Of a stretch of DNA of 64,000 bases, positions 1-64,000 are shown piece after piece. The stretch is from Prorocentrum cordatum (lineage: Eukaryota), in the NCBI GenBank assembly GCA_963575745.1, contig CAUYUJ010000303.1:62001-126000 (forward strand). Reading direction: 5' to 3'. The translations under genes and the position numbers were made by a program. Numbering within the stretch: position 1 is the first letter of the stretch; the number at the start of each line of letters is the position of its first letter. The notes beneath the pieces are model-generated. The model searched no databases. It was given only the letters and a program-made list of their open reading frames with translations, and was not told the origin of the DNA.

Positions 1-90
1 TTGTAGTAGACTTCGTAGTGGCAGTAGAAGTAGTAGTGGGAGTAGTAATAGTAGGGGTCGTCGTAGTAGTCGTAGTAGTCGTTGTAGTAA
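1..90. repeat. Degenerate (GTA)n/(GTC)n microsatellite
   Basis: Runs of gtagta/gtcgta at the window start. Confidence 0.8.
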
Positions 91-1495
91 ATGACTGAGG
101 GCGGCCGTCGTCGAAACCCACGGTCTTTCCCGACCAGCGTCGTTGTCGTTGCCAGTCTGGCTTCTAGTATTGGAGTGTGGCTGTGAGCTTCGCTCCGCCT
201 ACCCGTAACGCACGCGCCTACTGTGTTTTTTGGCGCGAGGTGGCTTGTGTGTGCAAATGCCGCACGTAGCCCAGCATTGCTACGAGATCTCCATTTTTGC
301 ATCTCATGTGAGCCATATTCTTCTCCATTCGCCCCGCGTTCGTGTCAGCAGGTCGTCGTGGCGGTTGGCGCTCGGTGACATGCAGGCACGGCGGTCAGCG
401 CGAGATGTCTATGAGACGCGCCACTTTCGAGATTTCATCCGCAGGATCCATCGTCATTGCGACATCAGATCATGGATTCCCCTTCGCACCTATACACGCA
501 TGTATTCAATACAGGCGCACGCATGCATCAAAGGCGGTCCGACACACATCAAGAATGCACAGAAAGACATGCACAGAAGTTCAACGTTGTCCTCTGCCTC
601 TTCCCCAGAGAGTACGAGTGGTGCGCCAGTTTTCTTGCGGATGTTGAGTAGGCACATGTGGAGGTCTGGGAGTCGTCGCCCCAAGTGTCGTTTGCCGCGC
701 TCGTGTGCAGGCGACGCGTGGAGCGTTGCGCAACGTGTGGGCTGAAGTGGTTCGCTTTGCCTTCTGGAAAGACGGGACTCAGTCGATTTAGGTAGAACGC
801 TCTTCGTAGTTGTGCAGGAGTACAGCGTGCTGAGAGGTCTTGCAGGTATGCAGGAGCTCGAGACTGTCAACATGACTGTCGGCGTATCCCGTCACAGTCC
901 ACGTAGAGGATCGAGGCTTATCGTGCTTCTCGTTGTCCAGGGGCCTGGGTTCTAGTTCTCTGGTGTTGCAGGGGTTCCGATTGTCAGGACATAGTATTAT
1001 ACACGGTTGTCCTTGATGCAGTTCCAGGTAACTTCCAAGGTTCCCACAGGGTGAGTCGATCGGGTTTCTCGCGGCGTGAGCAGTTCGGGCTTCTGGGGCT
1101 AGTGGGAGTCGGTCGAGCCTTTCTGTGTGTATGAGACGTTCGGGATCGTCCTGCAAGGAGTCGTGATCTCTGGTAGAATTGACATTGGTCGTTCCGCTCT
1201 TCGTCTTCTTCCTCCTTTTCCTTCTCGGATTTCTTGTCGCGCGGTCACGCAGGTTTTCACCTGCGTGGTTCGGGCCATTGCCGAAGGCTAAGGAGCGCCC
1301 AGGAGTGCCCCAGCGTTGTCGTCGCTGTTGCCACTTTGGCTTACAGCATTGCGGTTCGGCTGTGAGCGTAGCTCCGCCCATGAGCACAAGCCTCTTTCTT
1401 CAGGTGCCCTTGCTGTCGTCATGGAGAGGCGCTGGTACGCCCTGCTACTTTGGCTTGCATAAGGGGCTCCTTGGAGCGAGGAGGGCGAGGAGTCG

Positions 1496-1936
1496 GTGAT
1501 CATGCTTCCTTTTTGTGGCAAGTTTCGATCGTCGCCGTACTGCCGTCGCCCAGCATACATGGCGGAGTGTTTGCCGCCTGAGCTAGTTCTGCACATAAAC
1601 CAGAACGCCGTCAGAGCACTAGTGTTCACGAAGCAGGCTGTCGCGGTCAAATTTGCTCACCTGACGAAGAAGCCGATGCAGGATGGCAGCGGCGACCTCA
1701 ATTGCATGAGGAAACTCGTCGCTCAGGTAGGCACGAGTTTGTATTTCCATGTGTGCAGCATGAACCCGTTCACCGACCAAGACGCCCGTTGGCGCGTAGA
1801 CTTCGTCGGCGACGTTGCAACTGTGAGGCATCGCATGGCGGGGATGATGAGTGCGCCGGAGTGTCGAACATGGGCATCCATGGCAATTCGCGTAGCGCAG
1901 GTTTGTGAGACCCTCTCAATGCTCACCCTCACGTGA
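1496..1936 (+). pseudogene. Coding fragment of unknown function, paralogue of 4070-4819
   Basis: SPYCRRPAYMAECLPPEL...NCMRKLVAQVGT aligns with SPYRRRPADIADCLPPQL...NCMKKLVAQLGT at ~4560-4765. Confidence 0.45.
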
Positions 1937-2429
1937 GCCCACCTCGTTGGAAGCAGCTTATCGGAGCGGAGCGCTCTATGTCGGCACGGCAGCGCCGAGA
2001 AATGAGTATGTTATTCGCATCAGGCGCAGTGGACCATGAGCAGTCCTTCCTCTTCGGCGGCATTGTACTTACCCGCAAGAGCTTGCACTGACGGAGTTGG
2101 TGTATTTCGCTGTGGCGATGGCGCATCTCTCGTGCAACAATTCGGCAGGTTTGTTTGGTACCCCGCGTGGGTGCATTGGGTGAAGTGGTGAAGCTGAGTT
2201 CTAGGCGCTAGGTCTCACTGGAATGGATGGCAGGGTCACCCAGCCCGACCAGATACTCATCTCGTTCGTATCTCTGCAACATCTGTGCGAAGCAGATTGG
2301 CAGTTTTTCCTCGGCGGGTGCGTTTAGAATTCCAGGCGGTCCGTACGGAATTGCCGGAGGAAGAGCGTTGGTGGTGCGTAGCAGTGGTGATGCTCGGGGA
2401 CCCCGACGGCGGCGGCGTGGAAACGTGGA

Positions 2430-2610
2430 AAGCGGCGACGACGACCACGACCACGGTAGCGACGACGACGATGACCGCTCGACGACGTCGACGACGACGA
2501 CGACGACGACCACGACCACGACGACGCTGCCGTCGCCGAAGACCACGACGATGACGACGACGACGACGACTCGCCGAGGAAATCGTGGAGACAACGACGA
2601 CGACGACTGC
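2430..2610. repeat. (ACG)n microsatellite
   Basis: gacgacgac runs. Confidence 0.85.
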
Positions 2611-3429
2611 AACGTGAACGTGAATGGCGACGCTTTCGACGTCGACGCCATTTCGACGACAGGGGGGGCACTCCTGGTAGCGCTTTCATTCCGGAGAGCG
2701 AGCGGAACGCTCGCGGCCCTCCTTTTTGTGTCTCGATGCGGCAGGGTTGCTGAGGCAGGTGAGATCGGCCATGACCCGTGCGAGCTCGCCGCTGTCTCTC
2801 AGGATGATGGTTCACTCCTGGCTCCCTTGGCCTCGCCGTCGTGTCAGCATCGTTGTTGCGTTGACCGTCCGAGGACATGCAAGCGCGGTTGTCACCGCGG
2901 AAGGTTCCGGGGGCGCGTCACCGACGAGCCTTTTTATGCATCTTCTCGCCCTCTTGCCCAATACATGCACGCACATACATGGAAAACGAACGCGCAGAAC
3001 AGTCCATTCACCCCCAATAGTAACACAACAGAAACACCCGACAGAGTTGGAACCGTTCGTCTCGCTGCCGAGGGCCGTCGATGGAGCGCTCGCCAGGCCT
3101 GGAAGTAAACTGTCGATGTTCTGTATACTGCGTCCGCGCGCACTAGGCCCGTCGTGCGTTCCGCGCCGTGGTGGCTGAACTGCACCCGCCCTGTCGTTGC
3201 AGAGTAGGATAGGTAGAAGAAAAAAAGAGAAGGGGGGATAATATTTCTCAACATATAAGATATAGAATAGGAGCAGGGTTTCCCCGAAGGTTGCAGGCTG
3301 AAACAGGCTTCGCAGGGCCTCCCGAGATAATGCCTTTGTTGTGGTCTCCCATGATGTACGGTGTGGCGGGCCACTCGTCTTTCCTCGTGTGGGGTTTTTC
3401 GGCCCCTTATTGTGCGTGCGCCGTTCGGA

Positions 3430-3890
3430 CCGCTCATGATGTGAGTCGTTTGAGCATTTCGTCTTCGCGTGCTCCGTTCGGGCTCCTTTGTAGGCGTGAG
3501 TCGCTTGGGCATCTGTGGTGTGAATCGTTCGGGCCCCCCGTCCTGGTGTGATTCGTTGGGGGGCTTTCTTGCGTGTGAGTCGGTCGGGTTCGTCGTGGTG
3601 TGCGTTCTTCGGGCCACTCGTCCTGGCGTGAGTCGCTCGGGCCCCTCCTTGTGTGTGGGTCCTTCGGGTTCGTCGTGGTGTGTGTCGTCGGAGCCCTTCG
3701 TCCTGCTGTGAGTCGTTCGGGCCTTTCTTTGTCTGTTCGTCGTTCGGGCGTTTCGTGGTAGGAGAAACATTTGGGATCTTCCTGGTGTGCGTCGTTCGGG
3801 GGCTTTCGTTCTGGTGTGAGTCGTGTGAGTCGTTCGGGCCTCTCCTTGTGTGTGGGTCGTTGGGGTTCCTGGAGGGCTCAGTCGTTCGGG
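3430..3890. repeat. Degenerate GGTGTGAGTCGTTCGGGC satellite units (also 5030-5235)
   Basis: Repeated ~28-30 bp units of the same family as the 8.7-15.4 kb array. Confidence 0.8.
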
Positions 3891-4069
3891 TACCTCGCCA
3901 CCGTCTCGTGCCCTTGCCAGTGAGCCCCATGCGTCTCCATGTTCGGTGTATTGCCGAAATTGTGTCGCATTTGCGTGAGGCCCTGGGAGGGTCCGAAGAT
4001 GTGTCTTGGGATCATGAAGGGCCTCATGAGTGGCCGACATCCACAGTTGCTCTACAATTGTAGTCGCTG

Positions 4070-4819
4070 TTGCCATTCTGTCTCACAGCGCTGCGGTGTG
4101 GTTGTGAGCTTAGCTCCGCGTATCAGCAAGCTTTTCTGCCGTTCAGCTTTCTTGCCGTCGGCATGGAGAGGTGCCCGTACGCCCCTGTAACTTTGTTAGC
4201 AACCGGGGCTCCTTGGAGCGCGCAGGAGGAAGGCAAGGACTTCGAGGAGTTCATGGTGAACACGTTTGGAGCATCGCTCCCTGATGGCGTTCCGTCGGGA
4301 AGTCAAGATGCGGAATTTAGCTGCGCTCATCCGGCTCGGAACGGGTCGAATTGTTTGCTCAAAGGTCGTGCCGCTTGCCAATTTCCAGATGCAGTAGAGA
4401 CTCCGCGTGTCATTCTCGCAGTTCGTGGTGCATGGTTACCGCGTGTCGAGGCTGGCGTCATCCACAGTGCATTGCCTGGGACGCACTTGTTGCAGTTTTG
4501 GGTGGCAGTACGCGCCGAGGAGGAGGCGGTCATTCCTGTTGCTTTTGGCAACGACCGAGCGTCGCCATATCGTCGTCGCCCAGCAGACATTGCGGATTGT
4601 CTACCGCCACAGCTACATCGTGCAATCAAAGTGCACGCCGTGAGAGCCATAGAGATTGCGGAGGAGGGCCTCACGCAGAAGTACGCTAACTTTGCCAAGA
4701 GGCCGAGGCACGGTGGCTTCGGTGAGGCGAACTGCATGAAGAAACTCGTCGCGCAGTTAGGTACGAGAGAGCCCCCCCCCTCCCGAGCAACCTGGCACTT
4801 CCTGGAAAGCTTGCGGTGA
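4070..4819 (+). pseudogene. Coding fragment of unknown function, paralogue of ~1320-1740
   Basis: Protein and DNA similarity to the 1.3-1.7 kb region, e.g. tgcatgaagaaactcgtcgc versus tgcatgaggaaactcgtcgc. Confidence 0.45.
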
Positions 4820-4923
4820 CACGGTTTTCGCGCCCGCAGATATCGCGGCTCGGGGGTGCAGTTGCGCCCGATTGGTGAAGTTCGCCGTGCACATGTCCGT
4901 GGACTGTTGTGGCTTGGGGCCCA

Positions 4924-5352
4924 GCAAATTCTGATAATTCTCTAGTGTGCCCCAGGGGTCTCCATGTTTGCAAGACCTGTCGAGGCAATGAGCATAGCTC
5001 AGCGCACACACAAGAAGATATAGGTTCTGGTGTGAGTCTTTCGGGGTCCTCGTGTGTGGATTGTTGGGGCTCTTCCTCTTGGTGTACGTTTTCCGGGCCC
5101 GTCGTCCTGGTGTGAGGCCTTCGAGCCCTTCCTGGTGCGAGTCGCGTTGGAATTCGTCGTCGTGTGAGTCGTTCGGGCCCCTCGTCCTGGTGTGAGTCGT
5201 TCGGGCTGCACGTGGTGTGAGTCGTTCGGGCTCTTCGTCACCTCCAACGGAGGCGTCTGGGCAAATTCTGATACTTCTCTAGTGCGCCCCAGGGGTCTCC
5301 ATGTTCTGCAAGACCTGTCGGGGCAATGACCATACCTCAGCGCACACACAAG
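4924..5352. repeat. ~90-bp imperfect direct repeat (4924-5014 and 5261-5352) flanking satellite units
   Basis: gcaaattctgata...ccaggggtctccatgtt...agcgcacacacaag occurs twice. Confidence 0.8.
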
Positions 5353-5383
5353 CAGAGATATGTTCTTTATGCGACATTTCCAG

Positions 5384-7897
5384 GTGAGCATGATGTCCGC
5401 GGAGCTGCTGGGCACCCTGGAAAGAGTGGTCAGTGGCGCTGTCCGTGCCAGGGGCACGTACAAGAAGAGGGCGGGGGAATTGCATCGCGCTTTCGGGTGA
5501 GTGAACGTGGTCATGTGCGCTGATTGTTGGCAGTTGCACCCCGTGACGGGCACCTTCCTGGCATCCAACCCTCTGGACGTGCCCGCAGGGTGCGCGCACC
5601 GCGCGTTGGAGCTGTTCTGGCAAGACGGCGTCGATAGCGTGCGATCCTTGTGGCAGTTGACCGAATTGATGAGGTGCGACGATGCATGGTACAACTTGTT
5701 TCTGGGCCAGTGCAGAGTCGGAAATCTCAGCATGGAGGACTACAGCTACTTCCACGGGCTCCCGACGTTGACGTCCCCGAGCGCGGGCAACTGCGCGTGC
5801 AACGACGACGTGGTGGACGACCCAGTACTGGGCCCGCATCGCAAGACTTGGGGGGGGCGCTTCACCGGAGGGTGCGCCGACATGGCGGCGCTTCTGAACT
5901 CGCCAGAGGGCGAGTGCGAAGAGTGCCGTGCGGAGCGAGGCAAGAGACACAGAGTTCTGACCGACACGGACTCGCTGGCGCCAGAGCTTCGCATGAACCC
6001 ATTCTGCGGCGCACCTGCTCTGTACACTTTCAACGTGCCCAGGTACTTCGCGACGAACCTGCGCGCGAGGGAGTTTGCCAAGCAGAAGAACGTGCAGCTC
6101 TCGTGGCGCTACGCTCGAGATGTGCCGCTGCATCCAGGAGATCGCGATCTGCCGAGAGAGAAGTTGGACGAGAAGTTGTTCTCCTGGCTGAAGAGGCGCG
6201 ACCAGGAGACGGGCAACACTCCGAGCATCTACCCATTGGCGAAAGGCATGCCCATTCAGTTGACGGACAACGTCGATCGAAGCAGACAACTCTACAGGCA
6301 CCGAAAGGGAGTGATTTACGGATGGACTCTGGCGCCTGATTGCAGTCCCCAGGAGATCGAGGGGGAGCTCATATTGGATAGGTTGCCCTTGGTTATCTAT
6401 ATCCATTTCCCAGAAGCACAGTGGAGCATAGGGAAGCTGCCGACGGGCGTATACCCGTTGAAGCGGAGATCCAGGGCTTGGGAGGTCAACAAGCACACGG
6501 GCATCGAAGCCCGACGCACGGGGTTCTGGATTCTCTCCGACTTCGCTTCCACCGCTCACATGATCCAGGGGGCGACGTTGGAAGCGGCATTCGCGGATCT
6601 GCAGCATTGGTCCAGCAGGGCGTCCATGACAGCTCAGATTGCTGCCTACGTATGCTTGTCCAGAGTGAAGCGATTGCCAAACATCTGCGTCATGCAGCCG
6701 TTCTCAACCTTTCTGTTCGGCCTCGGCAACCCAGTGGGGCCCGAGCGACTGATGCGGAAGCTGTCTGGCCAGATCACAGCAGACGAGGCGATCCATGAAT
6801 GGAGTACGCTTGATGACGAAGCCGCTGAAGCGGACAAGGTGGACCCCATGGCGAGGAAGCACCTGTGCGCCTGCTGCTACCTCAAAGGGAATCAGGAGTA
6901 CATGCTCGACGCCCGCGACTTCGGCATGAAAGCAGCCGCCGACTTCTACGAGAAGTACGTGTCGCAGGGGAGGTGGACGAGATGCATGGACTGCGCGCGC
7001 GAGGTCGGCGCAAGGCCTCCTCGGGCTGCGCGGGCGGCCGAGGATTCCCAAAGAATGCCCGATGGAATCGCTGCACGGACAGACCCGCCAGATCATTCAA
7101 TATGCAAGCGGCGCGTGGAACGCGATTGCTGGAAGAAGAGCCTGACCCCGCAGAGCCACGGGCGCGCTGCTTGCAAAGATGTTTTTGACGAAGGCGTGTG
7201 GGGCGCGGCTATTATGAAACACCATCGGTATGACGATAGAGACCTCGTGTGCCCGGGCTGCGCGCAGCGAGGGTTCGCACCCGGCAACATCGACGAGCAC
7301 CAGCGTGAAGATTGCTTGGAGCACTTGGGCAGCCTCGCGTTCGACAAGTACGTGCTGTACAACGCGAAGAGGCGGGGGCAGGCCCGTGTGGTGTGCCTGG
7401 ACCGTCAGACGAAGCTGCGGTGTGGGAAATGTACAACGGCGTATGAACTGAAGTACTGGTCGAAGTCTGAACGCAAGAATCACGCGTCTTCAAAGGGCAC
7501 AATTTTGGTTTGCAAAGCATGCCGTGCGCTAGGATTCGACCCGACGGATCTGGAGACGTACATGTGCCAGAGGTTCACTTGCAGGTTCGGCGCCCGGAAG
7601 TTCAACCAAACGCTACTCAAGAATCACAAGCATCGCAATCGCATGAAGCTACAGTGCAAGGAGTGCGTCGCTGACGTCGAAGAAAGAGTGCGCCTCCTGC
7701 GCAAAGCACTGCAGAAGAGCCAGCGAAAGTGCAAGTGCCATTGCCGCATTCACCAGGCCAAAAGCCCGCTGACCCCCGTCTTTTTCGGAGAGAAACGCTG
7801 GCCGGGCAGCGACGGAGCGACATCCGCCGACGACCGCAAGTTCTTGGACGAGTTGCAACCGATGCCAGAATGGTGGAGCAAAGCCTGGGGACGATGA
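5384..7897 (+). CDS. 5'-truncated PIF1-family (SF1B) DNA helicase with Cys-rich C-terminus, probably Helitron-like
   Basis: VSMMSAELL (post-Walker B, in a different frame from 5501-7897), ADCWQLHPV (motif III), LTELMRC..FLGQCRVG (IV), ASTAHMIQGATL (V), AYVCLSRVK (VI), then many CxxC pairs; Walker A not seen. Confidence 0.8.
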
Positions 7898-7949
7898 GGT
7901 TCGGCGCGGAGCTCGTCGTCTCAGTTGTACTACTGGCGACACTACCTGT

Positions 7950-8620
7950 GGTGCTGGTTTCTGTATTCTGTAATGGTGCTGGTTATTCTGCTCAGGTGAT
8001 GGTGCTTTTTTCTGTATTCGCCGCTATTGCTTCTTATTCTTGGTGATTGCTGGGTTCCTTCGGGTGTCCAGCACTGGGACGAGATGGTATATAGTCTCTC
8101 GTGCTTTGGTTCTCTGGTGTTGATTCGTGTACTCCGTGATGGTGCTGGTTACCGAGTTATGGTGGGAGTGCGGGTCTCTGTGCTCAGTGATGGTTCGTTG
8201 GTGAGAAGACGTTTGGATACAGTGGATTGGACGACTGGGGAGAGCGAGTGGGGAGACGAGATGTTTCCCCAATTGAGTTTCTGTTCGTGGGTTCGCTGGT
8301 ACTGGTTTCTGTATTCTGTAGTGGTGCATGTTATTCTGCTGAGGTGATGGTGCTGGTTAGTGTACTCGCCGCTATTGCTTCGGATACAGTGGATTGGACG
8401 ACTGGGGAGAGCGAGTGGGGAGACGAGATGTTTCCTCAATTGAGTTTCTGTTCGTGGGTTCGCTGGTACTGGTTTCTGTATTCTGTACTGGTGCTTGTTA
8501 TTCTGCTGAGGTGATGGTGCTGGTTAGTGTACTCGCCGCTATTGCCTCTTATTCTTGGTGATTGCGGGGTTCCTTCGGGTGTCCGGCAGTGGGCGGAGAT
8601 GGTGTATAGTCTCTCGTCCA
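7950..8620. repeat. Tandem repeat, 167-bp unit (8215-8381 and 8382-~8546) with partial flanking copies
   Basis: ggatacagtggattggacgactggggagagcgagtggggagacgag... duplicated almost exactly. Confidence 0.9.
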
Positions 8621-8689
8621 GTACTGGGAGTACCTTGTGAGACACCGCTGCATCAATAATGGGTGGGTGTGGCCGCTAGCACGGTGCAG

Positions 8690-15610
<6,921 letters not shown>

Positions 15611-16004
15611 GCAAAGAAGCGCTGCCCCCTGAGAAGGACAAAATGAGCCCAAAACCTTCGTAAAATCAATGAGTTTGCTATGAAGGAAAATGAGCGCGGC
15701 CCCCTCGGGAGGCCAACATGGGGCCAAAACCGTCGTAAAAGCAAGGGTTCTGGCTTCATTGAAGAGGAGGGGGCTACAAGAGGGTCCCCCCGTCGGAGCC
15801 AGAATCCTCGTGAGGCTCGTCGTTGTTTGGCCCTCCCAGGCGTCGAAAAAAAAAAACCTGACCACCCGCGGGGCTCCCTCTCCAGGCCCAGGGGGAGGGG
15901 GTAGGGGGAGGGGTAAACCCCTCCCCGAAGGGGAAGAAGGGGGGTTGGGGGGTTGAGAACAGAGAGAGCCCGCTAAACCACTCACGCCCAAAGGGCTGGT
16001 GGGA

Positions 16005-16230
16005 TGTATGTGTGTATGCGTGTATGGGTGTGCGTGGTTATGTTTGTATGCATGTATGTATGTGTGTACGTATGTTTATATGCGTGAATTCAGGTGTTCG
16101 TGTACGCATGTGTGTATGCCTGTGTGTACGATTGCATGCGCGTATGTATGCATGCATGCATGTGTGTAGATATACATTGTGAGAGAGAGAGGGAGGACGA
16201 GCGAGAGAGAGAGAGAGAGCGAGAAAAAGA
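16005..16230. repeat. (TG/TA)n and (GA)n simple repeats; (TA)n also at 16790-16845
   Basis: Direct reading of the sequence. Confidence 0.85.
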
Positions 16231-16797
16231 GAGGAGTAGGCTGGGGGGCGGACTGGGGCTAGGGGTTCGCATGGGGCCCCCAGGCGCTCCTGAACAGCCC
16301 TGGAGGCTCCTGGACGGTCTCACAACTGCCCTGTACAGCCTCACGGAGACCCTCGAGACCGCCAGGATGGCTTCAGATGGTCTCTTGACGGCGGCAAGTA
16401 GGCCACGATCGCTCCACAGACTGCCCCATGAGCGTACAAGACTACCTGAGGCCCTCTTGGGTCCTTCTTCGGCCATCTTGCACGCTCTAACCCATCGCGC
16501 CCTGCCCGTCCAGACCCAGGGAGGGGGAGGGGAGGCAAGCCTCCCCGAATAGGGGAAGGAAGGACCTGGAAAAGGAAACGCTGTAGACCGCCTGCGCCCA
16601 GAGGACTGGTGAGATTGAGCGATGCGCGGTACGCCACAGACTCTTCAGCGTCGAAGCAGCCACCAGTATAACAGGTAAGCGCACGTGAGGGCCACCTGGA
16701 AGGCACCGCGGGATCGGACACATGCTTGCAAGCACCATTTGCCGCATCGACTAGAACCTAAGCGCGCGCGTGGCGCGCGCGTGATTCTAGCATACAT

Positions 16798-16834
<37 letters not shown>

Positions 16835-19635
16835 GTATATATGAATAAATATAACTATGCGTGTATACAAATAGTTTCATATGTTGGGAACATCGGACTT
16901 TGCGTCGATTTATCTGTGTCTGCCTGGGCCCCTCTATATGTGGCCTGCTTGCCCGGGGACCCGACATTTGAGTTGATCAGAGTCTGCCCGTTCCCGAGTT
17001 AGCTTTGACCAGGGTCAGCTTGTTTCCGCTTGGGCTCCAAGCGAGAAAATCAGGCTGAGAGTGGCTGGGAACGATTGGAGTACCAGAGCCGGCGGGGCTC
17101 CTTTTGCGTTCAGAGTCGATGCAGGAAACATGTATATTGGGAAGGCCTTACGGCGGGTGTCGCCGACCCTGAAGGGAGGCGACGACGACAACGGCGGCGG
17201 CGACGATTTCGCTGTCGTGGGCCAGAGTCCTCGATGCAGGAAGCATGTATTCTCTTGTCAGGGTTGCCAGGGGGAGCCGTGTGCGCGCGGGTCTGCTGAG
17301 CTGGCTGCGCAGCAGAGGCCTGGCCGCCTGCTTCGCGGTCCAAGCGGGCCGACCCCAGTGCCCCCGTTTCGACGTGTTTCGCCGCTTGCACCAGAGTGCG
17401 CCGTGCCACAGCATCGCATCTTTCTCTCGTCTGGGTCGCTGAGAAGTCCTGGGTCCCATGCTGTAGGCGGGCGGGAGGACGAGGGGGCCGTGCACGTGCC
17501 GCCGTCGACCCATCGGTGAGACAGTACGACGGTCCGTGCACCCTCGCTTATGAAAATTCGCCCGAGCGCGCGCGCGCGATCAGAGCTCCGAATTTGCCTT
17601 CGCCTGTGAGAAGTACGGCCTTCCTTTCGGGTGCGCGAGGTTGTCTCCGCCCTGGCCCGTGGAACGTCGAGCGCAGTCAAAGGCTGTTTGGACCTACTGT
17701 GTTTTCCGAAGGGGTTTTGGGTTTCGTAGGTGCTTCCTCGGTTGTGTCCTCGAGCAGCTATGGTTAATCAGGGCCCAAATGTGGCCAACAAACGGCGTCA
17801 GTCCTTATCGAAGACGGCTACGGCGAATCACCGCCGCCCCCTGCCTTTTGAAATCGCCCATGTGGCCGAGAGTTCTGGCAAGGGCTCTGCCAAGCTATCT
17901 GACAATGTGTTCCCCCAGCCGTTGTGTAAACCCATCGGGGAACACTTGGGGGAGGATTGGCGGGGAAGATCAGGAGGAGGAGGATGAGGAGGATGAGGAG
18001 GACGAGGAGGGGGCATCTTGGGGGCCTCTGGGGGCACTCTTGGGGCCTCATGGGAGCTTCCTGGGAGCCTCTTGGAGGCATCTTGGGGGCCTCCTTGGGC
18101 CTCCTGGGGGCCTTTGGGCCTTCTCGAATGCCTTTTTGCCCGTCCTAGGGCGTTCCTGGCCCGTCTGACGCCATCGGAAGCCGTCTTGAGGGCCTCTCTG
18201 GGCCGACTTGGGGCCCTCTTGGGGTGCTCCACGTCCACGTCCACGTCATCCGGGTTGACAGCCGCTGGCGGCACCCGGGACCGGCGGAAAGCACACCCGT
18301 CAGGCCCCCCGCCCGAATTTTGGCGCCCCCCAGAAGGGAAGGCGGGGAGAAGGAAGGGCAAGGGGGAAGGGGGGGGAAGGAGGGGAGAGGAAGAGGGGGG
18401 AGAGGAGGGGAGGGGGGGGAGGAAGAGGAGACAGGGAGAAGGGAGAGGAAGGGGGGGGGGGGCAACAAAAACGGGGCAGGGGGCCTGACAGGAGGAGTGA
18501 CCCGGGGCCCATAAACACGACTGGCATCATTCTGCGACACCACCATGGAAGTTCTCAAAAAAAAACAAAGTGGCTCCAAGAAGGTGGCCGCACCAGCGGT
18601 GGCGCAGAGCGCCTACTTGGTGCATTTAGACAAACCGACCCTTTTGGAACCACCCAAGCCGAAGACCCAGAAGCACAACTACAATTTCCGGTGTCGCCTG
18701 GTGAAAACAGACGCCCACGCTACACCTACCCCAAGTCTTCCACGCACGACGAAACGCCCCAAAAGCACGAGCCCAAACGGGGCAAGCACGGCCCCGGCTG
18801 CGAGGGGCCCCAGGGGCGGCGGCAATTCGGGGGAACCCGGTGGCCTGGCAGATGCGGAGGGCCGATCCCACCACGAGGCCGCCCCCGAACGGTCGGGGGA
18901 ACCCGCCGTTTGGCAGAGTGCCGTGTAGAAACACGAACACTGGCAGCGCAGCCACACAATGTGCAAGCCGACCCGGGAAGAGCCGGAGCTCGTCGTCATG
19001 CGTGCTTTTTTTGCCTGACCTCCTCACAAGCATTACTCTGTAGGCTCCGATGACCACCTTCCGGTGTCGATGGGTCATGTTAGGGTGCCCACCCCGCCCG
19101 ACCATGGCCGAAGCCACCGCCGAGCGACACAGGCCTCCCAGGACCGCACACCCCGCCCTACCATGGCCGAGACCACCGCCGAACGACATGTGCGCCCCCA
19201 GTTGACGGTGCGCCTCGACCAAGGGCGTCGCCGTCCTACCTCCCCGTCCACCCTCAGGAGAAAGGTCCGGAGACCCAACCGCCGCTGATAGGTTGTTGGG
19301 CGAGGTGGGTTGTACACTCCCGCCCCCGAACGAAGAAATGAGACAGGAAATAGGTCCGCCAAAGCCCCGAGCCAGAGACGCAACACCAAAGCCAGCGAAC
19401 CTATCACCACCGAAGGCTCAAGAGGGGGCGCCCCCGAGGGGGCATGGCTTAGCCGCACCTCCTCCCTCCTCCTCCCCTCCTTGATCCCTCACCACGAAGG
19501 CCCGAAGAAGACAGAGCCCCAACAACACCACTAAGATCATGGGATGGGGTGGGGTCGAGAGGAGGGGGTGAAGATAAGGTGGAGAATACGTTGTCCCAGG
19601 TGCGGCGGGGCCGCTCGACACTTGTGTACCTGCAC

Positions 19636-19710
19636 CTGCGACGACGACGACGACGACGATCGTAGTCCCAGCAATTGAGTGGCCACACGTGGAGGCCTGT
19701 GTACCTGCAC
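19636..19710 (-). other. Possible 75-bp GT-AG intron formed by a small insertion with a 15-bp TSD
   Basis: tgtgtacctgcacct at 19623-19637 and 19698-19712 flanks 60 bp ending in (TCG)n on the minus strand; AAG|GTGCAG...GCAG|GTG. Confidence 0.55.
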
Positions 19711-19786
19711 CTTCAGCATAGCCACCATGTCATCGATCATTGCGACAACTTTTGCCAGAACACCACCGCAGATGATTCTGGTCAGC
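19698..19786 (-). pseudogene. Probable further fragment of the coiled-coil host gene (GGVLAKVVAMIDDMVAMLK)
   Basis: Continues the family pattern after SGRQVSFAKVII at ~27990; gatgat present at both 19781 and 27987. Confidence 0.5.
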
Positions 19787-19796
19787 AGGCGCGCCG

Positions 19797-20365
19797 GACC
19801 GGAACGGAAACGGAAAACAGAACCCTGGAGCAGAAAACGAAAATCCGTTTTCCGTTTTCCGGTTTCCGTTTTCCGGTTTCCGTTCCATGGTTTCCGTTTT
19901 CCGGTTTCCGATCTGGGCAGAAAGCGAAGTTGCGTTTTCCGTTTTCCTTTTTCCGGTTTCCGTTTTCCGTTTTCCGGTTTCCGGTTTCTGTTTTCCGTTT
20001 TCCGGTTTCCGGTTTCCGTTTTCCGTTTTCCGGTTTGGGCAGAAAACGAAGGCCCGTTTTCCGGTTTCCGTTTTCCGGTCTCCGGTTTTCCGTTTTCCGG
20101 TTTCCGTTTTCCGGTTTTTGGTTTCCGTTTTCCGGTTTTGGCAGAAAACCAAATTCCGTTTTCCGGTTTCTGTTTTTTGGTTTCCGGTTTCCGATTTCCA
20201 GTTTCCGTTTTCCGTTTTCCGTTTTCCGTTTTCCAGTTCCCGGCCTGGGCAAAAAAGCGAAGTTCCGTTTTCCGTTTTCCGTTTTCCAGTTTCCGTTTTT
20301 CGTTTTCCGGTTTCCGGGTTCCGTTTTCCGTTTTCCGGTTTCCGTTTTCCGTTGTCCGTTTTGTA
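19797..20365. repeat. (TTTTCCG/TTTCCGG)n heptamer satellite with a short inverted start
   Basis: Dense gttttcc/ggtttcc units; ggaaac orientation at 19797-19840. Confidence 0.92.
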
Positions 20366-22659
20366 GTTTGTTTTTTATTGTTTGCCGTCCGCACCCAGCA
20401 CAGGCTTCCCCCTTTCTTGTCGTCAAAAGCTGGTACACCGAGGGGCCGTTCTTGTGGAGTTGGGCTTCAGTTTTTTTTCGGCACGCCTCGTCCAAACAAG
20501 CTGAACATTTGCCAGGGCACAAGTCAAGAGGTCGACAGTTGCATTCGAATGCCTGGTGACTGTACGGCACCACGGGCACCGGCGGATTGGCGCCAGAAGG
20601 TCCAGACTCTCCGGCCAGAGCTTCGCTACTCTCCCCGTCATCCACGCCGTCATCCTCGTCATCGGCCGCCTGGTCGTCGCCCACTTCTTTTTGTTGGTTT
20701 ACGTTCGAGCCTAACGGACAAACGCGGCGCTCTGCGTTCTTGTCCGATCAGGTTGGCGCCAGAGGGTCCGGAGTCTCCGGCCAGAGCCTCGCGAGCCGAT
20801 GGCGGTGCTGATCGTCCCCCCGACCCTCTCTCGCTGCGCCGGGCGGCCTGGCCGTTGCCGCTCGGGCGGTGCGGCAGGACGGCCCTGCCAAGCCAGCTCG
20901 TGGGTTCTCCGCGGCATGGCCAATGAGAGCTGGGACTGGGAACCCCGGATCTCTGGGCTCCGCCTCGATGGCAGGGGCCCCGAAACAGCTCGGGGAAGCT
21001 GGGCGACCACACGAGCGGCTCTCAAAAGCGGGCCTCACGCGAGATGGCACAGCGGCCTTACGCCACAGCTTACGCGGGACGCGAGCGCGGCACGCTGCGT
21101 TTTTTCCACGATCAAGAACGGGCCCTACGCGAGATTGCATAGCGGCCTAACGCGGCGGCTTGAGCGGGCCGCCAGCGACGATCAGATTTGTTCGATCTGG
21201 GCCGCGTCCCTCGATCTCGACCTCCGGGGCCCGTCTTTCGGGCCTCGGGGCCACCAGCATGGGATCCGCGGGGCGAGGCGCTACCCCCAGGGGCAGGGGT
21301 CGGGAGCTGCTGGGGGGTCGCGGATTGAACAAAAAATCAGACAGCCGGACCGAGGTGCAAGATCGAGGTCGGCTCGTGCAGGGTAACCTATTGTTCTTCG
21401 TGTTTGTGGGATGTTCCACGCGCTCGGGGCGTGACCCGTCCCCCTGAGAGGCCTCGCTCCCTTCCCGCCCCCTCCTTCGGCCGCTTCCTCTGCCCTGTCC
21501 CCTTCTCCTGCATGGTGGCGCACTTCGCTGCAGCGGCACCACCGTTTAGTTAGCTCTCCGCCAGCGCAGTTACTCTGCCTAGCCGCCGACGCAAAAAAAA
21601 AACAGTTTGCGGGATGTTTTGGGGGCATCCTGGGGGATGAGATTCTCGAGTGATCGTATGGTTTGGGTTGTTTTGGCCGGCGGATGGCCTCGTGTTCTTG
21701 CGGGATGTCCCTCAGTCCTGGGTCCGATTGAATTGGGGGATGTCTGGGGGCGACGCCGAGCCCCCCCCGCCCCATGTTTGCTGCTTACCGCCTGCCCCCC
21801 CGCCAACCAACAGTCTTCCCTCCCCAGTCAAAGATTGATGCGCCGAGGGGGGCTGTTCCGGCGGAGTTGGGGTTCAATTCAACTTCGGCGTGCCCTGCCC
21901 ACTTGGATTTCGTTCCTCATGTGGCAAAGATCAAGAGGTCCACGGATGCATTACATTGATCCGTGCGTTCGCAGATATGGCCGCGCCCGAGCAGGAGGAG
22001 GGGCCAGAGGTCGTTCTCTGGCCTGGGAGATTTGCACTTCTCCTCGGCGAGCGCCAGAGGAAGTGGCCTGGGGGCGCCGATGGGCACCTAGCACCGCTGG
22101 CGAACACAGATGGCGGGAGCGAGGAGAGCCTAACCGCCTCTCCCTTTTGGGCTTAGCTGGTTCTCGCGCTCGGTGACGATGAGCAGGCCGCACAGTGCTC
22201 GCCAGCAGGGCCTGACTTCCACGAGTGGGAGTTCGCCAGCCACGCGTGGGTCACAGCTCGGGGGCCATTCATAGAGAGGTTCGGCCGAAACTTAACCGAG
22301 GCTGGGATCGACCCTCTCCGAGTTCTCGTCCCGCGAGGCTACTTCAGAAGATGGTACTGGCCAGGTCAGACAGAGCAAGACGGAAAGATTTGTGCAGAGG
22401 GTATGTAATGATGCCCGCGTGCTTCAGTTTCTTGCCTTCCACTGCCCGCGGTGTCGGCGAGATTTATTGGACATATGTTACACTAGCTTACGCCACGCCG
22501 CCGACCCCCTAGGCCTGCAGATGCCCAGATCTTAGTCTAGGCGCTTCGCGTAACTCCACGAGCGCATGCAGAAACGATGTCCAGGCGAGTTGCCCTGATC
22601 CCGGATACGGAGGAGCACGCAGTGGAATAAGGGATTGGGGAAGCCGTCATACAACGAGA

Positions 22660-23510
22660 GGGGGAGGACAGAGGAGGAGGAGAAGGAGGAGGAGGAGGAG
22701 GAGGAGGAGAAGGATGAGGGAGAGGGAGAGGGGGGGGGCGGAGGGAGGAGGGAGGAGGAATAGGCGGATGAGGAATAGGAGAAGGAGGAGGAGGAAGAGG
22801 AGGAGGAGGTGAGCTGAAGGGCCAGAGGCCTCCTGCATGCCTCTCGGAATCTCTTCGTATGTCTCTTGAGAGCTTCTTGGAGTCCTGCTTGGACGTCTTG
22901 GGGGCGCCCTGGCGGTCCCAGGACCCTCTTGCAGCGTCTTGGTACCTCAGGCCTCTTGGGGGGTTATTGGGAGCTTCCTGGGGACCTCTTTGTGGCCTCT
23001 TGGGGCCGCTTGGGCGCCTCCTGGTGCCCTCCTGGGGCACTCTTGGAAGCCTTGGAGACCATCTTTGGGCCATCTTGGAAGAGCTCGATCAAAGAAGGGG
23101 GGTCCTTCTTAGCCTCTCCCCCCCCACCCCCCAACACCTCAGGAGAATCAGTGATTTGTAGAATCTCGCCGAGGCCTTCTTGGACGCTCAAATCGGTCGC
23201 GGCACCTCCATTCCAGGTCCAGGGGAGGGGGTGGGGGGAGGGGTTAAGTCACCCCCTCCCCGCCCGCAGGCCGTCTCGCTCAATCCCACCCGCCCTCCCA
23301 ACACATACGTAGCACCCGAGTCTGGCCCAAGCCTCGGCATATTCAGCAGTCGTCTTGGGATGGGGAGCTACTGGGGGCCAATCCGGCTCCGCCTCCTCCT
23401 CCTCCTCGTCCTCCTCCTCCTCCTTCTCCTCTTCCTCCTCGTCCTCCTCCTCCTCCTCCTCCTCCTCCTCCTCCTCCTCCTCCTCCTCCTCCTCCTCCTC
23501 CTCCTCCTCC
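22660..23510. repeat. (GGA)n, GGGGCCTCTT units and (CCT)n simple repeats
   Basis: Direct reading of the sequence. Confidence 0.8.
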
Positions 23511-23559
23511 CATCTCTTGCCCCCGCACTCCGCATGTCCTCATCATCACTATATGCGTG

Positions 23560-24060
23560 CAGGCAGTTCCACCTACATGTCGGCGAACCCCTCACACGCT
23601 CCGTGGCCACATTGGGTGCTCCACCAAAGGCCCCAGGGCAGGGTCCGCATGCAGTTCCACCTCCATTTCGGCGCACCCCTCACGCGCTTCGTGGCCACAT
23701 TGGGTGCTCCACCGAAGGCCCCAGTGACAGGATCCGCACGCAGTTCCACCTCCATGTCGGCGCACCCCTCACACGTTTCGTGGCCCCACTGCGATCGCAC
23801 GGTGGCACCGCGCCCATTTCGGCACACCCCTCAGAAGCGTCGTGGCCCTAGGCGGGCCTCTACTGAAGGCTCCATTGGCTGCTTTCGCCAGGCGGCACCG
23901 CGCCCGCGTCGGCACGACCCTCGCACGCTTCGCGGCCCAAAAGGGGGCTCCACCGGAGGCCCCAGGAGCTGCGTTCGCATGGCGGCCCCGCACCCAAGGC
24001 GATACACTCTTCACGCGTTTCATGGCCCCGTAGGAAGCTCCACAAAAGGCTCCAATGGTC
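23560..24060. repeat. Degenerate minisatellite (CACCCCTCACGCGCTTCGTGGCCCC...CTCCACCGAAGGCCCC)
   Basis: About six diverged copies. Confidence 0.7.
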
Positions 24061-24659
24061 GCGGCGGTGGTCGTGCGACTGCTCGTCGGGCCCGGGAGCG
24101 GCAATGGTCGCGTCGGGCACCGCGGCCGCACTGGTCGTGGTGAGGCTGTCATGGGAATCGCGGCGTGTCGTGGTTGTGGCCGTACTAATGGTCGTCGGGC
24201 CCGTGGTGGTGGTCGCGTCGGAGCTGGTAGTGGTCGCGGCGGTGGGAGTGGTGGCCGCGCTGGTGGTAGCAGTGGTAGTGCTCGTGCCGGTGGCGCTCGC
24301 GCTTGGCTGTTCACGCCGCGCCAGGCAGCACATCGGCGCTGCTGAACGCGAGACGGCGCTGGATCTCCCGCCAAACGGTGGGAAGCGCAGAGACGACCAC
24401 TCGACCTCTGGCAGATCCCGGCCGCAGGAACACACACGCAGGCGGCCAGCTCTGAAGGGGCCCCATGACACACAAATTAATACACACAAATGAACAGATT
24501 CCCTATATTTTCATATATTTTCTAGGTTTTTGTCTTTCCCCACACTTCCCATATTTTCCCATATTTTCTGGGGGATCGACAATTAATTGTGACTGTGTTT
24601 TTTCCCTCCTGAAGTTCGTCAGCCGGCTTGCCCCTGGACTCCAAGACAGCTGGGAGCAG

Positions 24660-24870
24660 CCGCGCCGCTGCCCGCCGCCGCCGCCGCCGCGCCGCCGCCG
24701 CCCGCCGCCGCCGCCGCCGCCGCCCCCCGCTGCCAAACCGCCGCCGCACCGCCGCCGCCGCCGCCGCCGCAGCCGCCGCCCGCCGCCGCCGCGCCGCCGC
24801 CGCCGCCGCGCCGCGCCGCCGCAGCCGCCGCAGCCGCCGCCGCCGCAGCCGCCGCAGCCGCCGCCGCCGC
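24660..24870. repeat. (CCG)n microsatellite
   Basis: Direct reading of the sequence. Confidence 0.92.
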
Positions 24871-24964
24871 CAAGTGTATTCTGTATTGTTTTTTTGACAG
24901 GGATGGTGGGGGGGGGGCCGCATCGGGTTGGCTGCGCATGTTCCGAATTTGGAGGCAGAGTGCG

Positions 24965-24995
<31 letters not shown>

Positions 24996-25699
24996 AGGGA
25001 TGGCGGGGGGTGTCGGCATGGACTCGGGTTGGCCCCCAGTCGCCTGGGGGAGGGGGTGTTTGTTAATAGGGAGCAGTGATTCAGTTACCCACAAGCAACG
25101 AACCGTCTCGCTTGTTCCCACCCGCCCTCCCAACACATAAGAAGCACCCGAGTTTCAGCGTGGACAGGGGCCACCATCGACAGCTATCTGGAACCACTGC
25201 AAACGCCAGCCAGGTGCGCGAAGCCCGCGAGATGGGCCGCACATGTCAGCTGCGCCACGCGGGCCAGGTGCGCCACATTGGGTAACATGTCGACCCTCCC
25301 ACCGCCCCTGTCAAACACCGTACACAGTGACGGCGGGTTTGTTGTGTGCGGGTGTGCGCGCGGCGAACAATGTGCCGGCACCGCCGCCGTCCTTGTCAAG
25401 ACCCCATGCTAAGTGGTCGTGGGATGCCCGCGCATGCTCCAGGCTCCAGAGGCAAAGTTTATGCTGTATGGCTTTTGACAGGGATGTTGTGGGGGGTGTT
25501 GCCATGGGTGTCGTTATGGATCCAGATTGGCTGCCAGTCGGGCCAGGGAGGGGGTGTTTATTCCTCAATCAGAGGGGTCATAGCGGATTCATATGGTTAG
25601 GTTAGGTTTGTCGCCGATTTTCGCTGCCCGCCCGGGTGCCTGGGGGCGCCCGGGGGGGCCAGGGGGCCAGGGGGCCCGGGGGCCCGGGCGTGCCCAGGG

Positions 25700-25830
25700 G
25701 TGCCCTATAGCCCTATAGCCCTAAGCACTATAGCCCAATAGCCCAACAGCCCTACAATTTTATAACCCTATAGCTCTATAGACCTATAGCTCAATAGCCC
25801 TATAGCCCCTTAGCCCTATAGCCCTGATTG
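25700..25830. repeat. (CTATAGCC)n minisatellite; TTGCAGGGT units follow at 26005-26150
   Basis: Direct reading of the sequence. Confidence 0.8.
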
Positions 25831-27257
25831 GGTCTTTTCTCCGGTATCATTCTAATGAGAAAAATGATAGGCCCCTCCCCGAAGGCGAAGCAGGGGAGTT
25901 GGAAGAGGCAATTTGCTAGACCACTCACGCCCAGCGGGCTCGGGGATTAGAAAGCGTGTGGAGGAACCGCTTCTGACCTCCTCCACCCAGAGGGCGCGCG
26001 GTCGTTTTGCAGGGTATTTCAGGGTGGTTTGCAGGGTATTGCATGGTACTGCAGGGGTTTGGTTTGCAGGGTCGTTTTCCAAGGTATTGCAGGGTGTTGC
26101 AGGGTCAGCACGGAATCTTTGCACCCCTCTTTTGCAGAATATTGCAGGGGGTGCGGCGAGGTCCAGGGGAGAGGGTAGGGAGAGGGGTTTCTGGAAAGCT
26201 ACCAGAGGAAACGCCGTAGACCACCTCCGCCCAGAGGACTGGCGGGATTTGTCATCGGTAATCGACGAACGCGCTGCTATTGTTGACGCTTCACATATCC
26301 CCACCAGCCCATCCAGAAACGATGCCCAGGAGAGTTGAGATGATACGAGAAGTGGGGGAGCATGCAGAAGGACAAAGGGCGGGGGACGCCGTCATATACC
26401 GCAGGAGGGGGAGGATGGAGGAAGAACCGTCGTCGTCGAAGGAGGAGGAGGAGGAGGAGGCGGAGTAGGGCGAGGACGACGAGGACGAGAAGGAGGAGAA
26501 GGAGGGAGAGTTGGGTACCTCGGAGATCCTCTTGGGGCCTCGTATAGGGTCTTTCGGGAGCCTCTTGGAGGCATCTTCGGGCTGCCTGAGCGCCTCTTGG
26601 GGCCCTCCTGGGCCGCTCTTGGGAGCTTTAGGGGCGCTGTTGGGGCCATCTTGGAGGACATCGATCACAAAAAGGTGAGCTTCAATTTGCCTCCCCCCTT
26701 GGGAGCACCGACAATCGCCTCCTGGACCTCTCTTGGATCGCTCTTGGGGCGCTCTTGGGGCCGTCCTGGGGCTCTCTTGGGCCTCTCCTGGGGCTCTCCT
26801 GGGCCATTTTGGATGCACCTTAAGGCTTCGGATGGCCATCAAAAGCGAAAAGGCGAGAAAGCAAAAATCATTCATTTTCTTTTGGTGTTTGAAGGAGTTT
26901 GGCTTCTTGGGGGCCTCTTTGGAGGTCTCGGAAGCCTCTTGGAGCAGTCTTGGAACGTTTTGGGGGCTTCTTGAAATCAGATCGTCGTTGTCCTTCGGTC
27001 TGGCCAGCCCGCGCGCCGGCTCCGCTCGGGAAGAGGGACGAGGAGGAGGAGGAGGGAACGAGGAGGGAGACAGGGAGGTGAGGGCAGGATCAACGAGGGG
27101 GGAGGCAGGAGGGAGGGAGGGAGGAAGCCTGGCAAAGGGAACGGGGAGGGAGGAGGGGCGGGGGGGGGGCAAGAGGGAGAGAGGAGGAAGGGAGGCTCCT
27201 CCTCCTCTTCCTCTTTCTCCTCCTCCTCCTCCTTTTCCTCCTCCTCCTCCTCCTCCG

Positions 27258-27955
27258 ATTTTCGTTTTCCGGTTTCCGTTTTCCGGTTTCCGCTTTCCGT
27301 TTTCCGTTTTCCGTTTTCCGCTTTCCGTTTTCCGGTTTCCGTTTTACGGTTTCCGGTTTCCGTTTTCCGTTTTCCATTTTCCGATTTGCGTTTTCCGGTT
27401 TCCGTTTTCCGGTTCCGGTTTCCGGTTTCCGTTTTCCGTTTTCCGGTTCCGGTGCTCTCCCGTGGGCACCCGCGTCCTTCTACGCCATTTTCCGTTTTCC
27501 GTTTTCCGATTCCGGTGGTCTGCCGTCGGCTCCCGGCTCCCTCTTCGCTGTTTTCCGGTTTCTGCTTTCCGTTTTCCGGTTTCCGGTTCCGGTCTCCGTT
27601 TTCCGTTTCCCGTTTTCCCGTTCCGGTGCTTTCCCGTGGTCCCTCGCGTCTTTCTGCGCCGTTTTCTTTTTTCCGTTTTCCGTTTTCCGATTCCGGTGGT
27701 CTCCCGTCGGCCTCCGCTTCCCTCTTCGCTGTTTTCCGTTTTCCCCTTTCCGGTTTCCCGTTTCCGTTTTCTGGTTCCGGTTTCCGCTTTCCGTTTTCCG
27801 TTTTCCGGTTCCGGTGCTCTCCCGTCACCCCCCGCGTCTTTCTTCTCCGTTTTCCGTTTTCCCTTTTCCGTTTTCCGATTATTGTCGTCTGCCGTCGGCC
27901 TCCGCTTCCTTCTTCGCTGTTTTCCGGTTTCCGGTTTCCGGTTCCGGTTTCCGCT
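27258..27955. repeat. (TTTTCCG)n heptamer satellite with higher-order subunits
   Basis: Same family as 19797-20365. Confidence 0.92.
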
Positions 27956-27986
27956 CCCCCTCCGGCCCAGCGGAACCATCTCCGGT

Positions 27987-28544
27987 GATGATCACTTTTG
28001 CGAAGGACACCTGGCGACCGGAGAGGGACAGCATGATGAGGTCCAACTTCGTGTGGCCTTGCTGGTCCGCGCGGCGAGCTGACCGCACTGCTGCCAACGC
28101 CTTTTTCGCATGGTGGACGAGGTCACGTCCACCTGCGTAAGGCCAACACCCGGAGCTGGCAACGTTTTCGTAAAGAGCCCAAGAGCATCGTCATCGTTCA
28201 ATATTTTAATGGTCTCCGCGAGAGCCAGGAGCTCGGCTGCGCGGGTTTTCTTGTGCTCCTCCCACTCCGCAGCCTTCGTGTCGCATCCTTTCTCCAGCTC
28301 CGTCAGGAAAGTCTTGTCTTCGGCGAGGCTTTCGGACGTGTCATCCATGTCGTCCTTCATCTGCACGATGGCAACGCCGAGGTCGCCGATCTTCGTCGCC
28401 TTGGCCTCGATCGCTTCCGTCAGGGAATTCACCTCCGCCGTCTTGGTTTTCATGAGCTCGCCGTACGTGAAGACCGCCTTCTCCTCAGCGATCATGCTCT
28501 CTGCTAGGCTGGTGGCCATGCTGTCCCCAAGCTGCTTCAGCAAA
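27987..28544 (-). pseudogene. Host coiled-coil protein gene, fragment 4
   Basis: LLKQLGDSMATSLAE...KTAEVNSLTEAIEAK...LAEDKTFLTELEKGC...ELLALAETIKILNDDDAL; one frameshift in an A-run at ~28105; joins fragment 3 in frame across a 13-bp TSD. Confidence 0.85.
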
Positions 28545-28844
28545 GATGATAGTGTGTACATCAGTAACAACCGATCGTAGGTTAGAGACTGGAGCGTAAT
28601 TCAGTTGAAGACAAGCATACCAGCCCACAACATAGCAAGCCAAAAATAGTGAGAACACCAAGGCGACCTGCTACATGACGTCGTGGGGGTAAGCCCGCTT
28701 GGTCGTAGTCATGATCTTGAGCGCCAATGAACACACTGCCTCTTGAAGAACCGCTCGTCTCTCGCAGCTACCTGCTGCGTGGAGGGTCATCCAACCAGGC
28801 TTCGTAGTCACCCGAGGCTGCAGCCCCCACCACGTAGAACACAT

Positions 28845-31800
28845 TCAGAACTTGGAAGAAATACTCGAACGGTCGAGGTCGAAGTAGCCGCATTCAATCA
28901 GCAGGTGCCTCATAGTGCAATGCACCTCCAGTCCACAAAAATTGCAATGAGTAGTATTTGATATCCTACGCGCCGGCGTCCAAACAGCACCGCCGCGAAA
29001 AACTTGAAGGAGCGCAACCTCCACCCGTGATAGCCCAGCTCTGAACTTGGCCCAGGACGGTCTGGAGCTCGCCTCAAGGTCGATGAATTCATTGCCCTCG
29101 GAGTCCTGGCGGTCGGTGTTGATCTGCTCGAAGCACCTCGCGCGGCGCACCTGGCGCAGCCAGCGCAACGCTTGCTCCTCGTCGCTCCACGCAAAACGCC
29201 GTACTCCAAAGATCTGCTTGATTAATCTGCTTGGCTCATCGGTGGCTCTAGAGAACAAGATACCCCGATCAGGATCATAACGAATGAACTCGAGGCCGAC
29301 GTTCTCGAAGAAGCTCCGAAGGTTTGTGGCCAAGAAAAAAGCTCCAGCGAAGGTCCCAGTTCGTCAACCTCTTGGCTGCGAGCAACAGCATGCTGCAACT
29401 TAAATGCATGTGAATATTACCAGCCCAGAAACGCCCTCGGCACCACCAGGTACACCTCGTGCGTAAAAAGGCGGCGGTGCAATAGCGTCTGAAGTTCAGG
29501 AGGCGGTAAGCCGAAAATCGGGCAGCACCAACTCCACAACGGCTTTACATAGGTCTGAAGAACGAAGCTCCGAGTATCTATCCCTCCAGGTACGTCTCGA
29601 AGTGGCCTAGCAGCCTGCAATGCATTGGACCATCCACCGGCGGGGCGAACGGGTCGTAGTGGGTTGTCTGGTGTAGCCAAAACTCCAGTATGTTCAACCG
29701 CGCCCGTGTCCAAGTCGAACATGTCGGCGAAGCAAGGTCGGTCTTCAGCATCTCCCCATTCTGGGCGATTATACTCCTGTCATCCATGAAGATGTATTTG
29801 TTACCATTGATCTCCCACGGAGAGAGGGCCCGGCACAACGCCTTTGGAGCCACAGAGTCGCCCTGGGCTAAAGAACGAGAAGGTCATGACGTCCGAGAAG
29901 AAGAAACTTCCCCAGATATTTGGCACAGCCGAGGCCCTTTCCAGGCCGCCTGCGCCACTCGTGTAACTGCTGGGGGTACACGTACACGTAGTAGCGCCAC
30001 CGTCGCCACAGCATGGGGTACATGGTCGTAGCACTTGTTCAAGTCCCTCTCCGCGCCGCAACCACCGTTCTGGCAGGAGCACAACCATTCGCGCGCCGCT
30101 TCAACAACTGAGACGCCTGGACCGCACGCATATTGATCCGCTGGGGACTTGGCAATGACGGCTCGCACGACGTAAGCCATATACGTAAAATAAGTGAAGC
30201 AACTCCAATTGGCCTGGGCGAAGATGGATCATTTTTGAGGATCCCGACGACCCGCCGCGCGAAGAGCATCTTGGCAATCTGGACGTCCGTGATGGTCATG
30301 GCCATCAGGAACTTCATCGTGGTCTTCCAGAGCTCGTGGAGCTCGGTGATGGCGTTCGGGAACAGCTTGGCGAGCAGTTTGATCTCCTTGGCCGTCCAGC
30401 CGTCGAAGCCCGCGCTGCCCTTGGTCTTCTGAATAGCCTTGTGCAGGTCGGCCACCGTGGGCAGCCAGCCCTCCGCGCACGTGCTGACGGGGGGCCCCCC
30501 CGCACTTGCGACGCGTGCCGCGCCCAGTCCTGCGCGCACTTCTGCTCGTCGAGCTGGGCGGAGCTGGGGCGCCAGACCCTCTCCCACTCGTCCGCCATGG
30601 ACTCTGCCGCGAACGAGGGGCACTCTGTTGCCGCATGCATAATATGAGAGGTCGCCTTCCAAGGGTCCTGAGTCCACTCGGAGAAAAACTGCTTCTACTT
30701 CTTAAATCCATAAATCTTGGAGGCCTGCTCATACTTGGAGATGGCGCGGTTGACGACCTCGCGGGCCAAGGCGTACGCAACGCGTCCCTCGGGGAACTCT
30801 TCGGCGTGGCGAGCAGTAGCAAGGCCCATATACTTGCGCATGAAGTGCGGCGCCGGAGTCGCGTGGGCTTCATCTCGTCGATGCTAGGCCATCTGTGAAC
30901 CGACACGCTTAAGCCGACTAAGGGCAACAGGTTCAGGGGCTCGTCGAGGCGGACGAGGTAGAACTGGGCGCGAGGCTGGGAGGGGCCCTTTCGGTCGCTC
31001 AGCCTTGCCCTCCTCCAGCACCAGGCCCGTGTCACAGGCTTTGCGTACAAGAAGTTCAGCGCGCTCATGCCAGGCAGCCCGCCGGCGCACCAAAGCAGAC
31101 GGTCCCGCGCCCTCCGCGGCCAGAAGCTCAGCAGGAGTTGCGTCGTCAAAAGTAGCACGATACTCAATTTCAGCCAACGTAGTCAGACCCCTTTCGTCAT
31201 CGCGAAAGCGGCGCCCTTCCACAGAAGAACCACGACGCCTGAGGCGAGTCGTCTGCAGCCTGACAGTCTGCAAGTCAACTTTGAACTCCACCAGAACCAG
31301 ACCACGGCATGGCACTGAAGGCAAACAACTTGTCGAAGAAGAAGAGATACCGCACCTGAACGCAAACCCACGTGCAGGCGCCGTCGTTGCCGTAGTGGTC
31401 ACCGAATCGAAGGTCCGCCTGAAGAAATCCAGCTGGGAAGCATGTCCGCGTGGACGCGCCTCCAGTTGAGGTCCCCGGCGATGACCCAAGGCCGAGCACG
31501 ATCAGAACCTTCAGCTGCAAGCTGGCGATGAAAAAGCAAGGACCGAGCCCCACCAAGGAGGTTCAGCACGTTGAGCTGGCCCATGCGCCGAACAGAATAT
31601 TTTCTCGACGAAGAGAAATAGAAACAAGCCGACGATCAGGCCCACGATGTACGGCAGCAGGTCCACGATAAGAGTTCCACAGAATCGCTGCGCCCCCGTG
31701 CTGCGTAGATCCTGCTCTCGACTTCGGGGGCGGAAGAGAAATGCCCCCCCCCGCCCGCGCCGCTGGGCGAGGTTGGACGCCCAGGCAACTCTCGTAGATG

Positions 31801-32017
31801 CCAACCGCGTTTCTTGAAGACGAAGAATATCAGCACCCGCTGCAGCATCCAAGACATCCTGCAGCCGATCCCGCCTCAACATCGCAACGTTCGCCGCAAA
31901 AAATATCGGGCTCTGAAGCCTGAGGAACCTTACCACCACCAACGAGAGGACCAGGTTCACGTGCATGTCGCCCCGCGCCTCCAGGAGGAGCCCGCGGGAA
32001 GGCCCGAGGCCCCCCAC
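28845..32017 (-). pseudogene. LINE A ORF2: AP endonuclease, reverse transcriptase and C-terminal zinc finger, multiply frameshifted
   Basis: FAANV, LQETRL and AGDLNW (EN); PRPIG, DLNKCYD, QGDS and FMDD (RT); CNFC..HLLIEC. Confidence 0.85.
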
Positions 32018-32033
32018 TGAAGGCGGGGCGCCG

Positions 32034-33014
32034 TCACCGAGAGGTGGCGGACGGAGAGGGCGCCTTCTTCAGCTCCAGCCTCAGCTTGGCCTCCTTCCTC
32101 TTCTTCAGCTTGACGGCCTTCTGCTTGGGACTTTCTGTGGCCATCTTCCTGGCGTAGTGGGCCCGCCGCTTGGCAAGCTGGTCGGGCGACTTCCTGGCCC
32201 CCCGTCTCTTGGCATCCTGCCTCTCGGCGGTGGCCGCGCACCCGGGTGTCTTATCGGCCCGTCCCTTGCGACCGTGCGCCGCGCTGGTCTTGCGGTAGTT
32301 ATTGCGCTGCTTCTTGGTGAAGAAGAGTCGAAGCAGTTCATCTCGCGTCACCCCTGCTGGGCGATGCTTGCAGATGAGCCTGACCTTGGCGTGAGGCTGG
32401 CACTCCTTGTCGCACCTAGCGCACTTGTAGGTGGTGGCGTTCGTGTTCTTCCAGGAGGTGGACTCAATCCGCGAGGGGTCGGTCACGCATATAGCATCGC
32501 GAATCCGCTCGGGGAGCCCATCTTTCCAAGCCTGGTAGCTGGCAAGGGCTTGCTGTCGGCGTCGTTCTTTTTTCTCTGGCGTATGGAGACAATGGTAAGC
32601 CCTGGCGGCGCGGTACGCTGCCGTAGTAGGAGGCGGGTCGTGACCGCGGCAGACTCTCCAATGTTGAAAAGCTTGGCGTCGAGCATCGCTGAAGTCGGTC
32701 ATGTCCTTGGGCTTCCAACCACAACCAATCGTAGGGCACTGCAGATGAAGTCCAGGCTCGTAGTTGATGGTAAGAAGCTCGGCGTCAACCTCCTTCTCGC
32801 CCACTTCGGGTCTCGAACTCGCTGCCGTCTTGGACTTCAAGGTCTTCTGGCCGCTCCCCACCGGTGTCCTTCTCGAGGTCGGCGTAGTTGCGGCCTGCTG
32901 CGTCTTCTGCTTGGGGCTCCGTAGTCCCAGAAGAGAATTGCATCGAGGTGCCGACTTCAGAAGGCGCCGACACACTCTCAGTGGCCCGCGATCCTGCAGC
33001 CAATCCCTTCCCAC
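32034..33014 (-). CDS. LINE A basic Cys/His-rich ORF
   Basis: CPTIGC..HWRVC and CARC..ICKH motifs; Lys/Arg-rich. Confidence 0.5.
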   Translation of the reverse strand: MGRDWLQDRGPLRVCRRLLKSAPRCNSLLGLRSPKQKTQQAATTPTSRRTPVGSGQKTLKSKTAASSRPEVGEKEVDAELLTINYEPGLHLQCPTIGCGWKPKDMTDFSDARRQAFQHWRVCRGHDPPPTTAAYRAARAYHCLHTPEKKERRRQQALASYQAWKDGLPERIRDAICVTDPSRIESTSWKNTNATTYKCARCDKECQPHAKVRLICKHRPAGVTRDELLRLFFTKKQRNNYRKTSAAHGRKGRADKTPGCAATAERQDAKRRGARKSPDQLAKRRAHYARKMATESPKQKAVKLKKRKEAKLRLELKKAPSPSATSR

Positions 33015-33051
33015 GCAGGCCCACCGCAGGGTAGGCGTAGGCCTTGTTCCG

Positions 33052-35016
33052 TCAGAGCGTCAAGGCATTCTGGTACCCCTCATTCTTGGGGCCCTTCGGC
33101 TCCAAGAACTCGTAGTGCTCGTCGGCAAGCTTGAGCCAGATCTCCTTCTCCCGAGGCTTCTGACCGTTCTCTCTGCCGTACAGGCGCCGTTCAGCCGTGC
33201 CAGGGGGTTCAACCCAAACGTAGATATCTGTCTTCTTGGCGTCAGGCGAAGATGCTGGCGCCCCGCTGTCGCTGATCTTCTTGAGGACCTTGCCAAAATC
33301 TTTCCACTTCGAAGTCTTCCCCTGCTTCTCAACCATCGCCCGAAGAGCTCCTTGAACCTTACCTCCAGTGGCGAAGTCCTGCTCGTCCTTGGGTCTGGTA
33401 GAGCCCGATATCGAGTGAAAGCCGCGGCCAGCTGCAATGCAGAAGCAACCACCATCACCTGCGCAAGCGCGTACGTGCTTGTACTTGGCGAACGGCGGAT
33501 CATGAACGCGGTCGATGACGCGTCCATCTTCACCCCGACGTCGAGAAGCTGGCTGGCCTGCGCCTGCGGCTGCCGCCGCGGCAGGAGCTTTGCCATTCTC
33601 ATCTCGCTCTGGGTCAGCTTCAGGTTGTCCAGCTGCAGGGGGCGGCGCGGCCGCCTCCTCGCCGAACTGGTCGAACTGCATCGTAGGCTTCAACGCTCCC
33701 TGGGCACTCTTCGGCTTCGCCTTGGCCTCTGGTCGCGTCGTTCCTGAAGCACCTTGCTTGGCCACGGCCCTAGAGACAGTAATCCCAGAGTCGAACCAAT
33801 AGAATGATGATAAAGCCCCCGCAGGAGTATCTGCGTAAAAGTCCACGCCCGTACACCTTGACGCCGTGCATCACGAATGTGGGAGATGCCTCTGTCCTTC
33901 GCCCAATCCGCAACTTCCGCTCCAGTAGCCCAGCTTGGAGGCGCATGCTTGGCATGCCACCGCATAGCGTCAGCAGACCAAGGGGGGCGCTGATCCCAAC
34001 CAACAACTCCAAGTTTAGAACGTCCCCGAGGACGATGCACCAGTCGACCCTCGCCCTTGTCCGCGGCCACTCGCGAGAAGTAGTCCGCGTCCGTCTCGCC
34101 ATCTGCTTGGAGAAACCATCGCGCCGTAGAGCCCGCCCCCTCTTGACGGTCCTGAGGCATGACAAAACACCCACGTGGAGAAACACGTTGTTGAAACATG
34201 GCCGCGTACTTCTCCGTCGCGCTGGCAACCGCCGCGGCCTCGCAGTCGCAATCAACAGTACCACGCGCGCGAGGAACCAGACCTGAAAGCTCCTCTCCCA
34301 CAGTAAGCAACGGCAGCCTCCGAGGATCGCCCATCGCCTGAGAGAACAACTCGTCGTCTGCATAGTAGTCAGACATCGCAATCCTGAAAAGCACCGTCTT
34401 GAGCTTCTCCTCCTCGAAGGGCGCGTCGTTCTTCATGCCAGCGGGCAGCGAAGCCCGACGCGGAGCCGCTTCGCCAGCATAAAACGATCGTCGCCTTGAA
34501 CTTGGTCGGGCCCTGGGCGCCCTCGACGAGCACCTCCTGGCCCCCTCGGCCGTCCAGCCAGACGCTGGCGATGTTCTGGCGATGGCCGAAACACCTCCTG
34601 GCTTCCTCGACCTCGTCGGCCTCCTGCTTCGCGTGCGAGACCACGACCGCCGCGGCGTCGCTACTCTCGAAGAAATTCACCACCTGCTCGGCGAGGATCA
34701 CAGACGCCTCGCCCCAGGGAGTCGCCCAGAGCTTGAACCGCTTCTCGGGCTTGGGGTCGGCGTTGGGCTTGGCGTTCGCGTCGTACTGGCTAATCACCTC
34801 CCGATGAGCTGCGATGATCGTGCCAGTCGTCTCGATGCCGTCTAAATGTTGGGCCAACTCCTTCAACCTCCTCACCGCGGGGATGTCCTGAGGCTGCGCA
34901 GATGGCACTCGTTGAGATCGCTGAGGCGTCGCTGGCGGGCGCTTCACCCGCTGCGCCTTCGTAGCCTGTACTCGCAGTGCGTCCAAGCTCGCTGCCAGTG
35001 CGCCGAGTCGCCGCAT
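33052..35016 (-). pseudogene. LINE A ORF1-like protein with a C-terminal OTU-like motif, frameshifted
   Basis: Overlapping ORFs 34369-35016, 33690-34436 and 33052-33846; GDGGCF...HYE near the C-terminus. Confidence 0.6.
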
Positions 35017-35423
35017 GACGGCCTTCTCGTCTCTTTTCTTCTGAGACGAGCGGGAGCCGTTCCCGCAGCAAAGGGGGTCTTGAAAACTACGGTCGCCGTC
35101 TGCATGACAATCACCTTGAAAAGAGGCTCATCTGCAAGGACAAGAACGTCTGGAACTGACAGCGTCGCCCCCACAACACCGTCCGAAATATGAAGTGCAT
35201 CAGCCTCTCGCCGTACAGGAGTACAGGAAGCGGCCCCGAAGAACTTGGCAATGACAGGGTGCCACCCCATTACCATACCCATAACCAAATTAAAAACGCG
35301 TGCGGCCTCGCCCCGTCGAAGGAGCCCCTGCCCCCTCCACCGTGCTTCGCGACGTTCATACACTGATGAAGTCGCCGACGCCACCGAGGAACTGGTCGTC
35401 CCAGGAGGTGGCTGCGTGACGCC

Positions 35424-35613
35424 CTGCTTCAGCAAACCAGCGATCTGCCCGCTCTGCGGGGCGTAGCCCTGCGAGAACGGGTTGCCGGACAAGAAAGACA
35501 ACAGCGCCTGCCTGTCCTCCTCGAGCATGTCTTGCGTAGTCTGTGAGCGCAGTATTGTTTTCAGGACGCTGACCGACTGAGTCTGCAGGAAGGAGCCCGC
35601 CATTTCTTTCTGT
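35424..35613 (-). pseudogene. Host coiled-coil protein gene, fragment 3
   Basis: QKEMAGSFLQT...DRQALLSFLSG...YAPQSGQIAGLLKQ, bounded by the TSDs of LINE A and LINE C. Confidence 0.85.
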
Positions 35614-36212
35614 GTGAACACTTTGTTACCGGACATCCGGTACGCGGTCAGAGACGGCGGCGAGCCTGCGGAGGGCTCGCGAGATGATCGATCTTCCCAT
35701 ACTACACTGCTGCTTTCTGCTCCTGGTCTGATCTTCCTCAGCCTTCTCTCCCACCTCCACCTCCACACTTCCTCCTCTTATTACGATGCTTTTCCACCTC
35801 CTCGACCTCCTCACCCTCCTTAGCTTTCTGTCTCCTACTTCTCTTCCTCGCCTTTCTGGCCACCTCCTCAGCCTCCTCACAGTCCCCTTCCTCTTCCTCC
35901 TCTTTCTCTCCCTCCTCCTCCTCAGCGAAGACGGTTCTCGTCCTCCTGGGCCTCCTTGCCTGCTCTCCCTCGGCGTCCGTGCGGCGATGTCTCTGATGCA
36001 GGATGCATTGCCGGACGCTGGCCATGTAGTGGATCCGCTGTTTGAACTCCTCCACCTCCCTCTTGCCGCGAAGCAGCCTGGTTGGCCAGACCGGCCACTC
36101 CGGGTTCGGCGGGATCGCCACGAACCTCCTCCACTGCGCAAACCTCGGGCATCTCCAGAAGGTGTGCGCTGCGTCGTCGACCTCGTCCAAGTCGCAGCCG
36201 AGGCACTTGGGT
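35614..36212 (-). mobile_element. 5'-truncated non-LTR retrotransposon (LINE C, ~600 bp)
   Basis: 17-bp TSD ccgccatttctttctgt at 35597-35613 and 36213-36229; encodes only the C-terminal zinc finger CLGC..HTFWRC. Confidence 0.85.
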
Positions 36213-36307
36213 CCGCCATTTCTTTCTGTAGAGCCGTGGTGGCCTTCACGATCGCGTTGATGTTGGCGACGTACTCGTCCTTGGCGGCGACGAAAGCGGC
36301 GTTGTCT
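36213..36307 (-). pseudogene. Host coiled-coil protein gene, fragment 2
   Basis: DNAAFVAAKDEYVANINAIVKATTALQKEMA between the TSDs of LINE B and LINE C. Confidence 0.85.
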
Positions 36308-36564
36308 CACACATGGTCCATATATCTACCTTGGCGCACGTCCGCGGTAGCAACATAATTGCTAAACATCATAGACCTGCTTCCTCTTGTAGACGAGCAA
36401 GTACGATACAACTGAGCCCACTGTGTCACACAATGGCCATCATGCAAACTGAACGACTTCACGACCTGCGTCAAACACTCAAGGCCGTGGGTGATGTAAA
36501 ATTGAACGACTTCACGACCTGCGTCAAACACTCAAGGTCGTGGGAAATGTGATGGTGAAATGTG

Positions 36565-39500
36565 TTATCGTCCCGAGCAGATGGCTGCACATAACTCGAA
36601 CAAATTCCTCTTGGCAGTCTGCTTGGAACACTTCATGCACTCGAGCTCCTGGCCAACACGTGCTTGTCGGAAAGGAAGAAGGACATGGCATCGGTTGCCT
36701 GGTGTCTCGGTACGTCTGTTGTGTTCCACGATCAATTGGTTATAATCATCTGGCGTTCGCTTCTGGCCGCATTGGTGTGGCCCTGCTGGCAGAACTCCAG
36801 GCGTGCAAAGTAGGCGAGGCCACGAACTGAAGCGACCAATCCCCGCAGTGGTGAATCCGCACTGGATGCAGTACAAGTGCGGGTCTTGGTCGCGCCTAGC
36901 TCCAGTGAGCGGCCCAAGCACGTGATAGCCTTGCTGTCGGGCCTCTCGGTTGTGGAGAAGCCGTTTCTGTTCATCAGCGAGAGCTCGTCCTTGTAGGCCT
37001 TGAAACTCTCGCTCCTCCTCTGGCGTCCAGGTCACCACGTTGCGTAGCTTCTGGACCGATGCGACATTCCTGGTGTGGGTGCCTCTCTCCGCGAGCGCTG
37101 CCACAGATTGCATGGCCCGTGTGGAAAGATCACTATCTCGAACAGTCTTGGCGATATTTTCCTGGAGACGTGGAACGTTCCAGATCGGCTTCGGGGGCGA
37201 GCACCAATCAGGACGGACGTCTAGGCTGCCTTTGCGATCTGTGGAGGCGAGGGCCAAGGCATAGATCACCTTCATCGTGTGCTGGTGGGCCAAGAAGGCC
37301 GCTCGACATTTGAACCCTGGAGCTTTCCGAAGTCCAAGAGGTATCAGAGCGCTTATCTCGGCGTAGGTCTCGCGCGGGGCCAGTTTGCACTTGCACAATT
37401 GAGCCATTCTCGTTGCTGCAGTGCTGAAGTATCTGGCCATGCGCACAATCTTCGCATCGCTGGCACTCTCCTGTGGAGTGACGAGAGGGAGGCCAGTTAC
37501 AATAGTGAAGTCGATGGCAAGCTCAACCCAGGATACAGACATCGGAGCTCGCACTGTGTCATCTGCTTCCCATTGCAGTTGTGAAAAATACCATACCACC
37601 GCTGGGAATAGAGATTGCTGATAGCACCAAGCTCGAATAGCGACCGTCTCGGGTAGGATCGGCTTGAACTTCCACTCGTGTATATTCGGCTGGATTGGAT
37701 CCCATTGGTAACCTGGAAAGGCAGCTTTCGGGGACCAGTTCGTCGGGTTCGTGATGGATTGATCTAGGGCCAGACCAGTCGATGCCACCTGGGGCCTCGC
37801 GCTCGATGAAGAGCTGGGCCCCCAAGGAGTGGTTGCTGTCTGGTCTGCTTCTGGAGGTGCTTTGCATACTAGTCGGCGCCTTCGCAAAGGTGATGGGGCC
37901 GAAGATGCTGACTGAGGTGGTGGCGAGGATGCTCGTCTTGACGGTGGCTGGGGGGTTGCTCGTTGTCCGAGTCCATGCCCAGATGCGCCCACGGATCCTT
38001 TTCATTATCCTCGCCAGGTTGCACAAGTTGTTGACCATCAAGTTCGGCTTGCTCCATAGCTTGAGCCTGCTCGCACCTGGCATGATGTGAATCCCTTCCC
38101 ATCTCTTTCAGCTCCTTGGCTCGGTGCATGAGAATGACCGTCGCTGTGTGCTGGAGGAGGTAACATAACTTCTGTTCTTGTCGATGTTGTTGCCGAATCG
38201 CATCTGGTAGGCCGTGAGACCTTGCCGCGCGTACAGCTCCAGCATCAGCTTGATTGTTCAACTCCCATAGGTGGCGTTCATCTTCTGGAATGTCTCGCTC
38301 ACGTCGGTGGGCTTTGACCTTCTGAATCCGAAATAGCTCACGTCCTTTGGCATTGAGTCCAGCCTCGATGGCCTGCCAGAGGTCGGTATGCTGCTTGGTG
38401 TGCAATGTTTCTCCTCGAAGAAGTGCAGAAAAATTGCGAACACAATAACTGCTGTCAGTCAAGTAGATCTGTCTGCCCCAGCTCCATGCCACGAAGTGGC
38501 GGAGTGCTGCGACCTCGGCGCGCTGAGCGCCTTGGGCCACACTGCGTAGGTGTACTTCAACGTTGCAAGGATGCCCCCTGCCGTAGCATAGTGAATACCC
38601 CGACCTGCGGAGGCGCAAGTCGGACGCCTGGCCAGGACATGACCCGTCACCCGCTACCACAGTGAAACCGTCGATCTTGGTGAGAATACTTTTTTTCATC
38701 TTCTCCCACTTCGTACTCGCCGCCAGCGTGATGTGGCGGTGCATGTAGAGGAGGATCATCTGGAAGTAGCTCGCATGCAAATGCGTCGTATTCTGGCTTG
38801 TCTGGAAGTTGACCACAACACAAAAGGCACGTCGGTAGCGCAAGAAGTTCTTCTCGCGTGTAGCTGTCCAGGGGCGCCCTTCGTTGTGGTTCCCATCTGG
38901 GGCAGTCCAATATGATGTGCTGCATGGTCTCGTCGGGGGCGAGGCAGAACGGGCACTTCATGTGGGCTGGATTCTTAGTGATATAATGTAGTCTGTGTCC
39001 AGTGATGGTGCCTCCTTGTAGATAAGCACGCAAGAAAGGAACCTGCTTAGTAGTCAATTTGGGTACTGGAATGCCCGAGGCTCCAAGTAGTAGCGGTGGC
39101 TGCTCCTTCGACTCGTCATCTACGTCCTCATCGTCAGGCTTGGTGATGCGGTCAGCCTTGCGCAAGATGGACGTGGTTACGTGGTAATTCAGGCCAGCAG
39201 AGCAGCCCTTCATATCTTTGCGTTCTTGCAACTGGGGGTCGGATCGACACACGAAACGTCGAATATCCTCTCTCAGTATATGCTGCCACCAGCCCGTGGG
39301 GTGCTTGGTGAGGTAAACTCTTTGATGATTTGCCCTCTCGAAGTAGTCGAAGGCTGGCCATGTCCATTGCAGGTCTTTCAAGACTGAGCGGAATCTGTTG
39401 ATTGGCCCAGTGTCGCTATCCTTCACATTACATGTAATTCGATGTTGCAAAATATCCCAACACTGCTTCGCACGTCGTAGTAGTCGTGGTGCACTCGGGC

Positions 39501-42500
39501 TGGAGAAGAGCCGCCTTGCTATCACCAGCGGTTGGGCAGTGGCAATCTGCACAGGGCCAAGCAGGTGACCTCGAGTAACAAGAGTGAGAGTCATGGCTGG
39601 GGAACGATGCGCTCTCCCCCTTTGCCACATACTTTTCTTATCACCGCCGATCTGAAGTTGAGATGATTGTGTTTCGGCAGTCGTCGGTATTCCACCCCTG
39701 GCGCAAGACGTGGCAAGGCCGCAGTGGCCAAGAGACGCTGCTTTCCCTGAAGTCCAAGTGGGGCTGCTCCAGTGCGTTGTGTCACTCGATATGCTGAAGT
39801 GTACCGTCGGCGTCTCTCGACCTGCGGGCACATGCCCAGTGTGCAAATCTCCCCTCCCACAAGAGTAAAGTTGCGTACAATCGATGCTTGGTCATGTCCT
39901 TGGGCGTGGAGATGGTTCCGAAGCTCCCTTTCTGCCTTGATCGATGTGGCGAAGTGCTTGGTTTTGTCAACATTGGTTTGTGTACCTGAATGTCGATCAA
40001 ATTCTACTGAAATGGTCGTTGCGTTGGCGGTCCGAATGGCATGATTGGGTCCTTCTGCTCTGAAATTTCCATCATCAATGAAGGAGGCAACTTTCACCTC
40101 CGCTTCCCTCTCCAGGGCGTAACTCCATATCGACATCAAAGCGAGTGCTTGCTGCAAGGACCAGGAGTCGCCTTGAATAAAACCGTTGCTGCGCTTAGTT
40201 TCAGGGCCTACTGCTCGTGCTACCTTCCACCTCGCTCGGAGGTCCTCATAGAAGATGGTGGACGCATGCATGACCCCGTCTGGGCAGCCCAGCGCTTTCA
40301 TCAGCCTGTTGCCGATCTCGTACTCGAGAAGATCGAAGAATTTTCGGCGGCCCGCTGAACATCCGGAGGTCGGGGTGCCTGTGATGTGTGCGTATTCTAT
40401 GTCCAGCGCCAACTCCCAAGATACAGCTTGGTAGTGGTACCCTTTCCTCGCCCCAGTAGCGCCATCATGAAGCCAGAGTTCGCGCCAGGGGGCCATTTGG
40501 GTGAATCTGTCGCCTGTGACGGCAGTGTAGATTGGGCTCAAATTGGTGATAGGCCTCGTGTCTGAAATAGATGCTGTCCACACGTTGTCTGGCTCTATCT
40601 CCGCAGCAAGGTCAGCCTCCTGATCCCATTTCGGGAGGCAGCTCGTTATTCCAAGGGTCATCGCACGTGGCCAACGTAACCAGGCATCCTCCACCCCCTT
40701 GCAGAGGGCGGCGAAGAGGTCACACATGCAGGGTGGCAAGAGGCGAAGCTCGGCAACTCTCCATCCGTCAGCAGCAGCAGCGCGATGTACATTCATTTTG
40801 CAGAATTGTTGGTGAAGTCGTTGGCCTGTGATGTCCTCGATATCGCAAGGATGTTGCTTTACGTACTTGCCAAACCGAGCCTCAAACTTGTTCCACGTCT
40901 TCAGCTCACCCTTGTTGAAAATATTGCTCCAAAAGAGATCAATATGTTGTAGCATTTCCGTTCTGCGTGTGTGAATCCGAGCAGGGTCTGCATGTCCACG
41001 CACTGCATGAATAGTCTGATATTGGCGCTGTTTGATCCAAGCATAGACCTCACGGCCTCCTGAGTAGCGTAAAGATTATCTCAAGGTCTTGCGCCAGCTA
41101 TCAATCCTTGCTATCTTTCGCTCCTTGACGTGCTTGCTATGCTTTTTCTCCAGGCCTGTAGTCCATTCCCCAATCTGGGCTGAACACGGCAGTCCAATAG
41201 GTAGAACAGCTGGAGGTAGATGTAGTTCGCGTTGGAGTGGTCCTCGTATCTTACGCCACAGCGCCTGGGACCGCAAAGTGACTTGAAAGCTGGGATGTGT
41301 GGCACCACGATGCAATTGCAGTGCAAGCTCGGCAAGACGGCTGATGAGGTTCTCCAAGCGTCGTAGAATAGTCGCTGTGGGTCCCTCTTTTAGCTTGTCT
41401 CGCCCCGCAGGTGGTGCCGTACTTTCCCAGGTTGTGAGTTCAGGCTCTTGGCTTCGACCATGATACGCAGCTCCAAAAGTAATGCCGGTGTGATCAAGCC
41501 TCTTCTCAAGATAAAGTTCTCCGATCTTTCCGACAAGGGCCCAAGCATCTGCAGCCCGTTCGTCTACAAGCGCTTGCTCGAAAGATTCATAGTGTACTTC
41601 TATACATTGTCGTCCAAGGGCATCGCTCTCTTCGGCACTGATTTTGATGACGGAATCAACTGGATAGGCGCGTGGGATCCTGATGCTGTCGAACGCATTC
41701 GTCAGCTGCACAACGTTCAGCACCATCTCGAGCCCCAAGTGACTTTTGATACCAAGGTCGCGGCGTAGTCGGAACGTCTTGATCGCATCCCTGGCCGCCG
41801 TGTTGACAATGACGAGGTCTGGACGACTCACATTCGTTCCAGGTGTAAATTTGTCCCAAGTAGGGTCCACTCCGTATGTCGGTTCGGCTCCATGCATAGC
41901 TCCCACGTCGTGCCAGCGGCCCGTGGCAAGAATAGCAGCCAATGTTGAGGAATGTCCCGTGGTGGTATTCGCGTCCATGCAGATGACCACGGCTTGGTCG
42001 CCTAGGCTCTCAGCATCCTCGAAAGTGCAGTGCAGGTTCCGATCACTCCGGGTCCTGATCATGTTGTCGTGGCCAGCCTCGTTGTAGAGATTGACGAAGT
42101 GGATGGGACGTGAGCCAAAGAGTGCAACTACTCGCAACCAGCGGGTCGTCGCAAACGTCTCTTTGGCAGCCCCACACTTTCGCCCGCCTGGAAGCGTGAC
42201 CAGCGATCGTTTGGCAATAGTAGCAACACCGCCTTGTTGTGCACGGTGATATTTATCTCCAAGACATTTCTGGGCTTTGAGCGGGTGTCCGAAAGTGGCT
42301 TCATATCCATGAGCCTGGCACGCCTTCGAGCACCCCATCTGTTGTTTGTAATCTAATCGCGTCTCTTGCAATAGAAGTAGGTCAGCGTCCATGGTGCCCA
42401 TGCGGCCCACAAACGAATTCCAGGATGTAACATTTGCTGATAAAATGGTGGCCAATACTGGGATCTCTCCCTCTGCCGCCGCCGTTGGGGGTGGCGGCTG

Positions 42501-42530
42501 CTTGCCTCGCATACGTCGCGAAGCCATCAT
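36565..42530 (-). pseudogene. LINE B ORF2: AP endonuclease, RT, zinc finger, RNase H and Cys-rich tail (one stop and several frameshifts)
   Basis: SANVTSW, LQETRL, MDAN and RPDLV (EN); RPIT, RKFFD, QGDSWS and FIDD (RT); CPFC..HIILDC; GDGSC, RAE, TDS, KVKAH and NNQAD (RNase H). Confidence 0.9.
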
Positions 42531-44732
42531 TGTTCCACCTTCATTTCCAAGGACGTCTTGAGCTTCTTCGTGAACTCCTCAAGCTCGGCCTTCCGTTTAC
42601 GTTCTTCGTCAGTGACCCGAGTAGCTGTCGATGGCGAGGACGGTGTAGCGGTAGTAGCTGGACCAATCATCATGTCCAGACACCGCGCTAGTCCTTGACC
42701 TTGGAGCTGTAGCTGTGATATGATTGCTGAGTTGTGGCTTCCAACTGCGGCTCCAACAGCAGATGTTAGAAATTCATGAAATTCTGAAGAAAGCCCTGCA
42801 CCTGCTTCTGGCTGTTGAGCTTGCGGTTGTACTCGAGGTGGCATTTGTACATCTTGGGCCTGTGCAGTCGGATTCGGTCGAGTCAATTGCGCAGCAATGC
42901 TCTTTCGAACTGTTGATGGTGGCTTCGGTGTAGATGTAGTCGCACTCGTAGAATATTGCGTGACAAGCTCGGCCCACGCATGAACTGTGGCAGGAGCTTC
43001 GGTAGTCTTCTCAACTTTTGGATTTATCGTAGCTTGACATCCTCCAATAGATATCACGACTGGCTGGGGCTGCTTCAGCTCGCACACGTACCACTGGGAC
43101 GCGTCGCTTGCCATTGCCACGTTGTCGTACACTCACAAATTCAGATTGCCAGCCCAGCTGCGTCTTGAGCTGATCACACAAAGATTTTCCGTCGATTAAA
43201 GCTGGCAAGGGGGAGATCTCATAGATCGTGGCCGCTGGAGGGGCTCTCTGCTGGAGCGCCTGCCAGGCTGATGCCGCATTTTGCTTTTTGACACGAAGAA
43301 TGAGATTGAGCGACTTGAAGTGATAGCCAAGCCCACACACGCCTTCCAGGGAGGCAGTCGACTCGATCGCCTCGGCAATGGTTTTGCCACGCTGGAAGGG
43401 TACAAACTCCTCATCCTGTTTTTCCTGTTTGAGTACTGCTCCGTCACTGCCAATGCTGGATCTCTGAAAGAAGACGCCATCAGGGCCTGACACTTCGCGA
43501 AGCTGTTGAACTCGATTTGCTGGTATACGAAATAGAGCTGATAATACACGGCGGCCTACATCATCCTCATTGAACATCCTTCCACTGTAACAGGTAATCT
43601 CCAGGTCAGTGGGGACAAGTTTGGTCTTGACGATGTTGGCCATCTCAGCGTCGAGGACGCGCCAGGGCGGCAACTCATTGAACTTCTTACGAGGGCCTCC
43701 CCCGCCTGCTTCTGATCGCTTGTCACGAGCCGCTGTCGCTTGGCGATGAAGACGCAATAGCTCCTTAAAAAGTTTTTCTGATGAGTGCTCCTCCAGCACA
43801 GCCACAGACATAAGAACTGCTGACTGGCATTCGATCTTGGTGGGAACACGCGTAGGTTTGATGGCCGTGCCCTGCTCGCCAACGTGCTGCCACACGAATA
43901 GCTTGCGTAGTTCACGGCGGCCGTCTGGATGAACCAACGGTACACTCAGTAGGGAAATGCGGTCCGTCAGTCCACGTTGAGCACACTGAAGAACGAGATC
44001 TTTGGGTAGACTATCTGGCGGTTGTGCGAGGACAAACCCGAATGGGTCGCTCGAGGGCGCTCTGTTCCAGAAGTCCTTATCTGCAAGTAGCTGTGACATC
44101 TCGCTAACGGTAACCAGATGGATCCGCTTCATGTCATCGTACTGTTGAGGTAGTCCACGCGTAGTGGACAAAGACCAGTCCGCATCATCGAGCTTGGTAG
44201 TCGTCTGCCAGCTCGGTGGAATAGTAGCCGTGGTAGTCTTCTTCTTCTTGAGCTTATTCTTCTTGGGCTCCTTGTCCGTTGCTGGAGGTGTTGAACCGAT
44301 CGGCCTCTCCTTCAACCACTTCGTGATCTCTGGAAAGATCTTGTCCGCCTCCATTCGTGAAATTTCTGCCATGCGCTCCTTGCTCACGTTCCTGAGGTGG
44401 TCGTAAGTCTTCTGAGCTTGTGGCATACCCTTGATCTCAAGCACCGTCGTCACTCGAGATGCCAGCATTGCAGGAGTATTGGCCAACTTCGCCAATCTCT
44501 TGCGCAGCGCAACCTTTGCTCCACGGTCAGATCCGTTGCCGTGGAGCGCATGTTGAAGTCTATTCCATGCTTGGTGGGTTATCAACCACCTGTATCCCAA
44601 TGAATATTCCCGATCACCAGGAAAGACGAAGCCCCAACAACATCCTTCCTCAACTGATATCAATATTCTGAACAAACATGTGAACGCACTTCGCAACGTC
44701 ATCGAGAGCACCGTGCAACACTGCAGGGTCAC
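42527..44732 (-). CDS. LINE B ORF1 (43011-44732 plus 42527-43132, one frameshift)
   Basis: Long ORF upstream of the endonuclease; its stop overlaps the ORF2 start (ATGA at 42530-42527). Confidence 0.7.
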
Positions 44733-44855
44733 CCTCCCACTTCGCTGTCATGACACCCGAGAGCTCGAAGTTGGAGCTCAGAAGGTTGTACGTCTCGGTG
44801 GAGCAGGTCCCAGAGCTCATGGTCAAGCCCCACAGGTCATACTCCACTGTGTCAC

Positions 44856-45066
44856 CGAAAGCGGCGTTGTCTTTCTTGCGGATCCCCGTCGCCTCCGCGA
44901 TCGCAGCCTTGGCGGCAGAGCGGCCCTCCTGGTCCTGCTTCAGGCCCTCCTTCGTTTCCGCGAGCGTGGCCTCGGAGTCCTTCAGCTCGCTGGCGATCTG
45001 GGGGAGCTTCGTCTCCGCGTCGCTGATGCTCGTGGAGAGGTCGCCAGACCCAGTCTTGCAGTAGCA
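44856..45066 (-). pseudogene. Host coiled-coil protein gene, fragment 1
   Basis: CYCKTGSGDLSTSISDAETK...AAIAEATGIRKKDNAAF; joins fragment 2 in frame across the 17-bp TSD. Confidence 0.85.
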
Positions 45067-45405
45067 TGTGTAGACCAAGAAGCCCTCGTGGGGCAGGCCG
45101 GCGCCGTCTGCATGCTGTGCGGCGCTGCCAGTGCCTCCGAGGAGGCCGGGTCGGCCCCTGCCCCGCTTCCAGCCTCCTGCCGCCGTGGCAGCCGAGGAGG
45201 CCGGCGAGGCCGGCGGCGGCGGCAGTGCAAGCAGCGTTGGGGGGGGGCCTCCTCCTCCACCCCCTCCTCGGCGCCCACCAACTCCGAAATCCCCTCGCCT
45301 GTCTCCTCCTCAGCCTCTCCCCTCCCTGCTGCTGCTTCCTCGGCGCCTTCCTCCTCCTCCTCACTCTGTCCTCCTCCTCTGTCTCCTTCCTGCTGCGCCG
45401 GCGCC

Positions 45406-46518
45406 TCAACCGCCCGCCGGGGCTCCCCGGGCGTCGCGTCGCTGCCCTGCGCCTCTCCCCCCCGTCGGGGATCCTCCTCCTCCTGCTCCTCCAGCTGCAG
45501 CCGGGGCGGCGGCGGCGGAAGCCCCAGCGGCGCCTGGCGCCGTGGCTAGGCCAGCTGCTGGCGGGGGGCGGGCTGGGCGCTGGTGGCGGAGATGTTGACG
45601 AATCTCCCCAGCCAAATTGCCGTCTCGTGCGTTTTGCTGCGCAAGATACAGCTGGTCCTTCAGCTCGGGGACGCGAGTGACCGCCACTCGGTAAAAATAT
45701 TGCTTGGCCCGGTCGGGCGCGAACTCCCCGATGGTGAGCTCCCGCATCCATGGGGTGCCCGGCTTCGGAGTGTCGTGCTTGGGCTTTGACCGAAAGATAG
45801 CGGCATCGAGCTCCTCCTGAGTCAGGCTCTGCAAGCGCTGCAGCGGCACCCGGCTGGGCGCGGTCGGCGGCGCGAGCTCCAGCAGCTTCTCCACCGCCCA
45901 AGCCACGATCACACTGCGCTGGCTGCCATTGGGATGCCGGCGCCCAGCAGGGCCCGCGCCCATGACCACATCGTCGTCGCCGGCCCTGGCTGCAGCCGCC
46001 GCCGGCGCGGCCGGCGCGACCGGCGCGGCCGGCGCGGCCGACCCGGCGGCCGGGGCTCCAGCGGCGGCCCCCGCAGGGGGCATCTGCTGCTGCTTGGGCG
46101 CAGGCGCTGCGGGTGCCTCCGCCGCAGAAGCTGCGGCAGCCGACGCGGCCGCTGAGCCGTCCTGGCGACTCGCGCTGGGCGTCGCGGTCGGAGCTGCCGC
46201 CTTGCCCGGCCGGAGATTCCGCCAGCCGTCGCGGAGGCCCTCGAGCTCCGTCTTCAGTGTTTCTGAGTAGATGAGCATCACCAGAGTGACCCTGTCCTTT
46301 AGCATCGCCACATCGCGGTCCAGCACTGACAGGAGACGCATGCACGCAGTCAGTGGACCGGTCGCGTCGGCTGCGCCAGCGGCTGCCTGAGGCGCCGGCG
46401 GCGGCTGCCCGCCCGAAGCCGCCGGCGGAGGTGCGCCTGCCCCGGGGGCATGCGCCGCCCCAGGAGCGGCTGGGCGGGGCGGGATTGCCGCACGCGGCGC
46501 GGCGAGAGCCTCGGCCAT
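45406..46518 (-). CDS. 370-aa Ala/Pro-rich ORF of unknown function downstream of the LINE D RT ORF
   Basis: ATG-initiated ORF with globular-looking blocks (LLSVLDRDVAMLKDRV; HPNGSQR; KPGTPW). Confidence 0.5.
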   Translation of the reverse strand: MAEALAAPRAAIPPRPAAPGAAHAPGAGAPPPAASGGQPPPAPQAAAGAADATGPLTACMRLLSVLDRDVAMLKDRVTLVMLIYSETLKTELEGLRDGWRNLRPGKAAAPTATPSASRQDGSAAASAAAASAAEAPAAPAPKQQQMPPAGAAAGAPAAGSAAPAAPVAPAAPAAAAARAGDDDVVMGAGPAGRRHPNGSQRSVIVAWAVEKLLELAPPTAPSRVPLQRLQSLTQEELDAAIFRSKPKHDTPKPGTPWMRELTIGEFAPDRAKQYFYRVAVTRVPELKDQLYLAQQNARDGNLAGEIRQHLRHQRPARPPPAAGLATAPGAAGASAAAAPAAAGGAGGGGSPTGGRGAGQRRDARGAPAGG

Positions 46519-46722
46519 CGCGCAGCAGCCGCCAGAGCCCGGCTAGCAGCACCAGGCAGGCGCCAGGCAACCTTCGGAGGGGCCGCCGAGCGCGCGCGCC
46601 CATCAGGGCGCCGGAGGTGGGGCGGCCAGGCCGGCTGCTTGGCGCTTGGGAAAGCAGCGATAGCGATGCGCAGCACATGCCCGCAGGGTTGGCCAATTGC
46701 GACCGCAAGATTGACAGCGGTA

Positions 46723-46787
46723 ATCCGAAAGAACTGCTTTGAACAACGCCAGTCGTTCAAAGCAGTCCCCCGGCACTGCGTTGAACG
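46723..46787 (+). repeat. Left terminus: 9-bp TIR plus three alternating GTTCAAAGCAGT motifs
   Basis: actgctttgaac 46733-46744, gttcaaagcagt 46755-46766, actgcgttgaac 46775-46786. Confidence 0.9.
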
Positions 46788-47536
46788 ATGCGGAAATGCG
46801 ATCAGCAGGAGCCTTCGCCTGTTCCTTCTCCTCTTCTCGTCGCTGTATCCTCTTCCTTGTCCTCCCTCCTCCCCCGTTCCCTCTCTACCTCGTTCTCTCC
46901 GTCTCATGCGCACTCTTCCCCCCCCTCTCCTCCTCCTCTTCCTGCTTCTCCTCCTCGTCCTCCTCCTCCTCTGCCTCCTCCTCCTCATTTGTCCTATTTC
47001 TCCGTCCTCGTCCTCCTAATTATCCCCCTCCCCCTTCTCCCTCTCCTCCTTCTCCTCCTCCTCGTCCTCTCCTCGTCCTCCTCCTCCTCCTCCCCTTCTT
47101 CCTCCTCCTCCTCCTCCCCCTTTTCCTCTCCCTCCTCCTCCTCCTCCGCCTCCTCCTCCCCCTTCCCCCTCTTCCTCCTGTGCTATCACTCCTCTATAAT
47201 TCCAATCCACTCCTCCCCTTCACTGATCCTCCTCTTCGTCGCCATCATCCCTTTCGTCCTCCTTCGCACGCCTCTTAATCCTCAACCGGTTTCCAATCTT
47301 CTCGACTTTCTTGTCATCCGCGTCCTTGGCTCTTGAAGGGGCCCCAGGATTTCTCAGTGCTCTTGTTTGGCGCGCGAAGACACGCCTCCCAGGAACGCAT
47401 CGCCCCCCTCATCTCCACCCTCCTCCTCCTCATCATCCTCCTCCATGCATGTTCGGCTCAAGCCCGCGCCGACGGCGGGTTCCACGGCGGTTGGGCGGGC
47501 TCGCGCCCGCCTGCGCGGCCTGCAGTCGGGGCAGAG

Positions 47537-48729
47537 ATGCGCGCAGGGTGGGGTGACAAAACGGAAGAGGAAACACGGGCCGCAGTTGCGGATTCTTCAC
47601 AGAGCAGCGGTGGCGGTTGGGGAACAAGTGAGGATTGGGGCGGCCGCAGTGGCGGATGCGGTGGCGGAGGTGACCGCAGTGGCGGCTGGGGCGGCGGAGC
47701 TTCTCTTGGCGGATGGGGGGGAAAAGCGCAGGAGGGCGGCGACGGAAGTGACCGCAGTCGCGGATGGGAGGGCGGCGGATGGGAGCGCGGCGGCGGATGG
47801 GGCGGCAACGGATGGGAGGGTTCGGGAATGGAGGGCGCCCGCTGGTGGGACGACGAGGGTGGCTGCTGGAATGCATGGGAAAGGGGCCGCTCGAGTGCTT
47901 GCAGTGCTTGGGATGGTTCTCCTGCCGCGGGGCCCGCGGCCGCAACAGCGGCGGGCAAAGGAGGCCGTCCCCTACTTCCCCCAGAACGCGAAGGGCAAGG
48001 CGCAGTTGCGCTTTCTCAAACTGTGGGCCAGGAGCCAGGGCCTATTTTCAGGTTGGACTTCTTCGAGAACTTTAGGGCGGACTGGTCTGGGAATTATAAG
48101 CAGCACAACGCGGTCTTGAAGTTTTTCCGAGACGAGTTCGAAGACAGAGAAACCCGTTCGGCAGCCGCACGCCCGTCTTCGGAGGTACCGCAGTTGCGGA
48201 GGAAATTTCGAAGATCCTTAAGTACCGCGCAAAGGGGAAGGCGCAGGACAACAGGGATTGGGACTGGGACCACACTGTCAAAATTCCGTGGTCTTGGCTG
48301 GAGATGGTCGCGCAGATGGATGGACCTACAATGTTGCGCGTCGTGCGCGGCCCTGACAATGAGCGCAGTCGCGGGTTGGTCCGCTGCAAATGCAGCCCGT
48401 GCCCTAACAGTCTCGACAACATGAGGCACGCGAAATGGGTGGACAGAGGACAGGCGCAAACAATCTCTCTGCCCCAGTGGGATTTCGTCCTCATCCGCGA
48501 CGACGGCTTGGGCATTCGCGTCCACCCATCCTGCTCTAGCCCGAAGTTCAACACGTATGAGGTGGAGCCGCACTGGCACCCCGTGCGCGGCCCGACGGCA
48601 GGTCTTGGCAAGAGCGATGGCCACGGAACGTTCAAGTTCTGGAAGATGCTGCACGCCCATGCGAATCCTGGGCGGTTCGATGCGAACAAGGGGTCGCACT
48701 TGCAACCGCGGTGGCCCGCGCAGCCTTGA
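47537..48729 (+). CDS. Cargo gene A: Gly/Trp-rich N-terminus plus an orphan domain (one frameshift near 48200)
   Basis: NYKQHNAVLKFFR, then in a shifted frame PWSWLEMVAQ...WDFVLIRDDG..RVHP. Confidence 0.6.
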
Positions 48730-49431
48730 CACCGCAGTTGCGGAATTCAGCCGCAGTGGGCGCAGCCGTGGAACCGCAGTTGCGGGGACCGATCGCGCGA
48801 CGCCGCGCTCGTCGGACTCACTATGCGCGCTTTCGGCCGCAGTTGCGGCGCTGCCTTCTAGCGACTTCATATAGCTTGGCAGCAGTTGCTGCGCCCCCAC
48901 GACTGACCGCTGCAATTAGGCGCTTCGGGCGCGCATCACCTCCGTTGAAGCACTCGTGACGTTAGCGCGGCCGCAGTTGCGGAGACAGGCAAAAAGATGG
49001 ATCCGCAGGTGTTCGTCGTCCTCGTCGCCCCTTCCCCGCCGTCCTCGTCGCAGCCCCCCCCTCCGCCTTTCCTCCTCGTCGCAGTAGGCGTAGCCCGCCT
49101 CCGTCATTAGCCCTTGCTTCCGTTGGCCGCAATTAGCCCGCCTCCGTTGGCCGAGTCATTTCCCGTCGTCCTCGTCGCTGTCCCCTCCGACGGCCGCAGT
49201 TGCGGACTTTCTCGATTCCTCCTCCTCCGTTTCTGCCCCGTCACCCTCGTCGCAGTCCCCTTCCTCCTTTCATCCTCGTCTGAGCTCTTCGCGGCATCCT
49301 CTTCCTTCTCGTCCTCTCCATCCTCCTCTTCCCCCTCCTCGTCCTCATCCCCGCCGTCCCCCTCGTTGTCCTTCCTCGCCCAAGCCGGCCGCAGTTCCCC
49401 CGTCGGACGGGGGCCGCGCGCGGCCACGCCC

Positions 49432-51255
49432 ATGGACGTCGCGCCGAAAGCCGAGCTCGACCAGCGGTTCGCCGAGCTGAAGCGGCAACTGCGAGAGAAG
49501 TTCGGCGTGACAGGGGCTGCCGCGCAGCCCGCAGTCGCGGCCCCTGAGGGAGACCGCAGTTGCGGAAGCCACGAGCCTGCGCCGCGCGAGGCCCCCCCTT
49601 CGTCGGAGGGCTCGCCGCATAGCTCCCCGCGGGGCTATCGGCCGCCGCCGCCGATCAGCACGCAGTCGATCGAGCCGTCTGGTACTGGGAGCCGTGAAGA
49701 GGCGCAGTTGCGCAGACCGCCAATGGCTCCCAAGGCAAAATGGCGGGCTCGGGCGCCGACGCCGACGAAGGAGCAGGACCAACCAGCAGTGACGCGAGCC
49801 GCCGCCGAGACCGCAGTTGCGGGGGTGGCCGGCGAGCCAGGTGCCGTGCGCGGCGCCGCTGCGAGCAGCGCGCCCTCGGCCGCGCTTCCCCCAGCCGAGT
49901 CCAAACGAGGCGTCCAACCCGAAGACGAGGCCGCCTCCCAGGAGAAAGCCGCCGAGACAGTCGCCTCGGCCGAGTCGCGTCCGAGGAAAAGGCCGCCTCC
50001 CACGGAAGGCTCGCCGCTGTCAGAACCGCAGTCGCGGGATCGCGCGGGATCGCTGTCAGAACCGCAGTTGCGGGAAGATGCGGGAGCACCGCGGAAGAAG
50101 CCGCGGACCAGGAGCCCCCCAGGGATAGACTATGTTGGGGAACCCACCAAGTGGAACGAAGGATCCCTTCGCACAGCAGGTGGCCATCGGGTGCCGTCCA
50201 CCATCGCTTTGGTGTTCAACGTGGTGATCATTTCGAAGGCGGCAACAGAGAAAAGTGTCTTCAATTGCATCCTGCACCAAACTGCGGCGGTCATCTTCGT
50301 TCTATGGGACCCCGAGATGCTCCGCACGGGGAACGTCGAAGGCGCTTCCTCCTTGAGGCATGCCGTCGAAGACGCTTGCAACGTGAAGAACAACAGCGAG
50401 GAGCCTTACTGGACGACGGTTGACCTGTTCAAAGACACAGGCCTGGTGCTCGTGCGCCCGCACATCATCGCAGAGACCGCAGTTGCGGGTCATGTTGTTG
50501 GGGCCACCCACGCCGTCACGATCCTCCGCTTTCGCCTGAAGGCATCCGAAATGAATCCTGACGCGGTGATCCCTTTTGCCGTCGTGTCCAGACACGCTGT
50601 TTGCGAACCTCTCCAACAGAAGATTACGCAATCAGAACAAGCAGCGTGGCAGGCAGGTTTCTTCAAGGACGCTTTAGCTTCCATCCACAAACACCATGTC
50701 CGGTTCTTGTGCGGCTTCTTTGACATCCCGCCTGAGCAGTTTCAAGCATTTGGCCGCAGTTGCGGAGCCAGCTACAACTGCCCGATAGGGGTAGTGTTCA
50801 GGGCCGGGCCCGCCCTGTTCGGAGGCTTCAGGAAAGGCACCCGCGTCGTGCATCCCAATCACGTCGCCCCCATTGGCCCGTGCGACGTGCGCATTGCGGA
50901 CTACAACGCGGATTCTGCAGGGAGGCCGCCGAAGAACGATCCCCAGTGGCTCCCTGAGTGGCTCCATCGAACAAGCGACTCCATCATCTCTCGGCGATGG
51001 GTGCAAACGAAGGACATGCTCAAATGGGATTATGACCCTAACCGTAGTAGCGGAGTCAGAGGACAGCGCGGCTTGGCAGCGCTGCCACCCATCGGCAAGG
51101 TCATTCAGAAGGAGCTCAACGAGACGACCTTCGCCACACACTGGTACGAGGGCCTCCACCAAAACCTCGTCTTCGTCGGGCACGGACGCGCGAGTCGGGC
51201 GAGCAAGCGGAGGCATGAAGAGGCGCGATCTGCCGCAGTTGCGGACAAGCCGTGA
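49432..51255 (+). CDS. Cargo gene B: disordered N-terminus plus a probably inactive EEP-like domain
   Basis: Open ~607-aa frame from MDVAPK; HVRFLCGFFD and GLHQNLVFV parallel the NVKVCMGDFN and GAHFPLVAF motifs of gene F. Confidence 0.65.
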   Translation: MDVAPKAELDQRFAELKRQLREKFGVTGAAAQPAVAAPEGDRSCGSHEPAPREAPPSSEGSPHSSPRGYRPPPPISTQSIEPSGTGSREEAQLRRPPMAPKAKWRARAPTPTKEQDQPAVTRAAAETAVAGVAGEPGAVRGAAASSAPSAALPPAESKRGVQPEDEAASQEKAAETVASAESRPRKRPPPTEGSPLSEPQSRDRAGSLSEPQLREDAGAPRKKPRTRSPPGIDYVGEPTKWNEGSLRTAGGHRVPSTIALVFNVVIISKAATEKSVFNCILHQTAAVIFVLWDPEMLRTGNVEGASSLRHAVEDACNVKNNSEEPYWTTVDLFKDTGLVLVRPHIIAETAVAGHVVGATHAVTILRFRLKASEMNPDAVIPFAVVSRHAVCEPLQQKITQSEQAAWQAGFFKDALASIHKHHVRFLCGFFDIPPEQFQAFGRSCGASYNCPIGVVFRAGPALFGGFRKGTRVVHPNHVAPIGPCDVRIADYNADSAGRPPKNDPQWLPEWLHRTSDSIISRRWVQTKDMLKWDYDPNRSSGVRGQRGLAALPPIGKVIQKELNETTFATHWYEGLHQNLVFVGHGRASRASKRRHEEARSAAVADKP

Positions 51256-51454
51256 GTGCGCCAAGACCGATGAGCCGCAGTTGCGGCACAGAGCTCAGTA
51301 ATTACTACTGCGCGCCTGCTGCCTGCAGTTGCGGGGTAGGAGACCCCTCCTTAGCGAATAAGTGCCGGTTGCCGCGTAGGATAGCCCGCAGTTGCGGGGT
51401 AGGAGAGCACGCGGTTGCGAACTCGCAGTTCGCAATAAGTGCGCGCGCTGGGTC

Positions 51455-51650
51455 ATCGTCATCGTCGTCGTCCGACGTCGTCGTCGTCGTCGCTGCCGTC
51501 GTCAGCATCGGCAGCATCATCATTGGAATCATAATCATCATCATCGTCATCATCATCATCATCATCAGCAACAGCAGCATCAACATCGTCATCGTCATCA
51601 TCATCATCATCATAATCATCATCGTCGTCGTCGGTCGTCGTCGTCGTCCG
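51455..51650. repeat. (TCA/TCG)n microsatellite inside the transposon
   Basis: Direct reading of the sequence. Confidence 0.9.
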
Positions 51651-51938
51651 TTCGAGCTTCGAGGTTGCGGCAGTTGATGCTGGGAAGGGCTCCCTTCCCC
51701 TCCTCGTCCTCCACCAGGCCGCATCCCCCCGCCTTCTCCCTCCTAGCTCTCCTTCCCCTTCCCCTCCTATTCCTCCTCCAGCCTGCCCCCTCCCTCCTCC
51801 AGCCTGCTCCCTCCGAAGCTCTGTTCCGAGATTTTGATTTAAAAGTTGGCCTTCCGTAGTCCGCAGGCACTTCGGCTCAGCAGGTCGTTGGGCTCCTGAG
51901 CGACGGACGTCGTGCCATAGTCCGCAATAGCGGGTGCA

Positions 51939-54364
51939 ATGAGCGACGCCGTCGGTACAGGTAATGCCGCAGTGGCGGACGCGAAAGCCGCAGTGGCGGA
52001 CAAGACAGCCGCAGTTCCAGACGCCACGCAAGGGATCTTTCAGAGGGCCAACGCCTTGAGGTCTCGATTCAGGAGAGGGGGCAAGGTGCGCCTCCCTGTG
52101 CTCATGCTCGCCCCGCACACGGGCAACCGAGGCGGGCACTACCCTCAGCAGGAAAGGGTTCGGGAACTCGCTGTCAAAATCTTCCTGGCTGGATTCACGC
52201 AAGCCGAAGCTGACCACGAAGGTGTCTGCGTTCAGATGTACCCAGCAGAAGAGCTGGCGCTGAAAAAAAGCAGGACCCGACTTTCCAGACGCACACAGAG
52301 TACAATCGGGAAAAAGCGACCGGGCACCTCGCTGCGTGCTTCGACCGCAGTTGCGGAGCTGACGTTGCGTACGGGACCTGTTCGCACTCCCACTTGTGCC
52401 TCGTGTTGCGGGCAATCGCCCTGGGAGCCAAGTGGCCCATCCCCCAGGGCATGGAGTTCACGGAGGACGAGCGCGCGAGGCTGCAGCGCGTGCTCGATAA
52501 GGACGGCAATCTCGACATGGCCGCAGTGGCGGCACATGACCCTGTCGCTAAGAACCTCGTGCAGGGGGGTATGCTCATGGAAGTGCTGAGCTGGAAACCC
52601 ATGGACGAGGAACCCACTGGTGCTTCGCTCATCAGCCAGTCCCTCAATAAAGGGGCCGATTTCGCGTTGCGAACGACTGAACTCACCGCGCTCCGTGTCC
52701 TGTGCAAGGCTGTTGACGCTGAGCTGCACGCCGCAGTTGCGGACCAGGTTGCCTTTGACAAGGTCAAGCTCTCCGTCACGCACGAACTCGATCGAGTCGT
52801 TCAGGACCCAGACTTCATTGAGCTGTTCTCGTTCGTTGTTGGGCTCGGGAGTACAAACGCGCAGTTCATCCCCTTGCTGCTCCAGTTCTGCGAGGTCTAC
52901 GTGAACTCCAAGAGAAGGGCCCTTCGGCTCGGGGCCTTCGGGGTAGCCAGCCAGCTTCCCGACGAAGTGCCGTGGGTCAAGATTGCCGTGCTGATGCGAT
53001 GCTACAGGAACGCACCTGCGAGGAAGAGGGGCGTTGACACTCCTGCGTGGTGCCCTGATCCAGAACAATCGTGGAAGGCGAAGGAGTTCCGAGACCTCCT
53101 CATCGACATTAACTCGGCTCTCCGTTTGTACTTGTTCACGCTGAGCAAGGTCATCGACGGCATGGGCCCCGAGAAGGCGATCGAGTTCAAGGCGAACCTG
53201 TGCATACTGACCGCGGACGGCTTCATGCAGTACCTGAAGGATATCACCGTCAAGGAACGAAGTATCCCAGGACATCGTCAGGCGCTCCTCCGCGCTTGCG
53301 CGGAGGCCACGGGGAAGGTGGGGCCGAAGTCCAATCGGGACGCCCTTGAGAAGGCCCTCGGCGAAGTGGCAGTCGGAGGCGGGATGCCCAATTTTTTCGA
53401 TTTCAACGCGTTGCCGCGCCCAGGACCAAATGAGGCCGCAGTGGCGGGGAAGACAAAGGGTTCCGCAGAGGGGCAGGAGTTGATGCCGAGGGTCATTTCC
53501 TTTGACCCCACGACGCAACTACCAACGAACCACCAGCACAGCAGGAACACGACGGCCATTCCACGCGGATCCTTCCCTTTGCCAATCGCCGAATGGAGGC
53601 GTTCAGCGGCAGCGAAGGAGCTGGGGCGGGAGCCTGCTTTGGTCAGCGCAGTGTTGCTATGCCTTTGGGCGCGCCACAGGTCCGCAGTTGCGGAAGCGCA
53701 AGTAGAGGTGTTGCAAGACGCTGATACAAACAAACGCACCGTCAAGGCAACCGCTGCAAACGACGCACAATGCATCGAGTTGTGGCCGTGCGTCCCAAAG
53801 GCATCCAGGGTACACACCGCAAGCATGCACCCCGAGAGGGTGGCCGTGCGAGTCTGGGCGAAAGGAGATCTAAATGGAGACACGCCCACGACCTTCTACT
53901 TGCACCCCGAGTTCAAGCCGCCTGCGGACAAGACGCCCGCCGACGTGGCTGACCACGATGTGCGGTTGAGAACATGGAAGTGGGATGCGCAAGAGACAAT
54001 GCACGTCTTCTGGGCAGTCAACAGAGTCACGGAACAGGAGGTCCATCAGAGAAACAGCCGTGCTGAAAGCGCAGTTGCGCGCATCAACATGGAGCTCGAG
54101 GAGAAAGAGTTGGCGGTGTGCGTGCCTGGGGCAGGCGGGCTCGTGCTCGCCGTGAATGTTCCTGTGCTGGTGAATACGACGGCCGTGGAGCAAGGAGAAG
54201 AGCCCCTGTGGGAGGCGAGACCCAAAGCCGCACCGAAGAAGAAGGCTGCAGAGGAGACGTGGAAGACGGACGCGGCCAAGAGGGCCAAAGGGAAGCCTTC
54301 GGGCCAGCCCGCCCCGAAGAAATCGAAGAAAGGGTTCGACGAATGCGGGGGGATGTCGCTCTAA
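51939..54364 (+). CDS. Cargo gene C, ~800 aa, possible ParB/Srx-like N-terminal domain (frameshift in an A7 run at 52263-52269)
   Basis: LAPHTGNRGG...VRELAVKIFLAGF...YGTCSHSHLCLVLRA, then the 656-aa frame; basic C-terminus PAPKKSKK. Confidence 0.65.
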
Positions 54365-54950
54365 GAAGCCGCAGTGGCGGCAGTCAGGGCGGCTTGCTCG
54401 CGTGACCGCAATTGCGGGCAACAGGCCGGAGGGGAGGGCGCAGGCGTGACCGTTGTGGCGGGGCGGTCCTGTAGTTTGCAGCATCGCTGCTTCTGTTAGG
54501 TGTCGCCGCAGTAGCGGATCGCTGACGCCGCAGTAGCGGATCGCAAAAAGAACTCCTCCCTCCCTCCTCCCTCTCCTCCCTCGCCCCTCCTCCACTTCCT
54601 CCCTCTCTCTTCCTCCTTTCCCTCCCTCCTCCCAAGTTCGAAGCCGACGCTACTCATTCCCTCACTCCCTCCCTCCCTCCCGTCGATGTTCTCCGCATCC
54701 TGCTGCGGCCATCCTGGTGCCGACTCCCCCTCTTGCCAGTTCCCGCGCCGTGTGCACGGGGCCTCCTCGGCAGCTCAGTGCCGGGGCACTGCTTTGAAGC
54801 ATTCTGCGAGCGGGGCCCTCGAGGGCCTCGCGGGGATCGCAGGGGCCGAGGGATTCATTCGTCTCGCCATTTGGCCCAACCGCGCGCGGCCCCACTGCCC
54901 GCGCCACCGCCTTGCCCGCAGTTGCGGCTGTGCTCAACGCAGTAGCAAAC

Positions 54951-55952
54951 ATGCCGACTTCGAGCGAATGGACCCCTGCGTGCGTGGAGAAGGTCTTGTG
55001 CATCCGTGGAGGTTGGCTTGCGCAGACCACCCCCATCCCCGAAAAAGGATATCAAGGTGCCCCACGCAGGGCCCCTCGGAGAGATAAGCTCCGTGCACGT
55101 GAACATGCAAAAGCCTTGGTTGCTCAAGGTGCGCGCGAAAGGTAAACCGACCGCAGGCGCCTTGAAGGCGTCCAAGGCCTGGGACGCGCTGAAGAAAGAG
55201 CTCGCGAAGCAGGGCGGCGCCGCAGCTGCGGACGACGAGAGCGACGGCGACGCGGGGGACGAAGCAGATGATCCCATGTCGGCCCTGGTCAGCTCCTCCA
55301 GCGACGCGAAGAAGCTGGCCGCGACCCCGAGCAGGAAGCAGAAGACTGGAACGCGTTCGGCGAGTGCTGGCTTGCTGAGGGGAGAGGCCGCGGAGTCGGC
55401 CACTGCCACTGTGCACTCCGCACAGATGCCCGCCAAGAGCCGCTTGAAGTATCCTGGCGACAAGGCCATTCGACACGTGCGGGTGGCCAGCTTCAAGCGG
55501 AGGAAGTTGTGGCTCGACGCTGCAGTCCTTGGGTGGCTGATCGAGATGATCGTGGGCGACGTGAGCCTCGGCGGTGTCCCCGACATCGACGACGGCGACA
55601 AGGACGAGGCCACAGTGGCGGACAAAGAATGGGCAACGGCGGTTGACCCTGAAACCCCGCTGGCGAAGCACAGGGAGCTCGGCCCCCCCCCCCCCCCATG
55701 GCACAGGGGAGCGGGTCTGGCTCCACCGTCGCCTGGGACTTCAAGGGCGCTTGGGTCGCGACGATCACGCGAGAGTGTGCCAACAAAGGCAAAGCGATCG
55801 AGATGGATGTGAAGAAATTTACCAAGAAGGAGTGGCAGTCGGCGCAGTCGTCGAAGGGCTATGACTACGAGTGGGAGGGCATGACGCAGCAACAGCGCAA
55901 GCAAGCGGCTCTGGATTACCTCGAGCTCCAAGTCCCCAGTCTGTTCGACTGA
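54951..55952 (+). CDS. Cargo gene D, orphan of ~330 aa (frameshifts near 55040 and in the C-run at 55683-55697)
   Basis: MPTSSEWTP..CIRGGWL, then KLWLDAAVLGWLIEMI, then WDFKGAWVATI..RKQAALDYLE. Confidence 0.55.
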
Positions 55953-56393
55953 GGCCCGAAGCCGCGTGGCCCGCAGTTGCGGTGGGGCCACTGAGTGCCC
56001 GCAGTTGCGGGGCGGCTGGGCGCGAGCGGAAACGCGGAGGGCGAGGCGGTGTGAGGAGGCAGGCGGAAGGCGAAGGGGCGCCGTCGCGTTTTTGTCTAGG
56101 GTGTTCCGCGGGTGCACGCCTAAGTTCGCCAACTTGCGCGGGCGAGCGTGTTTCTTAGAGAAGCATTGAGTGAAGCATCGAGACCTTGTGCGCGCGATGA
56201 TTGGGGCTTCCGCGCGGGCGTACTTCAGCAGTAATTAGCTCCTCCCTCCCCCCCTCCTTCTTCGCCCCTCCGCATCGTCTGCAGTTGCTCCTCCCTCCTC
56301 TCCTCCCTCTTCCTAGTTCTGTATCCCGCAGCCGCGTGCCCCGCCCGAGTCGTTCGCCACGCGACCGCGCATGGGTGTTCCCGTGGGGCGGAC

Positions 56394-59300
56394 ATGGTAT
56401 GGCGAGGAGGACGGAACGCATTTCGAGGTGGAGTGGCCCCTTACGACAGCGGCCGCGCACCGAGGAAAACGAGGTATGGCACCACTGGGCTCGCCAACAT
56501 ATTGAGCCGCAGTAGCGGCGATGCTTGCCCCAAGAAGATAAAGGTGCACGCATGTGCGGACTTTCTGTGTCTAGCGAAGTGGCCCGTGTCGCAGTACGGC
56601 TTTGCAGAGCCGCCTCGCTTTCGTTCGCGGCCGTCTGCTTGGCGACCGGGGGCGCCGCCACCACCCGCAGTTGCGGTTCCCGCGGCGCCAGCAGAAGCTC
56701 CAGGCGGCACCGCAGTTGCGGCCCCCTCGGCTCCTGCACACATACCAGCAGCAGCACCAGCAATTCCCGCAGCCCCTGCGCAAGAAGCACAGGCAGCTCC
56801 TGCACCAGGAGCACCCGCAGCACCAAAACCTCCAGCAGCCCCTGCGCCCGAAGCACCCGCAGCAGCAGTCCCTCCAGCTCCTCCAGCTCAAGTGCACGCA
56901 GCACCAGAACCGCCTGCTGCGCACGAGTCCGCAATTTGGGTTGAAGCTCCTGAGGGAGTGGAAGCGGACAAAGACACACCATTTCCAGCGCGCTTGCCAC
57001 CAGCGCGCCCGCTGCCAGAGAACTGGTCGAAGACGCAGGTCGCATTCTTCCCGCGCCCACTCCCAGAGGCAGCAGCACGAGTTGCGGCGCCTATTGGCGA
57101 CGCCTTGCGGCCACGAGTCGCGACGCCACCCCTGGCGCCAGAGAAAGGTGCACCTGTGGAAGACGCGCCAAAGATCCAGGCCGCAGTGGCGGCGACGGTG
57201 CCTGACCGCGCGATGGCTCTCCTGAGGCAGATTATGTCGGCGAGTTCCTACATTTGGCATTCAGCTTTCATGCTGTTTGCTTTGCGGTTCGGGCGTCGAC
57301 CTTACGCGTGGGAAGGCGAGAACCGCAAGGACCTCCTTGACTGCTACATGCCTTGGGCAAAGGAGAAGTGCACTGAGCCATGCGCCGTCGACGGCGTGGC
57401 GCGCGTAGTCGCCGCTGCTGAGGATCTGTTCGAGGAATGGACAACGGTGGAGCTCAGGCCCGTGACTCCCGAGAACCCTCTCCATGAGGTGCGCCACTGG
57501 GTGGCCGCAGTTGCGGTGGGTGGCGCGTGCTCTGAGGGGGCGGACGCGTTGAACAAGTTCTACGGTCCTCTGGGACAATGGATCCTAGGGACTGTTTGCG
57601 ATGGAAGTTGCGGCATTGACCTTGTGGCGATGATGTTGCAGAAGCCGCAAAATGCCGAGACGCGCAAATGGCTTCGGGAGGAACTGTACGATTTCGGGGT
57701 GCGCCGCTGGGACGAACCGTGGTTGCACGACGTGCTCGTTGTCACGCAGGAACTAACCTTGGAGGCGGCGCGGGCGCGCCGCAGTTGCGGGGCCAGCGGC
57801 CCTGCTGGATCCATCGTCCTGGACGACTTCCAGGGCGAGGGGGAACCAGCAGAGGCGCCCAGAGAGGCGAGCGCGCCACGCCCCGCTCTCATGGCGGCTT
57901 TAAAGTGGCAGACGGGCGTGGAGGACGACGGTATATTGCTGGCCATGGCTGAGGCTATGCCCGAGGCGTTGCAGGAGGAGCAGATCAGGGCGCGCGCACT
58001 GGCCAGCGCACGCCCAAAGCCCGCAGCTGCGGAAGAGAAGCGTCGCGTGTGCCCGCACATGCTCAGAGACCGCGAACTGGCTTGCAAAGACTTGGAGGCG
58101 CACGCACGCAGTTGTGGTTGGATGGGCGTGGGCGGTCTGCCACGAAATTCAATCGCGTCTTTTTGCGGGCGGTTCACGTGGCCGAAGGGCATGGGGCTCG
58201 CCCAGCAGAAGAGAACCGTCTCCAAGTGGTTTCAAAACTGGCGCAAACGGGGTGGACATGCCACGGCGAGCGCCCATGGACGACGCCGCGCGCCGGGCAC
58301 CCAAGGGCGCCCGAACAAGGCTCCATGGCTGGAAGCCGCTCTGTACGAGTTGTGGTCCCACATGAGGTACTCCGTGGACTGGAAGGCGGTGGCCAAGCGA
58401 ACCGCAGTTGCGGAGGAGAGGCCGAAGATGTTGGCCAGGTTCTCCCAATCCCTGCTGATTACGACGGCGAAGCAACTCGTCGCGGACTACTGCGTGGAGA
58501 CAATGAAGCGGGGAGGCGTACCGAAGGTGCCGCAGTTGCGGCCTCGGTGGTGGGTGAAGTGGCGGCGCTCCTACGGCCTCAGCATGAAGAAGCCGAACCG
58601 CAAGTACAGGGTGCCAAAATGGTTGCTCCAATCCCGTTTTGAGACTATGATCTTGAACGTGGCCAGGGTCCGCGCAGCTGCGGAGGAGCTTTTGGGGTAC
58701 GACCCGCACATCCTGAACTGGGACCAGTCGCCCTTTCACCACAACGAGTCTTCGTCGGCCTCCAAGCCAACATTGGCTGTGAAGGGTGGCATTGTCCCGC
58801 TTGTCGAGGCGCATGACAACAGCAGGGCTCGGTGGACAGCGAACCTGACGGTGTCGAGCGACGCGGAGGACATCCGCAGTTGCGGACCACCGCCAGCGGA
58901 GCTCATGTTCAAGGGGGGACCTGTCATCGCTGAGGTCTTGGCCGCACATGCCCGCAGTTGCGGCTATCCGTCCTGGGTGAGCACGGCGACGTCCGAGAAG
59001 GGGTCCTACCGCGCAGACGACGTTGTATCATTCTTGCAGCGGCACTTGCGGGCCTGGCCCGCCGACCCGCAGTTGCGGGGAAAGTGGCGCATCCTCATGG
59101 CCGACGACCATAGCCCGCGCAAAGCAGACGCTGTGCGGAGACTCGCCTGGCAGCGCGGCTACGTGCTGATCATTCACGGCGGGGGGGCGACCGCAGTTGC
59201 GCAGCCCGTGGACACGGACTTGAACCAGCACGTGAAGCGGCGGTACATTGCCCTCGAGACCAAATCGTTGGTGCAGCAAATGGCGTTGGGGAAGCACGTG

Positions 59301-60679
59301 CCGCAGTTGCGGCCTTCCGATTGCGCCGGCTTGATGGTGTCAGTGTTGGACAATGTGCAGTTGCACTTGGACGCCGCGAAAGGTTTCCTGAAAGTGGGAA
59401 TTCGAGCGCCCTTCGACAAGTCAGGAGATCTCGAGATTTGCCGAGAGGTGGCGGAACTCTGGGAAGCAGGGGGGCTGCGAGCAAAGTGGATGCCGCAGTC
59501 GCGGAGGTGAGGGGGGAATGCGGGCAGAAACGTTTGAAATGGTCCTACAATGACGTGCTGCGTCTCATACAGGAATACGAGAAACACGCCGCCACATATT
59601 CCGCGTTGAATAGGCTCGGCGATGAGGAGGGCGATGACGAGGGCGGGGAGGAGGAGGACGATGAGGTGCGCGAGGAGCACGAGGAGGACGAAGAGCAAGA
59701 GGATGCCTCGTGGGCCGAGGCTGTAGCGGAACAGTGCGATGCCGCAGTTGCGGCACCTGGGCCTCAAGGACCCTCGGTATCCATGGACTGCGTGGTCGAC
59801 GAAGAGGCGGCCGAGCAGGTGGCAGTGGCGACGTCCTTGGCAGAATCGCTCCGCGAGGCGGAAGATATGCTGCGCCAAGTGGGCATGGAGAAACTAGCGC
59901 AGGATTGCCAACAGCAACAACACAAACAAAAGAAGCGGTTGAGAGAGCTGGCGCGGGAGGACAACGAGATCCTACGAGCGTTGACTGCCCAGCGAGACCA
60001 CGAAGCCGCAGTGCTAGCGAAAAAGCGGCGCCTGGCGCTGGAAGCGAACGACAGGACGAAGGCGCTGCACGATCTCAAGAAACAGATTCGAGAGGCCGAA
60101 GCCGCCTTGAGGGCAAAGAAGGAGGCCGCAGTTGCGGTGGAAACGGATTTGGCTAACAAACACGCCCTGGCGCAGTGGAACCCCGAGGAGTTCAAAATCA
60201 AGAAAAACAGGATGGCAGCTCTGGACCGCCTGGCTCGCGGAAAGGGCGTCCTCTCAGACGAACAGAGGGGGGAGTGGGCATGGTTCAAGACGCATTGGGA
60301 CGAGGAGATGTGCAAGCAGCACAAGAAGCAATGGCCGTTGACGTTTGCTGGGTGGCTGCAAAAAGTCGCGAACGACGCGGCGTCTGGGAACCGTTCGGCG
60401 CTGTCGCAGTTCGTGCATTCGGAAACAGTGAGAACCCTGGGAGGGCAAATGGCGCTGGTAATCCCGGCCCTAGCGCGATGCAGGCCGCAGTTGCGGACCC
60501 ACAGGAAGTCCAGCGCGAAGCTGTTTTCCCGGGCGGCGCCCGCGCGGGCAGGAGATGAGGCAAAACCGCAGTTGCGGTCTTCCAGCTGCTGCGAAAATAA
60601 TCCTTTCTCAGTCCATTGCAATCCTCGCCCTCCTTCTGCTTCTCCGCCAGTCCCTTTGTTGTTCTTTCAGTTCCTTTGA
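56394..60679 (+). CDS. pogo-like DD35D transposase with an OTU-like region, CENP-B-type HTH and coiled-coil tail (frameshift near 59485)
   Basis: GRPNKAPWLEAALYELW and WWVKWRRSYGLS (HTH); ILNWDQSP (D at 58722), ILMADDH (D at 59103), QPVDTDLN (D at 59211); TVCDGSCG. Confidence 0.88.
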
Positions 60680-60715
60680 GTCCTCGCCCTCCTTCTGCCA
60701 CTCCTCAAACCCCCT

Positions 60716-62802
60716 TTGTCTCCTCCCTCCATCCGAGCCCATGCCCATTCACGATCCATTTCCGTAGCCACCGTGGCTCGAGGTGGCGCACGCGAAGACC
60801 CAGGCATGTGGCCGCCCGCGCGCCCGAGCGCATCCTCTGGGAGTACGGACCGTGGAATTCGATTCGCCAGAACGGTGTTCATCCACAGCGCTGAGAAGGA
60901 GAAGGGAGGCGAGGACGAGAAAGAGAAGGAGGAGGGAGGCGAGGACGAGAAAGCCGCAGTTGCGGATGATGACGACGACCAGCGGACGCAAGATGGCGAC
61001 AGCACCGTCGCGTCCTCGGCTGTCTCCGCTGACGAGGCTGAGCCGCGGGGAGGTGTGGGAGCCGCAGTTGCGGCAGCACAGGGCTCCTACATGCCGAGAG
61101 CGTTGTCGTCGCGGAGAACCTGGGTTCGGGTGCCCGTCATCCAGACAAGCAATCTGTCGGAAAACCAAAGAGCTCTTGTCGACGCATGGGAGGAGAGAAC
61201 GGGGTGCGAAGCGGGACGGGTCGGCTTCTACGTGGCCAACTTCGGAGGGACTGCAGCTAGACCCGTGCAACGCGCGGACGAGTGGGCGCAGCTCCGCGCG
61301 AACCCTGCTCAGATCATCGCCCTGTGTCAGTGCGACGACGAGACCTGCGCGGTACTCAGTGGGGAGCGCGACGCGAGGGACAGTGCAGCCGCAGTTGCGG
61401 ACGATACGTTTCGGAATCGGACTCACTACAACTACCTGTGCATTAAGGGCGGCGAGCCATCAGGGGCCCTCCTTGTTGGCATCAGGGGCCGCAGTGGCGG
61501 CCACATTGAACACGTCGGCTTTGCGAGGCTCTTCCACGAGCAGGAGAAGTCCAAAACGAAGAAGAAAAATAACAAGTCTGCAGTTGCGGATGTTCCTGCG
61601 CCAAAGTGGCACAACAAGTACTCCAGGGCGATGGTGGTGCGCGTCCACCTGGGCCAGGCCGTGCCCCATCTGGGTCCTTCAACGTCATGGCGGTGCACGT
61701 CCACCACAGCTTGGCCAACCAAGACTGGGGCGTCACGAAGCTCCATGAGTTCTACAACTGGTTCGTCGCCTACGTCAGGGATTGGAACGTGAAGGTCTGC
61801 ATGGGGGACTTCAACATGTGCATGTTCCAGCTTGCGCCCTGGTGCCGCAGTTGCGGCCTGACTGTGGACGTCGCCGCGTGGACCCCCTGGAAGACAACAG
61901 GCGGCCAGCCCAGGGCAGACAGCATGGCGATTATGTTCATAAGCTGTCCTGGGCAGTCCAAGCTTGACCATGGCCTGAGTGTTCTGCGCGACCGCGAGGG
62001 CGGGTTCTTGACGACCCAGCATGATCCGTCGTTCCGTGTCTTCGACTACACGAATGGCCTTGGGAAGATGCTTCAGACTTACGTTCCCAAGGCTGAGGCC
62101 GTAGAAGACAACATGCGCGCCTTCCTGACGCCACCTGGCGAATCCTTGGCCGCAGTTGCGGATTTCGAGGAAAGGATGGCGCGCAGGGCGCGCGAGGAGT
62201 TTGCGCCTCATCCCTTCAGGGTGAAGCAGGGCAAACTCGACGACAAGATATGGCATGGCGCCGTCGGCAGGGCGAGGCACGGAGCGCACTTCCCCCTGGT
62301 GGCTTTCACGCGCAATACGTGCCGCAGGTCACCTGAAAGACTCGCCGCGAGGATGGAAAGGCACGCACAGAAGAGGGGCAAGGGGGCCAAAGAAGACGGC
62401 AGGAAGGGCGGCAAGAAGGGCAGCTACGCACACACCGCAGTTGCGGGGAAGGGCGCCCGACCCCAGATGGAAACCGCAGTTGCGGGGAGAGACGCTGGGG
62501 CTGAGCGAGCAGAGAACACGGCACCGCCGCAAGCTGCCAACGGCGACGATGCGACCCCTTCTTATGCCGCAGTGGCGGCTGGGTCCTGGGGCGCGAGCGG
62601 CAGCGGCGCATGGGGGGCGCGCTGGTGGGACTGGCGCTCGAGCGGATGGGGTGCTGATGGCGCGCAGTGGTGGCCCTCTGATGTGGCCGCAGTTGCGGAC
62701 AATGCCCCTGAGGGCTCGCCTCCTCAGCATGAAGTCGAGTGGGGCTCGAGCGGGCGAGCGGCCGAGCGCCACCCGTGGACCTGGGAGGCGCAGCGTTGGT
62801 GA
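60716..62802 (+). CDS. Cargo gene F: endonuclease/exonuclease/phosphatase (EEP)-fold protein (frameshift near 61670; likely ATG at 60806)
   Basis: FYVANFGG, IIALCQ, VMAVHVHH, VCMGDFNM and GAHFPLVAF occur in EEP motif order. Confidence 0.7.
60761..60782 (+). other. Relic dinoflagellate spliced leader (DinoSL)
   Basis: TCCGTAGCCACCGTGGCTCGAG matches DCCGTAGCCATTTTGGCTCAAG at 18/22 positions, just upstream of the gene F ATG. Confidence 0.75.
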
Positions 62803-62912
62803 TGGCCGCAGTTGCGGGCAAGTGGAGCATGGTGTTGATAGCCGCAGTTGCGGACAGTGTACGCAGGACAAATCATCATCAACATCATCATATCATCAGC
62901 CTCTTGTGAAGA

Positions 62913-62979
62913 CGTTCAAAGCAGTGCCGGGGGACTGCTTTCGATCGCCCCCTCGAATCCTTTATAAAGGCTTTCGGAT
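62913..62979 (-). repeat. Right terminus: 29-bp subterminal inverted repeat, palindrome CCTTTATAAAGG and 9-bp TIR
   Basis: 62913-62941 is the reverse complement of 46759-46787 with one mismatch; ctttcggat at 62971-62979. Confidence 0.9.
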
Positions 62980-63983
62980 TAGGTCCATTGATTCCGTTCT
63001 CGCTCAGAAGTGCCCTTGTTCCGGTTCTGGATGGCCACGTGGAGCCACTCCCGGTATGGCATTCGAGGGCACTGCCATGGCAAGATCCGGCTGCGGGTGC
63101 CGTGGGTCGTGTGGCAGTACGGGCATGTACGAGGCGCCTTCAGTTCACTTGGCGCCGTCGGTGGGACAGTCTCGAGAAAGCTGCCGGCAGGAGGGCCCGC
63201 GGCGCCGGGGGCGGCGGTGGCGGTGGCCGCATGGCGAAGCTCCTTTCGAGAAACTCCGCGGCGCCGGCCTCCGCGGGCAGCACACTTCTCTTGATGCTTC
63301 GCCAAGTAACTCGGCGTGTATTTCTTCCCGCAGTGTTCGCACACGACCCGCTCAACATGCCGAGGCACGCTTGTGCAAGCTCGCATGTGCGTCTTCAGTC
63401 CGCGGAGCGGGTGCCAGGCGCGGCAGGTAGGGCAGAAACCTTCGCGGTCTTGGCCTGGATCTCCCCATGTCTCGGGCTCGGCCTCCAGAACATTGCGTCG
63501 TTGTTCCCAAGTGTCAGAGTTGGTCTGGCGGCGAACGTCGTCCACCACCTGGGCGCTGAGGTCTGCCCACCTGGCCCGGTCGTTGGCCAGAGGCAGCCAC
63601 CCTGTCGGGCGGTCCACTTCCGCCAAGCCAGCCTTGTCGCAAACAGCACAAATGCGAGACCACCACTGTGTAGCAATAGTCAGTTTGCGAGAGGCCCGCC
63701 CCGACTCAGGGAGAGCACTGCCCACAATACCCCGTTCGATGCGGAGTGGGTCCCGTCGTGCCCAGTGCCCAATGTAACTGAGTTGTTTTTTGACCACCAG
63801 CACTTCCACATCATCGAGGCCCAGCTTGAGACGCACATCCGTCATCGTCTCCTTGCCCTCCATGGCTCTCGTGCCTCCACGCCGAGGGGTCCACACCAGG
63901 CCCCGATAGACTCGATTCAGGAAAACCCGCATTTCCTTGAGAGAGGCGTAGGTGTGAGCACGTACCTCCGCGTTGTAGAGCAA
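62979..63983 (-). pseudogene. LINE D ORF2 C-terminal part (post-RT region plus C2HC fingers), truncated by the transposon
   Basis: The TAA stop is created by the TA plus TIR junction; fingers CPTC..HMRAC and CEHC..HQEKC. Confidence 0.8.
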
Positions 63984-64000
63984 AGAAGCAATGACTGTGG

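What the first reader, a model, noticed from the sequence alone, without database searches (positions are those of the whole stretch)
47580..62853. Element-restricted, strand-polarised 12-mer CCGCAGTTGCGG written through genes in all three frames
I counted ~45 exact copies plus ~20 variants (mostly CCGCAGTNGCGG) in 16 kb, about one per 250 bp; chance expectation for the exact 12-mer is far below one. I saw no reverse-orientation copy (CCGCAACTGCGG) and none in the other 48 kb. It is read as AVA, PQLR or RSCG depending on frame and is also intergenic, so selection acts on the nucleic acid rather than the protein. Analogues are parS, Chi/KOPS, DNA uptake sequences and HIP1. Inference: a cis-acting self-recognition mark bound by an element-encoded protein for coating, packaging, protection or directional processing.
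Basis: partly seen in the sequence, partly recalled or inferred. Interest (0 to 1): 0.93.

Follow-up and report, generated by a model that had tools for sequence, protein, structure and literature searches.

The report
Sense-strand hairpin tag of a transposon
A 16-kb multi-gene DNA transposon, probably in a dinoflagellate, carries about 60 copies of one tiny hairpin-forming 12-letter word on the sense strand only, and distant relatives of the element carry their own versions of the same word, which points to an undescribed way for a mobile element to mark itself.

Summary
There are 45 exact CCGCAGTTGCGG and 62 CCGCAGTNGCGG, all on the + strand, all at 47580-62853, with none elsewhere in the 64 kb. 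Dinucleotide shuffles expect 0.01 and 0.14; synonymous-codon shuffles expect 0.9 against 44 observed in coding DNA.

The field lies between a 29-nt inverted repeat (46759-46787 / 62913-62941). Inside are six co-oriented genes, including a transposase whose model has the Tc1/mariner (Mos1) fold.

In 80 metagenome loci encoding relatives of that transposase (31-60% identity), CCGC-RGYN-GCGG occurs 837 times on the sense strand and 9 times on the other (counts include the window element). Variants follow clades. The arms keep complementarity through compensatory changes, and the -1/+1 flank covaries.

Copies cluster just after stop codons and vanish from the spacers between genes.

Best reading (confidence 0.4): a sense-strand stem-loop that tags the element's transcripts and is read by a lineage-specific factor. 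The main rival is an oriented double-stranded DNA site array. The reader protein and the acting molecule (RNA or DNA) are untested. Seven literature searches found no description.

The parts
47580..62853 (+). Motif field: 45 exact CCGCAGTTGCGG, 62 CCGCAGTNGCGG and 6 other one-mismatch copies. The word is a 4-bp inverted repeat (CCGC/GCGG) around an asymmetric centre AGTN.
46759..46787 (.). Left arm of the candidate terminal inverted repeat. It is itself a small palindrome (GCAGT-N8-ACTGC).
   Evidence: I14: 29 nt, 97% complementary to 62913-62941
62913..62941 (.). Right arm of the candidate terminal inverted repeat, 60 nt after the last motif copy.
54771..54798 (.). Internal third copy of the terminal palindrome, in the orientation of the right arm. 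One contig in run X2 joins 54803 directly to 62914.
   Evidence: (I21), table 5
47433..48729 (+). Gene A: a Gly/Trp-rich N-terminal part and a Cys/His-containing C-terminal part. It is read in two frames here; other copies have one extra base after 48149.
   Evidence: (weak match in L062), 64 table 4
49432..51255 (+). Gene B, no family assigned. Atlas features give only a lead to endonuclease/exonuclease/phosphatase proteins (score 0.89).
51939..54364 (+). Gene C, conserved upstream of the transposase in L020, with full-length homologues P0017, P0018, P0021 and P0023. It is read in two frames here; other copies have one extra base after 52263.
   Evidence: model and fold searches inconclusive
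55006..55812 (+). Gene D, with weak relatives upstream of the transposase in L001 and L018. It lies in the longest motif-free stretch of the field (54928-55970).
56394..60679 (+). Gene T, the transposase. The core model matches Mos1, SETMAR and Sleeping Beauty. Invariant NWDQSPF, ADD and QxxDTDLN blocks are present. The frame breaks near 59482; other copies have one extra base there.
60716..62802 (+). Gene F, conserved downstream of the transposase in six loci (L008, L009, L010, L020, L021, L058). It has a large family (346 representatives at E<=0.001) and GDFN and SHFP blocks that I read as endonuclease/exonuclease/phosphatase-like. It has a Trp/Gly/Ser-rich tail. It is read in two frames here.
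46788..47579 (+). Motif-free CT-rich tract ahead of gene A. Similar motif-free tracts lie ahead of the other genes: 49206-49528, 51398-51966, 54540-54915, 56011-56506 and 60578-60953.

Best explanation
The 12-mer is the core of a small stem-loop: a 4-bp GC stem, often extended to 5-6 bp, closed by an R-G-Y-N tetraloop. This transposon family keeps it on the sense strand of all its genes, in any reading frame, and most densely in the first ~100-150 nt after stop codons.

I propose that it acts in or on the transcript, either as an RNA hairpin or as the non-template strand during transcription. It would serve as a 'self' tag read by a factor whose specificity changes with the element lineage, most simply an element-encoded protein. 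The tag would mark, protect or process the element's mRNAs, for example by defining 3' ends or shielding them from RNA silencing.

Shown: the motif's excess, polarity, palindromic covariation, clade-specific variants and position relative to stop codons and spacers. Inferred: that the acting molecule is RNA, that a protein reads it, and what follows from being read.
For: 1. Excess and polarity. The window has 62 copies on + and 0 on -. In 80 loci plus the window element (404,479 nt), asymmetric-centre copies number 837 on the transposase sense strand and 9 on the other. Of those 9, 7 are AGCC/GGCT-type centres that fit the search pattern on both strands, so only 2 are truly reversed.

2. Orientation is not a coding effect. 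In the PQLR frame the reversed word would encode the same peptide, yet all 7 PQLR copies in the window use the forward word. The shuffle expectation for the reverse word is 0.07.

3. All conserved genes are co-oriented with the motif.

4. Position. In 50 loci, the first 150 nt after the transposase stop hold 49 copies (6.5 per kb). The next 150 nt hold 1 copy in 39 loci (0.17 per kb). In 9 of 32 loci the first copy starts within 6 nt of the stop. In the window, copies start 2-6 nt after the stops of genes A, C and F. The CT-rich tracts ahead of each gene are motif-free.

5. Pairing.
- Compensated stems are found on + only or nearly so: CCAC..GTGG 20 on + and 0 on -, ACGC..GCGT 11 and 0, TCGC..GCGA 11 and 2, GCGC..GCGC 9 and 2.
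- The window has GCGC..GCGC three times and CAGC..GCTG once among 12 two-mismatch copies.
- The -1/+1 flank is Watson-Crick in 276 of 650 copies, against 188.8 expected within loci (z = 9.2; 0 of 2000 shuffles reach it). All four pair types are enriched.

6. Variants follow the transposase tree: an AGTC clade, a nested bulged TGTN clade, and a clade with GGTG, GGCA and CCAC..GTGG.

7. The predicted RNA stem forms with mean probability 0.50 in its real context and 0.435 with shuffled flanks (n = 254, p = 0.012).
Against: - No RNA evidence was obtained. No RNA run holds the stretch.
- G-T and T-G pairs are not enriched at the covarying flank (ratios 0.74 and 0.92). RNA helices usually tolerate them.
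- Among single stem changes, transitions giving wobble pairs number 126 and transitions giving mismatches number 64. Most of that excess comes from position 1, and CpG decay confounds positions 2, 3, 10 and 11.
- In the window alone, the real context does not favour the stem (0.41 against 0.448, n = 64).
- A 4-bp stem is weak: -5.0 kcal/mol as RNA and -2.8 as DNA.
- Perfect palindromic arms also fit a dimeric double-stranded-DNA binder.
- The conservation test is mixed. Motif positions differ half as often as others in 80-90% identical pairs (57 of 668 against 4693 of 26761). They differ more often in closer pairs (30 of 276 against 619 of 9775; 22 of 720 against 394 of 23657).
- No RNA-binding domain was found in any element protein.
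Confidence: 0.4

Rival explanations
1. Oriented double-stranded DNA sites. The word would be a binding site for an element-encoded DNA-binding protein, such as the helix-turn-helix part of the transposase, or protein A or C. That protein would occupy the element's DNA along its length to mark, compact, protect or direct it during transposition or replication. parS/ParB, CENP-B boxes and KOPS are the analogies.
For: The arms are perfectly palindromic. Flank covariation is Watson-Crick only, with no G-T excess. Variants follow the transposase tree. The transposase has a Mos1-like fold with an N-terminal helical part. The field ends 60 nt before the right terminal repeat.
Against: A symmetric dimer would not enforce one orientation of the 4-nt centre, yet the ratio is 837 to 9. 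All copies point the same way instead of being inverted at the two ends, as transposase sites are. Copies are depleted about 15-fold in the spacers and piled up just after stop codons, which a DNA coat does not predict. No ParB-like or other DNA-binding family was found in A, B, C, D or F.
Confidence: 0.25
2. Co-transcriptional signal on the non-template DNA strand. The small hairpin would be exposed in the transcription bubble and would recruit or pause an elongation, anti-silencing or 3'-end factor, as the ops element recruits RfaH in bacteria.
For: It explains the sense-strand polarity and co-orientation with all genes, the Watson-Crick-only covariation expected of a DNA hairpin, and the clusters after stop codons. 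From recall only, the GGTA variant of L034 overlaps most of the ops core.
Against: ops elements occur once or twice in 5' leaders, not about 4 per kb through coding sequence. No NusG/Spt5-like protein was detected in the element. The DNA stem is predicted at only -2.8 kcal/mol.
Confidence: 0.1
3. Target or shield for base modification. The word would place one thymine (position 7) and up to three CpGs in a fixed context, either to attract or to escape the 5-hydroxymethyluracil and 5-methylcytosine marks that dinoflagellates put on transposons.
For: In passages I read of a preprint on Amphidinium carterae (10.1101/2023.11.30.569493), 5hmU peaks share a TG-rich GTTG-type motif, lie mostly in repeats, and their loss activates transposons. 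The window's variant contains GTTG. The word has up to three CpGs, and the AGTC-to-AGTT difference is a CpG transition.
Against: Variants without GTTG (AGTC, GGTG, AGCA) are the majority. Modification does not explain the palindromic arms or the strict strand choice, because the opposite strand also carries a T and the same CpGs. No modification data were available.
Confidence: 0.1
4. Mutational by-product without function. Template-switch correction of quasi-palindromes, short-patch copying between copies, or slippage would spread and perfect the word.
For: Whole 12-nt indels occur between close relatives. L024 has a 15-nt-period tandem array of the word. Only perfect Watson-Crick arms are favoured. 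Motif positions differ more often than other positions in pairs above 90% identity.
Against: The same core persists at 31-60% transposase identity in 70 of 81 sources with three or more copies. Most copies in coding DNA arose by substitution that keeps the frame. Polarity, placement after stops and avoidance of spacers are not expected from a blind process. Motif positions differ half as often as others at 80-90% identity.
Confidence: 0.07

Closest known systems
DNA uptake sequences (DUS of Neisseria, USS of Haemophilus)
   Same: A 9-12-nt word far above chance, written through genes in several frames and shaping peptides, that serves as a mark of 'own' nucleic acid.
   Different: Those are bacterial, genome-wide, about 1 per kb and found in both orientations, and are read on incoming DNA by a pilus-associated receptor (recalled). 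This one is confined to one eukaryotic transposon family, occurs at about 4 per kb, uses one strand only, and changes with the element lineage.
Chi and KOPS polar oligomers
   Same: Strict strand polarity of a short word along kilobases, suggesting a reader that moves in one direction.
   Different: Their polarity follows replication arms and they are read by RecBCD or FtsK in bacteria (recalled). Here the polarity follows gene orientation inside a mobile element, the word is a palindrome with an asymmetric centre, and no translocase was found.
Dispersed packaging signals of single-stranded RNA viruses
   Same: Many weak stem-loops with a shared loop motif, spread through coding RNA.
   Different: Those work with a coat protein on a genomic RNA (recalled). 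This element has a DDE/D transposase, no detected capsid gene, and no known RNA intermediate.
AGNN tetraloop hairpins recognised by yeast RNase III (Rnt1p)
   Same: The loop begins with A/G then G, and the last two bases are freer. AGTT, AGTC, AGTG and AGTA account for 682 of 846 copies.
   Different: Rnt1p substrates need a long double-stranded stem (recalled). Here the stem has 4-6 bp. No RNase III or dsRBD was found in the element.
ops element and RfaH
   Same: A sense-strand (non-template) 12-nt signal that forms a tiny hairpin and recruits a factor during transcription.
   Different: ops is a single copy in a leader, and it is bacterial (recalled). No NusG-like gene was found here.
Transposase-binding repeats and CENP-B boxes (pogo-derived CENP-B)
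   Same: A Tc1/mariner/pogo-type protein lineage associated with a short repeated DNA word.
   Different: Transposase sites sit in the terminal or subterminal repeats in inverted orientation, and CENP-B boxes sit in satellite DNA (recalled). Here the copies fill the whole interior, including coding sequence, in one orientation.
Mimivirus 'hairpin rule' for transcript 3' ends
   Same: Palindromes placed just downstream of stop codons.
   Different: Those palindromes are not conserved in sequence and are not found inside coding regions (recalled).

Membership tests
IS630/Tc1/mariner (including pogo) DDE/D transposases - gene T | RNase H-like catalytic fold of the Tc1/mariner type | tested here: met
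   The core model (pLDDT 83.2, pTM 0.76) matches Mos1 at E 1e-5 with probability 1.00. SETMAR/Metnase and Sleeping Beauty follow, then retroviral integrases (13 matches at E<=0.001).
IS630/Tc1/mariner (including pogo) DDE/D transposases - gene T | Three conserved acidic residues with family-typical spacing | tested here: inconclusive
   D147, D274 and D310 are invariant in 42 sequences, spaced 36 residues between the second and third. I did not check that they superpose on the Mos1 catalytic residues.
IS630/Tc1/mariner (including pogo) DDE/D transposases - gene T | Recognised by the Pfam DDE_1 or DDE_3 models | tested here: not met
   The best hit is DDE_1 at E 0.063 and 13.3 bits, against a cut-off of 22, in 1 of 9 members. 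Atlas features point to DDE_1 clusters at only 0.82-0.85.
IS630/Tc1/mariner (including pogo) DDE/D transposases - gene T | Terminal inverted repeats and a TA target-site duplication | tested here: inconclusive
   A 29-nt inverted repeat brackets the field. No duplication could be assigned, the ends were not found in relatives, and no second copy with flanks is held.
parS/ParB-type partition or coating system | A ParB-fold protein encoded by the element | tested here: inconclusive
   My reading of a ParB-like block in the N-terminus of protein C got no support. Pfam gave nothing and a PDB profile search gave nothing. Foldseek's best matches were E 0.16-0.3, and VIA-align gave no such row. The model was poor (pLDDT 56.2).
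parS/ParB-type partition or coating system | A symmetric palindromic site, orientation-free, in a few clustered copies | tested here: not met
   The centre is asymmetric and used in one orientation (837 to 9). The window has 62 dispersed copies.
Uptake-signal-type genome words (DUS/USS) | Genome-wide over-representation in the host chromosome | tested here: not met
   There are no copies in the other ~48 kb of the window. The whole genome is not held.
AGNN-tetraloop RNase III substrates | A/uGNN tetraloop | tested here: met
   The centre is AGNN in 714 of 846 copies and GGNN in 132.
AGNN-tetraloop RNase III substrates | A long double-stranded stem below the loop (recalled: about 14 bp or more) | tested here: not met
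   Complementarity ends after 5-6 bp. At offset 3 it is 167 observed against 174 expected.
Dispersed RNA packaging signals | A capsid or coat gene and a genomic RNA | tested here: inconclusive
   No capsid family was found by Pfam in any ORF. Four proteins remain without a fold. No RNA data are available.

The most novel reading that the evidence does not exclude
A family of large multi-gene Tc1/mariner-like transposons of dinoflagellates carries an element-encoded, lineage-specific hairpin-recognition system. Every mRNA of the element would be bar-coded with a small RGYN stem-loop at about 4 per kb, and a co-evolving element protein would read this code to tell its own transcripts from host RNA. 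That would let the element escape RNA silencing or organise its expression; the Trp/Gly-rich, Argonaute-hook-like tails of proteins A and F would fit such a role. This would be the first 'self' tag known to be written through the coding sequence of a eukaryotic mobile element.
Probability: 0.25. Interest if true: 0.95.

Novelty: categorically new. Interest (0 to 1): 0.88.

Why it matters
Short words kept by selection on the nucleic acid itself (uptake sequences, Chi, KOPS) are classics of bacterial genetics. As far as I know and could find, there is no counterpart in a eukaryotic mobile element.

Here one word is kept on one strand at about 4 per kb, through proteins in all three frames, across transposase lineages only 31-60% identical. 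Its loop and stem change with the lineage while pairing is preserved. That is the signature of a recognition system co-evolving with its element.

If this is right, it opens several directly testable questions:
- How large transposons are expressed and escape silencing in dinoflagellates, whose gene regulation and chromatin are unusual.
- Whether a protein reads a 12-nt hairpin with programmable loop specificity.
- How much protein sequence can be bent by selection on the nucleic acid.

The word is also a practical marker for finding this abundant but unannotated family in plankton metagenomes.

Tried and rejected
- Chance or codon bias: rejected.
- Part of a longer repeat unit: rejected. The flanks of the 45 copies are unrelated.
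- Prokaryotic or viral origin of the window: rejected. There are no tRNA or Rfam hits and there are LINE-type RT, RNase H and zf-RVT ORFs. The transposase has no relative in viral contigs: 65 pattern stretches, none confirmed.
- Paired copies of the word in viral contigs. Of 46 loci, 43 have fewer than 4 copies and 3 have only local tandem arrays.
- Whole-genome mapping: not possible.
- RNA evidence: no RNA holder is listed. The one run guessed to be RNA laid only 2 contigs, on low-complexity parts.
- G-U wobble test: inconclusive.
- Divergence test at motif positions: mixed results, and the HSPs are not independent.
- Context-folding test: small effect overall and none in the window.
- Protein C as a ParB-like or SET-like protein. 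Pfam and the PDB profile gave nothing. The model was poor. Foldseek had nothing at E<=0.001. VIA-align gave SET/PR-domain rows at only Z 5.3-6.1, among helical-bundle noise at Z about 7.
- Protein F and its homologues: no Pfam family in 8 of 8 scanned.
- B as a paralogue of F, and A as related to the N-terminus of T: not significant by BLASTP.
- Terminal palindrome in relatives: not found in any locus.
- Literature. The two 12-mers occur only in two unrelated primer contexts. Six other searches (and passages of PMC10666404) found no description of the motif or of this element family.
Full report
**1.

- CCGCAGTTGCGG occurs 45 times, always on the + strand, between 47580 and 62853. 100 dinucleotide shuffles give a mean of 0.01.
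- With position 8 free there are 62 copies: T 45, G 10, C 4, A 3. All are on +, and shuffles give a mean of 0.14.
- A mismatch scan finds 23 one-mismatch copies on +, all inside 46759-62941. The other ~48 kb holds no exact or one-mismatch copy.
- The flanks of the 45 exact copies are unrelated, so this is a free-standing word and not part of a longer repeat.
- Of the 62 copies, 27 are read as AVA, 9 as RSCG-type, 8 as PQLR-type, and 18 lie between ORFs.
500 shuffles of synonymous codons within each gene give 0.89 copies (maximum 5) against 44 observed in 12,267 coding nt.
- In the PQLR frame the reversed word would encode the same peptide, yet only the forward word is used.

**2. What surrounds it**

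The window looks eukaryotic.
- It has no tRNA or Rfam hits.
- It has CT-rich low-complexity tracts.
- LINE-type ORFs with RT, zf-RVT and RNase H hits lie on the - strand at 36.5-46.7 kb.
- No genome is held for the window.

The field is bracketed by a 29-nt inverted repeat, 46759-46787 against 62913-62941, which is 97% complementary. A third copy lies at 54771-54798.

Inside are six co-oriented genes, which I call A, B, C, D, T and F.

Gene T is a transposase.
- It has 16 homologues in the protein collection.
- Its core model (pLDDT 83.2) matches Mos1 at E 1e-5, followed by SETMAR, Sleeping Beauty and then retroviral integrases.
- Pfam does not recognise it: DDE_1 at E 0.063 is the best hit.

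The gene order C-D-T-F, always on one strand, recurs in relatives.

The closest named sequences are two Prorocentrum cordatum gene models that embed a fragment 59% and 94% identical to protein C by the tool's figures, near-identical by my reading of the sequences. That genome is reported at 59.7% G+C with unidirectional genes (passages of PMC10666404). A dinoflagellate host is therefore likely, but not shown.

Contigs at least 85% alike cover all 30 bins of the element in three of four public runs: 1151, 15922 and 194 contigs were laid. Those copies carry one to four extra bases after 48149, 52263, 59482 and 61674. These are exactly the places where genes A, C, T and F change frame in the window. 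The window copy is therefore either decayed or carries assembly indels.

**3. The word is a hallmark of the whole family**

A scan of metagenome contigs with the transposase alignment returned 80 loci at 31-60% identity.

- In those loci, CCGCAGTNGCGG occurs 620 times on the transposase sense strand and once on the other.
- The most frequent 10-mers of the individual loci show lineage-specific versions. The centres seen are AGTT, AGTC, AGTG, AGTA, GGTG, GGTA, AGCA and GGCA. There is also a bulged form, YCAGC-TGTN-GCGR, and a compensated form, CCAC-GAAC-GTGG.
- Over the 80 loci plus the window element (404,479 nt), CCGC-RGYN-GCGG occurs 846 times on + and 18 times on -. With asymmetric centres the counts are 837 and 9. 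Seven of the 9 fit the pattern on both strands, leaving 2 truly reversed copies.
- 70 of 81 sources have three or more copies.

I built a quick maximum-likelihood tree of the transposase core. It has 78 rows; L058, L064 and L067 were left out because their matches were shorter than 250 residues. The tree places the variants in clades:
- a 28-row clade, with support 100, that is almost purely AGTC and contains a nested 4-row clade with the bulged form;
- an 11-row clade, with support 100, with GGTG, GGCA and CCAC..GTGG;
- the remaining rows, which mix AGTT, AGTC, AGTG and AGTA.

**4. Anatomy of the word**

It is a 4-bp inverted repeat around an asymmetric 4-nt centre.

- Pairing is maintained by compensatory change. 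CCAC..GTGG occurs 20 times on + and 0 on -. ACGC..GCGT occurs 11 and 0 times, TCGC..GCGA 11 and 2, and GCGC..GCGC 9 and 2.
- In the window, 4 of 12 two-mismatch copies are compensated.
- The next pair outward covaries. It is Watson-Crick in 276 of 650 distinct copies against 188.8 expected within loci (z = 9.2). The effect is weaker at offset 2 (212 against 191.3) and gone at offset 3.
- All four Watson-Crick pair types are enriched, by 1.4- to 2.2-fold. G-T and T-G are not.

The evidence therefore shows base-pair symmetry, but not the wobble tolerance typical of RNA.
- The single-substitution wobble test is confounded by CpG decay.
- Predicted stability is modest: -5.0 kcal/mol as RNA and -2.8 as DNA.
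- The real context raises the stem probability only slightly, 0.50 against 0.435 (p = 0.012), and not at all in the window alone.

**5. Where the copies sit**

- In 50 loci, the 150 nt after the transposase stop codon hold 49 copies (6.5 per kb). The next 150 nt hold 1 copy in 39 loci (0.17 per kb). Density recovers in the next gene.
- In 9 of 32 loci with enough sequence, the first copy begins within 6 nt of the stop. This includes lineages with the bulged and the GGTG forms.
- In the window, copies begin 2-6 nt after the stops of A, C and F.
- The CT-rich tracts ahead of each gene carry none.
- TAATTA boxes recur in the spacers. Motif density is 5.6 per kb between the stop and the first box and 0.81 per kb after it.

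The layout is thus: coding sequence with copies, stop codon, one to three copies, AT box and low-complexity spacer without copies, then the next gene. This pattern follows transcription units, not the DNA as a whole.

**6. How copies arise and persist**

- In alignment A1, motif peptides replace other residues without gaps. Examples are RTAVAEE against RTPDREQ, and HARSCGY against HARSRGY. Most copies are therefore made by substitution.
- Close relatives also differ by whole 12-nt indels and by loop switches.
- L024 has a 15-nt-period tandem array of the word.
- Motif positions differ half as often as other positions in 80-90% identical pairs, but 1.7-1.8 times more often in closer pairs. I regard this test as inconclusive.

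**7. Mechanism**

Any explanation has to cover five facts together: sense-strand polarity, co-orientation with all genes, placement after stops, avoidance of spacers, and lineage-specific variants with preserved pairing.

My best reading is a stem-loop tag acting on the transcript or during transcription, read by a factor that co-evolves with the element (confidence 0.4). The downstream effect is inferred. It could be 3'-end definition, protection from RNA silencing, or ribonucleoprotein assembly.

The rivals are:
- an oriented double-stranded-DNA site array (0.25), favoured by the Watson-Crick-only covariation but not by the distribution;
- a non-template-strand hairpin signal (0.1);
- a base-modification context (0.1), led by the TG-rich 5hmU motif reported on dinoflagellate transposons (passages of 10.1101/2023.11.30.569493);
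- a functionless mutational by-product (0.07).

No reader protein could be named.
- A, B, C, D and F have no Pfam family.
- The model of C was poor, and its fold matches are weak.

**8. Comparison and novelty**

The nearest known things are listed below. Apart from the loop and stem figures, their properties are recalled, not tested here.
- Bacterial uptake sequences are also written through genes, but they are genome-wide and used in both orientations.
- Chi and KOPS are also polar, but their polarity follows replication.
- Dispersed RNA packaging signals have the same architecture, but need a coat protein and an RNA genome.
- AGNN tetraloops have the same loop rule, but need long stems. Here the loop rule is met and the stem length is not.
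- ops/RfaH is a sense-strand mini-hairpin, but occurs as a single copy.
- Transposase sites and CENP-B boxes are terminal or lie in satellite DNA.

None of these matches in full. Seven literature searches found no description of the word or of this multi-gene element family. Supplements of those papers were not read.

I rate the motif system as categorically new. The element itself is a new, very divergent member of the Tc1/mariner/pogo fold class.

Noticed in passing
window 36565-46708 (- strand) and 62979-63998 (- strand): LINE-type retrotransposon ORFs flank the element on both sides. They give weak RVT_1 and zf-RVT hits and an RNase H hit at E 3e-6. The right-hand piece reads like the region just after an RT domain.
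   Followed up: partly
window 47600-47880 (gene A), 62560-62700 (gene F tail); P0030, P0031, P0035: There are Gly/Trp- and Ser/Trp-rich tracts (GGWGG, SWG, WxxW) in protein A and in the C-terminal tail of protein F. The tail is conserved in three distant F homologues. From recall, they resemble the GW/WG 'Argonaute hook' motifs of silencing factors and viral suppressors.
   Followed up: no
loci L002, L005, L010, L016, L017, L019, L040, L044, L063 and others; window 47017, 51299, 56232: AT-rich palindromic TAATTA boxes stand out in the GC-rich spacers, at a median of 86 nt after the transposase stop in 19 of 32 loci. They may be 3'-end or promoter signals of the element.
   Followed up: partly
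L024 6471-7236: A tandem array of the motif with a 15-nt period (about 40 copies of CCGCAGTCGCGGAAC-like units) lies at the end of one metagenome contig.
   Followed up: no
window 48149, 52263, 59482, 61674: Other copies in runs X1 and X6 carry 1-4 extra bases at the points where genes A, C, T and F change frame in the window. The window copy is therefore either decayed or carries assembly indels.
   Followed up: partly
window 54803 joined to 62914 (run X2): One contig joins the internal palindrome to the right terminal palindrome, skipping 8110 nt. This could be a deletion derivative, or a sign that the 16 kb consists of two units that each end in this palindrome. Support is one contig with 28 nt on one side.
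   Followed up: no
window 57650-57750 (gene T, N-terminal half); alignment A1 columns 570-600: A conserved GTVxDGDCGID block lies ahead of the transposase core. From recall, it resembles the catalytic Cys motif of OTU-type cysteine proteases. No tool confirmed this.
   Followed up: no
P0017 residues 590-765 (protein C; window about 53700-54250): The beta-rich C-terminal part of protein C aligns with SET/PR methyltransferase domains (SET8, PRDM11, PRDM4, Set1) at Z 5.3-6.1 and Foldseek probability 0.6-0.7. This is below what I would trust, given a model with pLDDT 56.
   Followed up: partly
P0025, P0026 (named Prorocentrum cordatum by their source): Two annotated host gene models, a thioredoxin-domain protein and a casein kinase I, embed a near-identical fragment of about 35 residues of element protein C. 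Pieces of this element have probably been drawn into gene predictions.
   Followed up: no
window 54928-55970: Gene D lies in the longest stretch of the field without a polar copy (1043 nt). It holds only a self-complementary variant, CCGCAGCTGCGG, at 55220.
   Followed up: no
L089/L098 and L093 (viral contigs): Local tandem arrays of CCGCAGTSGCGG or CCGCAGTAGCGG (9-15 copies within a few hundred bases) occur in two viral-contig records that have no transposase relative. They are probably unrelated repeat-peptide genes.
   Followed up: partly
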